Below, piece after piece: positions 1-64,000 of a DNA stretch of 64,000 nt (position 1 is its first letter; each line of letters starts with the position of its first letter). A program made the position numbers and the translations under genes. The notes beneath the pieces were generated by a model, which was not told the DNA's origin, ran no database searches, and worked only from the letters and a program-made list of their open reading frames with translations. The DNA comes from Alphaproteobacteria bacterium (GTDB taxonomy: Bacteria; Pseudomonadota; Alphaproteobacteria; UBA828): the NCBI GenBank assembly GCA_965237415.1, contig CBDEFM010000002.1, forward strand, positions 256,001 through 320,000. The letters are read 5' to 3'.

Positions 1-375
1 GTCCGCTGGCTGCATGTGAGCCGGAACGAGACCCGCGTGGCGGGAGAGCGGCAGCCGGGCGACTTTCCGCGCAACCGCGTTCACGGTTCGCTTCGCGCGA
101 ACTGGGGCGACGTGACCGCGAGCTGGAACGTTCACGCGGTCTCGAGCTTCTGGAACGCACGCCGGACCGGCCAGTTCGATGGGTGGGTGGGCCACGACAT
201 CACTCTGCGCTGGAGCAACCCACTAGGGCTGACCGGAATGGACCTCACCGGCGGAATTCTCAACGTCACCGACCGCGGACCGAGTATCGATCCCACGGAC
301 CCGGATGCTGTGTTCGCAACGCAGGATTCGATCAGGAGCCGGACGTTCTTCCTGAACGCGACGATGGCGTGGTGA
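1..375 (+). CDS. TonB-dependent outer-membrane receptor, C-terminal part (5' end outside window)
   Basis: Frame open from base 1; amphipathic beta-strand pattern, GILNVTD...P motif, ends RTFFLNATMAW with a terminal aromatic residue. Confidence 0.8.
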   Translation, partial: VRWLHVSRNETRVAGERQPGDFPRNRVHGSLRANWGDVTASWNVHAVSSFWNARRTGQFDGWVGHDITLRWSNPLGLTGMDLTGGILNVTDRGPSIDPTDPDAVFATQDSIRSRTFFLNATMAW

Positions 376-385
376 GAAGTCGGGG

Positions 386-1033
386 CTAATCTCCGGCCCC
401 GCCATCGACCGAAGGCAGGCTCTCGACCGCCTCGACCGGGGTCGCCTGCGCCTCGGCAGCCTGCGCCTCGGCCGCTTGTGCCTGAGCCTGGGCTGCCCGG
501 GCCCGGGCCTGACCATCCCGATAAAGGGCGAGGAAGTCGATCGGCGCGAGCAGAAGCGGCGGGAAGCCGCCGTCGCGGGTGACATCGGCGACGATGCGGC
601 GCGCGAAGGGGAAGATCAGCCGCGGGCACTCGACCAGAAGCGCGGGCTCCAGCGCCTCCTGCGGGATGCCGATGAGCGTGAAGACCCCGGCGTAGGTCAG
701 CTCCACGAGGAAGACGGGCTTTTCCTCATGCCGCGCATTGGCGGTGATCTGCAGATTGACCTCGAAGGTCGTCTCCTCGAGCCTGCGCACCTCGACCTGC
801 ACGTTGACCGTGATATCGGGCGAGCGCTCGGCCTCGGGCGGCCGGTTGGGCGCCGACGGATTCTCGAACGAGAGGTCCTTGACGTACTGGGTCCTGATCC
901 CGAGTTGCGGGCGCGTTTCCTGGGTACTTTGGGTGGCGCCCTGGGCCTCCTGGGCGGCCTGGGCAGTGCCGTCGCCCGGGGCGCCGGATGGCGCCGGTGT
1001 GGGTGTCTCTGTGCCGTTCTCGTCAGCCGTCAT
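386..1033 (-). CDS. secB: Protein-export chaperone SecB
   Basis: QYVKDLSFENP, LLVECPRLIFPFAR, GGFPPLLLAPIDF motifs; ATG at 1033 overlaps the fxsA stop. Confidence 0.95.
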   Translation of the reverse strand: MTADENGTETPTPAPSGAPGDGTAQAAQEAQGATQSTQETRPQLGIRTQYVKDLSFENPSAPNRPPEAERSPDITVNVQVEVRRLEETTFEVNLQITANARHEEKPVFLVELTYAGVFTLIGIPQEALEPALLVECPRLIFPFARRIVADVTRDGGFPPLLLAPIDFLALYRDGQARARAAQAQAQAAEAQAAEAQATPVEAVESLPSVDGGAGD

Positions 1034-1518
1034 CGTTCTCCTCCGTGGGGCCGCGCACTTGGGGGGCCGGGCTCGGGCGCGTCGTCGAGCACTGTATACT
1101 CGCCCTCGATGACCCGCGCACCGTCGGCGGCCGATGCCGGGCCGCCAGCGGAGCCCGCATGACGGGCGTGAGGCGCGAAGCGGGCCAGCAGGCGGCGCAA
1201 TATGCTGCGGCGAATCGGCGGCAACAGCAGCAGGGTCCCCAACGCGTCGGTGAAGAAGCCCGGGGTCAGCAACAACACCGCCGCCACCGCCAGCGCCGCG
1301 CCCTCGGCCATCTCCGCCACGGGAAGCCGGTTCGCAGCCAGCTGTTGGCGCGCCCGCGCCAGTGTCTGGAGACCCTGCCAGCGCAAGATCACGCCGCCGA
1401 CCACGGCGGTGCCGACGATCAGCCCGATGGTCGGCCATGTTCCGATGACGCTCCCGACTTCGAGAAAAATAAAGACCTCGCCGACGGGAATCGCCAACAA
1501 GAGCAGGAGAAAGGGCAT
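1030..1518 (-). CDS. fxsA: FxsA family membrane protein
   Basis: PVGEVFIFLEVG, LLLTPGFFTDALG, VIEGEY motifs; conserved position next to secB. Confidence 0.92.
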   Translation of the reverse strand: MPFLLLLLAIPVGEVFIFLEVGSVIGTWPTIGLIVGTAVVGGVILRWQGLQTLARARQQLAANRLPVAEMAEGAALAVAAVLLLTPGFFTDALGTLLLLPPIRRSILRRLLARFAPHARHAGSAGGPASAADGARVIEGEYTVLDDAPEPGPPSARPHGGER

Positions 1519-1710
1519 AAAGGCGGTGTGCTCCGTGCTTGCGCTTGCGCGGCGCTCTACCTATCTTGAGCCATGTCGGCTCCCCGCGCCGGGCTTCGGC
1601 AGGAATGGCGCCGGGGTCGCCGGCGAGCGCAGACGGTGGGCCCAGGATTCGGTGGCCGTATTCAGTGGCCATTGTGCGACGGAACGCCGCCTGCCCACAA
1701 GGTTCGGGAC

Positions 1711-2505
1711 ATGTCCGACGGATTTCAGTTCTACGACATCATTTTCTTCGCGCTGATCGCGATCTTCATCATTCTGAGATTGCGCGGCGTTCTCGGGCGG
1801 CGGACCGGCCAGCAGCGCCAGCGCCATCCCGATCGTTTCGCCCGGACGGAGACGGAAAAGGCCCCGGAAGAGGGCCAGGTCCAGGGCGAGATCGTCCACC
1901 TGCCGGACCGCAGCCGGCCGGCGCCCGAGGCGCCCCAGGACGTGACGCCGGAGGATGTGTTGGCAGAGGATATGGCGTCGGAGTCCGCTGCGCCGCGGCC
2001 GATACGCGCTGCGCGGAAGGAGGCGGCGCCAGACCAGGACGATGCGATGGGCGGGCTCAGGGCCGGCCTCGAGCAGATCAGGCGGGCGGATCACGAGTTC
2101 TCGCCGCGTCGCTTCATCACAGGCTCACAGGCGGCCTTCGAAATGGTGGTGGAGGCCTTCGCCAATGGCGATACGGCGACGCTCCGGCCCCTGCTGGGCG
2201 ACGATGTCTATGACGAGTTCGCGGCGGCCATCCGCGACCGCTTGGCCGAGGGCCACGCGCAGGAGACGACCATCGTGGCTCTCGATGCGGCCGAGATCAT
2301 CAGTGCCGAGATGCGCGCCAGCACCGCGCGGGTGACGATGAAGTTCGTGAGCCAGCAGATCAACGTGGTGCGGGACAAGGATGGCGAGGAGGTCGGCGGA
2401 GACCCCAGCCTGACCGAGCGGGTTACCGATATCTGGACCTTCGCCCGCAACACCCGCTCGTCCGACCCCAACTGGGCGCTGATAGAGACCAGCATCCCCA
2501 ATTGA
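1711..2505 (+). CDS. Tim44/TimA family protein
   Basis: N-terminal TM followed by LRGVLGRRTG; AFEMVVEAFANGD; DIWTFAR..SSDPNW. Confidence 0.9.
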   Translation: MSDGFQFYDIIFFALIAIFIILRLRGVLGRRTGQQRQRHPDRFARTETEKAPEEGQVQGEIVHLPDRSRPAPEAPQDVTPEDVLAEDMASESAAPRPIRAARKEAAPDQDDAMGGLRAGLEQIRRADHEFSPRRFITGSQAAFEMVVEAFANGDTATLRPLLGDDVYDEFAAAIRDRLAEGHAQETTIVALDAAEIISAEMRASTARVTMKFVSQQINVVRDKDGEEVGGDPSLTERVTDIWTFARNTRSSDPNWALIETSIPN

Positions 2506-3713
2506 GGGCGGTAATCCGGCGCTGGTCGTGGGTGCTGGCGGCCGTCGTGATCCTCATGCAGGGCTGCGCACCCCAACCTGAACGAGCCGAACCCGATCGG
2601 CTGGTGCTGCGGCCCGCCTCGTTCCAGGACTTGCCGGGGTGGGAAGCCGACGACCAGAGCGCGGCGCTTCAGACGCTGCTGCGCTCGTGCGCCGCTCTGC
2701 AAGAACGCGCCGCCGACGAGCCTCTCGATATCGCGCCTCTGGGCGGCCGCGTCGGCGATTGGCGCGGCGTCTGCGCCGAGGCTGCGAGGCTGGAGGGCGC
2801 CGACCAAGCGCGCGGCTTTTTCGAATCGCGCTTCACACCCTATGAGGCGCGCAACAACGCGAAAGTGCAGGGCCTCTTCACCGGCTATTTCGAGCCCGAG
2901 CTGCGGGGTGCCTTGCGGGCGGACGGGCGCTACCGTGTTCCCCTCTATCGCCGTCCACAGGATTTGGTATCGGTGGATCTGGGTCTGTTTCGGCCTGAGT
3001 TCGCCGGCGAGCGGATCGCCGGGCGGGTCGCGGGCGGCGTGCTGGAGCCCTACGCGACGCGGACCGAGATCGACACAGGCGCGCTGGCGGAGCAGGGGCT
3101 GGAGCTTGCCTGGGTCGACGATCCCATCGACGCGTTCTTCCTGCACATTCAGGGCTCGGGCCGCATCGCCTTCGAGGATGGAACGGTGCGTCGCGTTGCC
3201 TACGCCGCCACCAACGGCCACAACTATTTCGCGATCGGCCGCCGGCTGGTCGCGCTCGGCGCATTCAGCCCCGAGGAGGTGTCGATGCCGACGATCCGCG
3301 CGTGGCTGGAAGCGAACCCCGACCGGGCGCCGGAGATCATGCGCGAGAATGCGTCCTACGTTTTCTTCCGCTGGCTCGGCGACGGGCAGGCGGCCGAGGG
3401 CCCGGTCGGCGCCCAGGGGGTGGGGCTCACCGCCGGGCGTTCGCTCGCCGTGGACCGCCGCTTCGTGCCCCTCTCGGTGCCGATCTGGCTCGACAGCGCG
3501 GCCCCCGACCCCGATCCTGCCAAGGAGGATCGCCCCCTCAGGCGCCTCATGGTGGCGCAGGACGCCGGCAGCGCGATCCGCGGCCCGGTCCGCGGTGATG
3601 TCTATTGGGGTACGGGCGACGAAGCCGGAGCGGTCGCCGGGCGCATGAAGCATGAGGGGCGCTACTGGCTGTTCCTGCCGCGCGGTCTCGACGTGACGGC
3701 GCACCTCGACTAA
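2502..3713 (+). CDS. mltA: Membrane-bound lytic murein transglycosylase A
   Basis: Lipobox QGC, FTGYFEP, FFLHIQGSG, AQDAGSAIRGPVRGDVYWG (3D domain). Confidence 0.93.
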   Translation: MRAVIRRWSWVLAAVVILMQGCAPQPERAEPDRLVLRPASFQDLPGWEADDQSAALQTLLRSCAALQERAADEPLDIAPLGGRVGDWRGVCAEAARLEGADQARGFFESRFTPYEARNNAKVQGLFTGYFEPELRGALRADGRYRVPLYRRPQDLVSVDLGLFRPEFAGERIAGRVAGGVLEPYATRTEIDTGALAEQGLELAWVDDPIDAFFLHIQGSGRIAFEDGTVRRVAYAATNGHNYFAIGRRLVALGAFSPEEVSMPTIRAWLEANPDRAPEIMRENASYVFFRWLGDGQAAEGPVGAQGVGLTAGRSLAVDRRFVPLSVPIWLDSAAPDPDPAKEDRPLRRLMVAQDAGSAIRGPVRGDVYWGTGDEAGAVAGRMKHEGRYWLFLPRGLDVTAHLD

Positions 3714-3749
3714 TCTCTCGATCCCTTTTCCCAAGTCATCGAGCCGTCG

Positions 3750-4523
3750 ATGCCCGCAACACCCCGCCGGGTCGGCCTCTTCGTGACATGCCTCGTCGAC
3801 CTGTTCCGGCCGACGGTGGGTTTCGCCGCGGCGGCGTTGCTGGAGCGCGCCGGCTGCGAGGTGATCGTGCCGGCGGCGCAAGTCTGCTGCGGTCAGCCTG
3901 CCTACAACTCGGGCGACCGCGCCGATGCGAAGGCGATCGCCCGTGACGTGATCGCCGCGTTTGAGCCCTTCGATGCGACGGTGGCGCCGTCGGGTTCCTG
4001 CGCCGGCATGATAAAGCGCCACTACCCGTCGCTCTTCGCCGGCGATGCGGTCTGGGAGCCGCGGGCACAGCGCCTCGCCGCGCGCACCTTCGAGCTGGTG
4101 TCGTTCCTCACCGATCAGTGCGGTGTCGAAAGGGTGGACGCGCGTCACCAAGGGCGGGTCACCTACCACGATTCGTGTTCGAGCCTGCGCGAGCTCGGCA
4201 TCCGGGCACAGCCGCGGCGTCTGCTCGGCAGCGTCGACGGGCTGGAGCTTGCCGAGCTTTCGGCTCCGGATGTCTGCTGCGGCTTCGGGGGCACGTTCTG
4301 CGTCAAGTATCCCGACATCTCGGGCCGCATGGTGGCGGACAAGGCCAAGGACATCGCCGCCACCGGTGCGGACACGGTGCTCGCCGGAGATTTGGGCTGC
4401 CTGCTCAACATCGCGGGCCGCTTGTCGCGCGAGGGCTCGGCCGTGCGCGTGCGCCATGTCGCCGAGGTGCTGGCGGGCATGGACGATCGCCCGGCGATCG
4501 GCGAGCCGGCGCGGGGCCGCTGA
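3750..4523 (+). CDS. lutA: L-lactate utilisation protein LutA/LldE (CCG domain)
   Basis: FVTCLVD, CCGQPAYNSG, YHDSC, CCGFGGTF. Confidence 0.9.
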   Translation: MPATPRRVGLFVTCLVDLFRPTVGFAAAALLERAGCEVIVPAAQVCCGQPAYNSGDRADAKAIARDVIAAFEPFDATVAPSGSCAGMIKRHYPSLFAGDAVWEPRAQRLAARTFELVSFLTDQCGVERVDARHQGRVTYHDSCSSLRELGIRAQPRRLLGSVDGLELAELSAPDVCCGFGGTFCVKYPDISGRMVADKAKDIAATGADTVLAGDLGCLLNIAGRLSREGSAVRVRHVAEVLAGMDDRPAIGEPARGR

Positions 4524-4546
4524 GGGCCACGCAGGGGCATCGGGCG

Positions 4547-5965
4547 ATGGACGCGACCAGCCGCACCTTCGTGGCCAACGCGCGTGCCGCGCTGCAGGAC
4601 GCCGCGCTGCAGACGTCGCTCGCACGCTTTCAGGGCGGCTTTCAGGTCAAGCGGGCCGAGGCCGCGAAGCGCCTGCCGGAGTTCGAGGCGCTGCGCGACC
4701 AGGCGCGGGACATCAAGGACCACACTCTCGCACATCTCGACCACTACCTGGAGCGCTACGAGGCGCAGGTGACGGCGGCCGGCGGCACCGTACACTGGTG
4801 TCAGACGCCGGAAGAGGCGCGCCGGGTCATCCTCTCGCTCTGCCAGGCGGTCGACGCCAAGACGGTGACCAAGAGCAAGTCCATGATCGCCGAGGAGTTA
4901 GAGCTCAACCCGTTCCTCGAAGAGCATGGCATCGAGCCGGTGGAGACCGATCTCGGCGAATACGTCGTGCAGCTCGCCGACGAGCGGCCGAGCCACATCA
5001 TCGCGCCGGCGGTGCACAAGACCAAGGATCAGGTCGCCGACCTCTTTCATGAGAAGCACACGCCGCTCGGCCGCACCCGCCGCCTCGACCGGGTCGAGGA
5101 GCTGGTGGAGGAGGCCCGGGAGGTACTACGCCCGCGTTATCTCGCGGCCGATGTCGGGATCACGGGCGCGAACTTCCTGATCGCGGAGACCGGATCCAGC
5201 GCGGTCGTGACCAACGAGGGCAACGCGGACCTCACCCAGATCCTGCCGCGCGTCCACATCGTGATCGCGACGCTGGAAAAGGTGGTGCCGACGCTGGAGG
5301 ATGCGACCACGATCATGCGCGTGCTCGCGCGCTCCGCCACCGGGCAGGAGTTCTCCACCTATACGACGGTCTCGACCGGCCCGCGCCGGCCGGGCGATGC
5401 CGACGGCCCCGACGCCTATCACGTGGTGCTGCTCGACAACGGCCGCTCGCGGATTCTGGGCTCCGAATTCCGCGAGGTGCTCCGCTGCATCAAGTGCGGT
5501 GCCTGCATGAACCACTGCCCGGTGTACGGCACGGTAGGCGGCCACGCCTACGGCTGGGTCTATCCGGGGCCGGTGGGCGCGGTGCTGACGCCGAACCTGA
5601 TCGGCCTCGAAGAGGCACGCCACCTCCCCAACGCATCGAGCTTCTGCGGCCGCTGCGAGGAGGTCTGCCCGATGCGCATTCCGCTGCCGGCGCTGATGCG
5701 CACGCTCAGGGAGCAGGAGTTCGAGCGGCGCCTTAGCCCGGCTGCCGTTCGGACCGGGATCGGCGCCTGGGCCTGGCTCGCCCGGCGGCCGGCGCTCTAC
5801 CGGCTCGTGACGGGCGTTGCCATCCGCGTGTTGGGCATGCTCGGCCGCCGCCGCGGGCGCTTCACGCAGCTGCCGCTCGCAGGCGGCTGGACCGCCGCGC
5901 GCGATTTGCCGGCACCCGAAGGGGCGACCTTCCACGCGCTTTGGCGCAAGAGGCGGCGGGCATGA
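4547..5965 (+). CDS. lutB: L-lactate utilisation Fe-S protein LutB/LldF
   Basis: KSKSM..EE, ETDLGEY, VTNEGN, CIKCGACMNHCP and CGRCEEVCP ferredoxin motifs. Confidence 0.93.
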   Translation: MDATSRTFVANARAALQDAALQTSLARFQGGFQVKRAEAAKRLPEFEALRDQARDIKDHTLAHLDHYLERYEAQVTAAGGTVHWCQTPEEARRVILSLCQAVDAKTVTKSKSMIAEELELNPFLEEHGIEPVETDLGEYVVQLADERPSHIIAPAVHKTKDQVADLFHEKHTPLGRTRRLDRVEELVEEAREVLRPRYLAADVGITGANFLIAETGSSAVVTNEGNADLTQILPRVHIVIATLEKVVPTLEDATTIMRVLARSATGQEFSTYTTVSTGPRRPGDADGPDAYHVVLLDNGRSRILGSEFREVLRCIKCGACMNHCPVYGTVGGHAYGWVYPGPVGAVLTPNLIGLEEARHLPNASSFCGRCEEVCPMRIPLPALMRTLREQEFERRLSPAAVRTGIGAWAWLARRPALYRLVTGVAIRVLGMLGRRRGRFTQLPLAGGWTAARDLPAPEGATFHALWRKRRRA

Positions 5966-6666
5966 GCGGGGCAGGGGCGCGCGATGCCATCTTCGGCTCG
6001 ATCCGCCGGTCGCTCGGCCGCGGGCCCTTGGACGAGGCGGCGCGCGCCGCGCTCGACGAGCGCCTGGCCAAGCCCGTGCCCAACCTCGTGCCGGCGCGTA
6101 CCGACATTTCGGGGGACGAGAGGATTGCGCTCTTCGCCTCAATGGCCGAGAGCGTGTTCGCGACCGTGGAGCGCGTCTCCGGACCCGACGCGGTGCCCGG
6201 GGCCGTCGCCGACTATCTGGCGGGACAGAACCTGCCGCCGTCGCTGGTAATGGCGCCCGATCCAGCGCTCGATGCCTATCCGTGGGCAGACCGCCCCATG
6301 CTCGCCATCCGCCGGGGCGCGGCGGAGGAGGCCGATCGCGTCTCCGTGACCGGCGCCCTCATGGGCTTCGCCGAGACCGGGACCCTGATGATGGCCTCCG
6401 GCCCTGACCACCCGTCCACGCTCAACTTCTTGCCGGAGACGCACATCGTGGTGCTGCCGGCGGAGCGGATCGGCGGCGCCTACGAGGAGGGCTGGGCACA
6501 CTTGCGGGCCGAAGGGGTGGGCGCCACGGATGGCAATTTCATGCCGCGCACGGTCAACCTCATCACCGGCCCGTCGCGCACCGCCGATATCGAGCAAACC
6601 ATCACACTCGGCGCCCACGGGCCGCGCCGGCTGCACATCGTCATCGTGGAAGGCGGAGCTCCGTGA
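5962..6666 (+). CDS. lutC: Lactate utilisation protein LutC/LldG (LUD domain)
   Basis: AETGTL, LPETHIV, ITGPSRTADIEQTITLGAHGP. Confidence 0.92.
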   Translation: MSGAGARDAIFGSIRRSLGRGPLDEAARAALDERLAKPVPNLVPARTDISGDERIALFASMAESVFATVERVSGPDAVPGAVADYLAGQNLPPSLVMAPDPALDAYPWADRPMLAIRRGAAEEADRVSVTGALMGFAETGTLMMASGPDHPSTLNFLPETHIVVLPAERIGGAYEEGWAHLRAEGVGATDGNFMPRTVNLITGPSRTADIEQTITLGAHGPRRLHIVIVEGGAP

Positions 6667-7256
6667 GCGTCGGCGGCAGACGCGTGCGGGACGAGGAGGC
6701 GGCACTCTGGCAGCGCATCGCGCGCGACGTGACTCCGCTCCCCCGCGGAGCCGTGGCATTGGAAGAAGCGGAGGTGCCGGAGGAGGAGATACCGCCGCCG
6801 CCACCGAAGAAGATCAAGGCGCCTCGTCGCGCGGCGCCTGCGGCGGCCCCGTCGCCGCCCCGCCCGCCGGCGCTCCCCGACCTCAACCCGGTGACGCCCG
6901 CGGGCCTCGACCGGCGCACCGCGCGGCGCCTGAAGCGCGGGCAGCTCGCCGTCGAGGCGCGGCTCGACCTCCACGGCAGAACGCAAGATCAGGCGCACGA
7001 CGCGCTCAAAAGCTTCATCCAGGAGAGCCGCATGGCGCGCCGCCGCTGCGTGCTGGTCATCACTGGCAAGGGCTCGGTCGCGAGTGGCAAGGGCGGCGTG
7101 CTGCGTCAGATGGTGCCGCGCTGGCTCAACGAACCGGCGCTGCGCCGGCACATCATCGCCATCACCAACGCGCCCGAGAGCAGCGGCGGCGCCGGCGCGC
7201 TCTACGTGCTGCTCAAGAGCCGGGAGCCCTTCGACCCCGACCGTGGCGCCGGATGA
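6663..7256 (+). CDS. Smr/MutS2 domain protein
   Basis: LDLHGRT, VLVITGKG, GGAGALYVLL. Confidence 0.92.
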   Translation: MSVGGRRVRDEEAALWQRIARDVTPLPRGAVALEEAEVPEEEIPPPPPKKIKAPRRAAPAAAPSPPRPPALPDLNPVTPAGLDRRTARRLKRGQLAVEARLDLHGRTQDQAHDALKSFIQESRMARRRCVLVITGKGSVASGKGGVLRQMVPRWLNEPALRRHIIAITNAPESSGGAGALYVLLKSREPFDPDRGAG

Positions 7257-7638
7257 GCCGAAATCCCCGGCCGTGGGGGAGGGGCTTATCGCCTTCCTCG
7301 ACCGGCTGGCGCGGCGCCTTGCAGTCGAAGTGCACACGCTCTGGCTGGTGTTTCGCCACCGCGAGACGCCCTGGCCGGTCAAGGCGGTCTTGATCCTGCT
7401 CCTCGCTTATCTCGCAAGCCCCATCGACCTCATCCCCGATGTCATTCCCGTGCTCGGAATGCTCGACGACCTCGCAGTGGCGGCGGTCGCGCTCTGGTTC
7501 GCCTATCGGCTGACGCCACCCCACGTGATGGAGGAATGCCGCGCCAAGGCCAGCGAGGCGGCTGCGGGGCGGGAGGGCTGGGTTTCGCGGCTCTGGCGCA
7601 AGCTTACCGGCCAAGATCGGCCCGATGGCGGAAGCTGA
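7243..7638 (+). CDS. YkvA/DUF1232 family membrane protein
   Basis: YLASPIDLIPDVIPVLGMLDD motif; start uncertain (GTG 7243 or 7273). Confidence 0.85.
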   Translation: MAPDEPKSPAVGEGLIAFLDRLARRLAVEVHTLWLVFRHRETPWPVKAVLILLLAYLASPIDLIPDVIPVLGMLDDLAVAAVALWFAYRLTPPHVMEECRAKASEAAAGREGWVSRLWRKLTGQDRPDGGS

Positions 7639-7791
7639 TGGCCGCCGCCGCCGGCCGCGAAAATCACAAAAGAGTCATACCAATAGCCGCCCTTGTCATC
7701 GCCCAACCCATCGGGCAGATTGCCGCCGATTCCGCCGGCCGCACCCTTTAGCGGCGGAGGGAGCGGCGGGACGCGCGTTAGGGAGGAAAGG

Positions 7792-8220
7792 ATGCGACCG
7801 AATATCCCCGAGGAAACCGGCATTCAGCTCGACCAGGGCAGAGCCTCGACCGACGACTTCATCACCCGCACCTACGTGCTGCCGCTGCTCACCGATCCGG
7901 CCACGCGCGAGCGCCTGATCGAGGAGCACCGGAACAACCCGGTCGGCAAGCCCGGCAAGGCCGGCAAGGCCGGCGTCGGCCACAGCCCCGATCTCATCAC
8001 GGTGATCGACAAGCTGCGCCGCGCGCCCATGACCGGCAAGTACGTGCGGATCTGCACCAAGCCGCGTGAGGAATACCGCATCGGCATCACCTCCGGCGTG
8101 CGCGGGGAGCCGGTCAAGATCCTGGAGGACGAGACCTATCCGAGCGAGGACGCGTGCGAGCACGCGATCTTCGTCAAGCGCGTTCACGACCTCCTGGCGC
8201 TGTACGGCTACGGCGCGTAG
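7792..8220 (+). CDS. dmfA1: N,N-dimethylformamidase small (alpha) subunit-like protein
   Basis: GGAGG RBS; IEEH..NP.G, GKY, EEYRI, HAIFVKRV resemble the recalled Paracoccus DmfA1; directly upstream of the large subunit. Confidence 0.8.
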   Translation: MRPNIPEETGIQLDQGRASTDDFITRTYVLPLLTDPATRERLIEEHRNNPVGKPGKAGKAGVGHSPDLITVIDKLRRAPMTGKYVRICTKPREEYRIGITSGVRGEPVKILEDETYPSEDACEHAIFVKRVHDLLALYGYGA

Positions 8221-8264
8221 ACGCCCGCTTTTAATTCGACGAACACACGGTTGGGAGACACGAC

Positions 8265-10613
8265 ATGCTGCGGATCACCGGATACAGCGACTGCTACTCG
8301 ATCCGTCCGGGCGATGGCATCACGTTCTATGTGAACTCCGAGAACGGCGAAGACTACGAGGCCAAGCTCGTCCGCCTCATTCACGGCGACACCAACCCCG
8401 ACGGGCCGGGCTACAAGGAAGAAGAGATCGGCGCGCCGTTCGACGGCACCTGCACGGGCCGCAACCAGAAGATCCACGGCGGCTCCTACGTGATCGTGCC
8501 GCACGACGAGCGCATGTCCGTGTCGAGCTTCACCATCCAGGCTTTCATCTTCCCGACCACGCCGACCAAGGGCCGCCAGGGCATCCTGACCAAGTGGGTT
8601 AACGACTCCGGTTATGGCCTCTTCGTCGACGACGACGGCAGCCTCGCGTTCTGCATCGGCGACGGCACCACCGTCCGCAAGATCTCGAGCGGCAAGCCGC
8701 TGCTGCGCAAAGTCTGGTATCTCGCCGCCGCCTCCTACGACGCCGAGACCGGCGCGGTGCAGCTCTATCAGGAGCCGGTCGTGACGTCGGCAAACGGCGG
8801 CCTCGGCATGGCGCTGCTCCATCCCGCCGAGGAGACCACGGCCGAGGTTTCCGGCAACTGCGACATCGGACCCGGCGCCAACGACGCGCCCTTCCTCATG
8901 GCCGCGGCGACCAAGATCTCCGATTCCGGCCGTTCGATCTGCGGCGCCCACTACAAGGAGGCGTTGATCCCGGTGGCGCTGCCCGAGCAGTGCGACACCT
9001 ACAACGGCAAGATCGACCGCCCCAGGCTTTCCTCCACCGCGCTCGACAAGAATTCCATCGATGCGCTGGCGCGCGGCTTCAAGGGCTGCCCGGCCGATTT
9101 GCGGCGCATCGTGATCGGCGCCTGGGACTTCCAGGCCAACATCACCAAGAACATCGCATCCACCTACATCATCGACACCTCGCCGAACGTGCTGAACGGC
9201 CACGCCATCAACCTCCCGGCCCGCGGCATGACCGGCTACAACTGGACCGCGGACGAGATCGTCTATCACCACGCGCCGGAGGAATACGGCGCCATCCACT
9301 TCCACGACGACGATATCGACGACGCCAGGTGGGATGCGGACTTCAGCTTCACCGCGCCCGAGGGGCTTAAGAGCGGCTTCTATGCCGCGAGGCTCAGGAT
9401 CGGCGGCGAGGAATCGGCGGCGACCGAGGACTACATCCCCTTCGTCGTGCGCCCGCCCAAGGATCAGCCCTCGGCGCGGGTCGCTGTCATCATCCCGACC
9501 AACAGCTACCTCGCGTATTCCAACGACAATCTGGCGACCAATTCGGTGGTGGCGCAGCTGCTTGCGGGCAAGGTGCCGCTGATGCAGGCCTCCGACCTCT
9601 ACCTCAACGAGCATCGCGAGTACGGGCTTTCCACCTACTCGCTGCATTCGGACGGCAGCGGCGTCTGCTATTCGTCGAGGCTGCGCCCGATCCTCAACAT
9701 GCGGCCGAAGTACCGGCACTGGCTCTCGCCCTCGCTTTGGCAGCTCAACGGCGACCTCCACCTTACCGACTGGCTGGAGGCCGTCGGCTTCGACTACGAC
9801 CTGCACACCGACGAGGACCTCGACCGCGAGGGCGTGGCGCTGCTCAATCAGTATCGCGTCGTGCTCACCGGCTCGCATCCCGAGTACTCGTCCGAGGCCA
9901 TGATCGACGCCTACGAGGCCTATCAGCAGCAGGGCGGACGTTGGCTCTATCTCGGCGCCGACGGCTTCTACTGGTGCAGCCAGTACCACCCCGACAACGG
10001 CAACATCATCGAGGTCCGCAAGGGCGAGGCGGGGACGCGCGCCTGGACCGCCAATCCGGGCGAGTACAACAACGCCTTCGACGGCAAGTTCGGCGGCATG
10101 TGGCGGGCACGGGGGCGCATCCCGAGCAAGGTCTGCGGCCTCACCTTCACCGCTTACGGCTTTGACGTCTCGTCCTATTACCGGCGCGAGGCCGACAGCT
10201 TCCGCTCCGAGTGCGAATGGATATTCGAGGACATCGGCGATGACGAGATCATCGGCGACTTCGGGCTCGTCGGCGGCGGCGCTGCGGGGCTGGAGCTCGA
10301 CCGTTACGACCTCGAGTTCGGCACCCCGCACAACGGCTATCTCCTGGCCCGCTCCGAGGGCCACACCGACCTGATGCTCCAGGTCAATGAGGAGATCCAC
10401 TTCGCCTGCCGCGGCTATTACGGCGGTGGTCACGAGAACCCGCAGATCAGGGCCGACATGATCTACTACAAGACACCCAACGACGGTGCGGTGTTCGGGC
10501 CTGGCTCGCTTGTCTGGTGCGGCAGCCTTTCGCACAACAACTACGACAACAACGTCTCCAAGATCATGGAGAACGTGATCAACGGCTTCCTCAAGGACGG
10601 GCCGCTGCCCTGA
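8265..10613 (+). CDS. dmfA2: N,N-dimethylformamidase large (beta) subunit family
   Basis: 782 aa; RLIHGDTNPDGPG, YGAIHFHDDD, SYLAYSN, STYSLHSDGSG, GSHPEY, AAGLELDR. Confidence 0.9.
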   Translation: MLRITGYSDCYSIRPGDGITFYVNSENGEDYEAKLVRLIHGDTNPDGPGYKEEEIGAPFDGTCTGRNQKIHGGSYVIVPHDERMSVSSFTIQAFIFPTTPTKGRQGILTKWVNDSGYGLFVDDDGSLAFCIGDGTTVRKISSGKPLLRKVWYLAAASYDAETGAVQLYQEPVVTSANGGLGMALLHPAEETTAEVSGNCDIGPGANDAPFLMAAATKISDSGRSICGAHYKEALIPVALPEQCDTYNGKIDRPRLSSTALDKNSIDALARGFKGCPADLRRIVIGAWDFQANITKNIASTYIIDTSPNVLNGHAINLPARGMTGYNWTADEIVYHHAPEEYGAIHFHDDDIDDARWDADFSFTAPEGLKSGFYAARLRIGGEESAATEDYIPFVVRPPKDQPSARVAVIIPTNSYLAYSNDNLATNSVVAQLLAGKVPLMQASDLYLNEHREYGLSTYSLHSDGSGVCYSSRLRPILNMRPKYRHWLSPSLWQLNGDLHLTDWLEAVGFDYDLHTDEDLDREGVALLNQYRVVLTGSHPEYSSEAMIDAYEAYQQQGGRWLYLGADGFYWCSQYHPDNGNIIEVRKGEAGTRAWTANPGEYNNAFDGKFGGMWRARGRIPSKVCGLTFTAYGFDVSSYYRREADSFRSECEWIFEDIGDDEIIGDFGLVGGGAAGLELDRYDLEFGTPHNGYLLARSEGHTDLMLQVNEEIHFACRGYYGGGHENPQIRADMIYYKTPNDGAVFGPGSLVWCGSLSHNNYDNNVSKIMENVINGFLKDGPLP

Positions 10614-10680
10614 CCCTGAGGAACCAGCACGTCCAGCGGCAGCATAACGCCGCGTCAGCCTGGGCGGGGAGAGTCTGCGG

Positions 10681-11067
10681 ATGAGCGTTTCCGACAAGAG
10701 CCGCAGCTCTCTCATGCCCATGATCATGCCGCCGCCGGGCAAGAAGATGCTGCCCACTCGCGCCCAGGCGACCGCGCTGGAGGAGGCGCTGCTCGGCGGC
10801 CTCGACCCCGACAAGCTCAACGACCTCTCCGAGGTGCTGTTCGCGCTGAATGCCCACAAGCTCGGCCCGATCCCCGGCTTCTACGTCGTGGTCTGCACCC
10901 AGCCGGACGAAGAGTGGTGCGTCGGCCAGCTTGCGGCGGATCGCGCCAAGCCTCTGATCATGTTCGAGGACATGAGCTTCGATAAGCCGGAGGCGGCGCT
11001 CGCCGCAGCCGAGAAGCTCAAGGCCGAGGACGACGCTGCGGGCAGAAGCCCCATCGCCACCGGCTGA
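10681..11067 (+). CDS. Second DMFase small-subunit-like paralogue
   Basis: Ungapped 44-aa match to the 7792-8220 product with 15 identities by eye (PxxGxYVxxCTxPxEExxxG...RxxP....ED). Confidence 0.7.
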   Translation: MSVSDKSRSSLMPMIMPPPGKKMLPTRAQATALEEALLGGLDPDKLNDLSEVLFALNAHKLGPIPGFYVVVCTQPDEEWCVGQLAADRAKPLIMFEDMSFDKPEAALAAAEKLKAEDDAAGRSPIATG

Positions 11068-11101
11068 TGCAAAGCGGCCCGGCTCAAGCGCCCGACAGAC
11101 G

Positions 11102-11881
11102 ATGACCACCGAGACGCGCCTGGCCAGTCTGCCGATGTACTGTGAAGCCGAGGTTCGTCCCGTCACGGAGCGCTGGTGGTCGGGCCTCGCCCGTCATCTG
11201 CGGGATCGCGGCGTGCCAGGCGTTCCCGACACGCTGACCTGGCCGGACGACTATCATGGCCATTGGCGTTCGCCCGCGCTCCTGTTCAGCCAAACCTGCG
11301 GCTATCCCTTCGTCAACGTGCTCGGTCCGGCGGTGAAGCTCGTCGCGACGCCCCGGTATGACGTGCCCGGGTGCGAAGGCCCGCGCTATGGGGCGCACGT
11401 CATCGTCCGGGAGACTGCGCCCGCGCGGTCCGTTGCCGACCTGCGGGGCTGCCGGCTGGCAACCAACGGCACGGGCTCCTATTCGGGCTATCACGTCTGG
11501 CGGCACATGCTGCCCGCCGGCGATGACCCGCCGTCCTTCTTCGGAGAGATCATTGCAACCGGCGCCCACCGCGCCAGTGTCCGCTGCGTCGCGGCGGGAG
11601 ACGCGGACGCCTGCGCGGTCGACTGCGTCACTCACGCATTGCTCTCCGACCATGCACCGGAGGAACTGCGCGGCACCCGGATCCTGGCGTCGTCGCCGAC
11701 CGCGCCGGCAATGCCCTTCGTGACCGGCGCCGCGACATCGGACGAGGACGTCGAAAAGATGCGCGACGGGCTCCTTGCTGCGATAGCCGACCCGTCGCTT
11801 GCGCCCGTGCGCAAAGAACTTCGCCTCACTGGCGCGAGCGTTCTGACCGACGAGGATTATCGGAAAGCGTTCCGGGATTAG
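11102..11881 (+). CDS. PhnD/phosphate-phosphonate-binding family protein (no signal peptide)
   Basis: ASLPMY, SQTCGYP, SYSGY, TGAHRAS, ADACAVDCVT. Confidence 0.75.
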   Translation: MTTETRLASLPMYCEAEVRPVTERWWSGLARHLRDRGVPGVPDTLTWPDDYHGHWRSPALLFSQTCGYPFVNVLGPAVKLVATPRYDVPGCEGPRYGAHVIVRETAPARSVADLRGCRLATNGTGSYSGYHVWRHMLPAGDDPPSFFGEIIATGAHRASVRCVAAGDADACAVDCVTHALLSDHAPEELRGTRILASSPTAPAMPFVTGAATSDEDVEKMRDGLLAAIADPSLAPVRKELRLTGASVLTDEDYRKAFRD

Positions 11882-11899
11882 CGCCGGTCGGGGGCGGCG

Positions 11900-12613
11900 T
11901 CAGCGCAGGGCGCGGCCGCTTGCCGGGCGCTCGCGCATGTGGCCGGAGAGGCGGTGCTCGATAAAGCGCGAGACGAGGATGAAGAAGTAGCTCATCGCCA
12001 GATACATCAGCCCCGCCGTGATGTAGAGCTTGTAGGGCTCGAAGCTGCGGGCGACGATGATGCGGGCGACGCCGGTGAGATCCAGTAGCGTGATGATCGA
12101 GATCAGCGAGGTCGCCTGCAGCAGGAACACGACCTCGTTGGTGTAGGCCGGCAGCGCAATGCGAAAGGCCTTGGGCAGTAGGATGCGCCGGTAGAGCAGG
12201 GTGCCCGACATGCCGAGCGCACGGGCCGCTTCGATATCGCCGCGCGGCACGCCCTGGATCGCCCCCCGCAAAATCTCGGCTGTGTAGGCGGCGGTGTTGA
12301 GGGTGAGCGTAAGGACGGCGCAGAAGTAGGCCTCGCGGAACAGCACCCAGAGCCCGATCTGGTCGAGGAACGGCCGGAACTGGCCGGAGCCGTAATAGAC
12401 CAGGAAGAGCTGCACCAGCAGAGGCGTGCCGCGGAAGTAGAGGATGTAGCCGTAGACCGGCATCCACAGCACAGGGTTGGGAGAGAGCCGCATGATCGCG
12501 AGCGGCACCGCGAGCGCGAGGCCCACGACCAGGCTGATGACCGTGATCTCCAGCGTAAGCACAGCGCCATCCAGCAGGCGGGGCAGGCTCTCCCATATGA
12601 TCGCGAGGTCCAT
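11900..12613 (-). CDS. Polar amino-acid ABC transporter permease (HisM-like)
   Basis: FRGTPLLVQ, AYTAEILRG, EAARALGM. Confidence 0.9.
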   Translation of the reverse strand: MDLAIIWESLPRLLDGAVLTLEITVISLVVGLALAVPLAIMRLSPNPVLWMPVYGYILYFRGTPLLVQLFLVYYGSGQFRPFLDQIGLWVLFREAYFCAVLTLTLNTAAYTAEILRGAIQGVPRGDIEAARALGMSGTLLYRRILLPKAFRIALPAYTNEVVFLLQATSLISIITLLDLTGVARIIVARSFEPYKLYITAGLMYLAMSYFFILVSRFIEHRLSGHMRERPASGRALR

Positions 12614-12621
12614 CGCCGGAC

Positions 12622-13311
12622 TCAGGCGCGCCGCACGCCGCGGTTGGCCCACGCCTCGGCACGCCGCTGCACCACCATCGAGACGACGGTGATGCCGAGA
12701 TAGAAGAGCGAGGCGACGAAGAAGAAGGTGAATGGCAGCTTGGTCGCGCGCGCCGCGATGTCCGCGTTGCGCATGAGCTCTTCGAGCTGGATCACTGAGA
12801 TGAGCGCCGTGGCCTTGATCAGCACCATCCAGACATTGCCGAGGCCGGGGAGCGCGAAGCGCCACATCTGCGGCATGACGATGCGGCGGAAGGTCAGCGC
12901 CCGCCCCATGCCGATCGCCCGCGCCGCCTCTATCTGCCCGCGCGGCACGGCGAGGAAGGCGCCGCGAAAGACCTCGGTCGCGAAGGCGCCGTAGATGAAG
13001 CCGATGGTGATGACGCCGGCGATGAAGGGGTTGATGTCGATGACGATGTCGTGGCCGGCGCCTTCGGCGATGTCCTGGATCAGCGTGGGTACGCCGTAAT
13101 AGACGAGCAGGATGAGCAGAAGCTCCGGCACGCCGCGGATGACGGTGGTGTAGGTGCCGGCAACCCAGCGGCCAGCGCGCCCGCGCGCGAGCTTGCCCCA
13201 GGCGCCGAGCAGGCCAAGGACCAAGGCGAGCGCCATGGCCCCGAGCCCGACCAGAATGGTGAGCTCGAGGCCCTGCCACAGCATCCAGCCGTAGCCCCTG
13301 AGATCGAGCAT
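12622..13311 (-). CDS. Polar amino-acid ABC transporter permease (HisQ-like)
   Basis: IRGVPELL, GQIEAARAIGM, ALPGLGNVW. Confidence 0.9.
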   Translation of the reverse strand: MLDLRGYGWMLWQGLELTILVGLGAMALALVLGLLGAWGKLARGRAGRWVAGTYTTVIRGVPELLLILLVYYGVPTLIQDIAEGAGHDIVIDINPFIAGVITIGFIYGAFATEVFRGAFLAVPRGQIEAARAIGMGRALTFRRIVMPQMWRFALPGLGNVWMVLIKATALISVIQLEELMRNADIAARATKLPFTFFFVASLFYLGITVVSMVVQRRAEAWANRGVRRA

Positions 13312-13338
13312 CGGCCCGACCCCTTACTACCCGCAGAT

Positions 13339-13372
13339 GGGCGGACGGGAGGGGAGTGCCGCCCGTCCGCCC
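13339..13372 (-). terminator. Stem-loop downstream of the binding-protein gene (partial terminator or mRNA stabiliser)
   Basis: GGGCGGACGGG (13339-13349) pairs perfectly with CCCGTCCGCCC (13362-13372); no clear U-tract. Confidence 0.5.
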
Positions 13373-13387
13373 GCCGCTACGCGACGC

Positions 13388-14164
13388 TCAGTCGCCGTAG
13401 ACGTCGAAATCGAAATAAGTGTCGTTGATCGTCTTGTAGGTACCGTCGGCGCGGATGGCTGCGATGGCGCCGTTAAGCGCGTCGAGAAGCTCGGTTTCGC
13501 CCTTGCGCATTGCGATCCCGGCGCCGTCGCCGAACCATTGCGGATCGGTGAAGTCGGGTCCCACGAACTCCGCGCCCTCGCCGTCGGGCGTGTCGAGGAA
13601 GCCCCCCTGCAGGGCCATCGAATCCGCCAGCAGCAGGTCAACGCGGCCGGCGACGAAGTCGAGGTTGGCCTCGTCCTGGGTGGCGTAGGCCTTGATGGTG
13701 ACGATATCGCCGTAGTTGTCGCGCAGGAAGTTCTCGTGGATGGTCGCCCGCTGCACGCCGACGGCCCTGCCTTCCAGACCCTCGTCGGAAATCTCGATGT
13801 CCGAGCCCTTCATGCGCACGAACTTGGCCGGCGTGGTGTAGTACTTGCCGGTGAAGTCGACCTTCTTCTTGCGCTCCTCGGTGATCGACATCGAGGCAAC
13901 GATGGCGTCGTACTTCTTGGCGAGCAGGCCGGGGATGATGCCGTCCCAATCCTGCACCGCCCACGTGCAGTCGAGCATCGCCGCGGCGCAGAGCGCGTTG
14001 CCGATGTCGATATCGAAGCCCTGGAGCTCGCCGTTCTCGTCGATCCAGTTGAAGGGCGGGTAGGCGCCTTCGGTGCCTAACGTTACTTTCTTCATGTCGG
14101 CCGCGGCGGTGCCGGCCGCGAGCGCGAGTGCCGCGAACATCGCCAGGAATGTGAATTTTCTCAT
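13388..14164 (-). CDS. Lys/Arg/Orn/His-type ABC substrate-binding protein
   Basis: Signal peptide; TEGAYPPFN, GFDIDI, WDGIIPGL, SMSITEER. Confidence 0.92.
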   Translation of the reverse strand: MRKFTFLAMFAALALAAGTAAADMKKVTLGTEGAYPPFNWIDENGELQGFDIDIGNALCAAAMLDCTWAVQDWDGIIPGLLAKKYDAIVASMSITEERKKKVDFTGKYYTTPAKFVRMKGSDIEISDEGLEGRAVGVQRATIHENFLRDNYGDIVTIKAYATQDEANLDFVAGRVDLLLADSMALQGGFLDTPDGEGAEFVGPDFTDPQWFGDGAGIAMRKGETELLDALNGAIAAIRADGTYKTINDTYFDFDVYGD

Positions 14165-14217
14165 CTCTCCGTTCTCCCTCGTTGGTGGTGGGTCGCTTGC
14201 ATTGCCAGGCGTTGCGG

Positions 14218-15054
14218 CTAAGCGTCGCCGCGCTCGCCCGAGAGGAACCGCCTGAGCCTCGGCGATTGCGGGTCGTCGAGCAACGCCCGCGACGGGCCTT
14301 CCACCTCGATCTGGCCCTCGTGCAGGAACACGGTCCTGGACGAGACGTCGCGGGCGAAGCCGATCTCGTGGGTGACGATCAGCATGGTCCGGCCTTCCTC
14401 GGCGAGGTCGCGGATGACCCTCAGCACCTCGCCGACGAGCTCGGGATCGAGTGCAGAAGTGGGCTCGTCGAACAGCATGACGTCGGGCTCCATCGCGAGC
14501 GCCCGGGCGATCGCCGCCCGCTGCTCCTGCCCGCCGGAGAGGTGGGCCGGGAAGTAGTCGTGCTTGTCCGTTAGCCCGACCTTATCGAGCAGAGTGTGGG
14601 CACGGTCCACCGCCTCGCGCCGGGGCAGCTTCAGCACGTGGACCGGCGCCTCGATCACGTTCTGCAGCACCGTCAAGTGAGACCACAGGTTGAACTGCTG
14701 AAACACCATGCCGAGCCGGGCACGGATGCGGTCCACCTGGCGCCTGTTCGCCGGCATTGCCCGGCCGCGCCGGTCCGCCTTCATGCGGATCAGCTCCCCG
14801 CCCACGTGGACCTCGCCTGCGTCGGGAACCTCCAGCAGGTTGATGCAGCGGAGCAGCGTGCTCTTGCCAGAGCCGCTGGCGCCCAGGATGGCGATCACAT
14901 CGTGCTCGTGGGCGGTCAGCGAGACGCCCTTCAGAACCTCCAGGTCGCCGAAGCGCTTGTAGAGGTCGTCCACGCGGAGCGCGGTGCCGGGCTCTGCCCG
15001 CGCTTCGCGCTGCACCGGGATGGCGGCTCCGGGCGCCTGCGCCACCCGACCCAT
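14218..15054 (-). CDS. Polar amino-acid ABC transporter ATPase (HisP-like)
   Basis: GASGSGKST, LSGGQEQR, LFDEPTSALDPE. Confidence 0.92.
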   Translation of the reverse strand: MGRVAQAPGAAIPVQREARAEPGTALRVDDLYKRFGDLEVLKGVSLTAHEHDVIAILGASGSGKSTLLRCINLLEVPDAGEVHVGGELIRMKADRRGRAMPANRRQVDRIRARLGMVFQQFNLWSHLTVLQNVIEAPVHVLKLPRREAVDRAHTLLDKVGLTDKHDYFPAHLSGGQEQRAAIARALAMEPDVMLFDEPTSALDPELVGEVLRVIRDLAEEGRTMLIVTHEIGFARDVSSRTVFLHEGQIEVEGPSRALLDDPQSPRLRRFLSGERGDA

Positions 15055-15065
15055 CCCGCTGGCGG

Positions 15066-16430
15066 CTATGACGTGTAGGTGCGGCGCTTGACCAGCTTGC
15101 CGCGGCCGGGCTCGGCATTCACCTTGCCGTTCTCCACGATGATGTCGCCGCGGGAGATCGTCATGGTGGGCCAGCCGGTGAGCTCGAAGCCCTCGTGCAG
15201 CTCCCAGTCCTGATTGGAGTGCATGTCGCTTTGGCGGATGGTGACGGGCTTCTCCGTGTCGAACACCATGATGTCGGCGTCGGAGCCCACCGCGATCGTC
15301 CCCTTCTGCGGATACATGCCCATCAGCTTGGCCGGCTTGGTGGCGCTCACGTCGACGAAGCGCTCGAGCGAGAGCCGGCCCGTGCGCACGCCCTCGGAAT
15401 AGAGCATGGGCAGCACCGTCTCCAGGTTCGACATGCCGGGCAGAAGCTCGTCCACGGTGACGCTGGCCTTCTTCTGCTTCATGTTCCAGCCGACATGGTC
15501 GGTGGCGACCGTCTGGAGCACGCCGCTGTCCAGCGCCTGCCACATCACCTCCATCTGGTCGGCCTCGCGCAGCGGCGGCCAACCGACATAGCGCTCGGGG
15601 TCCACCTCCTCGTTGAAGCGCTCGCGCGAGAGGTGGAGGTAGATCGGCCGGGTCTCGCCGTAGCAGGTTTGGCCTCGGCCGCGCGCGTCGTTGAGCGCAT
15701 CCAGCCCCTCCTGGCACGAGAGGTGGACGAGATAGGCGGGCACATCGGCCATGTGAGCCATCCAGAGCGCGCGGCGGGCGGCGAGCCCCTCCGAGATGCG
15801 CGGCCTGGAATCGGGGAAGGTGCGGACGTTGGAGTTATTCTCCTCCTCGAGCTTCTGGGTCATGTAGGAGATGCAGCACTGGTCCTCGCAATGGATGTTA
15901 ACCATCGCGCCGAGCTTGCCGGCCTCCTCCATGCAGCGCAGGTACTGGGGCGCATACTTGTCGAACTCGGAGAAGCCGATCATGAAGATCTTGAAGCTGG
16001 TATAGCCGTCGGCGACGCAGTCCCGCATCTCGCTGAGCGTGTGCTCGCCGGGCTGGAAGATCGTCGGGTGCAGGCCGAAGTCGATTACCGACTTCTCGCC
16101 CCGCTTGTTCCAGCGGACGAGGCAGTCCTGCAGCGACTGGCCGGGTTCCGGGAACGCGTAGTCGCAGATCGTCGTGATCCCGCCGCAGGCGGCGGCCAAG
16201 GTGGACGAGTGGAAGTTGTCGGCGGTCTCCTGGCCCATCAGCTCGAACTCGACGTGGGTGTGCACGTCGACACCGCCGGGGAACACGATCTTGCCGCTGC
16301 AATCGACGGTGCGCCCGGCCGGCCCGAGGCCATGGCCGATCTGCTTGATGACGCCTCCTTCGATTCCGATATCGGCGTCATAGCTCTCGTGGGCGGTCAC
16401 GATTGTGCCGTTCGCCAAGATCATGTCCAT
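15066..16430 (-). CDS. Dihydropyrimidinase/D-hydantoinase-family cyclic amidohydrolase
   Basis: PGGVDVHTH, SFKIFM (carbamylated Lys), IHCED, VHLS, ATDH, KGTIAVGSDAD. Confidence 0.88.
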   Translation of the reverse strand: MDMILANGTIVTAHESYDADIGIEGGVIKQIGHGLGPAGRTVDCSGKIVFPGGVDVHTHVEFELMGQETADNFHSSTLAAACGGITTICDYAFPEPGQSLQDCLVRWNKRGEKSVIDFGLHPTIFQPGEHTLSEMRDCVADGYTSFKIFMIGFSEFDKYAPQYLRCMEEAGKLGAMVNIHCEDQCCISYMTQKLEEENNSNVRTFPDSRPRISEGLAARRALWMAHMADVPAYLVHLSCQEGLDALNDARGRGQTCYGETRPIYLHLSRERFNEEVDPERYVGWPPLREADQMEVMWQALDSGVLQTVATDHVGWNMKQKKASVTVDELLPGMSNLETVLPMLYSEGVRTGRLSLERFVDVSATKPAKLMGMYPQKGTIAVGSDADIMVFDTEKPVTIRQSDMHSNQDWELHEGFELTGWPTMTISRGDIIVENGKVNAEPGRGKLVKRRTYTS

Positions 16431-16475
16431 CTTCCCCTCCCCACAATTCGTTGATCTTTTGTCCCTAGCCTCGAA

Positions 16476-16493
16476 GTATGAGCGCGATCATAC
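16476..16493. promoter_or_regulatory. Palindromic candidate operator in the divergent hydantoinase/amiE promoter
   Basis: GTATGA-N6-TCATAC perfect inverted repeat. Confidence 0.4.
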
Positions 16494-16615
16494 CAGGGGG
16501 TCCAGCGTCCCGTTGCCCTCTGTGCCTCGCTTCTCGGCGAGCGGCACATGGTTGGTCGCGCTTGCGGGGCGGGGTATAAACCCGGCAGGACACGGACGGC
16601 GAAGGAGGCCATGCC

Positions 16616-17656
16616 ATGAGACACGGCGATATCGTCAGCAGCCCGGATACGGTGGGTTGCGCGGTTTTCCAGTACAAAATGCCGCGCCTGCACACGCACC
16701 AGGAGGTCCTCGACAACGCGAAGAAGATCGCCGATCTCATGGTCGGCGCGAAGATCGGGCTGCCGGGGATGGATCTCGCGATCTTCCCCGAGTACAGCAC
16801 CCACGGGATCATGTACGACCGCAAGGAGATGTTCGACACGGCGTCCGATATCCCCGGGCCGGAGACCGATATCTTCGCCGAGGCGTGCCGCGAGGCGAAC
16901 ACCTGGGGCGTCTTCTCGCTGACCGGCGAGAAGCACCCGGATCACCCCAACAAGAATCCGTACAACACCCTCATCCTGATGAACAATGAGGGCGATATTG
17001 TACAGAAGTACAGGAAGATCCTGCCCTGGTGCCCGATCGAGGGCTGGTATCCCGGCAACAACACCTATGTGAGCACCGGGCCCAAGGGAATGAAGATCAG
17101 CCTCATCATCTGCGACGACGGCAACTATCCGGAGATCTGGCGCGACTGCGCGGTCAAGGGTGCCGAGCTGATCGTCCGCTGCCAGGGCTACATGTACCCG
17201 GCAAAGGACCAGCAGATCATGATGGCGAAGGCGATGGCCTGGTCCAACTGCTGCTATGTGGCGGTGGCCAACGCCGCCGGCAATGACGGCGTCTACACTT
17301 ACTTCGGCCACTCGGCGATCGTCGGCTTCGACGGCCGCACCCTCGGCGAGTGCGGCGAGGAGGAGTACGGCATCCAGTACGCGCAGCTCTCCGTCTCGCA
17401 GATCCGCGATTCCCGTGCCAACGATCAGGCGCAGAACCACCTCTTCAAGCTGATGCACCGGGGCTACACGGGCGTGTATGCGTCGGGCGACGGCGACAAG
17501 GGCGTGGCCGAATGCCCGTTCGACTTCTACCGCACCTGGGTCGAGGACCCGAAGCGGGCGCAGCAGATGGTCGAGGCCATCACGCGGGATTCGATCGGCG
17601 TGACGGGCTGCCCCGTCGATGGCATCCCCCAGCCGCAGAAGATGGCGGCGGAGTAA
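16616..17656 (+). CDS. amiE: Aliphatic amidase (nitrilase superfamily)
   Basis: MRHGDI start, [31 protein letters not shown] (Glu-Lys-Cys triad). Confidence 0.95.
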
Positions 17657-17692
17657 GGGCCAAACCCACTTCGGGAATTCTCAAGTCGATCA

Positions 17693-17724
17693 GGACCCCG
17701 GCACCCTGCCGGGGTCCGCGTTTT
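17693..17724 (+). terminator. Rho-independent terminator after amiE
   Basis: GGACCCCGGCA-ccc-TGCCGGGGTCC 11-bp stem followed by GCGTTTT, between convergent genes. Confidence 0.7.
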
Positions 17725-17747
17725 GGAGGCGCCCGAGGCGGCGCCGG

Positions 17748-18761
17748 TCAGACGATAATGTCTGGGTCTGCGATCAGGGCCTCCTGTTCGGCGAGGATCG
17801 CCACCGCGTCCTCGTGGGAAACACGGACGAAGCGGGTCTCCTCGAAGGGGCGGATCTGACCGACGCGCGCCATGTCGGTGGAGATCACGACGGCGATCCG
17901 CGCGTAGCCGCCGATGCTCGGTGAATCGACGCAGAGCACGATCGGCTCGACGCCAGAGGGGACCTGCACGGTGCCTACCGGCGCGCCGGGGTCGATGACG
18001 ATGTTGGAGGGGTCTACGCCGGCATCCTCGTTCAGGTAGCGTGGCCGCCCCGGCTTGAAGGAGAGTTCTGGGCCGATGAAACGCATCCCCGTCCGGTCTG
18101 CCTTCGGGTTGAGCTTCCACGCGGTCGCGTAGAAGGCCTCGACGCTCTCTTCTGTGAAGTGATGTGCCTCCGGCCCGGCCACGACGCGCACCTGCATGGG
18201 CGGCGCGTAACGGGGCACGAGGTCTGGCCGCAGCCGGCGCCCGGCGAGTTCCATGACTGGGGCCTTCGCTGTGCCCACCGGCAGGCGGTCGCCTTGCGCG
18301 AGCGGCCGACCCTCCAGCCCGCCGAAGCCGCCGCTGACATGGGTAGCGCGGCTGCCCCGGTAGAGCGGCACGTCGATCCCGCCATGGACCGCGAGATAGG
18401 CCCGTGCGCCGCTCATCGCGAGGCCGCAGGCGAGTGTCTGGCCCTCACGCAAGACGAATGATGACCAGCACTGCACCGGCTCACCATCCAGGGTCGCGCC
18501 CGTGTCGGCGCCGGTGAGCGCCAGTACGTGGTCCTGTAGCGCCCTGAGCTTCAATCGGCCGAGGGTCATCTCAAGCCCAGCCGCGCCCGGGTCCTCGCGC
18601 ACCACGAGCGGACCTCCAGGCGGGTTGCCGACGAGCAGATTGGCGATCCTGAGCGCGAATCCGTCCTGCGCGCCCGAGGGCGGAATCCCGAGTGCCTGCC
18701 CGCCGCGCCGGCCCATGTCCTGGACCGTGGTGCGCAGGCCGCCATGGATCACTTCGAGCAT
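17748..18761 (-). CDS. pxpC: 5-oxoprolinase subunit C / allophanate hydrolase subunit 2 family
   Basis: TTVQDMGR, ANLLVGN, ARAYLAVHGG, DRTGMRF, GTVQVP, IGGY; TGATG-coupled to pxpB. Confidence 0.85.
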   Translation of the reverse strand: MLEVIHGGLRTTVQDMGRRGGQALGIPPSGAQDGFALRIANLLVGNPPGGPLVVREDPGAAGLEMTLGRLKLRALQDHVLALTGADTGATLDGEPVQCWSSFVLREGQTLACGLAMSGARAYLAVHGGIDVPLYRGSRATHVSGGFGGLEGRPLAQGDRLPVGTAKAPVMELAGRRLRPDLVPRYAPPMQVRVVAGPEAHHFTEESVEAFYATAWKLNPKADRTGMRFIGPELSFKPGRPRYLNEDAGVDPSNIVIDPGAPVGTVQVPSGVEPIVLCVDSPSIGGYARIAVVISTDMARVGQIRPFEETRFVRVSHEDAVAILAEQEALIADPDIIV

Positions 18762-19633
18762 CAGGCCGGCCCCCACGTGCTCTCGGGGTCGCGCTTCTCC
18801 TCGGGCTCCCCGATCTCAGCAAGCCAGTCCACATAGCCCGCGCAATCGAAGGTTCCCTCCTCGACCCGGTACGCGTAGGTGCCGGCCTCGACCTCTGCGC
18901 GAATCTCGTCGTATTCCTCGCGCGCGATCGATTCGTAGCGGTGGCGGTCGCCGGCGCGGGCTAGCACCGGGCCGTCGGCGAAGGCGGGGCTCAACTCCCT
19001 CGGGTCGAATATTTCGAGCGGGGTGCGGCCGAAGAGCTGGCCGCCCCCCGGCACGCGGATCGGATAGATGGTGGAGGTCAGACCGCCGAAGTTGAGCAGC
19101 CTGGCATGGGTCCACGTGCGGGGTGTGCGGTAGAGCGGCGCGCCGAAACGCTTCCCCGGGTCCATGGCGTAGGACATGAAGGCGCCGGGGACGAAGCCCA
19201 CGCCGGTGACCCAGTAGTCGCAGCGGGTGTGGGTCTCGATCACCTGGGCGACCGTCATGTCGTTGAACTCGGCGATGTATTCGATGTTGTTGCGCACGCC
19301 GAAGGCTTCGGCGCACTCGCGCGACCAGGGGTCGTCATAGAGTGCCGGGATGATCACCCGCCGGCTCGGCAGGGTCGAAACCGCGCCTTGGACTGCGATC
19401 AGTTCCTTCACTTGGGCGACGATGCGCGCGCGGGTGGTGGCGAGCGGGTCGAAGACGAGGCCGAGGGTGCGCACCTGCGGGTTGGTTTCGACAAGCCCCT
19501 TGGGCGCTTGCTCGCGCAGCGCGAAGTCGAGCGCCAGGATGCGGAAATTGAGCCGGATGCTTGTCTCGTCGCCGAACTCGACGTTGATCGCGGTGTCGCC
19601 CAGCGTCTTGAACACCGGTTCGTCGTAGATCAT
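18761..19633 (-). CDS. pxpB: 5-oxoprolinase subunit B / allophanate hydrolase subunit 1 family (long form)
   Basis: LGDTAINVEFG, YDDPW, VGFVPG, YP...PGGGQLFGRTP. Confidence 0.82.
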   Translation of the reverse strand: MIYDEPVFKTLGDTAINVEFGDETSIRLNFRILALDFALREQAPKGLVETNPQVRTLGLVFDPLATTRARIVAQVKELIAVQGAVSTLPSRRVIIPALYDDPWSRECAEAFGVRNNIEYIAEFNDMTVAQVIETHTRCDYWVTGVGFVPGAFMSYAMDPGKRFGAPLYRTPRTWTHARLLNFGGLTSTIYPIRVPGGGQLFGRTPLEIFDPRELSPAFADGPVLARAGDRHRYESIAREEYDEIRAEVEAGTYAYRVEEGTFDCAGYVDWLAEIGEPEEKRDPESTWGPA

Positions 19634-19809
19634 GCCGCCCCCGCCGCTGCCGTGCCGCCATCATGGACAACCCGCCCGCACCGTCAATCTGCCCGCACCG
19701 GCAGGTGATCATTCAACCTCCACTTGCGAGATGACCAACTAAGGTGTACATACTCTCAAGGAATGGTGAGCGCGGTGTTCGAGACCGACGCAGACGTGGG
19801 GATTGGACC

Positions 19810-20091
19810 ATGCCGACCAAGATCTTCAAGGTGGCCGAAGCCCGAGCCAGCTTCTCGAGCCTCTTGGTGCGCGCCAAGGAGGGTGAGGAGATCATGATTA
19901 CAAAGGGCAGCGAACCGCAGGCGCGCATCGTCCCGCCGGCCGAGGCTGCGCAGCGCGAAGCCGCGCCGCTCAAGCACCTCAACCTGCCCGACGATCTCTT
20001 CGACCGCGAGGATCAAGAGCAAGTCATGATCGACGCCGGCGACTACGGCGATTCCCTCGGCATCTGGCGCGGCCCGCCGAAGGTTTCGTGA
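19810..20091 (+). CDS. Phd/YefM family antitoxin
   Basis: VAEARASFSSLL...GEEIMITK; overlaps the downstream PIN toxin (GTGA). Confidence 0.85.
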   Translation: MPTKIFKVAEARASFSSLLVRAKEGEEIMITKGSEPQARIVPPAEAAQREAAPLKHLNLPDDLFDREDQEQVMIDAGDYGDSLGIWRGPPKVS

Positions 20092-20465
20092 GACTGCTTC
20101 TCGACAGCCATGCCGTCTACTGGTGGGTCGCCGGCAGCCGGAGATTGTCGGCGACCGCGAGGAAGCTGATCCTCGATCGCGAGAACGCCCTGCTGGTCAG
20201 CGCGGTCTCGATCTATGAGCTTGAGTGGAAGGCGCAGCGCAGCCGCATCGCCCTGCCGCCGCAGGAGCTGCGAGCTGCGCTCAGGCGCAATGACGTCGAG
20301 GACCTCGCCATCACCCACGACCATGCCGACTATGCGGCCCAGCTCGATTGGGACCACCGCGATCCGTGGGATCGCCTTCTGGCCGCCCAGGTGCGACTGG
20401 AGAACTGTTCCCTCGTCTCGGTCGACGAGGTCTTCGACGCCATCGGCGTCGACCGACAGTGGTGA
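20088..20465 (+). CDS. vapC: VapC/PIN-domain toxin
   Basis: LLLDSHAVYWW, SAVSIYE, HRDPWDRLLAAQ, LVSVD. Confidence 0.9.
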   Translation: MRLLLDSHAVYWWVAGSRRLSATARKLILDRENALLVSAVSIYELEWKAQRSRIALPPQELRAALRRNDVEDLAITHDHADYAAQLDWDHRDPWDRLLAAQVRLENCSLVSVDEVFDAIGVDRQW

Positions 20466-20571
20466 GCCGCCGGCGCCGCTGCCAGTCTACGCGCTATCCA
20501 TATCCGACAACACGGGGACAGGCGCTGCGCGCGGCTTGAACATGACCAGCAAGATCATCCATAAGCGGACC

Positions 20572-20820
20572 ATGATTCGAGTCAATGTGGCTGAGGCCCG
20601 GGCCCACCTCTCGCGTTATCTTGAGCGCGTCGAGCGGGGCGAGACGGTCGTTCTGTGTCGGCGCAACGTGCCGATCGCCGAGATTCGCGCTCTCCCCAGG
20701 CCGACACGCGAGCCGCGCCCGGTCGGCATAGACCGCGGCATGACTATCTCCGCCGCCTTCTTCGAGCCGCTTCCCGATGAACTGCTGGCGGCGTTCGAAG
20801 GTGGTGGCGAGGACACGTGA
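20572..20820 (+). CDS. Second Phd/YefM family antitoxin
   Basis: MIRVNVAEARAHLSRYLERVERGETVVLCRRNVPIAEI...FFEPLPDELL. Confidence 0.85.
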   Translation: MIRVNVAEARAHLSRYLERVERGETVVLCRRNVPIAEIRALPRPTREPRPVGIDRGMTISAAFFEPLPDELLAAFEGGGEDT

Positions 20821-20893
20821 GGCTTCTTCTCGATACCCACATATTCCTCTGGCTGGCGGCTGAGGCCCCTCATCTGACCTGTCCCGCCCGCGG
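20817..20893 (+). pseudogene. Truncated VapC toxin (N-terminal ~25 codons)
   Basis: GTG-coupled to the antitoxin; reads VRLLLDTHIFLWLAAEAPHL, then runs into the antisense 3' end of cutA and stops near 20954. Confidence 0.75.
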
Positions 20894-21235
20894 TCAGGCT
20901 TGGTCGGGATCGGTGGACGGAGGCACGGTCTCGGCGTCGATCCAGGCCAGATAGTCCGCGTTGCCGCCTGCGATCGGGAGCGCGATGACGCAGGGGCAAT
21001 CGTAGCTGTGCATTGCCTTAACCATGGCCGTGAGAGGCTCGACCAGATCGGCGCGGGTCTTCGCCCAGAGCATGGCTTCGTCGGCTTCACGCACTGCGCC
21101 GTCCCACCAGTAGACGGACGAGACGCCCGGCACGATATTGACCGACGCCGCAAGGCGCGCCTCTATCAAGGCGCGGCCGATGGCCTCAGCCTCGGGCTCG
21201 CTCGGGGCGGTCACGCAGACCGCGACGTGCGCCAT
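20894..21235 (-). CDS. cutA: Divalent-cation tolerance protein CutA
   Basis: ARLAASVNI, SVYWWDG, HSYDCPCVI, YLAWI; GGAGG RBS upstream. Confidence 0.92.
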   Translation of the reverse strand: MAHVAVCVTAPSEPEAEAIGRALIEARLAASVNIVPGVSSVYWWDGAVREADEAMLWAKTRADLVEPLTAMVKAMHSYDCPCVIALPIAGGNADYLAWIDAETVPPSTDPDQA

Positions 21236-21301
21236 CCCTTGGTCCTCCCAGTCGTTGCGGCGTGCTGGTCCGACGATACAACAACTCGCCCGTGCGCGAG
21301 T

Positions 21302-21318
21302 GGCGAGGAAGGCGTGTG
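21302..21318 (+). repeat. Target-site duplication, left copy
   Basis: GGCGAGGAAGGCGTGTG, matching 22701-22717 at 16/17. Confidence 0.8.
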
Positions 21319-22700
21319 TGTCGAGAACATTCTGAGTTGACCGCTTCTGTTGTTGTGGCTGGCCCTGTGGGGAAGTGGTCAGGCGCGGAGCGGTTGTCCA
21401 CTTGTCCACGGGGCTTTGGCCGGTCGCGTCGAAGCGGATCACGCGGCCTGCCGGGTTGAGGTGTCGATGGGCTCGCCGCCGGCCTTGTAGCGGGCCAGGC
21501 ATCGGGGTCCGTGGAAGACGGCGAGCGTGCCATCGGGATACTCGTGCACCCGGACCGTGGCCTTGACGTAGTGGCGGCGGTGGCGGTCGGCGGGGAGCTG
21601 GAGCACCCGGCGCTTGTAGCGCACGGTGTTGTCGTTAGCGACGGTGCGCTCCTCCTGGACGCAGAGGATATCGTCGAGCGCGCCGGCGAAGGGGACGAAG
21701 GCGGTGCCCTGGTCCTCGGCCGGGGTGGCGAAGTGGGCGTTGTGTTGGGGCAGATAGACCTCCTTGAGGAAGCGGTTGGCCTCGTCGATCCCGGTGATGC
21801 CGGCGAGCCGGAGTTCCTGGGGCAGGCGCTTCTGCAAGGTGCCGAACATGCGCTCGGAGCGCCCCCTGGCCTCGGGCGAATAGGCTGCGATGAGCTCGAT
21901 GCCGAGGCGCTGAAGCGCGCGCCCGACCTGGGTCGGGTTGTCCTTGTCCACCTTGCCGCCCGCGTCGGGCGTGTGCCAGTAGTGGCTGGCCCGGTCGGCA
22001 TAGAGCGAGCAGAACAGCCCGCGCTCCCCGATCACCTCGAAAAGCGCCCGGAGGCTCGACATCGTGCCCTCCTCCTCGACGAAGAAGGCCGAGTAGATCT
22101 CGCTCGTGGCGTCGTCCATGGTGACGATCAGGTCGAGCGGCGGCTGGCCGGCGAGCCACTCATGCCGCGAGCCGTCCTGGTGCACCATCATGCCGGGAAG
22201 CGCGCGGCGTGGGCGCTTGCGCCGGTGCGCGCCACGGCGCGGTGCCGCCCGCCTGCGCCCATACGCCTGTAAGGTCAGCCGCACCCAGTTGTAGCTGCGC
22301 TTGCTGCCGTGCTCCGCCACCAGCTTCTCGTGGAAGTGCTTGGCGGTGAAGTCCCAGTAGCGGGTGTCGAACAGCTCAAGCACCCGCGCCACTTCGTCCA
22401 CCGGCGCGCGACGTGCCGAGAGGCGGCCCAGGCGGCGATCGTAGAGACCCTCCGCGCCTTCCGCCTCAAAGCGATCGCGCCAGCGCCGGAAGGTGCGCTC
22501 CGAGACGCCCAGGATCTCCGCCGCCTCCGCTTGGCCCAGCACACCGCGACGGGTGCGCCCGTAAACCTCTTCGAACTTCATCAGTCTCAGCCCCTGTGCC
22601 TGCTCCGTCCGACGCATCCAAACCCTCCGTGGCTTGGAAGCCTTCTAAAGCCGGACAGATCATCTGGTACATGGACCGGACATATCCCGTGTTACCGACA
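21319..22700 (-). mobile_element. Insertion sequence, IS1202 group (ISNCY/IS481-related), about 1.38 kb
   Basis: Ends TGTCGagAACA / TGTCGgtAACA as an imperfect inverted repeat; internal CCGGACA repeats near one end; flanked by a 17-bp direct repeat with 1 mismatch. Confidence 0.85.
21439..22617 (-). CDS. DDE transposase (ISNCY/IS1202 type)
   Basis: HTH (AAEILGVSERTFRRW), HQDGSRHEW, MDDATS, LYADRASHY, SPEARGRSERMFGTLQKRL. Confidence 0.93.
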   Translation of the reverse strand: MRRTEQAQGLRLMKFEEVYGRTRRGVLGQAEAAEILGVSERTFRRWRDRFEAEGAEGLYDRRLGRLSARRAPVDEVARVLELFDTRYWDFTAKHFHEKLVAEHGSKRSYNWVRLTLQAYGRRRAAPRRGAHRRKRPRRALPGMMVHQDGSRHEWLAGQPPLDLIVTMDDATSEIYSAFFVEEEGTMSSLRALFEVIGERGLFCSLYADRASHYWHTPDAGGKVDKDNPTQVGRALQRLGIELIAAYSPEARGRSERMFGTLQKRLPQELRLAGITGIDEANRFLKEVYLPQHNAHFATPAEDQGTAFVPFAGALDDILCVQEERTVANDNTVRYKRRVLQLPADRHRRHYVKATVRVHEYPDGTLAVFHGPRCLARYKAGGEPIDTSTRQAA

Positions 22701-22717
22701 GTCGAGGAAGGCGTGTG
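22701..22717 (+). repeat. Target-site duplication, right copy
   Basis: GTCGAGGAAGGCGTGTG immediately after the IS end ...CCGACA. Confidence 0.8.
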
Positions 22718-22836
22718 TTGCCGGCTCAGCGCGTCTGCGATAGGGTGTGACGGTGGCTCTAGGGTGCGGAGTCGATGGTCCCGCCCCAAGTAACCCCAGG
22801 ATGGAGCAAGGGCCTAACGTGGGCGACAACGGCAGC

Positions 22837-23811
22837 ATGCAGGTCATCCTGGCGGAACCCCGCGGCTTTTGCGCAGGCGTCGAGCGGGCGATCGAGATCG
22901 TGGAGCGCGCCCTCGAAGTCTTCGGCCCGCCGGTCTACGTCCGGCACGAGATCGTGCACAACAAGCGCGTGGTGGAAGACCTGCGCAAAAAGGGCGCGGT
23001 CTTCGTCGAGGAGATCGACGAGGTGCCGGAAGGCGCGGTCACCATCTTCAGTGCCCACGGCGTCTCCGAGAAGGTAGAGAGCGAAGCCGGGCGCCGGAAC
23101 CTGCCGGTGATCGACGCGACCTGCCCGCTGGTGGCGAAAGTCCATATCGAGGCGCGGCGCTACGAGGGCGAGGGGCGCGAGATCATTCTCATCGGCCACG
23201 ACGGGCATCCCGAGGTCGAGGGCACCAGCGGCCGCGTGAAGAACGGCGTCCACATCGTCGCCACGCCGGCCGACGTCGCCAGGCTCGAGGTGGCCAACCC
23301 CGACAAGGTCGCCTACGTCACCCAGACCACGCTCAGCGTCGACGATACCCGCGACGTGATCGACGCGCTGACGTCGCGCTTTCCGAGCATCTCCGGACCC
23401 GACGTCAAGGACATCTGCTACGCGACCCAGAACCGCCAGGCCTCGGTGCGCAAGCTCGCCGAAGAGGTCGAGCTGATCCTCGTGGTGGGCGCGCGCAACA
23501 GCTCCAACTCCAACCGCTTGCGGGAGATCGGCGAGGAGATGGGCGTGCCAACCCACCTGATCGACGACGCCCGCGACCTCGACCCGACGTGGTTCGACGG
23601 CGTGCGCCGGGTGGGGGTGACCGCCGGCGCGTCCGCACCCGAAGAACTGGTGCAGGACCTGGTCGCCCGGCTGCGGGAGATCAACGCGGTCGAGCTTCAG
23701 ATCCAGGACGGGATCCAGGAGCGGGTGCGGTTCAAGCTGCCGGCCGAGCTGGTCGAGGCCAGCGGCAACGGCAAGGCGCAGAAGCCTGCCGCCGGTGCGC
23801 CCGGTGGCTGA
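22837..23811 (+). CDS. ispH: 4-hydroxy-3-methylbut-2-enyl diphosphate reductase
   Basis: [40 protein letters not shown]. Confidence 0.97.
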
Positions 23812-23849
23812 GCGTACTGCGCCGGCATGACGCTCACGAGCGGTCCGCA

Positions 23850-25022
23850 ATGTCCGTCCCTCTGATCCAGAAAATACGTGTCGGCGCCTATATCGTGGGC
23901 AAGAAGCTCACGGGCGAGAAGCGCTATCCCCTGGTGCTGATGCTCGAGCCGCTCTTCCGCTGCAACCTCGCGTGCCCCGGCTGCGGCAAGATCGACTACC
24001 CGCCCGAGATCCTGAACCAGCGCCTCAGCGTCGACGAGTGCCTGCAGGCGGTGGACGAGTGCGGCGCGCCGATGGTGTCGATCCCAGGCGGCGAACCGCT
24101 GATCCACCCGGAGATCGGGGAGATCGTCGCCGGCATCATCGCGCGCAAGAAGTTCGTCTATCTCTGCACGAACGCGCTGCTGCTCAAGAAGAAGCTCGAT
24201 CTCTTCACCCCGACGAAATATCTGACCTTCTCCGTCCACCTCGACGGGCTGGAGGAGGAGCACGACCACGCGGTGGATCAGCCCGGCACCTTCAAGCGCG
24301 CAGTGGCGGCGATCAAGGAGGCCCGGCGCCGGGGCTTCCGCGTCAACGTCAACGCCACCGTGTTCGACGGCCACCCGGCGGAGCGGCTCGCCGCCTTCTT
24401 CGACTTCGTTACCGACGAGCTCGGCGCCGACGCGATCACCGTCTCGCCCGGCTATTCCTACGAGCGGGCGCCCGATCAGCAGCACTTCCTCAACCGCAGC
24501 AAGACCAAGGAGCTGTTCCGCGAGATCTTCGCGCGCGGCGCCGGTAAGAAGTGGCGCTTCAGCCAGTCCAGCCTGTTCCTGGATTTCCTGGCGGGCAATC
24601 AGAGCTTCCAATGCACGCCCTGGGGCAATCCCACCCGCAACGTCTTCGGCTGGCAGAAGCCCTGCTACCTGATCGGCGAAGGCTATACCGGCAGCTTCCG
24701 CGCCCTGATGGATGAAACCGACTGGGATTCCTACGGGACCGGGCGCTACGAAAAGTGCGCGGACTGCATGGTCCACTGCGGCTATGAGCCGACGGCGGCT
24801 GAGCACTCGCTGTCGCGGCCCTGGGCGGCGCTGATGGTCAAGCTGCGCGGGATCAGGACAACGGGGCCGATGGCGCCCGAGATCGACCTGAGTCAGGCGC
24901 GGCCCGCCGAGTACATATTCGACCGACACGTGCAGGAGAAGCTGCGCGACATTCGCCTGGCCGAGGAAGCGACGTCACAGACTCAGGAGAAGGGACGCCG
25001 CCCGGCGACCAACGCGGCGTAG
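23850..25022 (+). CDS. hpnH: Adenosylhopane synthase (radical SAM)
   Basis: YPLVLMLEPLFRCNLACPGCGKI, CTPWGNPT, CADCMVHCGYE. Confidence 0.95.
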   Translation: MSVPLIQKIRVGAYIVGKKLTGEKRYPLVLMLEPLFRCNLACPGCGKIDYPPEILNQRLSVDECLQAVDECGAPMVSIPGGEPLIHPEIGEIVAGIIARKKFVYLCTNALLLKKKLDLFTPTKYLTFSVHLDGLEEEHDHAVDQPGTFKRAVAAIKEARRRGFRVNVNATVFDGHPAERLAAFFDFVTDELGADAITVSPGYSYERAPDQQHFLNRSKTKELFREIFARGAGKKWRFSQSSLFLDFLAGNQSFQCTPWGNPTRNVFGWQKPCYLIGEGYTGSFRALMDETDWDSYGTGRYEKCADCMVHCGYEPTAAEHSLSRPWAALMVKLRGIRTTGPMAPEIDLSQARPAEYIFDRHVQEKLRDIRLAEEATSQTQEKGRRPATNAA

Positions 25023-25757
25023 CCGGTGCATCGCCTGCGCCCCGTCGAGCGCAAGCGTCAGCATATCGAGACATTCCCACGGCCGTCGCAGCAGCGCGAC
25101 GGCTATCGCCGCGCCGTCGACGCGGCCCTCCTCGGTAAGCCCGGCGAGGGCGGCCTGCGGGAGCGCGCGGTTGCTCGGATCGCTGACGACACGGAGCACC
25201 ACGAAGGGCACGCCTGCCGCTGACGCAGCACGGGCGACGACGTGGCTCTCCATATCTGCGGCTCCGGCGCGGGTTTGCGCGAAGAGAGAGAGCTTCTGAT
25301 CGCCGTACATCAGCGGGTGTTCGACGCCGGCGATGGCGCCGCCTTCGACCCGCTCTCCGAGACCCTGGCTCAGCAGCTCGCGCACGCGCCCATCCACCGC
25401 CAGGTAGCTCTCGGCCGGCGGCGGCTCCGGCGGCCCTCGCCCCTCGTCACGCTTGAAGGACGTCATCCGCTGGAGCTGGTCGCGCACACCGCCGCGATCG
25501 GGCGTTTCGACCTCCCCCTCGTGGGCAATCACCGTCTCGGGAAGCAACAGGGCACCCGGGCCGAAACGCGGGTCGAGCCCGGCGGCCAAGCCGTAGCTCA
25601 CCAGCAGCGTTACACCGCCAGCGACCATGGCGTCGGCCGCCTGCGCTGCCCGCGCCGGATCGGCGGCCGAGACCGCGATCCAGAAGTCGTCTTCGGGAAG
25701 GGTTGCCGCTTCCGCCGCGAGGCCCGTGATGACGCCGATGCGGGACCGGTCGGCCAT
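24975..25757 (-). CDS. hpnG: Hopanoid-associated nucleoside phosphorylase
   Basis: VITGLAAEA, LVSYGLAAGLDP, ADMESH, LRVVSDP; downstream of shc. Confidence 0.8.
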   Translation of the reverse strand: MADRSRIGVITGLAAEAATLPEDDFWIAVSAADPARAAQAADAMVAGGVTLLVSYGLAAGLDPRFGPGALLLPETVIAHEGEVETPDRGGVRDQLQRMTSFKRDEGRGPPEPPPAESYLAVDGRVRELLSQGLGERVEGGAIAGVEHPLMYGDQKLSLFAQTRAGAADMESHVVARAASAAGVPFVVLRVVSDPSNRALPQAALAGLTEEGRVDGAAIAVALLRRPWECLDMLTLALDGAQAMHRLRRVGRRAASLLLSL

Positions 25758-25782
25758 GGTGCCCCGGCCCTCAACCTTCTTG

Positions 25783-27774
25783 CTACATGCCGTAGTGCGG
25801 GCGGCGCTCGTTACTGCCCACGAGGGCGCGGTAGCGCGCCAACGCCCAGAGCGGGAAATAGGCACTGTAGCCGTGGTAGCGGAGATAGAAGACGCGGGGG
25901 AAGCCGACTGCGGTGTATTCGTCCTCCCGCCACATGGCACCCTGCCGCTCCGCGCGGCAGAGATAGGCGATACCGCGCCGCACTGCGTCGCTCCCGACCT
26001 CACCCACGGCCATCAGCGCGAGCAGCGCCCATGCCGTCTGCGATGGAGTGGAGATCGCCTCGAAGGAGCGCTCGATGCGCTCGGCATAGTAGCTGTCCCC
26101 CGTTTCGCCCCAGCCGCCGTCGGCACGCTGCTTGGCTTCGAGCCAGGCGACCGCCTTGCGGATGGCGGGCGACGCCGGGTCTTCGCCGGCGGCGTTCAAT
26201 GCGCAGAGCACCGACCAGGTGCCGTAAATGTAGTTGGTCCCCCAGCGGCCGAACCAGGAGCCGTTCTCTTCCTGGTCGGCGAGCAGATAGTCGATGCCCT
26301 TGGCAACGGTGTCATGCTCGCGCGCATAGCCGATCTGACAGAGGAAACTCACGCAGCGCGCGCTGACATCGGCAGTAGCCGGGTCGAGGAGAGCCCCGTG
26401 GTCGGCGAAGGGGATGCGGTTGAGATGATAGTGCTCGTTCCCGGCGTCGAAGGAGCCCCAGCCGCCGTTCTCGTTCTGCATGGCGACGATCCACGCGGCC
26501 GACCGCTCGATCGCCTCGCGGTGCGCCTCGGGATCGGCCCGGTGGAGCGCCATGCCCACGACCGCCGTGTCGTCCACGTCCGGGTAGTAATCATTGCGGT
26601 ACTGAAAGGCCCAGCCTCCCGGCGGCGCATCGGGCCGAGTCTCTGCCCAATCGCCTTCGACATCGAGGATCTGAAGGTCGGTGAGCCAGGGGAGGGAGTC
26701 GAGGGCCGCGCGCTGCTCGGCCTCGCCGCCGCATTCCATCAGGCTCTGCGCTGCGAGCCCCGTGTCCCAAATCGGCGAGACGCAGGGCTGAACGTACTGG
26801 CTATCGCCGACCGGCTCGGTCACCAGCAATTCGATCGCGCGGCGGGCGGTGCGGCGCGCCGGGTGGTCCGGTGGGTAGCCCAGTGTGTCGAAGGCCATCA
26901 GGACGTTGGCCATCGGCGGAAAGATCCCGCCGAGGCCGTCCTCGCCGTTGAGCCTCGTCATGCACCAGTCGAGCGCTTTGTCGATGGCGCGCCGTCGCAA
27001 CGCTCGCGGCGTCGACCACTCGCCGAGCGCGATCGCGCGGTCGAGGGTCAGGAAGAACCATTCGGTGGCGGTCCGCCTCGGGAAATAGTGCCATTCCCGT
27101 TCCGGCGGAGTGGCGAACAGCTCCGCGATCCCGATGCCCCGCGGGTTTCTCGCCCTGGGCTTGAGTGCGAGCAGGATCGTGAGCGGCACGATGGTGGTGC
27201 GCGACCAGTAGGAGACCTTGCTCAGGTGGAAGGGAAACCACCGCGGCAGGAGCATGATCTCCACCGGCATCGCCGGCACAGCCCGCCAGGGCACCTGGCC
27301 GAAGAGGGCGAGGGTGATCCGCGTGAACACGTTGCACCGCGCCGCGCCGCCGGCGGCGAGCACGGCCTTGCGCGCCCGCACCATGTGCGGCGCTTCCGGG
27401 TCGTCGCCGATCAGCTTGAGCGCGAAGTAGGCCTTGACGGTGCAGCTTATGTCGAGCGCGCCGCCATGAAAGAGCGGCCAGCCGCCGTGATCGCCTTGCC
27501 GGGCGCGTATGTAGGTGCCGAGCCGCGCCTCGGTCTCGGGATCGATCTCATCCAGGAAGTGGTTGAGGAGGATGTATTCGGCGGGAATGCTCGCGTCCGC
27601 TTCGAGCTCGAACACCCAATGGCCGTCGTCGCGCTGGAGGCCGCGCAGGCCGGCAGACGCCTCGTCGATGACCTGCTCGATGCCGGGGGCGGGAATAGTG
27701 CCGTCTGGGCTGTCCGACGGCGGGCGGACGATGGTCTCACTTCGCCGGTCTGGCCCGGCGCGTGCAACCTCCAT
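25783..27774 (-). CDS. shc: Squalene-hopene cyclase
   Basis: DGHWVFELEAD, YYPDVDDTA (DXDD), QW repeats, GRWGTNYIYGTW, GFPRVFYLRYHGY. Confidence 0.96.
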   Translation of the reverse strand: MEVARAGPDRRSETIVRPPSDSPDGTIPAPGIEQVIDEASAGLRGLQRDDGHWVFELEADASIPAEYILLNHFLDEIDPETEARLGTYIRARQGDHGGWPLFHGGALDISCTVKAYFALKLIGDDPEAPHMVRARKAVLAAGGAARCNVFTRITLALFGQVPWRAVPAMPVEIMLLPRWFPFHLSKVSYWSRTTIVPLTILLALKPRARNPRGIGIAELFATPPEREWHYFPRRTATEWFFLTLDRAIALGEWSTPRALRRRAIDKALDWCMTRLNGEDGLGGIFPPMANVLMAFDTLGYPPDHPARRTARRAIELLVTEPVGDSQYVQPCVSPIWDTGLAAQSLMECGGEAEQRAALDSLPWLTDLQILDVEGDWAETRPDAPPGGWAFQYRNDYYPDVDDTAVVGMALHRADPEAHREAIERSAAWIVAMQNENGGWGSFDAGNEHYHLNRIPFADHGALLDPATADVSARCVSFLCQIGYAREHDTVAKGIDYLLADQEENGSWFGRWGTNYIYGTWSVLCALNAAGEDPASPAIRKAVAWLEAKQRADGGWGETGDSYYAERIERSFEAISTPSQTAWALLALMAVGEVGSDAVRRGIAYLCRAERQGAMWREDEYTAVGFPRVFYLRYHGYSAYFPLWALARYRALVGSNERRPHYGM

Positions 27775-27781
27775 GGGCCCG

Positions 27782-29695
27782 TCAGGCGCGCCGCGGCATG
27801 GTGGCCGAGTTGCTGCCGAGGGCAGAGAGCGCCATGTCGACAATGTGGCCGGCGGTCAGCCCCGCGTCCTCGTACATGCCGGCCGGCGTGCCGTGCGCAA
27901 CGAAGCGGTCCGGCAGCAGCATCGGCCTGATCTTGAGGCCGGCGTCCATGAAGCCGGCCATGGCCAGGAACTGCATGACATGCGCGCCGAAGCCGCCGAT
28001 CGATCCTTCCTCGATCGTGATCAGCACCTCATGCTCCCGCGCCAACAGGCGGATCAGGTCCTCGTCCAGCGGCTTGGCGAAGCGGGCGTCGGCAACCGTG
28101 GTGGAGAGACCCCGCGCCTGCAGCTCGTCCGCCGCACCGAGCGCCTCCTGCAACCGACCGCCGAGGGAGAGGATCGCGATCGTCGTTCCCTCGCGGATGA
28201 TCCGCCCCTTGCCGATCTCCAGCATTTTCGGATGCTCCGGCAGCGGCACGCCGGCGCCTTCGCCGCGCGGGTAGCGGAAGGCGCTGGGGCGGTCGTCGAT
28301 CTTCGCCGCCGTGTGCACCATGTGGACGAGCTCCGCCTCGTCCGCCGCAGCCATGACGACGAAGCCCGGCAGCGTCGCGAGATAGGTGATGTCGAAGCTG
28401 CCCGCGTGCGTCGGCCCGTCGGCGCCCACCAAGCCGGCGCGGTCGATCGCGAAGCGAACCGGCAGCCTCTGGATCGCCACGTCGTGCACCACCTGGTCGT
28501 AGGCACGCTGGAGAAAGGTGGAATAGATCGCCGCGAACGGCTTCAACCCCTCCGTAGCCAGCCCCGCCGCGAAGGTGACGCAGTGCTGCTCCGCGATGCC
28601 CACATCGAAGCAGCGTGTGGGGTGCGCCTTGGCGAACTTATCGAGCCCGGTGCCGGACGGCATGGCGGCGGTCAGCGCCACGATCTTCTCGTCGCGGTCG
28701 GCCTCCTTGATCAGGCTCTGGGCGAACACGTTGGTATAGCTCGGCGCCTTGGGCTTGCTCTTCTTCTGCTCGCCCGTCACCACGTCGAACTTGCCGAGCG
28801 CATGGCCGCGGTCCGGCGCGTTCTCGGCGGGCTCATAGCCCTTGCCCTTGCTGGTGACGACGTGCAGCAGCACCGGCCCCGGCGTCTCGTCCCTGCGCAC
28901 GTTGCGGAGCACCGGGATCAGGTGCTCGAGATTGTGGCCGTCGATCGGCCCGATGTAGAAGAAGCCCAGCTCCTCGAAGAGGGTGCCGCCGGTGACCATG
29001 CCGCGGGAATACTCCTCGGCCCGCATCGCGGCATCGCCCATTGCCTTGGGCAGCCTGCGCGCCCACTGCTTGCCGAGCTCGCGCAGGCTGCGGAACTGGT
29101 GGCTGGACAGCAGCCGCGAGAGATAGGCGTTGAGCGCGCCCACCGCCGGCGCGATCGACATCTCGTTGTCATTGAGGATGACGATGAGGCGCGGCGGCAT
29201 GGAGCCCGCATTGTTCATCGCCTCATAGGCCATGCCGCCCGACATGGCGCCGTCGCCGATGACGCAGACGACGTTGCGCGCTTCGCCCTTGAGGCTGCTC
29301 GCCACCGCCATGCCGAGCCCGGCCGAGATCGACGTGGACGAATGCGCCGCGCCGAAGGGGTCGTATTCGCTCTCGGTCCGTTTGGTGAAGCCGTAGAGCC
29401 CGCCAGGCTGGCGGATGGTGCGAATCCGGTCGCGCCGGCCGGTAATGATCTTGTGCGGGTAGGACTGGTGCCCGACGTCCCAGATCAAGCGGTCGCGGGG
29501 CGTGTCGAACACGTGGTGGAGGGCAATCGTCAGCTCGACCACGCCAAGCCCGGCACCCAGATGGCCGCCGGTCTCCGAGACCGCGTCAACGGTCTCGGCC
29601 CGCAGCTCCTCGGCAACCTTCTTCAGGTCCTTGATCGAGAGGTTGCGCAAGTCTTCGGGGCTCTTCACGCGATCCAGATGCGGCGTCTCCGGCAT
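27782..29695 (-). CDS. dxs: 1-deoxy-D-xylulose-5-phosphate synthase
   Basis: [50 protein letters not shown]. Confidence 0.97.
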
Positions 29696-29940
29696 GGCTC
29701 CCTCTCCGTGGCGGCTCACCGTTCGGCCCGTCGCGCGGCCTGATTCTCACGAGACCAGCATGACCAAACTACTACAAAGGGCAACCTCGTCAAACGACCT
29801 GTCATGCACCGCCGTCATAAGCGCGTGAGCGCGAATCGGGCCAGCCTCGTGTGCCATAATTGCACCATGCACCGCCTTGGGGAAGTCGGTTTGCCAATGT
29901 ATTCTGAGGCCCCGTCCAAGGCCTTGAGCGGGCCTAGAAA

Positions 29941-31119
29941 ATGCGAAATCTCGACGACGATCCCCCGATTATCACGCTCAGCGCAGGGCCGGTCGATGCG
30001 TACCCCGTGGTCCTGCGCGCACTCTCGCGGCCCGTCACCTACGACTTCGATCCGTCCTTCCAGCAGTTCTACGAATCGACCGTCCTCAAGACCGCCGAGT
30101 CGCTGCGCACCGCGCTGCCGCCGGTGATCCTGCAGGGCGAGCCGGTGCTGGGCCTCGAAGCCGCGGCTGCCGCCCTGATCGGCGCCGACGACGTGGTCCT
30201 GAACCTTGCGTCGGGCGAATACGGCAAGGGCTTCGGCTTCTGGGCGGCGCGCCATTGCCGGGAGCTGGTCGAGATCGAGGTGCCCTACGACGACGCCATC
30301 GATCCCGAGGCGGTCAGCGACATGCTGAAGACCCGGCCGGAAATCCGCGTTCTCTCCGTCTGCCACCACGATACGCCGTCGGGAACCGTCAACCCGGTGC
30401 ACGAGATCGGCGCCATTTGCCGCGCGCATGACGTGTTGACCATCGTGGACGCCGTCTCCTCCTTCGGCGGCATGGACGTTCATCCGGAGGATGTGAACGC
30501 TGACATATTCGTGACCAGCCCCAGCAAGTGCCTGGGCGGGAGCACGGGTCTTTGCATCGTCCACGTCAGCGAGCGCGCCTGGGCGAAAATCGACGCCAAC
30601 CCCGCCGCGCCCTCAGGCTCCGTGCTCAGCCTCAAGGACTGGCGGGACGCGTGGCGCTCGGATGTCCTCTTCCCCTTCACGCCGTCGGTATCCGAGGTCC
30701 ATGCGCTGGACGCTGCCGTGCAGAACTACCTCGACGAGGGGTCGGAGGCGGTGTGGGCGCGTCACGCGCTGACAGCACGCGCCTGCCGCGCCGGAGTCCG
30801 AGCCATGGGGCTCGACCTCTGGCCCGTGCGCGAATCCATCTGCGCCGATACGGCGACCACGGTGCGGGTGCCGGCGGGCCTGGAGGATGAGGCGATCCGG
30901 CAGGAGGCGCGCCGGCGCTACGGCGTGGTCTTCTCGGCGGGCCGGGGCTCGCTGCTCGGCAAGCTCGTGCGAATCGGCCACATGGGGCCGGTGGCGCGGC
31001 CGATCTATGCGGTTGTTGCTGTCACCGCGCTCGGCGGCGCCATTGCGGCGCTGGGCGGGCGGGCCGACGTGGGGGCGGGCGTCGAGGCGGCGCTCGCGGC
31101 GATCGACGGCGCCGGGTAG
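29941..31119 (+). CDS. ppaT: Pyridoxamine-pyruvate aminotransferase-like (class V aminotransferase)
   Basis: ITLSAGPV, GEPVLGLEAAAA, CHHDTPSGT, VDAVSSFGG, FPFTPSVSE match the recalled Mesorhizobium loti PPAT along its length. Confidence 0.82.
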   Translation: MRNLDDDPPIITLSAGPVDAYPVVLRALSRPVTYDFDPSFQQFYESTVLKTAESLRTALPPVILQGEPVLGLEAAAAALIGADDVVLNLASGEYGKGFGFWAARHCRELVEIEVPYDDAIDPEAVSDMLKTRPEIRVLSVCHHDTPSGTVNPVHEIGAICRAHDVLTIVDAVSSFGGMDVHPEDVNADIFVTSPSKCLGGSTGLCIVHVSERAWAKIDANPAAPSGSVLSLKDWRDAWRSDVLFPFTPSVSEVHALDAAVQNYLDEGSEAVWARHALTARACRAGVRAMGLDLWPVRESICADTATTVRVPAGLEDEAIRQEARRRYGVVFSAGRGSLLGKLVRIGHMGPVARPIYAVVAVTALGGAIAALGGRADVGAGVEAALAAIDGAG

Positions 31120-31134
31120 GGGATCGACGCCGGG

Positions 31135-32124
31135 TCAGAGCCCCGGAAGGACCTCACGCCCGAATACGTCAAGCTGCTCCGGCAGCTCTTCCGAGGGAAC
31201 GACGCAGAGGACGACACGGGTCGCGCCTGCGTCGAAGAGTGCCTCGATGCCGGCGCGGCAGTCCTCGGGCCGGCCGGCGACCGCGAGCCAGTCCAGCCAG
31301 TCGTCCGGCATGTCGGCTTCGATCGCCGCGGCGCCGCCGGCCTCCATCATCGCAACGAGGGCCTCGTTGGCGTCATAGACGCCGGTGATCAGCGTCGGTC
31401 CCATGGCCTCCAGATAGAACGCGATCACAGGGCGAACCTTGGCGCGGGCGGCGGCCGGGTCCTCGCTCACGCCGGCGAGGGCGTAGACCACCATCGCGAA
31501 TTCCTCGGGCAGCCCCTGCGCGCGCCGGACCCGCGCAATTCGTTCTCTGATCGTCGCAACGTAGTGCGGCCCTGCGAGCACCGAGAGGACCATGCCGTCC
31601 GCAATCTCGGCGCAAAGATCGACCGACTTCGGTCCGACTGCCGCCCCCAGCACCTTGAGGTCGGGCGCGGGGTGCGTCAGTGCGACCCGATCGTAGCCAT
31701 AGTAGGCGCCGGCCTGGGTCAGGCTCTCGCCCGCGAGCAGCCGCTTCACGTCCGTGATCGCTTCGCGCAGGGAGCTCATGACCGATTGGGGGGTGAGGTG
31801 CATTTGCGCGACCCAGGCGGGAACGCCGTGGCCGATGCCGAGCGTGAAACGGCCGGGATAGGCGTTGGCCAGCGTCGACGCCTCCATGGCGGTGACGGCC
31901 GGATGGCGCACCCGGTTGGAGACCGCGCCGATCCCCACATCGATCGCCTCGGTGGCCTGCAGCGCGATGCCGGCGCTCGCGAAGCCAGAGAGCATGAAAT
32001 AGTCCTCGGCGAACCAGAGATCGGAGAAGCCGCAACGCTCGACCTGCCGGCTCAGCCCGACGACATTGCCCGGCGCTACGTCGCCGAGGATGAAGACGCC
32101 TACAGGGCGGGAGGCGGTGGGCAT
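31135..32124 (-). CDS. LLM-class (luciferase-like) flavin/F420-dependent oxidoreductase
   Basis: GFSDLWFAED, RHPAVTAME, GRFTLGIG, AAVGPK, ADG. Confidence 0.85.
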   Translation of the reverse strand: MPTASRPVGVFILGDVAPGNVVGLSRQVERCGFSDLWFAEDYFMLSGFASAGIALQATEAIDVGIGAVSNRVRHPAVTAMEASTLANAYPGRFTLGIGHGVPAWVAQMHLTPQSVMSSLREAITDVKRLLAGESLTQAGAYYGYDRVALTHPAPDLKVLGAAVGPKSVDLCAEIADGMVLSVLAGPHYVATIRERIARVRRAQGLPEEFAMVVYALAGVSEDPAAARAKVRPVIAFYLEAMGPTLITGVYDANEALVAMMEAGGAAAIEADMPDDWLDWLAVAGRPEDCRAGIEALFDAGATRVVLCVVPSEELPEQLDVFGREVLPGL

Positions 32125-32136
32125 CGGCGTCGTTCC

Positions 32137-33459
32137 TTACCAGTTCATGTAGGCCTGGACGGCCTCGTCGGGGACCAGACCCGCCGCGACGTCGCCGAGG
32201 GCCTTGTCGATAATTGCGAGGCCTTCCTCGCATTCCGCATCGCTCAGGACGAGCGGCGGCGTGATCTCCAGAACGTTCGCCGCGAGCCCCACATAGATGA
32301 AGCTCGCGCCGAGCTCGTAGGCGCGCACGATCACCTTGGCCGTCGTGGTCGCCGGGACCGGCGCGCGGCTCTTGCGGTCCGTCACCAGATCGACCCCGAT
32401 CGCGAGGCCGCGGCCGCGCACGTCGCCGATCATCTCGTGCCGCTCGGCGAGCTGCCTGAGGCCCTCCATCAGCGCCCCGCCCAGCTGCGCGGCTCGGCTC
32501 GGGAGATCCGCGTCGAGCACGGTGCGGAGCACGGCGAGCCCGGCGGCGGTGCAGACCGGATTGCCGCCCGTGGTCTGGATCGCGAAGGCGGGGCGATGGT
32601 CCATGATCGCCGCCGGCCCGATCAGCGCAGACAGCGGTAGCCCGCCGCCGAGCCCCTTCCCGAGAACGACCATGTCGGGCTCCAGCCCTTCGTGGCTGAA
32701 GGCATGGAGCGCGCCGCTGCGCCCGAGGCCCACCTTGACCTCGTCGAGGACGGTGAGGATGCCGTGCCTCCGGCAGCGTTCCTCCAGCGCCTTGAGGAAG
32801 CCTGCGGGCGGCACGATCAAGCCGCCGTCCGACATGATCGGCTCGATGAAGACCGCCGCTACCTGCTCCGGCGGGCAGGTCGTCTCGAACTGGTAGTCGA
32901 GCATGTCGAGCACGGCCTCGGGCGAAAACCGCGGCCGGTAGGGGTCGGGATAGGGCAGCAGCAACAGGCCGGGTCGGGGCAACGTGTGGGTCATCGCCGT
33001 GTGGCCCGAGATGCTAATCGAGCCCGCCACGCCGCCGTGGTAGGAGCCGATGAAGGAGATGAAGCGGGGGCGGCCGGTCGCGGCCTCCAGCACGCGGGCG
33101 GCAGCATCGTTGGCGTCGGAGCCCGAGTGGCCGTACCAGACGCGTCGCTCGGCGTCTCCCGGCATCGTCTCCAGCAGCGCCTCGGCGAGGGCCGCCGCCG
33201 GCTCGTTCGGATACATGAGCAGGCTCGCGCCCGCCATGTCGGCCATCGCCTTGGTCACGGCCTCGGTCACGGCGGGATGGCCATAGCCGAGGCTTGCCGC
33301 CGTCGCCGAGGCGGAGAGGTCGAGGATGGCGCGGCCGTCGTCGGCCGTGAGGTACGATCCGCGCCCACCGCGTGCGGCGAGCGGGTTGAAGCGCAGCTTC
33401 TGGATGCCAGCGATCGCGGCGTCGTCACGCTCGCCAAGCGTCGCGTTCGAGGTCGCCAT
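32137..33459 (-). CDS. Alpha-amino-epsilon-caprolactam racemase-like PLP enzyme (class III fold)
   Basis: QKLRF.PL, WYGHSGSDAN, EPIMSDGG, DEVKVG, LGKGLGGGLP and terminal Trp, as in the recalled Achromobacter obae ACL racemase. Confidence 0.78.
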   Translation of the reverse strand: MATSNATLGERDDAAIAGIQKLRFNPLAARGGRGSYLTADDGRAILDLSASATAASLGYGHPAVTEAVTKAMADMAGASLLMYPNEPAAALAEALLETMPGDAERRVWYGHSGSDANDAAARVLEAATGRPRFISFIGSYHGGVAGSISISGHTAMTHTLPRPGLLLLPYPDPYRPRFSPEAVLDMLDYQFETTCPPEQVAAVFIEPIMSDGGLIVPPAGFLKALEERCRRHGILTVLDEVKVGLGRSGALHAFSHEGLEPDMVVLGKGLGGGLPLSALIGPAAIMDHRPAFAIQTTGGNPVCTAAGLAVLRTVLDADLPSRAAQLGGALMEGLRQLAERHEMIGDVRGRGLAIGVDLVTDRKSRAPVPATTTAKVIVRAYELGASFIYVGLAANVLEITPPLVLSDAECEEGLAIIDKALGDVAAGLVPDEAVQAYMNW

Positions 33460-33526
33460 GCCGTTGCCTCCGTCGTTGCCGCCGCCGCCATGCGCCTCAT
33501 GGCGATCGCCGACGGTGGACAGCCGA

Positions 33527-34252
33527 TCACGTCATATGAGGCGCTAGTGCCTCCCGCAGCACCGGCGCGACCGCATCGATCCCGGGCGTGTCGGAATGAA
33601 TGCACACCGTCTCGACACGGATCGGGATATCGATGCCGTCCACCGATGTCACCGTGCCCTCCTCGATCGCGCGGAGCGTGCGCTTGGCGGCAGCCGCCGG
33701 GTCGTAGGGCTCGTGCTCACGCGTGATGATGAGGTTGCAGTCCCGGTCGTATTCCAGATCGGCATAGAACTCGGGCCACCAGGGCAGGCCGCACCGCGAG
33801 TAGACGGTGTCGTGCATGGTGCCGGCCTGGCCGATCAGCGGCACGCCGAAGACCTCCGCGGCATCGGCCGCCGCCTCGGCGCAGTGTTCGTACTTCGAGG
33901 TCATGCCGAAGAGCGCGCCGTGGGGCTTGATGTGGTTGAGGGGCGCGCCGGCCGCTTCCAGGAAGCCCTTGAGCGCGCCGACCTGGTAGATCAGGAGATC
34001 GCGCAGTTCCTCGCGCTCCATCTGCATCTCGCGGCGGCCGAAGCCCTGGCGGTCGGGGAGCGACGGGTGCGCGCCGACCTTCACGCCGTGCGCCAGCGCG
34101 AGGCGGACGGTCGCGTGCATGACCGACGGGTCCGACGCATGAAAGCCGCAGGCGACATTGGCGATGCTGATGAAGGGCATGATCCGCTCATCGTTGCCGA
34201 AGGTGTAGAGGCCGTACCCTTCGCCGATGTCGCAGTTGATGGTGATCGCCAT
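33527..34252 (-). CDS. pxpA: 5-oxoprolinase subunit A (LamB/YcsF)
   Basis: NCDIGEG, ANVACGFHA, GAHPS, HIKPHGAL, CIHSDTP. Confidence 0.9.
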   Translation of the reverse strand: MAITINCDIGEGYGLYTFGNDERIMPFISIANVACGFHASDPSVMHATVRLALAHGVKVGAHPSLPDRQGFGRREMQMEREELRDLLIYQVGALKGFLEAAGAPLNHIKPHGALFGMTSKYEHCAEAAADAAEVFGVPLIGQAGTMHDTVYSRCGLPWWPEFYADLEYDRDCNLIITREHEPYDPAAAAKRTLRAIEEGTVTSVDGIDIPIRVETVCIHSDTPGIDAVAPVLREALAPHMT

Positions 34253-34317
34253 GGCTCGCTCCCCGCTCCCCGGTGGCGTGAAACACTGCACGGGCGGCAC
34301 CGGCCAGTCAAAGCGGT

Positions 34318-34497
34318 TCAGACGTCCCGCGTGGTGATTGGGTTGACGATGTTGAGGCGGGTGATGAAGCGCTGGAAGACGAGGGCCAGAACCAGCGGCG
34401 GCACGATCGAGAGCGTGCTGGCCGCGGCAAAGAGAACCATGGGCGTGGCCCCTATGGAGCCGAGCGGCGAGATCGCGAGCAGAGCCGGCGAGAGGGG
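34318..34497 (-). pseudogene. C-terminal remnant of a carbohydrate ABC permease (MalG-like)
   Basis: Reads PLSPALLAI...MVLFAAASTLSIVPPLVLALVFQRFITRL...stop; N-terminal part missing; not in the ORF track. Confidence 0.65.
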
Positions 34498-35433
34498 GAA
34501 GTTCGCCTCAAGATCGAGGCGTTCGGCCTCAACCGAGGGGAGATCATGTTCCGGGCTGGCGCATATGTTGCGTCACCCAAGTTCCCGTCTCGCATCGGAC
34601 TTGAGGCGAGCGGCGTGATCGATGCAGTCGGGCCAGGCGTGACGGACTTCGCGATTGGCGACCGCGCCACCACCGTGCCCTACCTCTCCTGGGACAAATG
34701 GGGCAACTGGACGCCCGAGTCGGCTATCAAGTACGGCGTCTATGGCGAGAGCGCGGTGGTGCCGGCATTTTGCGTCGCCCGCAGCCCGGAGGGGATTTCA
34801 GCCGTAGAGCGCGGGGCGATCTGGAGCCAGTACGCGACCGCCTGGGGCGGGCTCGTGGATTGCGCCGGCGTATCGTCCGACGACATCGTGCTGGTCACGG
34901 CGGCGAGCAACAGCGCCGCGCTCGGCGGGTTGCAGATCGCGAAGAACGCCGGCGCCATGGTCATCGCTGCGACACGCAGGTCGGACAAGGCGGAATTCTT
35001 GCGGGGCGCCGGCGCCGATCACGTCATTGTCATCGAGGAGGAGGACCTCGAGTCCCGTGTGAAGGAGATCACCGGCGGCCAGGGTTTCACCATCGCCTAC
35101 GATCCCGTGGGCGGCGCCTTCATCGGCGACCTCGTCGCGGCGGCGCAGCCCTGCGGCCTCATCGTCAGCTACGGCAACCTCCGCACCGAGCCCATCGACA
35201 TCCCCATCCTGCCGATGCTGGCGAAGCGACTCGCCATCAAGTTCCACAGCGTGTTCGACACGGTTCGGCTGCCCGAAAAGCGCGCCGCCTGCTTTGCCTT
35301 CGTGCACGATCAGGTGGCCGCCGTAGAGCTGAAGGTGATCGTCGACCGGACCTTCCCCCTCGAGCAGGTCGTGGACGCGCACCGCTACATGGAATCCAAC
35401 GTGCAGCGGGGGAAGATCGTCGTCACGACCTGA
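34498..35433 (+). pseudogene. MDR/quinone oxidoreductase (Qor-like), 5'-truncated
   Basis: In-frame EVRLKIEAFGLNRGEI precedes the ATG at 34546, but the first ~25-30 residues are missing; YDPVGG, AHRYMESN..GKIVV. Confidence 0.7.
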
Positions 35434-35530
35434 CGCGCGCCGGACGTCACGCCTTCCAGGCTGGACGCCGTTGGTACGCCCGTAGCGGCGGGATAGACTG
35501 CCGCCAGCGGATGGGGCGGGGAGGCGACAC

Positions 35531-36925
35531 ATGGGCGACGGTTTCATTCATCCTTACGTGCCGAATGCGGCACCTGCGCCGAGACGGAAGCTGCTGGAGG
35601 CGATCGGCGCCGGCGACGTGACCGATCTCTATGCCGCAATCCCGGAGGTGCTCAAGGTCAAGGGATTGCTCGACTTGCCGCCGGCGCTTCCCGGCGAGCA
35701 GGACCTGCGACGGCACCTCGAGGAGATCGTTGCCCGCAACCAGCCCTGCACAGGGACCTGGCTCAACTTTTGCGGCGCCGGCTGCGCGCAGCATTACGTG
35801 CCGGCGATCGTGGACGAGATCGTCCATCGCGGCGAGCTGCTCACCGCCTACGGCGGCGGCACCTATTCCGACCACGGCAAGAACCAGGCGCTCTTCGAGT
35901 TTCAAAGCCTGATGGGCGAGCTGGTGGGGATGGAGGTGGTCTCGACCCCCACCTACGACGCCGGTGCGGCGACCGGCAGCGCCGCGACGATGGCCTGCCG
36001 CATCACCGGCCGGCGCGGTGTCCTCGTGCCGGAGACCATGAGCGCCGACCGGCGCTCGCAGCTGCAGGGCTTCACCAAGCCGTTCGCGACGGTGGAGACC
36101 GTTGCCCGCGATCCCGAGACCGGGTGCACCGACCTCGCCGACCTACGCGCCAAGGTCTCGGGCGAGACCGCCGCAGTGGTGATCGAGAGCCCCGGCTATC
36201 TCGGCCTCATCGAGACCGAGGCGGCGACCATCGCCGACATCGCCCATGACGCCGGCGCCATTCTGATCGCGGGCGTCGACCCGATCTCCCTCGGCGTGCT
36301 GGCAACGCCCGCCGACTATGGCGCCGACCTTGTCGTCGGCGATCTGCAGCCGCTCGGCATTCACATGTATGCCGGCGGCGGCAACGGCGGCTTCATCGCG
36401 AGCCGGGACGAGGCGCGCTTCGTCGCGGAATATCCTTCCATCCTCTTCAGCATCGCGCCGGCGGCGGAGGGCGAGGGCTTCGGCTTCGCCTGGTCCACCA
36501 TGGAGCGCACCTCCTACGACACCCGCCACGATGCCACCGATTACACCGGCACGACCCAGTGGATCTGGGGCATCGGGGCTGCGGTCTATCTCTCGCTCAT
36601 GGGGCCCGAAGGCATGGCCGAGCTCGGCCGCGGCATCATGCAGCGCGCCTGCTACGCGGCGGAGCGGATCGCAGCGCTCCCCGGCGTCTCGGTGCCGCAT
36701 CTGGAGCAACCATTCTTCAAGGAGTTCGTCGTCGATTTCTCCGGCACCGGCACGACGGTCGCGTCCATCAATGCGGCGCTGCGCGAAGCAGAGATTCACG
36801 GCGGCAAGGATTTGAGCGGCGAGTTCCCGGCGCTCGGACAGTCGGCCCTCTACTGCGTGACCGAGCTGCACGGAGCGGCCGAGATCGACAGACTGGTCTC
36901 TGCGCTCGGGGAGGCAATCCGATGA
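35531..36925 (+). CDS. gcvPA: Glycine decarboxylase P-protein subunit alpha-like
   Basis: HPYVPN, FCGAGCAQHYVP, RGELLTAY, QALFEFQS, VVGDLQPLG, FFKEFVV. Confidence 0.85.
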   Translation: MGDGFIHPYVPNAAPAPRRKLLEAIGAGDVTDLYAAIPEVLKVKGLLDLPPALPGEQDLRRHLEEIVARNQPCTGTWLNFCGAGCAQHYVPAIVDEIVHRGELLTAYGGGTYSDHGKNQALFEFQSLMGELVGMEVVSTPTYDAGAATGSAATMACRITGRRGVLVPETMSADRRSQLQGFTKPFATVETVARDPETGCTDLADLRAKVSGETAAVVIESPGYLGLIETEAATIADIAHDAGAILIAGVDPISLGVLATPADYGADLVVGDLQPLGIHMYAGGGNGGFIASRDEARFVAEYPSILFSIAPAAEGEGFGFAWSTMERTSYDTRHDATDYTGTTQWIWGIGAAVYLSLMGPEGMAELGRGIMQRACYAAERIAALPGVSVPHLEQPFFKEFVVDFSGTGTTVASINAALREAEIHGGKDLSGEFPALGQSALYCVTELHGAAEIDRLVSALGEAIR

Positions 36926-38523
36926 GCGAGCGCACGGGAAGCGGCTTCCACGCCGCACGCTGGGACGAGCCCCTGATCGACGAGATCGGCGGAGAAGGCG
37001 GGCGCGGCCTGCTGCCGCCGGCGGTGGACGACGCGATCGTCGAGGCCGTTGGCGACGTCGTCGCAGCGCTGCCCGAGGGGGTAGGGCGGGCCGCGCCGCC
37101 GGCATTGCCCGCACTGCCGCAGCACCGCGTGCTCCGGCACTTCCTCAGGCTCTCGCAGATGTCCATGGGCTTCGATGTGACCGCCGACATGATGGGCACC
37201 TGCACCATGAAATACAGTCCCAAGGTGCACGAATACGTCGCGCGCATGCCGGGCTTCGCCGATGTCCACCCCTTGCAGGACCCGGAGACGCTGCAGGGCA
37301 CGCTGGAGATCCTCTACCGCTTCAACCGCATGATGTGCCAGGTCGCGGGCATGGACGCGTTCACCTTCCAGCCGGCGAGCGGGGCGCAGGGCATCTACAC
37401 CAATGCGTGCCTGATCCGCGCCTATCACGCCTCGCGCGGCGAGGGTGGGCAGCGCGACGAGATCATCACCACCGCCTTCTCGCACCCGGCCGACGCGGCG
37501 ACTCCGGCGGTGGCCGGATTCAAGGTCATCACCCTCATGCCGGGGGAGATGGGCTTCGCCGAGGTCGATGCGCTCAAGGCCGCAGTGTCGGAACGCACCG
37601 CCGGCCTGATGCTGACGAACCCCGAGGACACCGGGCTGTACAACCCGAACATCCGCGAGTTCGTGGACATCGTGCACGAGGCCGGCGGGCTTTGCGCCTA
37701 CGACCAGGCCAACGGCAACCCGCTGCTGGGCATCGTCCGCGCCGGCGATACCGGCTTCGACATGTGCCAGTTCAACCTTCACAAGACCTTCTCCGCGCCC
37801 CACGGGGCCATCGGCTTGGGCTGCGCTGCGGTCGGCGTCAAGGCACATCTGGAGCGCTTCCTGCCGCGCCCGATCGTGACCTGGGACGGCGAGCGCTACG
37901 GCCTCGACCACGATCCGGGGGAGGGGATCGAGAAGATCCGCGCCTTCATCGGCAACGTGCACGCGGTGCTGAAGGCCTATGCCTGGGTGCGCAGCCTCGG
38001 CGCCGAGGGCCTGCGCGCCGTCGCCGAGACCTCGGTGCTCAACAACAACTACATGCTGCACCGCATCAGGCAAATCGAGGGCACGTCGATCCCCTGGCCC
38101 AAGAACACCTATCCCAAGCTGGAACAGGTCCGCTACAGCTGGGAGCCGCTCTATGAAGAGACAGGCGTCGCCAGCCACGATGTGATGAACCGCATGGTCG
38201 ATTTCGGCGTGCAGCACTACATGGAGAGCCATGTGCCGATGCTGGTGCCGCAGCCCTTCACCCTGGAGCCGGGCGAATCCCTCACCATCGAGGAGATGGA
38301 TCACGTGCTCGACGCGCTGCGCCGCATCGCCGAGGAGGCCCGCACCGCGCCGGAGCATGTGAAGGCGGCTCCCCACTGCGCCGCTACCCAGGCCGTCGAC
38401 GGCGACGTGGCAGAAGATCCCGACTGCTGGGCCTTCACGGGGCGTGCCTATCGGCGCAAGCGGGGGAATTGGGCCAACGTCAAGCGCGGCCTGGGCGATC
38501 ACGGGGGCGGCGGTTACGGCTGA
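36922..38523 (+). CDS. gcvPB: Glycine decarboxylase P-protein subunit beta-like
   Basis: GTCTMKYSPK, HPLQ, QPASGAQG, MLTNPEDTG, YDQAN, FNLHKTFSAPHG (PLP Lys), NNNY. Confidence 0.87.
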   Translation: MSERTGSGFHAARWDEPLIDEIGGEGGRGLLPPAVDDAIVEAVGDVVAALPEGVGRAAPPALPALPQHRVLRHFLRLSQMSMGFDVTADMMGTCTMKYSPKVHEYVARMPGFADVHPLQDPETLQGTLEILYRFNRMMCQVAGMDAFTFQPASGAQGIYTNACLIRAYHASRGEGGQRDEIITTAFSHPADAATPAVAGFKVITLMPGEMGFAEVDALKAAVSERTAGLMLTNPEDTGLYNPNIREFVDIVHEAGGLCAYDQANGNPLLGIVRAGDTGFDMCQFNLHKTFSAPHGAIGLGCAAVGVKAHLERFLPRPIVTWDGERYGLDHDPGEGIEKIRAFIGNVHAVLKAYAWVRSLGAEGLRAVAETSVLNNNYMLHRIRQIEGTSIPWPKNTYPKLEQVRYSWEPLYEETGVASHDVMNRMVDFGVQHYMESHVPMLVPQPFTLEPGESLTIEEMDHVLDALRRIAEEARTAPEHVKAAPHCAATQAVDGDVAEDPDCWAFTGRAYRRKRGNWANVKRGLGDHGGGGYG

Positions 38524-38533
38524 TCGGCCTACC

Positions 38534-39661
38534 TTGGGCCGGCCTACGCTCGGCCTCATCGTCAACCCCATCGCCGGCATGGGCGGGAGCGTCGGGCTCA
38601 AGGGCACGGACACGGCGGCGATCCTGAGCGAAGCCCGCGCCCGCGGCGCGGAACCGCAGTCGGGACGGCGAGCGAGAGTGGTGCTCAATGCGCTCGCCAG
38701 TGCGCGACCCGGCCTGGAGCTTCTCTGCGCCCCCGGTGAGATGGGCGAGCGGATCGCCCGAGACGCGGGCCTTTGCCCGATCGTCGTCGGCGTTCCGGCC
38801 GAGGGCGAGACCGGCGCGGCGGACACGCGCGCCGCGGCTGAGGCCATGGCGGTCGCCGGTGCGCGGCTCATCCTCTTCGCCGGCGGCGACGGCACCGCGC
38901 GCGACATGGCGGCCGCTCTCGATGACCGCGACCGGGTGCCGGTGATCGGCGTGCCGGCAGGCGTGAAGATGCACTCGGCGGTCTACGCCACCAGCCCGCG
39001 CGCCGCCGCCGACCTCGCGCTGCGCGCGTTGACCCAGGATATCGAGGCGCGGCCGCGGGAGGTCATGGATATCGACGAGGAGGCCTTTCGTGCCGGCGCC
39101 GTCTCGGCTAGGCTTTATGGGTATATGCCAGTGCCTTATTCCCCCGACCTCACCCAGAACATGAAGGCGGGCGGGGTGAGCGGCGACCGCGAAGCGCTCT
39201 GCGGTATCGCCGCCGAGGTCGCCGGCCGGATGGAGGCGGGGCGGCTCTACATCCTAGGGCCGGGCACCACCACGCGGGCGGTCACCGAAGCGCTCGGCCT
39301 GCCAAAGACCCTGCTCGGCGTCGACCTGGTGCGGGACGGGGCGTTGGTGGCTGCCGACGCGAGCGAAGACGATATCATTCGCGCGCTGGCTGATGGCCGA
39401 CCCGGCGCAATCGTCGTCACCCCCATCGGCGGCCAGGGGCACTTCCTCGGGCGCGGCAACCAGCAGATCGGGGCACGCGTGGTGCGGGCGGTGGGCCTCG
39501 ACCGGCTCCTTGTCGCCGCGACGCCGGAGAAGCTCGCGTCCTTGCGCGACGGCACCCTTCATGTCGATACCGGCGATCCCGCGCTCGACCGTGCGCTCGC
39601 CGGCTGGCGCCGCGTGATCACCGGCTTCGGCGGCGAGGCGGTGTGCCGGGTAGCGGCATGA
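38534..39661 (+). CDS. ATP-NAD kinase-like / AcoX-like protein
   Basis: GLIVNPIAGMGG.VGLKGTD, FAGGDGTARD, GVPAGVKMHS, GPGTT, IGGQG..LGRGNQQ; start uncertain. Confidence 0.82.
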   Translation: MGRPTLGLIVNPIAGMGGSVGLKGTDTAAILSEARARGAEPQSGRRARVVLNALASARPGLELLCAPGEMGERIARDAGLCPIVVGVPAEGETGAADTRAAAEAMAVAGARLILFAGGDGTARDMAAALDDRDRVPVIGVPAGVKMHSAVYATSPRAAADLALRALTQDIEARPREVMDIDEEAFRAGAVSARLYGYMPVPYSPDLTQNMKAGGVSGDREALCGIAAEVAGRMEAGRLYILGPGTTTRAVTEALGLPKTLLGVDLVRDGALVAADASEDDIIRALADGRPGAIVVTPIGGQGHFLGRGNQQIGARVVRAVGLDRLLVAATPEKLASLRDGTLHVDTGDPALDRALAGWRRVITGFGGEAVCRVAA

Positions 39662-39761
39662 GCAGCGACAGCAGAGGCTCTGCCCCGCCTCTATCCCTTG
39701 AGCCGCGGCGGGCCTTTCCGCAGGATTGCGCCGCCGCGCCTGCCGGCGCGCGGGAGGGGAT

Positions 39762-40772
39762 ATGACGACGCTATCCTGGGGCGTGCTCGGCGCCTCGCTC
39801 TTCGCCATCGAGCACATGATACCGGCGCTGCAACAGGCCGCCGGGGTCCGCGTCCACGGCATCGCGAGCCGTGAGCTGGCCAAGGCCGAGGCGGTGGCCC
39901 AGCGCTTCGGCTTGGCCCAGGCCTACGGCGACTACGACTCCCTGCTCGCCGACCCCGCGATCGACGTGGTCTACAACCCACTGCCCAACCATCTCCATGT
40001 CCCTTGGACGGTGAAGGCGGCGCGCGCCGGTAAGCACGTGCTGTGCGAAAAGCCGATCGCGCTCGACGCCGCCGAGGCCGCCAGCCTGATCTCCCTTCGC
40101 GACGAGACCGGCCTGCAGATTCAGGAGGCCTACGTCGTGCTGCACCACCCGCAGTGGCAGCGGGTGAGGGCGCTCGTGCGTGAGGGCCGCATCGGCCGGG
40201 TGCGGGCGATTCAGGGCTGGTTCAGCTACCGGCTGGAAGACCCCGACAACATCCGCAACAAGCGGGAGATGGGCGGCGGCGGGCTGCTCGACATCGGTGT
40301 CTATCCGCTGCTCACCGCGCGCTACGTCTTCGGCGCCGAGCCAGTGCGGGTCTTCGCCGCCATCGAGCGGCACCCCACATGGGACGTGGACATACTGACC
40401 AGCGCGGTGCTGGCCTTCCCCGACGGCATCCTGAACTTCACCTGCAGCACGCTGCTTGCCGGCCACCAATTCATGGCTGTCCACGGCGACGAAGGGCGGA
40501 TCGAGCTGCCCGATCCCTTTGCCCAGTCGCCGAGCCGCGAGGCCCGAATTGCGATCCACGGTTCGGGCGAGATCTGGGAGCCCTTCGACGCGGAGGTCGA
40601 GACGCTGGCGAAGGTCAATCAGTACGTGCCGCAGGCCGAGGCGTTCTGCACGGCCGTGCGGGGCGAGGCGCCGCCGGCCTTCCCGCTGGAGGAGTCGATC
40701 AAGATGCTGCGCATCCTCGACGCGCTCGCGCGTTCGGGCGAGAGCGGCCGGTGGGAGAAAGTCGGCGCCTGA
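39762..40772 (+). CDS. Gfo/Idh/MocA oxidoreductase
   Basis: VYNPLPNHLH, HVLCEKP, GGGLLDIGVYP. Confidence 0.9.
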   Translation: MTTLSWGVLGASLFAIEHMIPALQQAAGVRVHGIASRELAKAEAVAQRFGLAQAYGDYDSLLADPAIDVVYNPLPNHLHVPWTVKAARAGKHVLCEKPIALDAAEAASLISLRDETGLQIQEAYVVLHHPQWQRVRALVREGRIGRVRAIQGWFSYRLEDPDNIRNKREMGGGGLLDIGVYPLLTARYVFGAEPVRVFAAIERHPTWDVDILTSAVLAFPDGILNFTCSTLLAGHQFMAVHGDEGRIELPDPFAQSPSREARIAIHGSGEIWEPFDAEVETLAKVNQYVPQAEAFCTAVRGEAPPAFPLEESIKMLRILDALARSGESGRWEKVGA

Positions 40773-40840
40773 GCACCGGATGTTACGGGCTGCGCGCGCT
40801 GCTATAACTGGCCGGATCAGGCCGGGGCGGGGACGGGGAC

Positions 40841-42823
40841 ATGACGACGGCACCGACAGAGGCGCTGAAGCTTTACGGCACTGAGCAGGAGGCGCCGGCG
40901 GCGCGGACGCTCCGCGCCGGCGCGCTTTCGGCCGAGCTTGAGGCCGGCAAGCTGCGCTGGATCCGCTATGGGGGCACGGAAGCGCTGCGCGGGCTCGCCT
41001 TCGTCGTGCGCGGCTCGGGCTGGGCGACCTACGCGCCCGAGATCGCCAACCTGGAGATCGAGGAGGGAGACGGACGCTTCCGCGTGGGCTACGACGCGCG
41101 CATCGAATCCGGCGACGGCGTGCTCGCCTTCCGCGCCGACATCGTGGCGGAGAGCGAGCGGAGCCTGGTTTTCACGGTCGAGTTTCGCCCCGAAACCGAG
41201 TTCAGGACCAACCGCACGGGCTTCGTCGCGCTGCACGCGATCGAGGGGGTGGCGGGGGAAGCCTGCACCGTCACCCACAGCGACGGCACGGTGGAGGAGA
41301 CCGAATTCCCCGGCCTGATCATGCCGCTGCAACCCTTCTTCGATATCTCCGCCATGCGCCACCAGGTCTCGCCGGGCGTCTGGCCCACCTGCCGCTTCGA
41401 GGGCGCCGACCCCTGGGAGACCGAGGATCAGCGCAACTGGACCGACGCGTCCTACAAGACCTATTACCGCCCGCTGGCGCTGCCCTATCCCTACCCGCTC
41501 GCGGCCGGGGAGACGCTGCGCCAGACCGCGACGCTCACCATCGAGGGGGGCTCTGCGGTCGTCGCAACGGCGGCCGGCGGCGATGACGGGGCGGTCGAGA
41601 TCGCCGTTGGCGGTGAGACCGGGCAGCATATGCCGGAGATCGGGCTCGGCGTCGCCGCCTCGGAACGCGACCGCCTCGACCACGGGCTCGACCTGCTCCG
41701 GGCGCTCGGGCCCGGCCACCTCGTTTGCGAATGCGACCCGCGGGACGACCGTTCGGTCGAGACGCTGGCCGCGTGTCGCGAGCTTGCCCAGGCGCTCGAC
41801 GCCGAGGCCGTGCTGGAGATCGTCGTGCCTTGCGAGCGGCCGGTGGCGGACGAGCTTGCGACGGCGGCCGAGATCGCGGGCCGGGCCCGGCTCTTGCCCG
41901 CCGCCGTCGTGCCCGAGCAGGCCCGCCTCCTGAAGTTCACCCTGGAGAAGATCCCGGCCCTCGGCATCCCCGACTTCGACGAGGTCTACGGCGCAGCGCG
42001 GGCGGCATTCCCCGGCGTGCGCCTGGGCGGCGGCGTCTTCACCAACTTCACCGAGCTCAACCGCAACTGCGCGGTGCCGGAGCTCTTCGACTTCCTGACG
42101 CATGCCACCTGTGCCGTGGTGCACGAGCCGGACGACCGCTCGGTGATGGAGACGCTGCAGACGCTGCCCGACATCGTCGCCTCGGCCAAGGCGTGGGCCG
42201 GCGGGAAGCCTTACCGGATCGCGCCGAGCGCCATCGGCATGCGCTTCAACCCCTACGGGCCGGATGTCCACCACAACAGCGACAACGGGCGCTACTCCTT
42301 CAGCCGCCAGGACCCGCGCCATCGCGCGCTTCTCGGTGCCGCCTTCACGCTCGGCTATGCCGCGCGGGTGGCGCCGCTCGGGGTCGAGGCGCTGGCCCTG
42401 GGCGCGCCCTCCGGTGCGCTCGGCATGGTCTACCGCAGGACCGGGCACCCGCAGCCCTGGCTCGACGATTTGGAAGGGCCGGCGGTGTTGCCGCTCTACC
42501 ACATCGTGTCGGCGCTGGCGGCGGCGAAAGGGGCGGCAATCCGCAGCGTGACGAGCGGCGATGCCACGCGCGTCCTCGGACTCGCCTACGAGAGCGACAG
42601 CGGGACGCTGCTGTGGCTCGCCAACCTCTCGCCGGAGACGCAGGCCGTGACGGTCTCGGGCATCGACGGGGGAACGGCGACCATCGGCCGGCTGGACTCG
42701 GGCAATTTCGTGGAGGCAGTGACGGACCCGGCCGGCTTCGCCGCAGCCCCAGGCCAGCCGGGCGACCCCGGCCGCCTTGAGCTCGCGCCGTTCGCGGTCG
42801 CGCGTATCGAAATCGCCGCCTAG
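40841..42823 (+). CDS. D-apionate lactonase (ApnL)-like protein
   Basis: 660 aa; TNRTGFVALH, ETEDQRNWTDASYKTY.RPL, FTELNR, VHEPDDRSVMETL, DPRHR. Confidence 0.72.
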   Translation: MTTAPTEALKLYGTEQEAPAARTLRAGALSAELEAGKLRWIRYGGTEALRGLAFVVRGSGWATYAPEIANLEIEEGDGRFRVGYDARIESGDGVLAFRADIVAESERSLVFTVEFRPETEFRTNRTGFVALHAIEGVAGEACTVTHSDGTVEETEFPGLIMPLQPFFDISAMRHQVSPGVWPTCRFEGADPWETEDQRNWTDASYKTYYRPLALPYPYPLAAGETLRQTATLTIEGGSAVVATAAGGDDGAVEIAVGGETGQHMPEIGLGVAASERDRLDHGLDLLRALGPGHLVCECDPRDDRSVETLAACRELAQALDAEAVLEIVVPCERPVADELATAAEIAGRARLLPAAVVPEQARLLKFTLEKIPALGIPDFDEVYGAARAAFPGVRLGGGVFTNFTELNRNCAVPELFDFLTHATCAVVHEPDDRSVMETLQTLPDIVASAKAWAGGKPYRIAPSAIGMRFNPYGPDVHHNSDNGRYSFSRQDPRHRALLGAAFTLGYAARVAPLGVEALALGAPSGALGMVYRRTGHPQPWLDDLEGPAVLPLYHIVSALAAAKGAAIRSVTSGDATRVLGLAYESDSGTLLWLANLSPETQAVTVSGIDGGTATIGRLDSGNFVEAVTDPAGFAAAPGQPGDPGRLELAPFAVARIEIAA

Positions 42824-42863
42824 CCAATACAGCATTCCAACGGATCGAAAAGGATTAGCGGAC

Positions 42864-43664
42864 ATGACAGAACACGCCCTCAAGGAGATGTCCCGCCACG
42901 GCCGGCTCAAGGTCGGCACCTTTGTGGTCGAGTTCAGCACGCCGGGGATCGGCCAGCTTCTGAAGGCCGCCGGCTGCGAATTCGTGCTGCTCGACATGGA
43001 GCATTCCGGCTTCGGCTTCGACACGGTGAAGCAGATGCTGCGCTACATGCAGGCGGGCGACATGCCGGCGATCGTCCGCGTGCCGTCGCGCGAGTATCAC
43101 CACGCGGCGCGTGCCATGGACATGGGGGCCGAGGGCATCATGCTGCCGATGGTGGGCTCAGCGGCGGCCGCGCGGGAGCTGCTCAGCTATGTGAAATACG
43201 CGCCGGACGGCGAGCGCGGCGTTGCGCTGCAAATCGCGCACGATCGCTACGCACCCGGCCCCGTGCAGAAGAAGCTCCGCGACGCCAACGAGCGCTGCAC
43301 CTTCGTCGCTCTGATCGAGACCGCCGAGGGCGTCGAGAACGCCGAGGAGATCGCGGCGATCGAGGATGTCGACATCCTCTGGATCGGCCACTTCGACCTC
43401 TCGGTCTCCATGGGCATCGCCGGCCAGTTCGACCATCCCGACTTCAAGGCGGCGGTGGCGCGTGTTGTGCGCGCCGCGAAGAAGCACAACAAGTCGCTTG
43501 GCCGGCTGGTGCCGAACGTGGATGTGGGTGTGGCGCTCTTCAAGGAGGGCTTCGACTTCATCTGCTATTCGGGCGATGTCTGGCTGCTGCAGCAGGCGAT
43601 GCGCGAGGGCGCCGAGGGCTTACGCGCCCAATGCAAGCGCGGTCGGCGGCGGGCAAAAAAATAG
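42864..43664 (+). CDS. HpcH/HpaI class II pyruvate aldolase family
   Basis: LDMEHS, IVRVP, GAEGIMLPMV, Y.P.GERG, LIET, LWIGHFDLS. Confidence 0.88.
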   Translation: MTEHALKEMSRHGRLKVGTFVVEFSTPGIGQLLKAAGCEFVLLDMEHSGFGFDTVKQMLRYMQAGDMPAIVRVPSREYHHAARAMDMGAEGIMLPMVGSAAAARELLSYVKYAPDGERGVALQIAHDRYAPGPVQKKLRDANERCTFVALIETAEGVENAEEIAAIEDVDILWIGHFDLSVSMGIAGQFDHPDFKAAVARVVRAAKKHNKSLGRLVPNVDVGVALFKEGFDFICYSGDVWLLQQAMREGAEGLRAQCKRGRRRAKK

Positions 43665-43680
43665 GGGAGTTCAACAGGTT

Positions 43681-44733
43681 ATGGCCGATAAATTCAGAGT
43701 CGCTCTGAGCAGAGATTTCTTGACGGCGGAGGGCGAGCCGCTCTTCCCCATGTTCGACCGCACGCCGCTGGACGAGGACCCCGACATCGAGTGGCACTAT
43801 CTGGAGAACGGTGACGGACCGGTGGACGCGGCGGAGCTCGCGGGCCACGACGCGCTCGTCCTGCTCGCCCAGCGCTTCGACCGCTCCAGCGTGCCGGACG
43901 ACGGCAGGCTCGCCATGGTCGCGCGCTTCGGCGTCGGCTACGACAGCGTGGACGTGCCGGCCTGCTCCGACAACGGCATCGCGCTTGTGATCACGCCCAA
44001 CGGCGTGCGCCGGCCGGTGGCGGTCGCCATCATCGCGCTGATCCTCGCCGTCATGGGCAAGCTGCTGCTCAAGGATCAGCTCACGCGCGAGGGCCCGCCC
44101 GGCTTCGCCCGCAAGGGGGCCCACATGGGGGTCGGCCTCGTCGGCAAGACGCTGGGCTCCGTCGGCATCGGCAATATCGGGGCCGAGATGTTCCGCCTGG
44201 CCGCCCCCTTCGACATGAACTTCATGGCCTGCGACCCCTATGCCGACCCGGCGGTGGCGGCGGAGCTTGGCGTGCAGATGGTCGATCTCGACACGCTCTG
44301 CCGGGAGTCGGACATCCTGGCCGTCAACTGCCCGCTGAGCGACGCGACCCACCATATCGTCGATGCGCGCCTCATCGCCTCCATGAAGCCGACGGCCTAT
44401 CTGGTGAACACCTCGCGCGGCGGCACGGTCGACCAGAAGGCGCTGACCGCGGCACTGCAGGAGGGGCGGATCGCGGGCGCCGGTCTCGACGTGCTCGACC
44501 CCGAGCCGCCGGAGCCGGACGATCCCATCCTCGAGCTCGACAACGTGGTGTTCGCGCCCCACGCGCTGGCTTGGACCGACCAGTGCTTCGCCGGCCTCGG
44601 CGCGGACGACATCGTCGCCTGCATGGCGTTGATGCGGGGCGAGGAGCCGCAAGGCATCGTCAACGGCGATATCAGGGAGAACGAGGCGTGGCGCGCCAAG
44701 CTCGCGCGCTACGGCCAGACCTTCGGCCGCTGA
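43681..44733 (+). CDS. D-isomer-specific 2-hydroxyacid dehydrogenase
   Basis: RFGVGYD, GIGNIG, VNTSRG, AGLDV..PEP, APH. Confidence 0.9.
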   Translation: MADKFRVALSRDFLTAEGEPLFPMFDRTPLDEDPDIEWHYLENGDGPVDAAELAGHDALVLLAQRFDRSSVPDDGRLAMVARFGVGYDSVDVPACSDNGIALVITPNGVRRPVAVAIIALILAVMGKLLLKDQLTREGPPGFARKGAHMGVGLVGKTLGSVGIGNIGAEMFRLAAPFDMNFMACDPYADPAVAAELGVQMVDLDTLCRESDILAVNCPLSDATHHIVDARLIASMKPTAYLVNTSRGGTVDQKALTAALQEGRIAGAGLDVLDPEPPEPDDPILELDNVVFAPHALAWTDQCFAGLGADDIVACMALMRGEEPQGIVNGDIRENEAWRAKLARYGQTFGR

Positions 44734-44944
44734 TCGATTGCCGTTAGAACCGGATGCCGCTGGCCGCTACTGCCCGGCCCGCTCGACGCTTCGGACAATG
44801 GTGCGGTCCACGGCGCTGGCCGCCCGCGGCAACCTCGCGCCATGAAGCGCAAGCACGAGCAGGCCACATCATACGCAGGCACGATGAGCGGGCGCTCATC
44901 GGCAAGTCGGCTGACGCCGGCAGTCCGCGCCATCGCGGCCGCCT

Positions 44945-44988
44945 ATCCCGCGGAATCCCACTTATCCCACTTAATCCCGGCGAATCCC
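44945..44988. repeat. Five ATCCC (GGGAT) pentamers in helical phase
   Basis: ATCCC starts at 44945, 44955, 44964, 44974, 44984 (spacing 10, 9, 10, 10) in an intergenic region. Confidence 0.7.
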
Positions 44989-45070
44989 GCTTTCATTTAA
45001 AGTGTGGGCGCATCCCGCGGGGCGCGGGCCAGGCCACGACCCCGGTGAAATAGGGGGCTACCCGCGCACC

Positions 45071-46234
45071 GTGACAGGATTCGACTTCCCGCCGCCCGAA
45101 ATGCCGCAAGGCGTGGACGCGCTGCGTGCCGAGGTCCGCGCCTTCGTCGCCGATTCGCGAGCCGCAGAGGGCTGGCGGCCGGATTCCGACTTCGGCTCGG
45201 ACTGGTCGGCCTCCTTCAGCCGTGCCCTCGGCGCGCGTGGCTGGATCGGCATGACCTGGCCCACGCGCTACGGCGGGCACGAGCGCTCGGCGCTCGAGCG
45301 CTACGTCGTGATCGAGGAGCTGTTGACGGCGGGCGCGCCGGTCTACGCGCACTGGGTCGCGGACCGGCAGAGCGGCCCGCTGCTGCTGCGCTTCGGCAGC
45401 GAGGAGCAGCGCCAGACAATCCTCCCCAGGATCGCCGCCGGCGAATGCTACTTCGCCATCGGCATGAGCGAGCCCGATTCCGGCTCCGACCTCGCCTCGG
45501 TGCGCACCCGCGCGGTGCGGACGAACGATGGCTGGCGCATCGACGGCACCAAGGTGTGGACCAGCAACGCCCATCGTTCTCACTACATGATCGCCCTTTG
45601 CCGCACGGGCCCGGCGGGCGAGGACCGACACGCGGGGCTCAGCCAGTTTCTGATCGACCTCGAAAGCGACGGCGTGCAGGTCAACCCCATCGTCAACCTC
45701 GCCGGCAAGCACGACTTCAACGAGTGCGTCTTCGAGGATGTCCTCATTCCCGCCGACCGCCTGATCGGGCAGGAGGGCGATGGCTGGCGTCAGGTCACGG
45801 GCGAGCTCGCGCTGGAGCGGAGCGGGCCCGAGCGCATCCTCAGCACCTTCCATCTCTTCGCCGCGCTGGTCGAGGCGGCGGGCCCTGAGCCCGAGCCGCG
45901 GCTTGCCGAGGCGATCGGGCGCCTCGCGGCAGAGCTCTACGCGCTGCGCGCCATGTCGCTCGCCGTCGCCGGGCAGCTGGAGAAAGGGGAGTTCCCGGAG
46001 ATCGAGGCGGCCATTGTCAAGGACATGGGCACCCGCTTCGAGTTTGAGGTCGCCGAGACGCTGCGCCGTGCCGCGCCGGTCGAGCCGGTCTCCGGCAATG
46101 ATGGCGATGCCAACGCGCCGTCTCTCGCGTCTGCGCTGGGCGCCTCGGTGCTGGGGTTGCCGTCGTTCACCCTGCGTGGCGGCACCAACGAAATCCTGCG
46201 CTCGATCATCGCCCGCGGCCTCGAGGTCAGGTGA
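45071..46234 (+). CDS. Acyl-CoA dehydrogenase (catalytic-type subunit)
   Basis: GMSEPDSGSDLAS, GTKVWTS, FNECVF, LALERSG, GGTNEILR. Confidence 0.9.
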   Translation: MTGFDFPPPEMPQGVDALRAEVRAFVADSRAAEGWRPDSDFGSDWSASFSRALGARGWIGMTWPTRYGGHERSALERYVVIEELLTAGAPVYAHWVADRQSGPLLLRFGSEEQRQTILPRIAAGECYFAIGMSEPDSGSDLASVRTRAVRTNDGWRIDGTKVWTSNAHRSHYMIALCRTGPAGEDRHAGLSQFLIDLESDGVQVNPIVNLAGKHDFNECVFEDVLIPADRLIGQEGDGWRQVTGELALERSGPERILSTFHLFAALVEAAGPEPEPRLAEAIGRLAAELYALRAMSLAVAGQLEKGEFPEIEAAIVKDMGTRFEFEVAETLRRAAPVEPVSGNDGDANAPSLASALGASVLGLPSFTLRGGTNEILRSIIARGLEVR

Positions 46235-46241
46235 GGGGCCT

Positions 46242-47261
46242 ATGAGCGACGAGACGGCGCGCCTGATCGAGCAGACTGCCGACGATTTGTTCGCCGCGGA
46301 AGGCGAGGCCGCGCGCGCCGCGCTCGCCGAGGGAGCATGGCCCGAGCAGCTGTGGCAGACCTTCGCTGAGACCGGGCTTTCGCAGGCGGCACTGCCGGAG
46401 GCGGCGGGGGGCGCCGGCCTCGCGGCGGGCCTCGCCGTGCTGCGTGCTGCGGGCCGCCATGCCGCGCCGGTCCCGGTGGCGGAGGCTCTGATCGGAACCC
46501 TTCTCTGCCACGCCGCCGGGATCGAGGTACCGGCTGGCCCGGTTACCCTCCACGCATCGCCAGTAAGAGGCGACCCCGACGTTGCCACCCTTCAGCGAGT
46601 CCCGTGGGCGCGGTTCGCCACCGCGATCCTGGTGGTCATGCCCGGCATGGGTTTAGCCCTCTGCAAACCGGCCGATCTGATAGAGGGCGCCAACCTGGCG
46701 GGCGAGCCGCGCGACGATGTCACGCTGCCCGGTCCGCCGGAATTTCGCCACACGCCGCCGCCGGAGGCGGATGGGTACGCTCTGATGGCGCTCGCCCGCG
46801 CCGCCCAGTTGCGCGGCGCGATGGAGCAGGTGCTCGCCATGAGCCTGCGGTACGCGCGGGAGCGCGAGCAGTTCGGCCGGCCGCTGGCCCGGTTCCAGGC
46901 GATCCAGCACTATCTCGCCGAAATCGGGGGCGAGGCCGCCGCCACCGGGGCTGCGGTCGATGCGGCGGCGCAAGCGGGCACGCTCTTCGCCTTCGCGGCC
47001 GCCAAGGCGCGGGCAAGCCAGGCGGCAGGCACGGTCGCCCGACTCGCGCATCAGGTGCACGGCGCCATGGGCTACACGGTGGAGCACGACCTGCACCTCT
47101 GGACCACGCGGCTCTGGGCCTGGCGCGACGAGTTCGGTAACGAGGCCCATTGGTGGCGGGTGCTCGGCTCGCAAGCCGCGCGCCACGGCAGTGCGTCGCT
47201 CTGGCCGACGATGGTGACCGCCGGCCCAAACATGGCGGCAGAAGGGAGAGAAGGCGCGTGA
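46242..47261 (+). CDS. Acyl-CoA dehydrogenase (short partner subunit)
   Basis: ERE.QFGRPLARFQAIQH, AHQVHGAMGYT.EH; degenerate N-terminal FAD motifs. Confidence 0.85.
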   Translation: MSDETARLIEQTADDLFAAEGEAARAALAEGAWPEQLWQTFAETGLSQAALPEAAGGAGLAAGLAVLRAAGRHAAPVPVAEALIGTLLCHAAGIEVPAGPVTLHASPVRGDPDVATLQRVPWARFATAILVVMPGMGLALCKPADLIEGANLAGEPRDDVTLPGPPEFRHTPPPEADGYALMALARAAQLRGAMEQVLAMSLRYAREREQFGRPLARFQAIQHYLAEIGGEAAATGAAVDAAAQAGTLFAFAAAKARASQAAGTVARLAHQVHGAMGYTVEHDLHLWTTRLWAWRDEFGNEAHWWRVLGSQAARHGSASLWPTMVTAGPNMAAEGREGA

Positions 47262-48049
47262 GCGAGGAGATTCGTCTGCAGGTCGCCGACAGGATCGCGA
47301 CCATTACTCTGAACCGGCCCGAGCGGCGCAACGCCTTCACCCGCTCCATGATCGACGCCTGGGCCCAAGCCCTTGCCGATTGCCGGGACCGCGAGGACGT
47401 GCACGTGGTGGTGGTGACCGGGGCGGGCAAGGCCTTTTGCAGCGGCGGCGATATCCAGGAGCTGATGGGGGAGGGGCTGGAGCGCAGCGCCGCCGAGCAG
47501 CGGGCGCTGATCGGCGAGCATGTTCATCGCATTCCGCTCACCCTCGCCGACATGGACAAGCCGGTGATCGCGGCCATCAACGGCGCGGCCATCGGCGCCG
47601 GCCTCGACCTTGCGCTCGCCATGGACCTGCGCTTTGCCGCAGCCTCGGCCAAGTTCGCCGAAACGTACGTCAAGGTTGGGTTAGCGCCGGGCGCCGGTGG
47701 CGCGCATTGGTTGCCGCGGCTCGTGGGCACGGCGCGGGCGCTGGAGCTCCTGTGGACGGGCGATACCATCGACGCGGCGGAGGCCGAGCGCATCGGTCTC
47801 GTCAACCGGGTCTGGGCGGACCACGAGCTGATGCCGCAAACCATGGCGCTCGCGCGGCGCCTCGCAGACGGCCCGACGCTCGCCATCCGTGCCATCAAGC
47901 GGCTGGTACGGGACGGTGTCGGCGGCGACCTGCGCGCCGGGCTCGACCGCGCCTCCGCCACCTATAGCGTGCTCGGCGGCAGCGCCGACCACCGCGAGGC
48001 GGTGGAGGCGTTCATCGCGAAGCGCCCGCCGCGCTTCCGCGGGGAGTAG
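47258..48049 (+). CDS. Enoyl-CoA hydratase/isomerase
   Basis: LNRPERRNA, FCSGGD, KPVIAAING.AIGAG, EAFIAKR.P.F. Confidence 0.9.
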   Translation: MSEEIRLQVADRIATITLNRPERRNAFTRSMIDAWAQALADCRDREDVHVVVVTGAGKAFCSGGDIQELMGEGLERSAAEQRALIGEHVHRIPLTLADMDKPVIAAINGAAIGAGLDLALAMDLRFAAASAKFAETYVKVGLAPGAGGAHWLPRLVGTARALELLWTGDTIDAAEAERIGLVNRVWADHELMPQTMALARRLADGPTLAIRAIKRLVRDGVGGDLRAGLDRASATYSVLGGSADHREAVEAFIAKRPPRFRGE

Positions 48050-48055
48050 AGGCGG

Positions 48056-49045
48056 GTGGCCCAAGAGAACCTGGCCCCGCCCGATCTGGCCGCGATCGAG
48101 GAGGCCCGCGCGTCGCTCGGCGATCTGATCAACGAGACCCCGGTGCACCACTGGCGCGCTGCCGCGGTCTCGGACGCACTCGGGCCGGATAGCGCGGTCT
48201 TCCTAAAACTGGAGCTGTTCCAGCGCACCGGCACCTTCAAAGCGCGGGGCGCACTGCTCAGCGCGCTCGCTCTCGACGATGCGGCGCGGGCGCGCGGCGT
48301 CACTGCGGTGAGTGCCGGCAACCATGCCATCGCAGTCGCCTTCGCCGCGCACAGCGTCGGCACCTCCGCCAAGGTGGTGATGATGGAAGGCGCCGACCCC
48401 TTCCGCGTCGCCCAGGTGCGCCGCTATGGCGCGGAGCTTGTGCAGGTGCCGGACGTGCACGCCGCCTTCGAGACCGTGCGCGCCATCGAGGCCGGCGAAG
48501 GACGCACCCTGATCCATCCCTTCGAAGGACGGACGATCGCGCTCGGCACCGCGACAGTCGGGCTGGAGCTCGCGCGCCAGGTACCGGCGCTGGACGCGGT
48601 GATCGTTCCCATCGGCGGCGGCGGCCTCTGCGCCGGCGTCTCCTGCGCCATCAAGACCGTGCAGCCCGGCTGCACGGTCTACGGCGTGGAGCCGGAAGGC
48701 GCCGACACCATGCACCGGAGCTTCGCGGCAGGCTCGCCCCAGGCGATCGAGCGGGTGAGGACCATCGCCGACAGCCTCGGCGCGCCTTTCGCCCAGCCCT
48801 ATTCCTTCGGACTCTGCCGGCGCTACGTGGACGAGCTGGTGAAGATCGACGACGAGGCCATGCGCCGCGCCATGGGGCTGCTCTTCGCCGAGATGAAGCT
48901 CGCCGTCGAGCCGGCGGGCGCGGCGGCGACGGCGGCGCTGCTCGGCCCGCTCGCCGAACGCCTGCGCGGGCGGCGCACGGCGGTCATCGTCTGCGGCACC
49001 AACATCGACGCGCCGAAGTTCATGGCCCAGGCGCTGTTCGCTTGA
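48056..49045 (+). CDS. Threonine/serine dehydratase (fold II PLP)
   Basis: KLELFQRTGTFKARGA, SAGNH, PIGGGGL, VEPAGA. Confidence 0.9.
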   Translation: MAQENLAPPDLAAIEEARASLGDLINETPVHHWRAAAVSDALGPDSAVFLKLELFQRTGTFKARGALLSALALDDAARARGVTAVSAGNHAIAVAFAAHSVGTSAKVVMMEGADPFRVAQVRRYGAELVQVPDVHAAFETVRAIEAGEGRTLIHPFEGRTIALGTATVGLELARQVPALDAVIVPIGGGGLCAGVSCAIKTVQPGCTVYGVEPEGADTMHRSFAAGSPQAIERVRTIADSLGAPFAQPYSFGLCRRYVDELVKIDDEAMRRAMGLLFAEMKLAVEPAGAAATAALLGPLAERLRGRRTAVIVCGTNIDAPKFMAQALFA

Positions 49046-49064
49046 GCCGCTCTCGGCAAAGTGG

Positions 49065-49856
49065 CTACCAGCTGTTCCGGAGTTCGCGGAGCTTCAGGAA
49101 GACCTCGCGCGGGCCGGGATCGTCCGGCAGGTCTGGGAAGGCCTCCCGCAGCCGCGCAATGACGCTCGGGCGGTGGAGGCGGAAGAAGGTGTTGATCTCC
49201 TTCTCCAGCGCCAGCGTCGAGACCAGGGCGTCGTCGGGGTTCTGCGGCCCCACCTCGTCGAGCAGCGACTTCGCCCGCTCGTTATCGGGCTCCCGATCGA
49301 GAGTGAATTGCAGATTATTCTCGATGTAGTCGTGGCCGGGGTAGATCAGGGTCTCGTCCGGGAGCCGTGCGAGCTGGCCGGCGAAGGTCTCGTAGAGCTC
49401 GGCGGGATGGCCGCCGGAATGGCAGTTGCCGGCACCGGCGTTGAAGAGCGTATCGCCGCAGAAGAGCGCCGGCGTGTCGGTGCGCGAGAGCAGGCACACG
49501 TGGCTCATCGTGTGGCCGGGCGTATCCAGCGCCTCAAGCTCCACCGTGGCGCCCACCTTGATCACGTCGCCCGCGCCGAGCCCCCGGTCGATGCCGGGGA
49601 TCTTGCCCTTGGCGTTGGCATGGGCGAGCAGGGCGGCGCCGGTTGCCTTGACCATCGCCTTGTTGCCGCCGGTGTGATCGCCATGCTCGTGGGTGTTGAG
49701 AATCTGGGTGATCTGCCAACCGTTGTCCTTGGCCGCCTTGAGGCAGCGCCGGTGGTCCAGCGGATCGACGGCGAGCGCCTCGCCGGTCTCGGGGCAGGCG
49801 ATGAGATAGTTGAAGTTGCGGTAGGCGTTGTCCGTCCAGATCTGCTCGACGAGCAT
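49065..49856 (-). CDS. gloB: Hydroxyacylglutathione hydrolase (glyoxalase II) family
   Basis: THEHGDH, TPGHT, GDTLF, PGHDY...NL.F, LRELRNSW. Confidence 0.85.
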   Translation of the reverse strand: MLVEQIWTDNAYRNFNYLIACPETGEALAVDPLDHRRCLKAAKDNGWQITQILNTHEHGDHTGGNKAMVKATGAALLAHANAKGKIPGIDRGLGAGDVIKVGATVELEALDTPGHTMSHVCLLSRTDTPALFCGDTLFNAGAGNCHSGGHPAELYETFAGQLARLPDETLIYPGHDYIENNLQFTLDREPDNERAKSLLDEVGPQNPDDALVSTLALEKEINTFFRLHRPSVIARLREAFPDLPDDPGPREVFLKLRELRNSW

Positions 49857-49880
49857 CTGTGCTCTCCCGGTTCGGCGCGG

Positions 49881-50444
49881 TTAATCGGGGTCCAGTTCGG
49901 AGTCCCAATAGAGGTAGTCGCCCCAGCTCTCGTGCAGGTAGCGGGGTGGGAAGCGCCTGCCGCTCGCGTGCAGGTCGTGAGCGCTCGGCGCCCTGGGCTT
50001 GCGCTGAGGCCGCAGGCCGCACTCCCGCGGCAGCCGGTTGCCCTTGGAGAGGTTGCACGCGCTGCAGGCGGTGACGACGTTCTCCCAGGTCGTGCGCCCC
50101 CCGCGCGAGCGCGGCACCAGGTGGTCGAAGGTGAGGTCCTCCACCGGGAAGTGCGCGACGCAGTACTGGCAGGAGAAGGAATCGCGGAGGAAGACATTGA
50201 AGCGGGTGAAGGCGGGCCGGCGGGCAAGCGGCCGGTAACGCTTGAGCGCGACGACGCTCGGCAGCTTGATCGCCGTGCTCGGCGAGCGGATCGCCCGGTC
50301 GTACTCGGAGAGGATCGTCACCCGGTCGAGGAACGCCGCCTTGACCGCGTCCTGCCAGCCCCAGACCGAGAGGGGGAAGTAGCTGAGCGGCCGATAGTCG
50401 GCGTTCAGCACCAGGGCGGGGCAGCTCTCCAGCGATGCGAGCAC
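49881..50444 (-). CDS. HNH endonuclease family protein
   Basis: LVLNADY.PL, FLRD.F.CQYC, TFDHLVP, WENVVTAC..CN..KG. Confidence 0.9.
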   Translation of the reverse strand: MLASLESCPALVLNADYRPLSYFPLSVWGWQDAVKAAFLDRVTILSEYDRAIRSPSTAIKLPSVVALKRYRPLARRPAFTRFNVFLRDSFSCQYCVAHFPVEDLTFDHLVPRSRGGRTTWENVVTACSACNLSKGNRLPRECGLRPQRKPRAPSAHDLHASGRRFPPRYLHESWGDYLYWDSELDPD

Positions 50445-50609
50445 GGTTCCAGCCTCTCTCGACGCGATGCCGCTGCGCCCAGCGACGGCGCGCTTCTCGC
50501 CGTCGCACCGGATTCGGACGCCGCATCATGCCAAAGAGCGGGCGCAGGGCAAAGCCGCAGCGGGGCATCCCGGAGCAGGCGCCGGATCGCCCGTGCGGCC
50601 TGGCGGCGC

Positions 50610-51710
50610 CTATTCGGCCACGAACGTCGGGGAGAAGTCGGCGGGCGCGAGCGAAAGGCGCGTGCTGAAGGTGTCGAGATTGCCTTGTTCGACGATGTGG
50701 ATCAGCGGCCCCGCATGCGGATGTTCGAGCTTGCCTTCAAGGAGCCGCACGGCCATTTCGATGCCCATCCGGCCCTGCAGGGCGGGGAAATCTGTTGGCG
50801 CCGCGAGGATTTTGTCGCGCTTGATTCCGCGATAGACCGCATGGGTGAAGTAGTCCGCCAGCACCCGGATCTGACCGGTGAGGCCGCGCGCCCTGAGCAG
50901 GCTCACTGCCGCGCCCGCAGTGACCGCGCTGCCCACGATGTAGTCGACATCCGGTCGTTCCTCCAGCGCCTCCTCGACCAGGATCAACTGAATCTCACGT
51001 CCCGTATCGCCCCACTTCCGCACGACGATCTCGACGGCGCTGCCTGCGAGCGCCTCGGTGAATCCCTCCTCGACGAAGTGGGCCCACTGCGATTCCCGCG
51101 GGCCGGGGAACCAGGCAACCTTGACGGGCGGTGTGCCCGCCGGGTGGAGGCTGGCGAGGTAGGCGCCGGTCACTTCCCCCATCGTGATCCAGGAGACGGC
51201 GGCCTTGGCGCTGATGCCGGGGTCGGCGATATCGTTGACCACGGCGATCACCGGGATCTCCTCGCTGATCGCCCGCACCGCTTCCGTCAAGCCGTCGAAG
51301 CTCACCGCCCCGAGCGCCAGGATGTCCGCGTCACGCGCGCAGTCGGTGATCTGGGCGATCTGGCGTTCGAGGTTCGGATAGCCGCCGGCTTCGACGACGC
51401 GGAGCGCGACGCCAAGCCGCCTCGCCTCCTCGACCATGCCGTAGTTGACGCTCAGCCAATACGAATCCTTGAGGTGAGGGTACGAGGCGCAAATGCGCCA
51501 CTTCTGGGACGCGCGAGCGAGTGGCCGATAGGTGATGGTCTTCTTCGGGCTGCGGAAATCGAAGGGCGGCGACCAGACTTCGAGCGCCCATGTCGTGGGC
51601 GACGCGGAGTCCTGCGCCGCTTCCTGCGCCGGCCCTTGCGCCGGGCCTGCGGCCAACGCCAAGCCTGCGATGAGGCCGAGAAGCATCCCTGGCAGTCGCC
51701 CCGAATTCAT
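50610..51710 (-). CDS. torT: Periplasmic TMAO-binding sensor accessory protein TorT
   Basis: YPHLKDSYWLSVNYGM, EAGGY, WFPGP, WGDTGRE.Q, YIVGSAV, YFTHAVYRG, PTD. Confidence 0.88.
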   Translation of the reverse strand: MNSGRLPGMLLGLIAGLALAAGPAQGPAQEAAQDSASPTTWALEVWSPPFDFRSPKKTITYRPLARASQKWRICASYPHLKDSYWLSVNYGMVEEARRLGVALRVVEAGGYPNLERQIAQITDCARDADILALGAVSFDGLTEAVRAISEEIPVIAVVNDIADPGISAKAAVSWITMGEVTGAYLASLHPAGTPPVKVAWFPGPRESQWAHFVEEGFTEALAGSAVEIVVRKWGDTGREIQLILVEEALEERPDVDYIVGSAVTAGAAVSLLRARGLTGQIRVLADYFTHAVYRGIKRDKILAAPTDFPALQGRMGIEMAVRLLEGKLEHPHAGPLIHIVEQGNLDTFSTRLSLAPADFSPTFVAE

Positions 51711-51766
51711 GACCGGCATTCTGAGGCCGATTGCCTTTCAATTCCAACAAGTGTTCTTATTCGGTG

Positions 51767-54733
51767 ATGTTCGGCCGCTTCGGCATCGCGAGCCGCCTGT
51801 TCGCTGCCTTCGCCGGCGTCGCGGCTCTCTCTATCGCAGCCGGAGTTATCGGCTGGGTCGTCTTGCGCAACGTCGATACCGCCCAGACGACCATCGTCGA
51901 CCAGGCCATGCCGGCAATCTCCGAAGGCCGGATCATCGCCGAGACCTCGACTCAGATTGCCGCGCACGGCGCCCTGCTCGCCACTGCCGAGAGCCAGGCC
52001 GAGCGACGGGCCGAGGCCGACATTCTCCGCTCCACGACCGATCTGCTCTCCGCCCGTCTCGATGCGCTGGAGGGGTACGGCTTCCCCGAACGGGAAGTTG
52101 CCGAAATTCGCCGCGTGGTATCGGCGCTGGCGGCCAACCTGGAGAGACAGGACGAGATCGTCGCGGCGCGTATCGAGATGAATGCCGTCCTGGCAGCCTC
52201 GGTCGCACGCTCGCTGGATGCCGCCGGCGAGCTCTCCGCACTTTCCGAGACGCTCACGTCCAACGCGGCGTCCGGTGCGACTGTCGTCATCTCCAACCTC
52301 TACGAGCTGGCCGAGGACTCCGAGCGGCGGCCGGCCATGCTGGATGCCTTCGACAGGCTGGTCGAGGCCGATCTCTTCCTGCTGGAGCGGATGTTCGAGC
52401 TCAGGATGCGTGCTTCTGAGCAGGGGCTGCTGCTCAACCAACTCAGCCGAGCGCGCGATGCGCACGAGATCGCATGGATCGAGGAGCGCTACAGCGGCAA
52501 CATCCGCATCCTCCCTCGCCGCGTGGCCTTGATCGACGACCCGACCCGCCGCGAGCAGGCGGGGACGCTGGTCGCCGCGCTCGCCTCGGACGGGCCTCCC
52601 GGCACCCTGGGTTTGTTCGATATGCGCCGCCGGACCCTGTCTCTCGATGCGGCGCTCGCGGCCCTCGCCGACGACAATCGCGCGTTGACCGATCGGATGA
52701 ACGAGGGCGTCGCCGCGGTCGTCTCCCGCTCTCAGCTGATCGCTGCCAATGCATCCGAGGCGGCGGACAGTGCCGTCGAATTCGGCGGGCTCACCGTCCT
52801 GCTCCAGATCGTTCTCTTCATCGCCATCGCGGGCGCCATCGCCTGGCTCTACGTACATCGCAATCTCGTCCACCGGCTGACGGCGCTCCACCGAGTCATG
52901 CAGAGCCTCGCAGCCGGGCGCCTGGACGTGGCGGTGCCGACCGGAGGTAGCGACGAGCTCTCCGATATGGCCGATACGGTCCGCGTGTTCCGCGACCAGG
53001 CGATCGGCAAGCGTCAACTGGAGGAGGAGCGCGAGCAGACCAATGCCGAGCTTCGGCAGCACAAGCAGGATCTGGAGAGACTGGTCAAGGAGCGCACGGC
53101 TCAGTTGACGGAGGCCAATGCCCGGCTGGTCGAGGAGGTGCAGAACCACGATCGTGCCCGCGACCGCGCCGAACAGGCCAGCCGCGCCAAGTCGGAGTTC
53201 CTCGCCACGATGAGTCACGAAATCCGCACCCCGATGAACGGGGTCCTCGGCATGTTGCGGCTCATGGCCGACGGCCCGCTGAACGAGGGGCAGCAGCAGC
53301 AGGTCAGGGTCATGCGTTCGTCGAGCGAGATACTGCTCGGAATTCTCAACGACATCCTCGACTACTCGCGAGTCGAATCCGGCGGGATCGAAGTCGACAA
53401 CGCCGTCTTCGATCTGCACGAACTGGTCGAAGACATCGTGGTGCTCATGCAGGGCCGCGCCAGGGAGAAAGACCTGGCCCTCGACTTGACGATTGACGAG
53501 GGCGTGCCTGCGGCGGTGACAGGCGATCGCCAGAAGCTGAGCCAGGTGCTCCTCAACCTGCTCGGCAACGGCATCAAGTTCACGGACCGGGGCAGCGTGA
53601 CGCTCGTGCTCTCGAGCGGCCCGGACCCCGACAATGTTTGCCTCTCCGTGGAGGACACCGGTCCTGGCATCGCCGAGCCTGACGTCGCCCACCTCTTCGA
53701 GCCCTTCTATCAGGCGGCATCGTCGCGCCGACGAGGACAGCAGACAGGCACAGGGCTTGGCCTCGCTATTTCCAAGCGGCTGGTCACGGCGATGGGGGGC
53801 CTCATCGCGGTGGAGACGGAGCCGGGGAGCGGCAGTTGCTTCTCTGTCACGCTACCGCTGCCGCAGAGCGAAGCCGCAGCCCAGCCGCCCGTCGAAGCAG
53901 TGCCGCACTGGGTGACCGGGCCCGACAGGGCGCTGAGCGTCCTCATCGTCGAGGACAACGTGGTCAACGCGATGGTCGTCGAAGCCTTTGTCGCCAGGAT
54001 GGGGCACGAGCCGCTCGTAGCGCCGACCGCCGAGGAGGGGCTCGAGCTCCTGGAGAATCGGACGTTCGATCTCGTCCTCATGGATATCAGCCTGCCGGGT
54101 ATCGACGGCATCGAGGCGACGCAGCGCATCCGTGCCCACACCGACCCCGCGATCCGCTCGCTCCCCGTCATCGCCATGTCGGCCCATGTGTTCGACAGCG
54201 AAGTCGCCCAGCACTTGCAGTCCGGCATGGATGCCTTCATCGGCAAGCCTATCGCGCCCGACAGCCTGGCGGAGACCATCGCGCGCGTCTTCGGTCGTGC
54301 GGGCGGCGGGCGCGATGCCGGGAGCAGCGACCGGGAAAGCGCCGACGACGGATCGATCATCGATCCGACCGTGCTGGCGGAGGATCGCGCGGTCCTCGGG
54401 GCCGAGCGCGGCGCCCTGATGATCAACACCTTCGTCGAGACGGCGCCGGTCCAGATCGACGGCATCAGGCATGCGCTGGCCGAGGGGCGGTTCGAGCGGG
54501 CGGCGGACCTTGCCCATGCGCTCAGGGGGGGTGCCGGCAGTCTCGGGCTGCGCCGGCTCGCAGACCGCTGCGGCGTTCTCGAAGCGCGCGCCCGCACACC
54601 GGAGGCGGCGGCTCTCGCCGAGGACCTGGCCGGGCTGTTCGACGAATCGCGGGAGGCGCTGGTGACGCTCTGGGCCGGGTTCGAGTCGGCCCAACGCGAG
54701 AGTCAGGTGGTTACCGCCGGGGTGAACACATAA
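51767..54733 (+). CDS. torS: Hybrid sensor kinase TorS (sensor-HAMP-HK-REC-HPt)
   Basis: Periplasmic ISNLY..DRLVEADL..LERM.ELR; FLATMSHEIRTPMNG; G boxes; LMDISLPG; AHALRG HPt. Confidence 0.88.
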   Translation: MFGRFGIASRLFAAFAGVAALSIAAGVIGWVVLRNVDTAQTTIVDQAMPAISEGRIIAETSTQIAAHGALLATAESQAERRAEADILRSTTDLLSARLDALEGYGFPEREVAEIRRVVSALAANLERQDEIVAARIEMNAVLAASVARSLDAAGELSALSETLTSNAASGATVVISNLYELAEDSERRPAMLDAFDRLVEADLFLLERMFELRMRASEQGLLLNQLSRARDAHEIAWIEERYSGNIRILPRRVALIDDPTRREQAGTLVAALASDGPPGTLGLFDMRRRTLSLDAALAALADDNRALTDRMNEGVAAVVSRSQLIAANASEAADSAVEFGGLTVLLQIVLFIAIAGAIAWLYVHRNLVHRLTALHRVMQSLAAGRLDVAVPTGGSDELSDMADTVRVFRDQAIGKRQLEEEREQTNAELRQHKQDLERLVKERTAQLTEANARLVEEVQNHDRARDRAEQASRAKSEFLATMSHEIRTPMNGVLGMLRLMADGPLNEGQQQQVRVMRSSSEILLGILNDILDYSRVESGGIEVDNAVFDLHELVEDIVVLMQGRAREKDLALDLTIDEGVPAAVTGDRQKLSQVLLNLLGNGIKFTDRGSVTLVLSSGPDPDNVCLSVEDTGPGIAEPDVAHLFEPFYQAASSRRRGQQTGTGLGLAISKRLVTAMGGLIAVETEPGSGSCFSVTLPLPQSEAAAQPPVEAVPHWVTGPDRALSVLIVEDNVVNAMVVEAFVARMGHEPLVAPTAEEGLELLENRTFDLVLMDISLPGIDGIEATQRIRAHTDPAIRSLPVIAMSAHVFDSEVAQHLQSGMDAFIGKPIAPDSLAETIARVFGRAGGGRDAGSSDRESADDGSIIDPTVLAEDRAVLGAERGALMINTFVETAPVQIDGIRHALAEGRFERAADLAHALRGGAGSLGLRRLADRCGVLEARARTPEAAALAEDLAGLFDESREALVTLWAGFESAQRESQVVTAGVNT

Positions 54734-55407
54734 CCCTCACCGTGCGCGGTCACGATGAGCTCGGGGTTCCTGGGGTTCTGCTCGATCTTCCGCCGCAGCC
54801 GCCGGATCAGGACGTCGATGGTCCGGTCGCCCGGCTCCCAAGACCGGTGGGTGATCAGCGCGAGCAGGCGCTCCCGCGTGAGGACCTGGCCCGGATGGCC
54901 CACCAGAGCGGTGAGCAGCTCGTGTTCGGCGCGTGTCAGCTGGACGGTCTCGCCCTGCGGCGAGACCAGCTTGCGGGCCGATACCGAGAACTCCCAACCG
55001 GCGAAGCGGCGTCCCGCCATGGGCTCCCGGATTCCTTCCTTGGCGCGGCGCAGGACACTCTTGACCCGCGCGAGCAGCTCCCGCGGGTTGAATGGTTTGG
55101 TAATGTAATCGTCGGCGCCGATCTCGAGGCCGACAATCCGATCAACCTCCTCGTCCCGCACCGTGACGAGGATGATGCCGACGTTGCTTTGCGCCCGGAG
55201 CTTGCGGGTCAAGTCGAGGCCGTCTTCGCGCGGCAGGTTTATGTCGAGCAGGATCAAGTCGGCGGCATCCCGTTCGAGGATGCGCCACATGCCGTCGCCG
55301 TCTTCCGCCTCGCTCACCCGATGGCCCGCGGTCTGCGCGTAGCCGGCGAGCTTGGTGCGGGTCACGGCGTCGTCTTCCACGACGACGATATGATAAGGGT
55401 CCGTCAT
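54703..55407 (-). CDS. torR: OmpR-family response regulator TorR
   Basis: VVEDDAVTR, LLDINLP, RIVGLEIGADDY, DRTIDVLIRRLR, T.HGEGY; located with torS/torT. Confidence 0.85.
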   Translation of the reverse strand: MTDPYHIVVVEDDAVTRTKLAGYAQTAGHRVSEAEDGDGMWRILERDAADLILLDINLPREDGLDLTRKLRAQSNVGIILVTVRDEEVDRIVGLEIGADDYITKPFNPRELLARVKSVLRRAKEGIREPMAGRRFAGWEFSVSARKLVSPQGETVQLTRAEHELLTALVGHPGQVLTRERLLALITHRSWEPGDRTIDVLIRRLRRKIEQNPRNPELIVTAHGEGYVFTPAVTT

Positions 55408-55436
55408 TCCCGAGCCCCGCGCATCAACCAATTCCC

Positions 55437-55498
55437 ATTTTCACATCTTTCATCATCTTTTACAGGCTGTTTATGGCAATGGTCTGTCTTGTTCACAA
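55437..55498 (+). promoter_or_regulatory. Candidate tor boxes in the torR/tmoX divergent promoter
   Basis: ATTTTCACAT (55437), CTGTTTATGG (55467), TTGTTCACAA (55489), each 7/10 to the E. coli tor box CTGTTCATAT; AT-rich island. Confidence 0.45.
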
Positions 55499-55579
55499 CG
55501 CCTCTCTACTCTGATGCTTAGCTGCGCGGAGGTCTGCGCATGCCAAAGAGTGCACGCAAGGAACACGGAGGAGGCGACT

Positions 55580-56548
55580 ATGGTGGGAACGAATATGAGG
55601 CGATGGGCGATTGCTCTCGTCGCCGGGACCGCGATCGGCCTGTCGGGTGTTGGGTCCGGCGTGGCTCAGGCCGCGGACTCCGACGACCCGATCAAGATCC
55701 CGATCCACAACTGGTCAAGTCAAATCGTGGGCGCCAGCGTTCTGGGCAAGATTCTCAATGGCCAGGGTTTTGCGACGGAGTTCATCCCCGCTGATAGCCA
55801 GGTGGTGTACACCTCCATGTGCGAGGGCGACATCGACGTGGTCCACGAGGTCTGGCAGGGCGCGTTCGGCGTGGCGTTCGAGAAGGTGGTGGGCGAAGGT
55901 TGTGTGATCGACACCGCGACTCATGACGCCAAGACCCGCGAGGAGTGGTGGTATCCCAGTTATGTCGAGGAGCAGTGTCCGGGCCTGCCCGACTGGCAGG
56001 CGCTGAATGCCTGCGCGGAGATGTTCTCGACCCCCGAGACGGCCCCGAAGGGTCGCTTCCTCGGCGGCCCTGTCGACTGGTTGAAGCACGACGCCGAGCG
56101 TGTCGCGGGCCTCGGCATGGACTTCGACGTGGTGAACGCAGGCTCGGCAGCGGCGATATGGGCGGAGCTCGCATCGGCGTTCGAGCGCAAGGCGCCCATC
56201 GTGCACTTCAACTGGACGCCCAACTTCATCGAGGCGATCTACGACGGCAAGTTCGTCGAGTTCCCGGAGTATGGCGAGGGCTGCAAAGATGACCCGGCCT
56301 GGGGTCCCAACCCCGACATGACCTATGACTGCGGCAACCCGAAGGACGGCTATCTCAAGATCGGCGTCTGGAACGGCATGCCCGACAAGTGGCCGACGGC
56401 CTACGCCATTGTCCAGAAGATGAACCTGTCCAATCTGGATATCGCGGTGATGTCGAAGCTGGTCGACATCGACGGCATGGAGGTCGACGAGGCGGCCGAC
56501 AAGTGGCTGGCTGACAACGAAGCCAAGTGGAAGTCCTGGCTGAACTAG
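55580..56548 (+). CDS. tmoX: TMAO ABC transporter substrate-binding protein
   Basis: DPIKIPIHNWSSQ, EVWQGAFG, TREEWWYP, CPGLPDW, GPVDWLKH, FNWTPNF, YDCGNP match the recalled Ruegeria TmoX. Confidence 0.88.
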   Translation: MVGTNMRRWAIALVAGTAIGLSGVGSGVAQAADSDDPIKIPIHNWSSQIVGASVLGKILNGQGFATEFIPADSQVVYTSMCEGDIDVVHEVWQGAFGVAFEKVVGEGCVIDTATHDAKTREEWWYPSYVEEQCPGLPDWQALNACAEMFSTPETAPKGRFLGGPVDWLKHDAERVAGLGMDFDVVNAGSAAAIWAELASAFERKAPIVHFNWTPNFIEAIYDGKFVEFPEYGEGCKDDPAWGPNPDMTYDCGNPKDGYLKIGVWNGMPDKWPTAYAIVQKMNLSNLDIAVMSKLVDIDGMEVDEAADKWLADNEAKWKSWLN

Positions 56549-56566
56549 CCTAGGAGTTGCTGGCGA

Positions 56567-56611
56567 CGAGGGCGCCGCCCTTCTCCCTGTGGCGGCGCCC
56601 TCGCTTTCTTT
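56567..56611 (+). terminator. Stem-loop/terminator after tmoX
   Basis: 13-bp stem CGAGGGCGCCGCC / GGCGGCGCCCTCG followed by CTTTCTTT. Confidence 0.7.
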
Positions 56612-56722
56612 AGCGCACATAGTACCGGCACATGGTAGTCGCTCTCCGCGCCACCGGCGATGGGGCCATGTGTCGCCAGGCGGGGCAGCGGCATACGCTC
56701 CGCCGGGGCGGGGAGGTGCCTT

Positions 56723-57745
56723 TTGGCCGAGCCCATTCTCACGTGCACCAACGTCTGGAAGCTGTTCGGCCCCAAGCCCCGGTCGTTCATGAACAAGCAC
56801 GGCGGCGCGCCCGGCCTCGCCGCCATTCTGGAAGAGGGCTACATCCCGGCCGTGTGCGACGCCTCGCTCGAGGTCAACGCCGGCGAGATCCTGGTGATCA
56901 TGGGGCTCTCGGGCTCGGGCAAATCCACGCTTCTCCGCTGCCTCGCACGCCTGATCGAGCCCACCGCGGGCGAGATCATGTTCGAGGGCCAAGACCTGCT
57001 CAAGGCGAGCAACCGGGAGCTCACGCAGCTCCGCCGCCACAAGATGGGCATGGTGTTCCAGCACTTTGCGCTGCTGCCCCACCGCACGGTGCTGCAGAAC
57101 GTCGCTTTTCCGCTCGAGGTGCAGGGCATCGACCGCCGCACACGAGAGGCCCGCGCCGGGGAGATGATCCAGCTCGTGGGCCTCGACGGGCGCGAGCGCT
57201 ACTACCCGCGCGAGCTTTCAGGCGGCCAGCAGCAGCGAGTGGGCATTGCCCGCTCGCTCGCGGTAGGGCCCGAGCTCTGGTTCCTCGACGAGCCGTTCTC
57301 CGCCCTCGACCCGCTCATCCGGCGCGAGATGCAGAACGAGTTTCTGCGCCTGCAGAACTTGCTGCAAAAGACGATCCTGTTCATCACCCACGACTTCGAC
57401 GAGGCGATCAGGCTCGCCGACCGGATCATCATCATGAAGGACGGCGTCATCGAGCAGTCCGGCACCGCCACCGAGCTGATCGAGAATCCGCTGACCGACT
57501 ATGTGCGCGAGTTCACCAAGGACGTAGCGCGGGACCGCCTGCTCACCGTGGCGACGGCGATGCGGGCCGCTGCGGCGGGCGAGGCCACGCGGGGCGAGAT
57601 AAAGGCGGATGCCACGCTGGCGGACGTCGCGCCGCAGGTCATCGAGGGGGAGCACCCGGTGGCCGTCGTCGACGAGAAGGGCGAGACGGTCGGCGTGCTC
57701 GACCGCTACGGCCTCGTCGACGCGATGTACGCCGGCCGCTCCTAG
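56723..57745 (+). CDS. tmoW: TMAO/betaine-type ABC ATPase
   Basis: GLSGSGKST, LSGGQQQR, LDEPFSALDPLIR; TTG start after GGAGG. Confidence 0.85.
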   Translation: MAEPILTCTNVWKLFGPKPRSFMNKHGGAPGLAAILEEGYIPAVCDASLEVNAGEILVIMGLSGSGKSTLLRCLARLIEPTAGEIMFEGQDLLKASNRELTQLRRHKMGMVFQHFALLPHRTVLQNVAFPLEVQGIDRRTREARAGEMIQLVGLDGRERYYPRELSGGQQQRVGIARSLAVGPELWFLDEPFSALDPLIRREMQNEFLRLQNLLQKTILFITHDFDEAIRLADRIIIMKDGVIEQSGTATELIENPLTDYVREFTKDVARDRLLTVATAMRAAAAGEATRGEIKADATLADVAPQVIEGEHPVAVVDEKGETVGVLDRYGLVDAMYAGRS

Positions 57746-57749
57746 AGCC

Positions 57750-59738
57750 ATGGCAGACGCGCGCACCGTCGGAGTGTCGATTGGGGCCGCCGGCCGCGTC
57801 ATGCGTGCGCCAGGCGTGGGCCCGATCCTCGTGCTGGTGCCGTTCGTCGCGTTGCTGGCGCTCAAGCCCGTCCTGCCGGCAGAGGGGATCGTCTGGCCGA
57901 TGGCCATCGCGGTTCCCTTCATCGACTGGATCAACGTCGTCGTCGACGTCTTCCACAAGCACGAAATTCTTGGCGTCTTCACGGTCAAGGACGCGACGCG
58001 GGCGATCGCACGGGTGATCGAGTGGCCGCTCGACATCATGCACGGCCTGCTCGCCGGGGGCTTCAAGTCGATCGGCATCCCCGCCATTCCGTGGGTGATG
58101 ATCGCCGGCCTCGCCGCCGTCTTCGGCTGGTGGCTGAAGGGCTGGCGGCTCGCACTGCTTGCCGGCGGCTGCATCGTCTACTTCGCCATCTTTGGCAAAT
58201 GGTCGCTTTCGATGACGACGCTCTCTGTCATCCTGGTCGCGGCGCCGATTGCGGCTGCCGTCGGCGCCGCCCTGGGCGTGGTGGGGGCGAAATCGCCGCC
58301 CTTCGAGCGGGTGCTCTGGCCGATCCTCAACGTCATGCAGTCGCTACCGCATTTCTCCTATCTGATCCCGGTTGCGCTGTTCATCGGGGTGTCGCACCGG
58401 GCGGGGGCGATCGCCACTATCCTCTTCGCCATCCCGCCGATGACGCGGCTCACGGTGCTCGGACTCAAGGGCGTTGCCGAGGAAGTGCGCGAAGCAGGCC
58501 GCATGGCCGGTTGTACCCGCTGGCAGATGCTCTTCAAGGTGGAGATACCGGCCGCGCGCGATTCGCTCATGCTGGGCGTCAATCAGGTCATCATGCAGTG
58601 CCTGGCGATGGTCGTGATCGCGTCTTTCGTCGGCGCCAAGGGCCTTGGCCAGGACCTGCTCTTCCGGCTTCAGAGCCTGCGCCTCGGGCAGGCGCTGGAG
58701 AACGGCGTCGCCGTGGTGCTGATGGCGGTGATGCTCGACCGGCTCAGCCGGGCGCTGTCCGAGAGGCAGCCCGAGCGCCGCCCGGAGGGGCTGTTCTGGC
58801 GGGTGCACCCGTATCTGATGGCCGCGGGCGTCGTCATCGTCGCCTCGATTGTCGCGGCACTGCTGACGCCCCACGCCCAGGCGCTGCCCAGGTCCGCCAC
58901 CATCACCACCGCGCCCTTCTGGGACTCCGTCGTCGACTTCATCACCATCACGCTCTACGACCCGCTCTCTTTCATCCGCGACGGCCTCCTCATTTACGTG
59001 CTGATCCCGCTTCGCACGGGCTTCCAATGGATGCCGTGGATCGCGGTCGCGGCGCTGGCTGGCGCCATCGGCTGGCGGCTCGCAGGGCCGCGGCTGGCCG
59101 CGACGGTGGCGGGCTTCGTCTGCTTCATCGCGCTCACCGGCTTCTGGGAGCGCGCATCGATAACCGCCTACATGGTTTTCTTCGCACTGATCGTCTGCCT
59201 GATCTTCGGGCTGCCACTCGGCATATGGGCGTCGAAGACGGCGCGCCGCACCCGGTTCGTGCAGCTCCTCTGCGACACCTTCCAGACCTTTCCCTCGTTC
59301 ATCTACCTGATCCCGGTGATCATGCTGTTCCGGGTGGGCGACGTGGCGGCAATCACGGCCATCGTGATCTACGCCGCGATCCCGATCGTTCGCTACACGA
59401 TCTTCGGCCTGCGCGGCGTGCCCAATGAAACGATCGAGGCGGCGATCACCGCAGGCTGCACGCCGCGGCAGATCCTGTGGAAGGTGCGGATGCCGCTGGC
59501 CTTGCCCGAGATCATGCTGGGGGTCAACCAGACCATCATGTTCGGGCTCTTCATGGTGATCATCGCCGCTTTCATTGGAACGACGGACCTCGGGCAGGAG
59601 ATCTTCCGGGCGCTCACCTTTGCCGATGCAGGCAAGGGCCTCGTGATCGGCCTCTGTGTCGCGTTCATCGGGCTTACGGTCGATCGCCTGGTCACGGAAT
59701 GGTCGGCGCAGCGGCGGCGCCAGTTGGGCTTGGCCTGA
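57750..59738 (+). CDS. tmoV: TMAO ABC permease (fused double permease)
   Basis: Two ProW-like repeats (MQSLPHFSYLIP / FQTFPSFIYLIP, MLGVNQ twice). Confidence 0.85.
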   Translation: MADARTVGVSIGAAGRVMRAPGVGPILVLVPFVALLALKPVLPAEGIVWPMAIAVPFIDWINVVVDVFHKHEILGVFTVKDATRAIARVIEWPLDIMHGLLAGGFKSIGIPAIPWVMIAGLAAVFGWWLKGWRLALLAGGCIVYFAIFGKWSLSMTTLSVILVAAPIAAAVGAALGVVGAKSPPFERVLWPILNVMQSLPHFSYLIPVALFIGVSHRAGAIATILFAIPPMTRLTVLGLKGVAEEVREAGRMAGCTRWQMLFKVEIPAARDSLMLGVNQVIMQCLAMVVIASFVGAKGLGQDLLFRLQSLRLGQALENGVAVVLMAVMLDRLSRALSERQPERRPEGLFWRVHPYLMAAGVVIVASIVAALLTPHAQALPRSATITTAPFWDSVVDFITITLYDPLSFIRDGLLIYVLIPLRTGFQWMPWIAVAALAGAIGWRLAGPRLAATVAGFVCFIALTGFWERASITAYMVFFALIVCLIFGLPLGIWASKTARRTRFVQLLCDTFQTFPSFIYLIPVIMLFRVGDVAAITAIVIYAAIPIVRYTIFGLRGVPNETIEAAITAGCTPRQILWKVRMPLALPEIMLGVNQTIMFGLFMVIIAAFIGTTDLGQEIFRALTFADAGKGLVIGLCVAFIGLTVDRLVTEWSAQRRRQLGLA

Positions 59739-59763
59739 CCTGTTGCGTGGGGAGGCGTCGAAG

Positions 59764-62094
59764 ATGGATATCGTTTCAGCCGGTGCGGCCCGCCCGATAC
59801 GCGGCGTGCGGCGGCCGGGTCTGCTCGCTCTCGCTCCGGGGGTCGAGCGCTACGTCGTGCCGGGGCGGAGCGCGCGGGCCATACGGATCGCGGGCGGCGA
59901 CATCATCCGCCTCGTCAATACTGAAGGCGCGCAGCCCTGCGAGCTGGTCTGCGCGGCCGAAGACGGCCGCTTTGCGGCGGACCTGCTGGGAGAAAGGGCT
60001 GGGGGCAGCGCCGCCGGTCTCCGCCGCCTGATCGCCGACGGTGCTGCACGTGTAGACCGCGACCTCACTGGTGCCTCGTCCCTCTACTTGTTCGGGCCGG
60101 AGACCCGCGCCGGCGAGGAAGTGTCATTCACTGCGACCGGCGCCGGCACGGTGATCGTGGCAGCGCCCGGCCTGCCGATGGCCGTCGACGGGCAGGACCC
60201 GCCGACGCCCATCGTCGTGTTCGTCGAACGCTTCGCTGGCGCACCTCCGGCGGGCGAGGCGATCCTTCCCGAGCCACTGGCGGACCCGCGTCTCGATCAG
60301 CGGATCGATCGCCGCACGGCGGCCAGTTACGAGGTGCGCGCCGGCGAGTGGATTCAGATCATCGACGTTGAGGGGCGGCAGTGCACGGACTTCCAGGCAT
60401 TTCATCGCGCACGGCTCGATGAGGGCGTCGAACGCTGCCTGGACGTGACGACCACTCGCACACTCATGGGTCTCGGCTATCCCCATCCGGGGCAGCGGGC
60501 CAAGTATCTCGACCAGGACTTCGTGGCGCTGGTCGAGGTGGTGCAGGACACATGCATGCGCCACGACGCCTTCGACCTCGCCTGTGCCGCCAAGTACTAC
60601 GAGGACCAGGGCTACCCCGGCCACGTCAATTGTTCGGACAATTTCAACACTGCCCTGGAGGCGTATGCGATTCAGCCGAGGCGCGGGTGGATGGCCATGA
60701 ACTTCTTCTACAATACCAAGGTCGACGGCCAGAACCTGTTCGTCCTCGACGAGCCGTGGTCGCGACCCGGCGACTACGTTCTTCTGCGGGCGCTCACCGA
60801 CCTGGTCTGCGTCTCATCCGCCTGCCCTGACGATATCGACGCGGTCAACGGCTGGAACCCCACCGACATTCACGTGCGCGTCTATCCGGCGACGGAGTCG
60901 TTCAAGCGCGCCGTCGGCCACCGCAAACAACCGGACGCGGACGTGACCATGACCAAGGAAACCGGCTTCCACGCCCGTACCAGCGGCCACACACGCGACT
61001 TCGTCGAATACAACGGCTACTGGCTGCCCAACAGCTACACGGGCGTCGGGCCGATTGCCGAATACTGGGCCTGTCGGGAACGCGTCGCCGCCATCGACCT
61101 CTCGCCGCTTCGAAAGTTCGAGGTGCTGGGACCGGGGGCGGAGGCGCTGCTGCAGCGTTGCCTGACCCGCAATGTGCGTAAGCTCGCGGCGGGCCAGGTC
61201 GTCTACACCGCCATGTGCTACGACACCGGCACGATGCTCGACGACGGAACCTTGTTCCGGCTGGGCCGGGACAACTTCCGTTGGATCGGCGGTTCAGACC
61301 GGGGCGGCGACTGGCTGCGCGAGCAGGCCGAGGCGCTCGGCCTCGACGTCTGGGTCCGCTCGTCGACCGATCAGCTCCACAACCTCTCCGTGCAGGGCCC
61401 CAACAGCCGGAAGGTGGTGGGCGAGATCGTCTGGACCCCGCCGGCCCAGCCAACCGTTCAGGAACTTGGATGGTTTCGCTTCTCCATCGGCCGGCTGGGC
61501 GACCCGGACGGCGCGGCCGTGCTGGTCTCGCGTACGGGCTACTCGGGTGAGCTCGGCTACGAGATTTTCTGCCACCCAAGCGATGGCGAGGCGGTGTGGG
61601 ATGCGGTCTGGGCGGCTGGCGAGCCGCACGGGCTCAGCCCGCTCGGCCTGGAGGCGCTCGACATCCTTCGGATCGAGGCGGGGCTGATCTTTTCGGGCTA
61701 CGAGTTCGACGATCAGACGGACCCCTTCGAGGCCGGGATCGGCTTTGCCGTGCCGCTCAAGTCGAAGGAGGACGACTTCATCGGCAAGGCGGCGCTGGTC
61801 AAGCGCAAGGTCAGTCCTCAGCGCGCCCTGGTGGGCCTCGAACTCGCGAGCGACGAGGTCGCGGGCCACGGCGATTGCGTGTTCGTCGGCCGCCACCGGG
61901 TGGGCGTCGTCACGTCGGGCACCCGCTCGCCGATGACGGGAAAATCCATCGCGCTCTCACGCATGGCGGTGGAACACGCAGGCCACGGGACCGCCGTCGA
62001 GGTCGGCAAGCTTGACGGCGTACGGAAGCGTCTTGAAGCGACCGTCGTCCCGTTCCCCTTCTACGATCCCGACAAGTCGCGAGTCAGGATGTAG
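59764..62094 (+). CDS. tdm: TMAO demethylase (DUF1989 + GcvT domains)
   Basis: IIDVEGRQCTDF, HDAF.LACAAKYYED.GYPGH.NCSDNFN, SSACPDDID, then GcvT fold (DLSPLRKFE, RTGYSGELGYE); follows tmoXWV. Confidence 0.88.
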   Translation: MDIVSAGAARPIRGVRRPGLLALAPGVERYVVPGRSARAIRIAGGDIIRLVNTEGAQPCELVCAAEDGRFAADLLGERAGGSAAGLRRLIADGAARVDRDLTGASSLYLFGPETRAGEEVSFTATGAGTVIVAAPGLPMAVDGQDPPTPIVVFVERFAGAPPAGEAILPEPLADPRLDQRIDRRTAASYEVRAGEWIQIIDVEGRQCTDFQAFHRARLDEGVERCLDVTTTRTLMGLGYPHPGQRAKYLDQDFVALVEVVQDTCMRHDAFDLACAAKYYEDQGYPGHVNCSDNFNTALEAYAIQPRRGWMAMNFFYNTKVDGQNLFVLDEPWSRPGDYVLLRALTDLVCVSSACPDDIDAVNGWNPTDIHVRVYPATESFKRAVGHRKQPDADVTMTKETGFHARTSGHTRDFVEYNGYWLPNSYTGVGPIAEYWACRERVAAIDLSPLRKFEVLGPGAEALLQRCLTRNVRKLAAGQVVYTAMCYDTGTMLDDGTLFRLGRDNFRWIGGSDRGGDWLREQAEALGLDVWVRSSTDQLHNLSVQGPNSRKVVGEIVWTPPAQPTVQELGWFRFSIGRLGDPDGAAVLVSRTGYSGELGYEIFCHPSDGEAVWDAVWAAGEPHGLSPLGLEALDILRIEAGLIFSGYEFDDQTDPFEAGIGFAVPLKSKEDDFIGKAALVKRKVSPQRALVGLELASDEVAGHGDCVFVGRHRVGVVTSGTRSPMTGKSIALSRMAVEHAGHGTAVEVGKLDGVRKRLEATVVPFPFYDPDKSRVRM

Positions 62095-63517
62095 TCCACG
62101 CAGGCCTGCGGGCGATCCAGGGCCGCGCCTCTTCGAGCTGGGCGGCGAAGCGGAACAGCGTGGCCTCGTCTCCGTATCGGGCGATAGCCTGCACCGCGAC
62201 AGGGAAGCCGCTCTCCGTCACGCCGAGCGGGATCATCATCGCGGGCTGGCCGGTGAGATTGAACCACACTGTGAACGGGCTGAAGCTGAACACCCTCCGC
62301 CAATACTCCTCGAGATCGTCCATCATCATGTCGAGCCAACCGAGCTTCGGCGGCAACGTGCCGAGGCCGGGCGTGAGCAGAACGTCCCAGTTCTGGTGGA
62401 AAGCCGCCATCTGGCGACCGATGCGGTGGGCGGTGTGGACCGCCGCCATGTACGCCTCGCCGTCGATCCCCTCGGCAAGCTTGGCCGTGTCGGCAACCAC
62501 GGTCTCCAGCTCGCCCGGTTGGGGGGTGCGGCCGGCGGGATGCGCGCGCACCAGATAGAGAATTTGAATCGCGCTGATGGTGCGGAACGTGGGCACCACA
62601 TCGGCCCCGTCGATCGCGGGATCGACCTCGTCCACCCGATGGCCGAGGTCGGCACAGAGCGACGCCGTCTTCCGCAGGACACGGAGCGGGTCGGCCTCCA
62701 CCGGCGCTCCGTTCGGTGCCTGGCTCGTCATCGCGATACGCAACGTGCCGGGATCGGCGCCGACCTCATCGAGAAACGGGCGGGCCGGCGGCGGCGCGAT
62801 GTAGGGATCGCCCGGCCCGGGCCCGGCGGTCGCATCGAGGAGCGCCGCGCTGTCGCGCACCGTGAGCGATACCGCGTGCTCGATGGCCAGCCCCGCGAGC
62901 GATTCGCCGAAATAGGGCGCCATGGTGTTGCGCGCCCGAGTCGGGCGCAGGCCGACCAGGCCGCAGGAGGCCGCCGGCGCGCGGATCGAGCCGAAGCCGT
63001 CCGAGGCATGGGCGATGGGCAGCATGCGCGCGGCCACCGCCGCCGCAGCGCCGCCGCTGGAGCCCGCCGGCGTCCGCTCCAGGTCCCAGGGATTGCGCGA
63101 GGGGCCATAAAGCTGGGGCTCACAAGTCAGGCTCAAGCCGAGCTCGCAGCTGCTCGTCTTGCCGTAGATCACCATGCCGGCCCGCTTGAGCCGGGCGACA
63201 TGGAGGCTGTCCTCGGTTGCAGGCGGAAGGTCGGCGAAGAAGCGGCTGCCCCGCGCGGTCCTGGCGCCGGCGAGCGCCGAGCCGAGATCCTTGAGCAGGA
63301 ACGGCACGCCTGTGAACGGCCCATCCGGCAGGCCCGCCGCAATGGCCTGCGCGGCGAGGTCGTAGAGCTCCATCACGACCGCATTGATGGCGGGGTTGCG
63401 TGCTTCGACACGCGCGATGGCTGCTTCCAGCACCTCCGTCGCGCTCGCCTCGCCCGTCTTCACGAGCGCCGCGAGACCCAGCGCATCGTATGACTCGAAC
63501 TCCGCGAAGCCGTTCAT
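62084..63517 (-). CDS. Amidase-signature family amidase (NylA-like)
   Basis: GVPFLLKDL, GSSGGAAAAVA, ASDGFGSIRAPA, NLTGQPA. Confidence 0.9.
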   Translation of the reverse strand: MNGFAEFESYDALGLAALVKTGEASATEVLEAAIARVEARNPAINAVVMELYDLAAQAIAAGLPDGPFTGVPFLLKDLGSALAGARTARGSRFFADLPPATEDSLHVARLKRAGMVIYGKTSSCELGLSLTCEPQLYGPSRNPWDLERTPAGSSGGAAAAVAARMLPIAHASDGFGSIRAPAASCGLVGLRPTRARNTMAPYFGESLAGLAIEHAVSLTVRDSAALLDATAGPGPGDPYIAPPPARPFLDEVGADPGTLRIAMTSQAPNGAPVEADPLRVLRKTASLCADLGHRVDEVDPAIDGADVVPTFRTISAIQILYLVRAHPAGRTPQPGELETVVADTAKLAEGIDGEAYMAAVHTAHRIGRQMAAFHQNWDVLLTPGLGTLPPKLGWLDMMMDDLEEYWRRVFSFSPFTVWFNLTGQPAMMIPLGVTESGFPVAVQAIARYGDEATLFRFAAQLEEARPWIARRPAWTTS

Positions 63518-63559
63518 GATGCGTCCCTCCGCTGCTATCGCATCATACTCTAACCGTAG

Positions 63560-64000
63560 TCTGCCGAGGCCTCGACCGCCGGAACGCTGGGTGTTCTGGT
63601 CCCCATCGTGTTGATCGCGATTTATGCGCTCATCGCGGCCTTCCTGCGCAGCTACTGGAAGCCGATTATCGCGGTCGTGGGAGTTCCAATCGCATTTGCC
63701 GGTGCGATCGTGAGCCACTGGATCCTCGGGTGGAATCTGACAACCATGTCAGTGTTCGGCATGATCGCTGTCGGCGGCGTGGTGGTGAACGACGCTCTGG
63801 TCCTGTTGGACCGTTACAATAAGATCCGACGAGAAAACGAGATGATTCCCGCCATCGCCGCGGCATCGCCGGCAACGCGTCAGCGTTGCCGGGCGGTATT
63901 TTTGACGAGCCTGACCACTATATTGGTGTTGTCGGCTTTGCTTTACGAGCGCGGTGACGAGCTGATTGCCTTCGTCCCGTTTGTCGTCAGCATGTTGGGC
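63560..64000 (+). pseudogene. 5'-truncated AcrB/RND permease remnant (C-terminal TM segments), runs off the window
   Basis: IYALIAAFLRSYWKP, FGMIAVGGVVVNDALVL, RCRAVFLTSLTT; in-frame TAG at 63557 with no room for the N-terminal ~850 aa; not in the ORF track. Confidence 0.75.

What the first reader, a model, noticed from the sequence alone, without database searches (positions are those of the whole stretch)
35531..39661. Orphan split GcvPA/PB with an AcoX/NAD-kinase-like partner and no H or T protein
Established: glycine cleavage needs P, H, T and L, usually encoded as gcvT-H-P. Seen: the P pair has no gcvH, gcvT or lpd nearby and is tightly followed by an ATP-NAD-kinase-like gene. The PLP Lys is present, but the Gly-rich loop is HGAIGLG instead of the canonical HGGGGPG, and PA has TDYTGT where canonical proteins have TSNICT. 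Similar kinase-like proteins (AcoX) accompany lipoate-dependent acetoin dehydrogenase. Inference: a non-canonical amino-acid decarboxylase/cleavage module with a different substrate or carrier, with the kinase-like protein as an uncharacterised accessory. This is a strong candidate for an undescribed system.
Basis: partly seen in the sequence, partly recalled or inferred. Interest (0 to 1): 0.7.

Follow-up and report, generated by a model that had tools for sequence, protein, structure and literature searches.

The report
Glycine-decarboxylase look-alike with kinase partner
These three coupled genes are not a spare glycine-cleavage enzyme but belong to a widespread, unstudied sister family of the glycine decarboxylase that usually sits beside its own kinase-like gene and that databases mislabel as ordinary glycine cleavage.

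Summary
PA (35531-36925), PB (36922-38523) and a kinase-fold gene (38534-39661) are tightly packed. No gcvH, gcvT or lpd lies near them.

The genome has a separate canonical gcvT-gcvH-fused gcvP locus 2.15 Mb away. The window pair is only 25-30% identical to it.

On trees, PB falls in a distinct clade (support 100/100), apart from canonical split and fused P-proteins. Genomes from Clostridia to Asgard archaea carry both kinds. The canonical copy sits by gcvH; the sister copy sits by the kinase-like gene.

Of 80 kinase-family loci, 48 have the pair adjacent and none has gcvH or gcvT. Both alpha-subunit active-site motifs of canonical enzymes are rewritten. The PLP lysine is kept.

The partner has a DAG/NAD-kinase-like N-domain with GGDGT and a C-domain without a clear solved relative. 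It also occurs alone in many gammaproteobacteria, so it is not only a P-protein accessory.

Most likely this is a PLP enzyme for another amino compound, coupled to a phosphorylation step. The substrate is unknown. Here it abuts sugar-acid genes.

I found no paper on it. This scan met the same family at least eight times on other genomes. The complex prediction could not be run.

The parts
35531..36925 (+). GcvPA-like alpha subunit of the sister family (464 aa)
   Evidence: GDC-P 164.2 bits. NF001696 422.3 bits against a cut-off of 364. 25% identical to the N-half of the genome's own fused GcvP. 27-34% identical to 18 canonical split PAs.
36521..36553 (+). Rewritten alpha-subunit loop (TRHDATDYTGT)
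   Evidence: In 18 canonical PAs these columns are 83-100% conserved (consensus EQHIRREKATSNIC). In 47 sister PAs only R332, G340 and T341 are 85% or more conserved.
36922..38523 (+). GcvPB-like PLP-binding beta subunit of the sister family (533 aa)
   Evidence: NF003346 511.6 bits against a cut-off of 441. Best solved relative is 1wyt_B, E 2e-86. Lies in the sister clade with support 100/100.
37783..37785 (+). PLP lysine codon (Lys288)
   Evidence: H287 and K288 are invariant in 29 sister PBs. They align to the HK of 1wyt_B.
37801..37821 (+). Altered glycine-rich loop (HGAIGLG)
   Evidence: The loop reads HGGGGPG in 100% of 19 canonical PBs. The sister consensus is HG[CA][GI]G[PL][AG] at 49-100% per column.
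38534..39661 (+). COG3199-type kinase-fold protein (375 aa), labelled 'ATP-NAD kinase family protein'
   Evidence: Pfam NAD_kinase N and C domains. Model pLDDT 90.3. Residues 1-213 resemble DgkB 2qvl (Z 11.6) and NADK 7qvs (Z 11.2). 771 cluster representatives match at E<=1e-30.
38882..38896 (+). GGDGT nucleotide-binding/catalytic motif
   Evidence: Invariant in 29 family members. Present in the window.
39726..40772 (+). GFO/IDH/MocA dehydrogenase, downstream neighbour conserved in the closest relatives
   Evidence: Pfam match. Conserved after the kinase gene in L005 (80% identity) and L009 (71%).
40841..42823 (+). ApnL-like (D-apionate lactonase family) protein with no Pfam match
   Evidence: NF049900 553.8 bits, below its cut-off of 750. 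Conserved in L005, L009 and L007.
42777..43664 (+). HpcH/HpaI-type aldolase
   Evidence: Pfam PF03328 112.6 bits. Best NCBIfam matches are HpaI and GarL aldolases, both below cut-off. Conserved in L005 and L009.

Best explanation
Shown. PA and PB are members of an old, widespread paralogous ('sister') family of the two-subunit glycine-cleavage P-protein. This family keeps the PLP-binding core but has rewritten the alpha-subunit motifs that line the canonical active site and its entrance. It is encoded away from gcvH and gcvT. In most lineages it is encoded directly beside a COG3199 kinase-fold gene.

Inferred. The alpha2beta2 enzyme binds an alpha-amino compound other than glycine as a PLP aldimine. 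It decarboxylates it, or carries out related C-alpha chemistry. It does not hand an aminomethyl group to the H/T/L proteins.

Inferred, weaker. The kinase-fold protein is an active ATP-dependent kinase that phosphorylates a hydroxyl group of the same substrate or of its product. The triad would then be a portable 'phosphorylate plus PLP step' cassette plugged into different catabolic operons.

In this genome and its closest relatives, the cassette is joined to a sugar dehydrogenase, a lactonase-like protein, a 2-keto-3-deoxy-acid-type aldolase and a 2-hydroxyacid dehydrogenase. This suggests a hydroxylated (sugar-acid-like) amino acid as substrate.
For: (1) Second copy. A canonical gcvT, gcvH and fused gcvP lie at C2:2446127-2450641. 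The window PA is 25% identical to that gcvP and PB is 30% identical.

(2) Separate clade.
- 70-row tree: 19 canonical rows against 51 sister rows, SH-aLRT 99 for each.
- 79-row tree with 4 fused outgroup rows: the 53 sister rows form one side of a branch, SH-aLRT 100.
- Careful tree on 40 of those 79 rows: 100/100.

(3) Both kinds in one genome. G001, G003, G004 and G005 each hold a canonical PB (34-42% identical to the window's) with no kinase gene beside it. They also hold one to three sister PBs (50-55% identical). The same holds for G366 and for G371, G374 and G375.

(4) Linkage seen from the kinase side. 48 of 80 loci have the pair adjacent, and 32 of the 51 loci with 3.3 kb or more on both sides do. 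Gene order is PA-PB-kinase in 40, kinase-PA-PB in 6 and opposite strands in 2.

(5) Linkage seen from the PB side. These sister copies were not found through the kinase gene. 5 of 6 have it adjacent: the second copy in G001, L093, L115, L116 and L122. L096 does not.

(6) No H or T nearby. gcvH or gcvT was found in 0 of 80 kinase loci with up to 8 kb of flank. By contrast, gcvH appeared in 10 canonical loci that carry only 1.5 kb of flank, and gcvT in one more.

(7) Rewritten motifs. The PA columns YTP-QPEISQG and EQHIRREKATSNIC are 83-100% conserved in canonical proteins but read YAGEPYSDHG and ERTSY..R......TGT in the sister family. In PB, PDSAHGTNPAS becomes TT.FSHP.DAAT, CMHEFV becomes RLEQVR, and HPPTVYFP becomes HYWTSHHP. 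K288, D261 and H188 are kept.

(8) A paper on human GLDC (PMC7259800, passages read) marks residues in the matching regions as active site, and marks a mobile loop as the modelled H-protein interface.

(9) Kinase-fold protein. GGDGT and about 47 other columns are invariant in 29 members. The N-domain fold matches DAG and NAD kinases.

(10) Transcription. Contigs from RNA libraries of two studies bridge both gene junctions.

(11) Neighbourhoods. Across the first 26 of 48 triad loci, Pfam finds:
- SDRs in 7 loci;
- M20 deacylases in 4;
- LLM oxidoreductases in 5;
- amino-acid or peptide transport components in 6;
- class III aminotransferases in 2.
A clustering over all 80 loci put SDRs in 26 of them.
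Against: No activity was measured.

Both proteins pass NCBI's equivalog cut-offs for GcvPA and GcvPB, and the PLP core is intact. Glycine therefore cannot be excluded as substrate.

G372 has a sister PB and a GcvH but no canonical PB was found. That would fit use of H protein, although the genome is a 1.9-Mb MAG.

The kinase family is not tied to the pair. 19 of 51 full-flank loci lack it. In a 301-genome sample of the phylum, 15 of 17 carriers lack a sister PB. In those genomes the gene sits between epmC and yfcL, or beside a pdxB-like gene.

The C-domain's resemblance to sugar-phosphate-binding folds is weak. The best Z is 7.8 and Foldseek finds nothing at E<=0.001.

The neighbourhoods differ so much between lineages that a single substrate is not evident.

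Bit scores to the GcvPB model do not separate the clades everywhere. A sister copy in a Bathyarchaeota genome scores 614 and a canonical Heimdallarchaeota copy scores 649.
Confidence: 0.7

Rival explanations
1. It is a redundant or condition-specific glycine decarboxylase. It works with the distant GcvH, GcvT and Lpd, and the kinase-like gene is a neighbour of unrelated function.
For: Both subunits pass the NCBIfam equivalog cut-offs. The PLP lysine, Asp261 and His188 are kept. GcvH, GcvT and four lpd-type genes exist in the genome. G372 holds a sister PB and a GcvH with no canonical PB found.
Against: The sister group forms a separate clade. Alpha-subunit columns that are 83-100% conserved in canonical proteins are replaced. 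None of the 80 loci has gcvH or gcvT. Many genomes keep a canonical copy beside gcvH as well. G373 has the sister pair but no GcvH match (it is a MAG). The kinase gene is linked across phyla and both domains.
Confidence: 0.12
2. The kinase-fold protein is a true NAD(H) kinase, or a non-catalytic regulatory or structural subunit. It would supply NADP(H) to the neighbouring dehydrogenases or modulate the PLP enzyme. It would not phosphorylate a pathway intermediate.
For: Pfam NAD_kinase N and C domains match. The N-domain fold matches NADK as well as it matches DAG kinase, Z 11.2 against 11.6. Dehydrogenases such as SDR, Zn-ADH, GFO and LLM recur nearby. The protein occurs alone in housekeeping-type contexts in gammaproteobacteria.
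Against: The genome has a second NAD_kinase_C match in a 281-aa frame, which is likely the housekeeping enzyme. The family profile does not detect any nadK at E<=1e-3 in 5 genomes. No NCBIfam NAD-kinase model matches. No NADK C-domain appears among the 50 listed fold matches of the C-domain model. Many invariant polar residues lie outside the nucleotide motif, which suggests a specific second substrate.
Confidence: 0.13
3. The triad is a chance juxtaposition in this genome, with no functional unit behind it.
For: The flanking genes differ greatly between lineages. No promoter or terminator pattern was found to delimit an operon.
Against: The start and stop codons overlap, and the next gap is 10 nt. 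The same three genes are adjacent in 48 of 80 loci from at least 12 phyla, including three archaeal ones. RNA-library contigs bridge both junctions.
Confidence: 0.02

Closest known systems
Two-subunit P-protein of the glycine cleavage system (GcvPA/GcvPB, EC 1.4.4.2; Thermus thermophilus 1WYT)
   Same: Same two-gene alpha/beta layout and same fold family. 1wyt_B is the best solved match (E 2e-86). The PLP lysine, the pyridine-N aspartate and the stacking histidine are kept. Both subunits pass the NCBIfam cut-offs.
   Different: It forms a separate clade. The alpha-subunit active-site and loop motifs are rewritten, and several beta-subunit motifs are changed. It is about 30-45 residues longer than clostridial canonical PBs. 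It was not seen next to gcvH or gcvT in any of the 80 loci. It is usually next to a kinase-fold gene.
NAD kinase / diacylglycerol kinase (DgkB, YegS, SphK) fold family
   Same: The GGDGT motif is present. The N-terminal domain gives Z 11.6 to DgkB 2qvl and Z 11.2 to NADK 7qvs. Pfam NAD_kinase and DAGK_cat match.
   Different: It is 375 aa long with a different C-terminal half. Its best fold matches are weak, at Z 7.8 or below, and go to eIF2B, ribose-5-phosphate isomerase and DeoR-C type sugar-phosphate binders. The family profile does not find nadK. No NCBIfam model matches. The substrate is unknown.
AcoX of acoXABC acetoin operons
   Same: By my recollection, AcoX is also a COG3199 / 'ATP-NAD kinase-like' protein of about this size. 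A 2022 paper still calls acoX a gene of unknown function (PMC10107126, passages read). One family member carries a COG3199 label.
   Different: The sequence relationship to AcoX was not tested here. None of the 80 loci showed an aco-type shared neighbour. The plasmid search found no further relatives.
Kinase-plus-PLP-enzyme pairs acting on phosphorylated hydroxy-amino compounds (recalled examples: threonine kinase with threonine-phosphate decarboxylase CobD; D-glucosaminate-6-phosphate ammonia-lyase DgaE with aldolase DgaF; hydroxylysine kinase with its phospho-lyase)
   Same: The logic is the same: a kinase gene is coupled to a fold-type-I PLP enzyme gene. In Peptoclostridium acidaminophilum the kinase-fold gene overlaps a class I/II aminotransferase-fold gene instead. 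An aldolase, a lactonase-like gene and sugar dehydrogenase genes follow in this window.
   Different: The protein families differ on both sides. The analogy comes from memory and from gene context only. No chemistry has been shown.

Membership tests
Glycine cleavage P-protein, split form (GcvPA/GcvPB) | Scores above the curated family cut-offs | tested here: met
   PA scores 422.3 against 364 and PB scores 511.6 against 441. Clostridial canonical PBs score 718-827.5 on the same model.
Glycine cleavage P-protein, split form (GcvPA/GcvPB) | PLP-binding lysine and core cofactor residues in the beta subunit | tested here: met
   H287-K288, D261 and H188 are invariant or nearly so in the sister family, and they align to the canonical residues.
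Glycine cleavage P-protein, split form (GcvPA/GcvPB) | Conserved alpha-subunit motifs (YTP-QPEISQG and EQHIRREKATSNIC in 18 canonical PAs) | tested here: not met
   The window reads YGGGTYSDHG and TRHDATDYTGT. The sister consensus differs at nearly every column.
Glycine cleavage P-protein, split form (GcvPA/GcvPB) | Glycine-rich loop HGGGGPG after the PLP lysine | tested here: not met
   The loop is 100% conserved in 19 canonical PBs. The window has HGAIGLG.
Glycine cleavage P-protein, split form (GcvPA/GcvPB) | Groups with canonical P-proteins on a tree | tested here: not met
   The sister group is one side of a branch with support 100/100.
Glycine cleavage P-protein, split form (GcvPA/GcvPB) | Genomic association with gcvH or gcvT | tested here: not met
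   Found in 0 of 80 loci and not in window 28001-48000. The genome's own gcvT and gcvH sit beside the fused gcvP 2.15 Mb away.
Glycine cleavage P-protein, split form (GcvPA/GcvPB) | H-protein-dependent glycine decarboxylation | not testable with these tools
   This needs enzyme assays.
NAD kinase (NadK/PpnK) | GGDG motif and kinase N-domain fold | tested here: met
   GGDGT is invariant. Z 11.2 to 7qvs over 137 residues, rmsd 3.0.
NAD kinase (NadK/PpnK) | NADK-type C-terminal domain and NAD-binding motifs | tested here: inconclusive
   Pfam NAD_kinase_C matches at 48 bits. However, the C-domain model (pLDDT 91.5) lists no NADK among 50 fold matches, and Foldseek finds nothing at E<=0.001.
NAD kinase (NadK/PpnK) | Recognised by curated NAD-kinase models and mutually detectable with nadK | tested here: not met
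   No NCBIfam family matches. The family profile finds no nadK in 5 genomes at E<=1e-3. The window protein finds no paralogue in its own genome at 1e-3, although a second NAD_kinase_C match exists there.
AcoX (acetoin catabolism protein X) | Encoded with acoABC (TPP-dependent E1 and E2 of acetoin dehydrogenase) | tested here: not met
   No such shared neighbour appeared among clusters of ORFs from the 80 loci. None appeared in the 150 neighbour proteins scanned, out of 293 collected.
AcoX (acetoin catabolism protein X) | Sequence similarity to a bona fide AcoX | not tested
   No AcoX sequence was obtained from any tool. The COG3199 label was seen on one member only.

The most novel reading that the evidence does not exclude
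The triad is a new, kinase-primed PLP pathway module found from Asgard archaea to Proteobacteria. The COG3199 kinase would phosphorylate a hydroxylated amino acid, here probably a 2-amino sugar acid made by the adjacent dehydrogenase and lactonase-like enzyme. The P-protein-like enzyme would then decarboxylate or eliminate on the phosphorylated substrate without any H, T or L protein. That would make it the first non-glycine, lipoate-independent reaction in the P-protein superfamily.
Probability: 0.22. Interest if true: 0.8.

Novelty: new variant of a known kind. Interest (0 to 1): 0.6.

Why it matters
Annotation pipelines name these genes gcvPA and gcvPB. RefSeq does so on plasmids of Rhodococcus qingshengii, Paracoccus aminophilus and Sphingomonas psychrotolerans. 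Metabolic reconstructions therefore credit 'glycine cleavage' to a system that is probably something else. This affects Bathyarchaeota, Asgard archaea and amino-acid fermenters among others.

The P-protein superfamily has only one known reaction. A second substrate class, with a dedicated kinase-fold partner whose relatives (recalled: AcoX) have lacked a function for decades, would open both families to study.

Culturable carriers exist. Rhodococcus jostii RHA1, R. qingshengii, Paracoccus aminophilus and Peptoclostridium acidaminophilum all appeared, so the question can be tested directly.

Tried and rejected
- Complex prediction. The queue was full each time, so no job ran. Whether the proteins bind is untested.
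- Promoter and terminator scan of 33400-49200: 0 promoters and 0 terminators. Uninformative in 68% GC DNA.
- Foldseek against PDB. The whole kinase model gave only weak N-domain matches, TM 0.28 or below. The C-domain gave nothing at E<=0.001.
- ESM Atlas returned only the protein's own family names.
- The PDB sequence search with the kinase-fold protein returned nothing meaningful. The same search with the 660-aa protein also returned nothing.
- Literature searches found nothing on this family:
  - 'AcoX' with 'NAD kinase';
  - 'GcvPA', 'GcvPB', 'paralog';
  - 'COG3199', 0 papers;
  - 'ATP-NAD kinase', 'gcvPA', 'gcvPB', 2 papers, both on B. subtilis RoxS;
  - six '-like' name variants.
- The T. 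thermophilus P-protein structure paper is not held. Structural roles of the motifs therefore rest on passages of PMC7259800 (a homology and docking model) and on recollection.
- A loose search of plasmids (E 1e-4) for distant AcoX-type relatives gave the same 13 records as the strict search.
- Bit score as a clade discriminator works in Clostridia but not in archaea. I rejected it in favour of trees.
- RNA contigs gave no cover at 34561-34947 in any of the four runs. I draw no conclusion from that.
- Only 150 of the 293 neighbour ORFs collected from the 48 triad loci were scanned against Pfam. The remaining 143 were not.
- The search of earlier findings by place and by a second word set gave nothing. 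By sequence it gave one unrelated note.

Full report
**What is there**

The region holds three tightly packed genes on the + strand.
- PA runs from 35531 to 36925 (464 aa).
- PB runs from 36922 to 38523 (533 aa). Its ATG overlaps the PA stop as ATGA.
- A kinase-fold gene starts at the TTG at 38534 and ends at 39661 (375 aa), 10 nt after the PB stop.

Pfam sees GDC-P in PA (164.2 bits). In PB it sees only a weak GcvP2_C match (32.7 bits). In the third protein it sees the NAD_kinase N and C domains (69.3 and 48 bits).

NCBIfam would name the first two GcvPA (422.3 bits, cut-off 364) and GcvPB (511.6 bits, cut-off 441). It has no family for the third protein.

**Is it the genome's glycine decarboxylase?**

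No. The assembly has two contigs totalling 4.75 Mb. It carries gcvT, gcvH and a fused full-length gcvP together at C2:2446127-2450641, about 2.15 Mb from the window. That gcvH is the only GCV_H match in the genome.

The window PA is 25% identical to the fused protein, and PB is 30% identical. The four lipoamide-dehydrogenase-type matches all lie outside the window.

One GCV_T domain does lie in the window. It sits inside an 812-aa ORF at 59656-62094, one of about ten long GCV_T-domain ORFs in this genome that look like dimethylglycine/sarcosine dehydrogenase genes. It is 20 kb away and is not gcvT.

**A separate family**

I collected 80 loci around relatives of the kinase-fold protein from one-genome-per-species contigs. 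I also collected PB genes from whole-genome searches with the GcvPB model.

Three trees agree.
- A 70-row PB tree splits into 19 canonical rows and 51 sister rows, SH-aLRT 99 on each side.
- With four fused P-proteins as outgroup, the 53 sister rows form one side of a branch at SH-aLRT 100.
- A careful search on 40 of those 79 rows gives 100/100.

The same genomes carry both kinds. In G001, G003, G004 and G005, a canonical PB (34-42% identical to the window's) has no kinase gene beside it. One to three sister PBs (50-55% identical) lie elsewhere in the same genome. G366, G371, G374 and G375 show the same pattern.

In a sample of 61 clostridial genomes, canonical PBs score 718-827.5 bits on the GcvPB model and the three sister copies score 551.5-576.6, with nothing in between. 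This gap is not universal. A Bathyarchaeota sister copy scores 614 and a Heimdallarchaeota canonical copy scores 649. The tree, not the score, defines the family.

In 301 genomes of the window's own phylum, only the window's genome and G342 hold a sister-type PB (50% identity, with the next best at 41%). In G342 the gene is again flanked by PA and the kinase gene.

**Linkage**

Of the 80 kinase-family loci, 48 have the pair adjacent. The order is PA-PB-kinase in 40, kinase-PA-PB in 6 and opposite strands in 2. Of the 51 loci with at least 3.3 kb on both sides, 32 have the pair. The carriers span many bacterial phyla and also Bathy-, Heimdall- and Thorarchaeota.

I also counted sister PBs that were not found through the kinase gene. 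Five of six have it adjacent. The exception is L096, a third copy in G005.

I searched with the genome's own GcvH and GcvT as queries. None of the 80 loci has either gene within up to 8 kb. By contrast, ten canonical loci show gcvH and one shows gcvT, even though those loci carry only 1.5 kb of flank.

**What changed in the enzyme**

K288, D261 and H188 of PB are kept. The following are replaced.
- In 18 canonical PAs the columns YTP-QPEISQG and EQHIRREKATSNIC are 83-100% conserved. The 47 sister PAs read YAGEPYSDHG and a poorly conserved ERTSY..R......TGT.
- In PB, PDSAHGTNPAS becomes TT.FSHP.DAAT.
- In PB, CMHEFV becomes RLEQVR.
- In PB, HPPTVYFP becomes HYWTSHHP.
- The HGGGGPG loop is invariant in 19 canonical PBs. 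In the sister family it is relaxed to HG[CA][GI]G[PL][AG].

The window's HGAIGLG is therefore a lineage variant and not a family hallmark.

I read passages of a paper on human GLDC (PMC7259800). It marks tyrosines in the N-half and a threonine and a tryptophan in the C-half as active site. It marks a mobile loop at residues 360-384 as the modelled H-protein interface. By my recollection of the numbering, these correspond to the rewritten motifs. That mapping is recalled, not computed. The Thermus structure paper is not held.

**The partner protein**

The family is large. 771 cluster representatives match at E<=1e-30. Members are uniformly about 370-380 aa and carry labels such as 'ATP-NAD kinase family protein'. 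One member carries a COG3199 tag. GGDGT and some 47 other columns are invariant in 29 diverse members.

The whole-protein model is confident (pLDDT 90.3). Residues 1-213 resemble DAG kinase DgkB (Z 11.6, rmsd 2.6, 129 residues) and NAD kinase (Z 11.2).

I modelled the C-terminal 171 residues alone (pLDDT 91.5). They have no clear solved relative. The best matches are eIF2B subunits, ribose-5-phosphate isomerase, DeoR-C and SorC effector domains and NagB. All of these are sugar-phosphate binders, and all score Z 7.8 or below, which may reflect only a common arrangement. Foldseek finds nothing at E<=0.001.

It is not the housekeeping NAD kinase. The genome has another NAD_kinase_C match in a 281-aa frame. 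The family profile does not detect nadK in five other genomes.

**The partner is not exclusive**

On the kinase tree, loci without the pair sit among loci with it, mostly as a Tissierellia group and a gammaproteobacterial group.
- One Tissierellia genome has a full triad elsewhere.
- Two gammaproteobacterial genomes have only fused GcvP.
- In the phylum sample, 17 of 301 genomes carry the kinase family, and 15 of those lack a sister PB.

In those genomes the gene sits in one of two contexts. It lies between epmC and yfcL in 4 loci, with yfcL alone beside it in a fifth. It lies beside a pdxB-like dehydrogenase in 6 loci.

In Peptoclostridium acidaminophilum the gene overlaps a class I/II aminotransferase-fold gene. 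The protein therefore has a role of its own, often but not always next to a PLP enzyme.

**Context here and elsewhere**

In this window and its closest relatives (L005, L009), four genes follow the triad.
- A GFO/IDH/MocA dehydrogenase.
- A 660-aa protein with no Pfam match that resembles D-apionate lactonase. It scores 553.8 bits, below the cut-off of 750.
- An HpcH-type aldolase.
- A D-2-hydroxyacid dehydrogenase.

Upstream, on the other strand, lie a class III aminotransferase, an LLM oxidoreductase and PxpA.

Other lineages show different company.
- Clustering of ORFs put SDRs in 26 of the 80 loci.
- Other recurring neighbours are M20 and ArgE-type deacylases, amino-acid and peptide transporters, and acyl-CoA synthetases or CoA-transferases.

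**Transcription**

Metatranscriptome contigs from two studies, 95-99% identical to the window, bridge both the PA/PB and PB/kinase junctions. This is compatible with co-transcription. Contigs cannot prove a single transcript, and DNA carry-over is not excluded.

**Mechanism**

Shown: this is a distinct paralogous P-protein-like family with an intact PLP core and a rewritten substrate and partner surface. It is genetically uncoupled from H and T and coupled to a kinase-fold gene.

Inferred (about 0.7): it acts on an amino compound other than glycine, or at least not through the H/T/L relay.

Inferred more weakly (about 0.2-0.3): the kinase phosphorylates a hydroxyl of the same molecule. The cassette would then handle hydroxylated amino acids, here perhaps an amino sugar acid produced by the neighbouring dehydrogenase and lactonase-like protein.

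Evidence against independence from H protein is real. One 1.9-Mb MAG (G372) has a sister PB and a GcvH but no canonical PB was found. Another MAG (G373) has the sister pair and no GcvH at all.

**Novelty**

My searches of the held library found no paper on this family. A 2022 paper still calls acoX a gene of unknown function (passages read).

Earlier notes of this scan describe the same family on at least eight other genomes and reach the same reading. I saw them after my own context analysis. Here I re-tested the clade, the linkage and the motif claims independently.

New in this report:
- the partner's frequent solitary occurrence;
- its unmatched C-terminal domain;
- the sugar-acid neighbourhood of this lineage.

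The complex prediction could not be run because the queue stayed full.

Noticed in passing
window 34546-35433 (+): This quinone-oxidoreductase (MDR/PIG3-type) ORF begins about 45 residues into the family profile. The frame stays open upstream to before 34303 with no ATG, GTG or TTG, so the gene is 5'-truncated or uses an unusual start. The closest relative, L005, has no such gene between pxpA and PA.
   Followed up: partly
window 39726-44733 (+): Four genes form a sugar-acid-type catabolic set that is conserved with the triad in L005 and L009. They are a GFO/IDH/MocA dehydrogenase, a 660-aa ApnL-like lactonase relative (no Pfam match; NF049900 553.8 bits, cut-off 750), an HpcH-type aldolase and a D-2-hydroxyacid dehydrogenase.
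   Followed up: partly
window 29941-31119 (+): This class V aminotransferase just passes the NCBIfam equivalog cut-off for pyridoxamine--pyruvate transaminase, a vitamin B6 degradation enzyme (613.6 bits against 600).
   Followed up: no
window 59656-62094 (+): This 812-aa ORF carries a GCV_T domain and looks like a dimethylglycine/sarcosine dehydrogenase type gene. The genome holds about ten such long GCV_T-domain ORFs.
   Followed up: no
window 22747-29719: An isoprenoid/hopanoid gene group: LytB/IspH (22747-23811, +), squalene-hopene cyclase (25783-27843, -) and DXP synthase (27782-29719, -).
   Followed up: no
window 45002-49045 (+): A CoA-ester set lies downstream. It holds two acyl-CoA dehydrogenase genes of the PimC/PimD large/small-subunit type, an enoyl-CoA hydratase and a threonine/serine-dehydratase-type PLP enzyme. 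The first three are also conserved in L009.
   Followed up: no
loci L132, L135, L136, L145 and L137-L139, L142-L144: In gammaproteobacteria without the sister pair, the kinase-fold gene sits in one of two conserved places. One is between the EF-P hydroxylase gene epmC and yfcL. The other is directly beside a pdxB-like erythronate-4-phosphate dehydrogenase gene.
   Followed up: partly
L127 (Peptoclostridium acidaminophilum plasmid) 8998-11074: Here the kinase-fold gene overlaps by 8 nt a 328-aa class I/II aminotransferase-fold PLP enzyme gene instead of a P-protein-like pair.
   Followed up: no
L080 5054-9119: In a Dehalococcoidia genome the kinase-fold gene follows a class V aminotransferase-fold gene and a 522-aa ORF with no Pfam match. 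This may be an even more diverged counterpart of the pair.
   Followed up: no
window 17748-19633 (-) and 33527-34300 (-): The 5-oxoprolinase subunit genes are split up. The PxpB/PxpC-type carboxyltransferase-domain genes lie 14 kb from pxpA.
   Followed up: no
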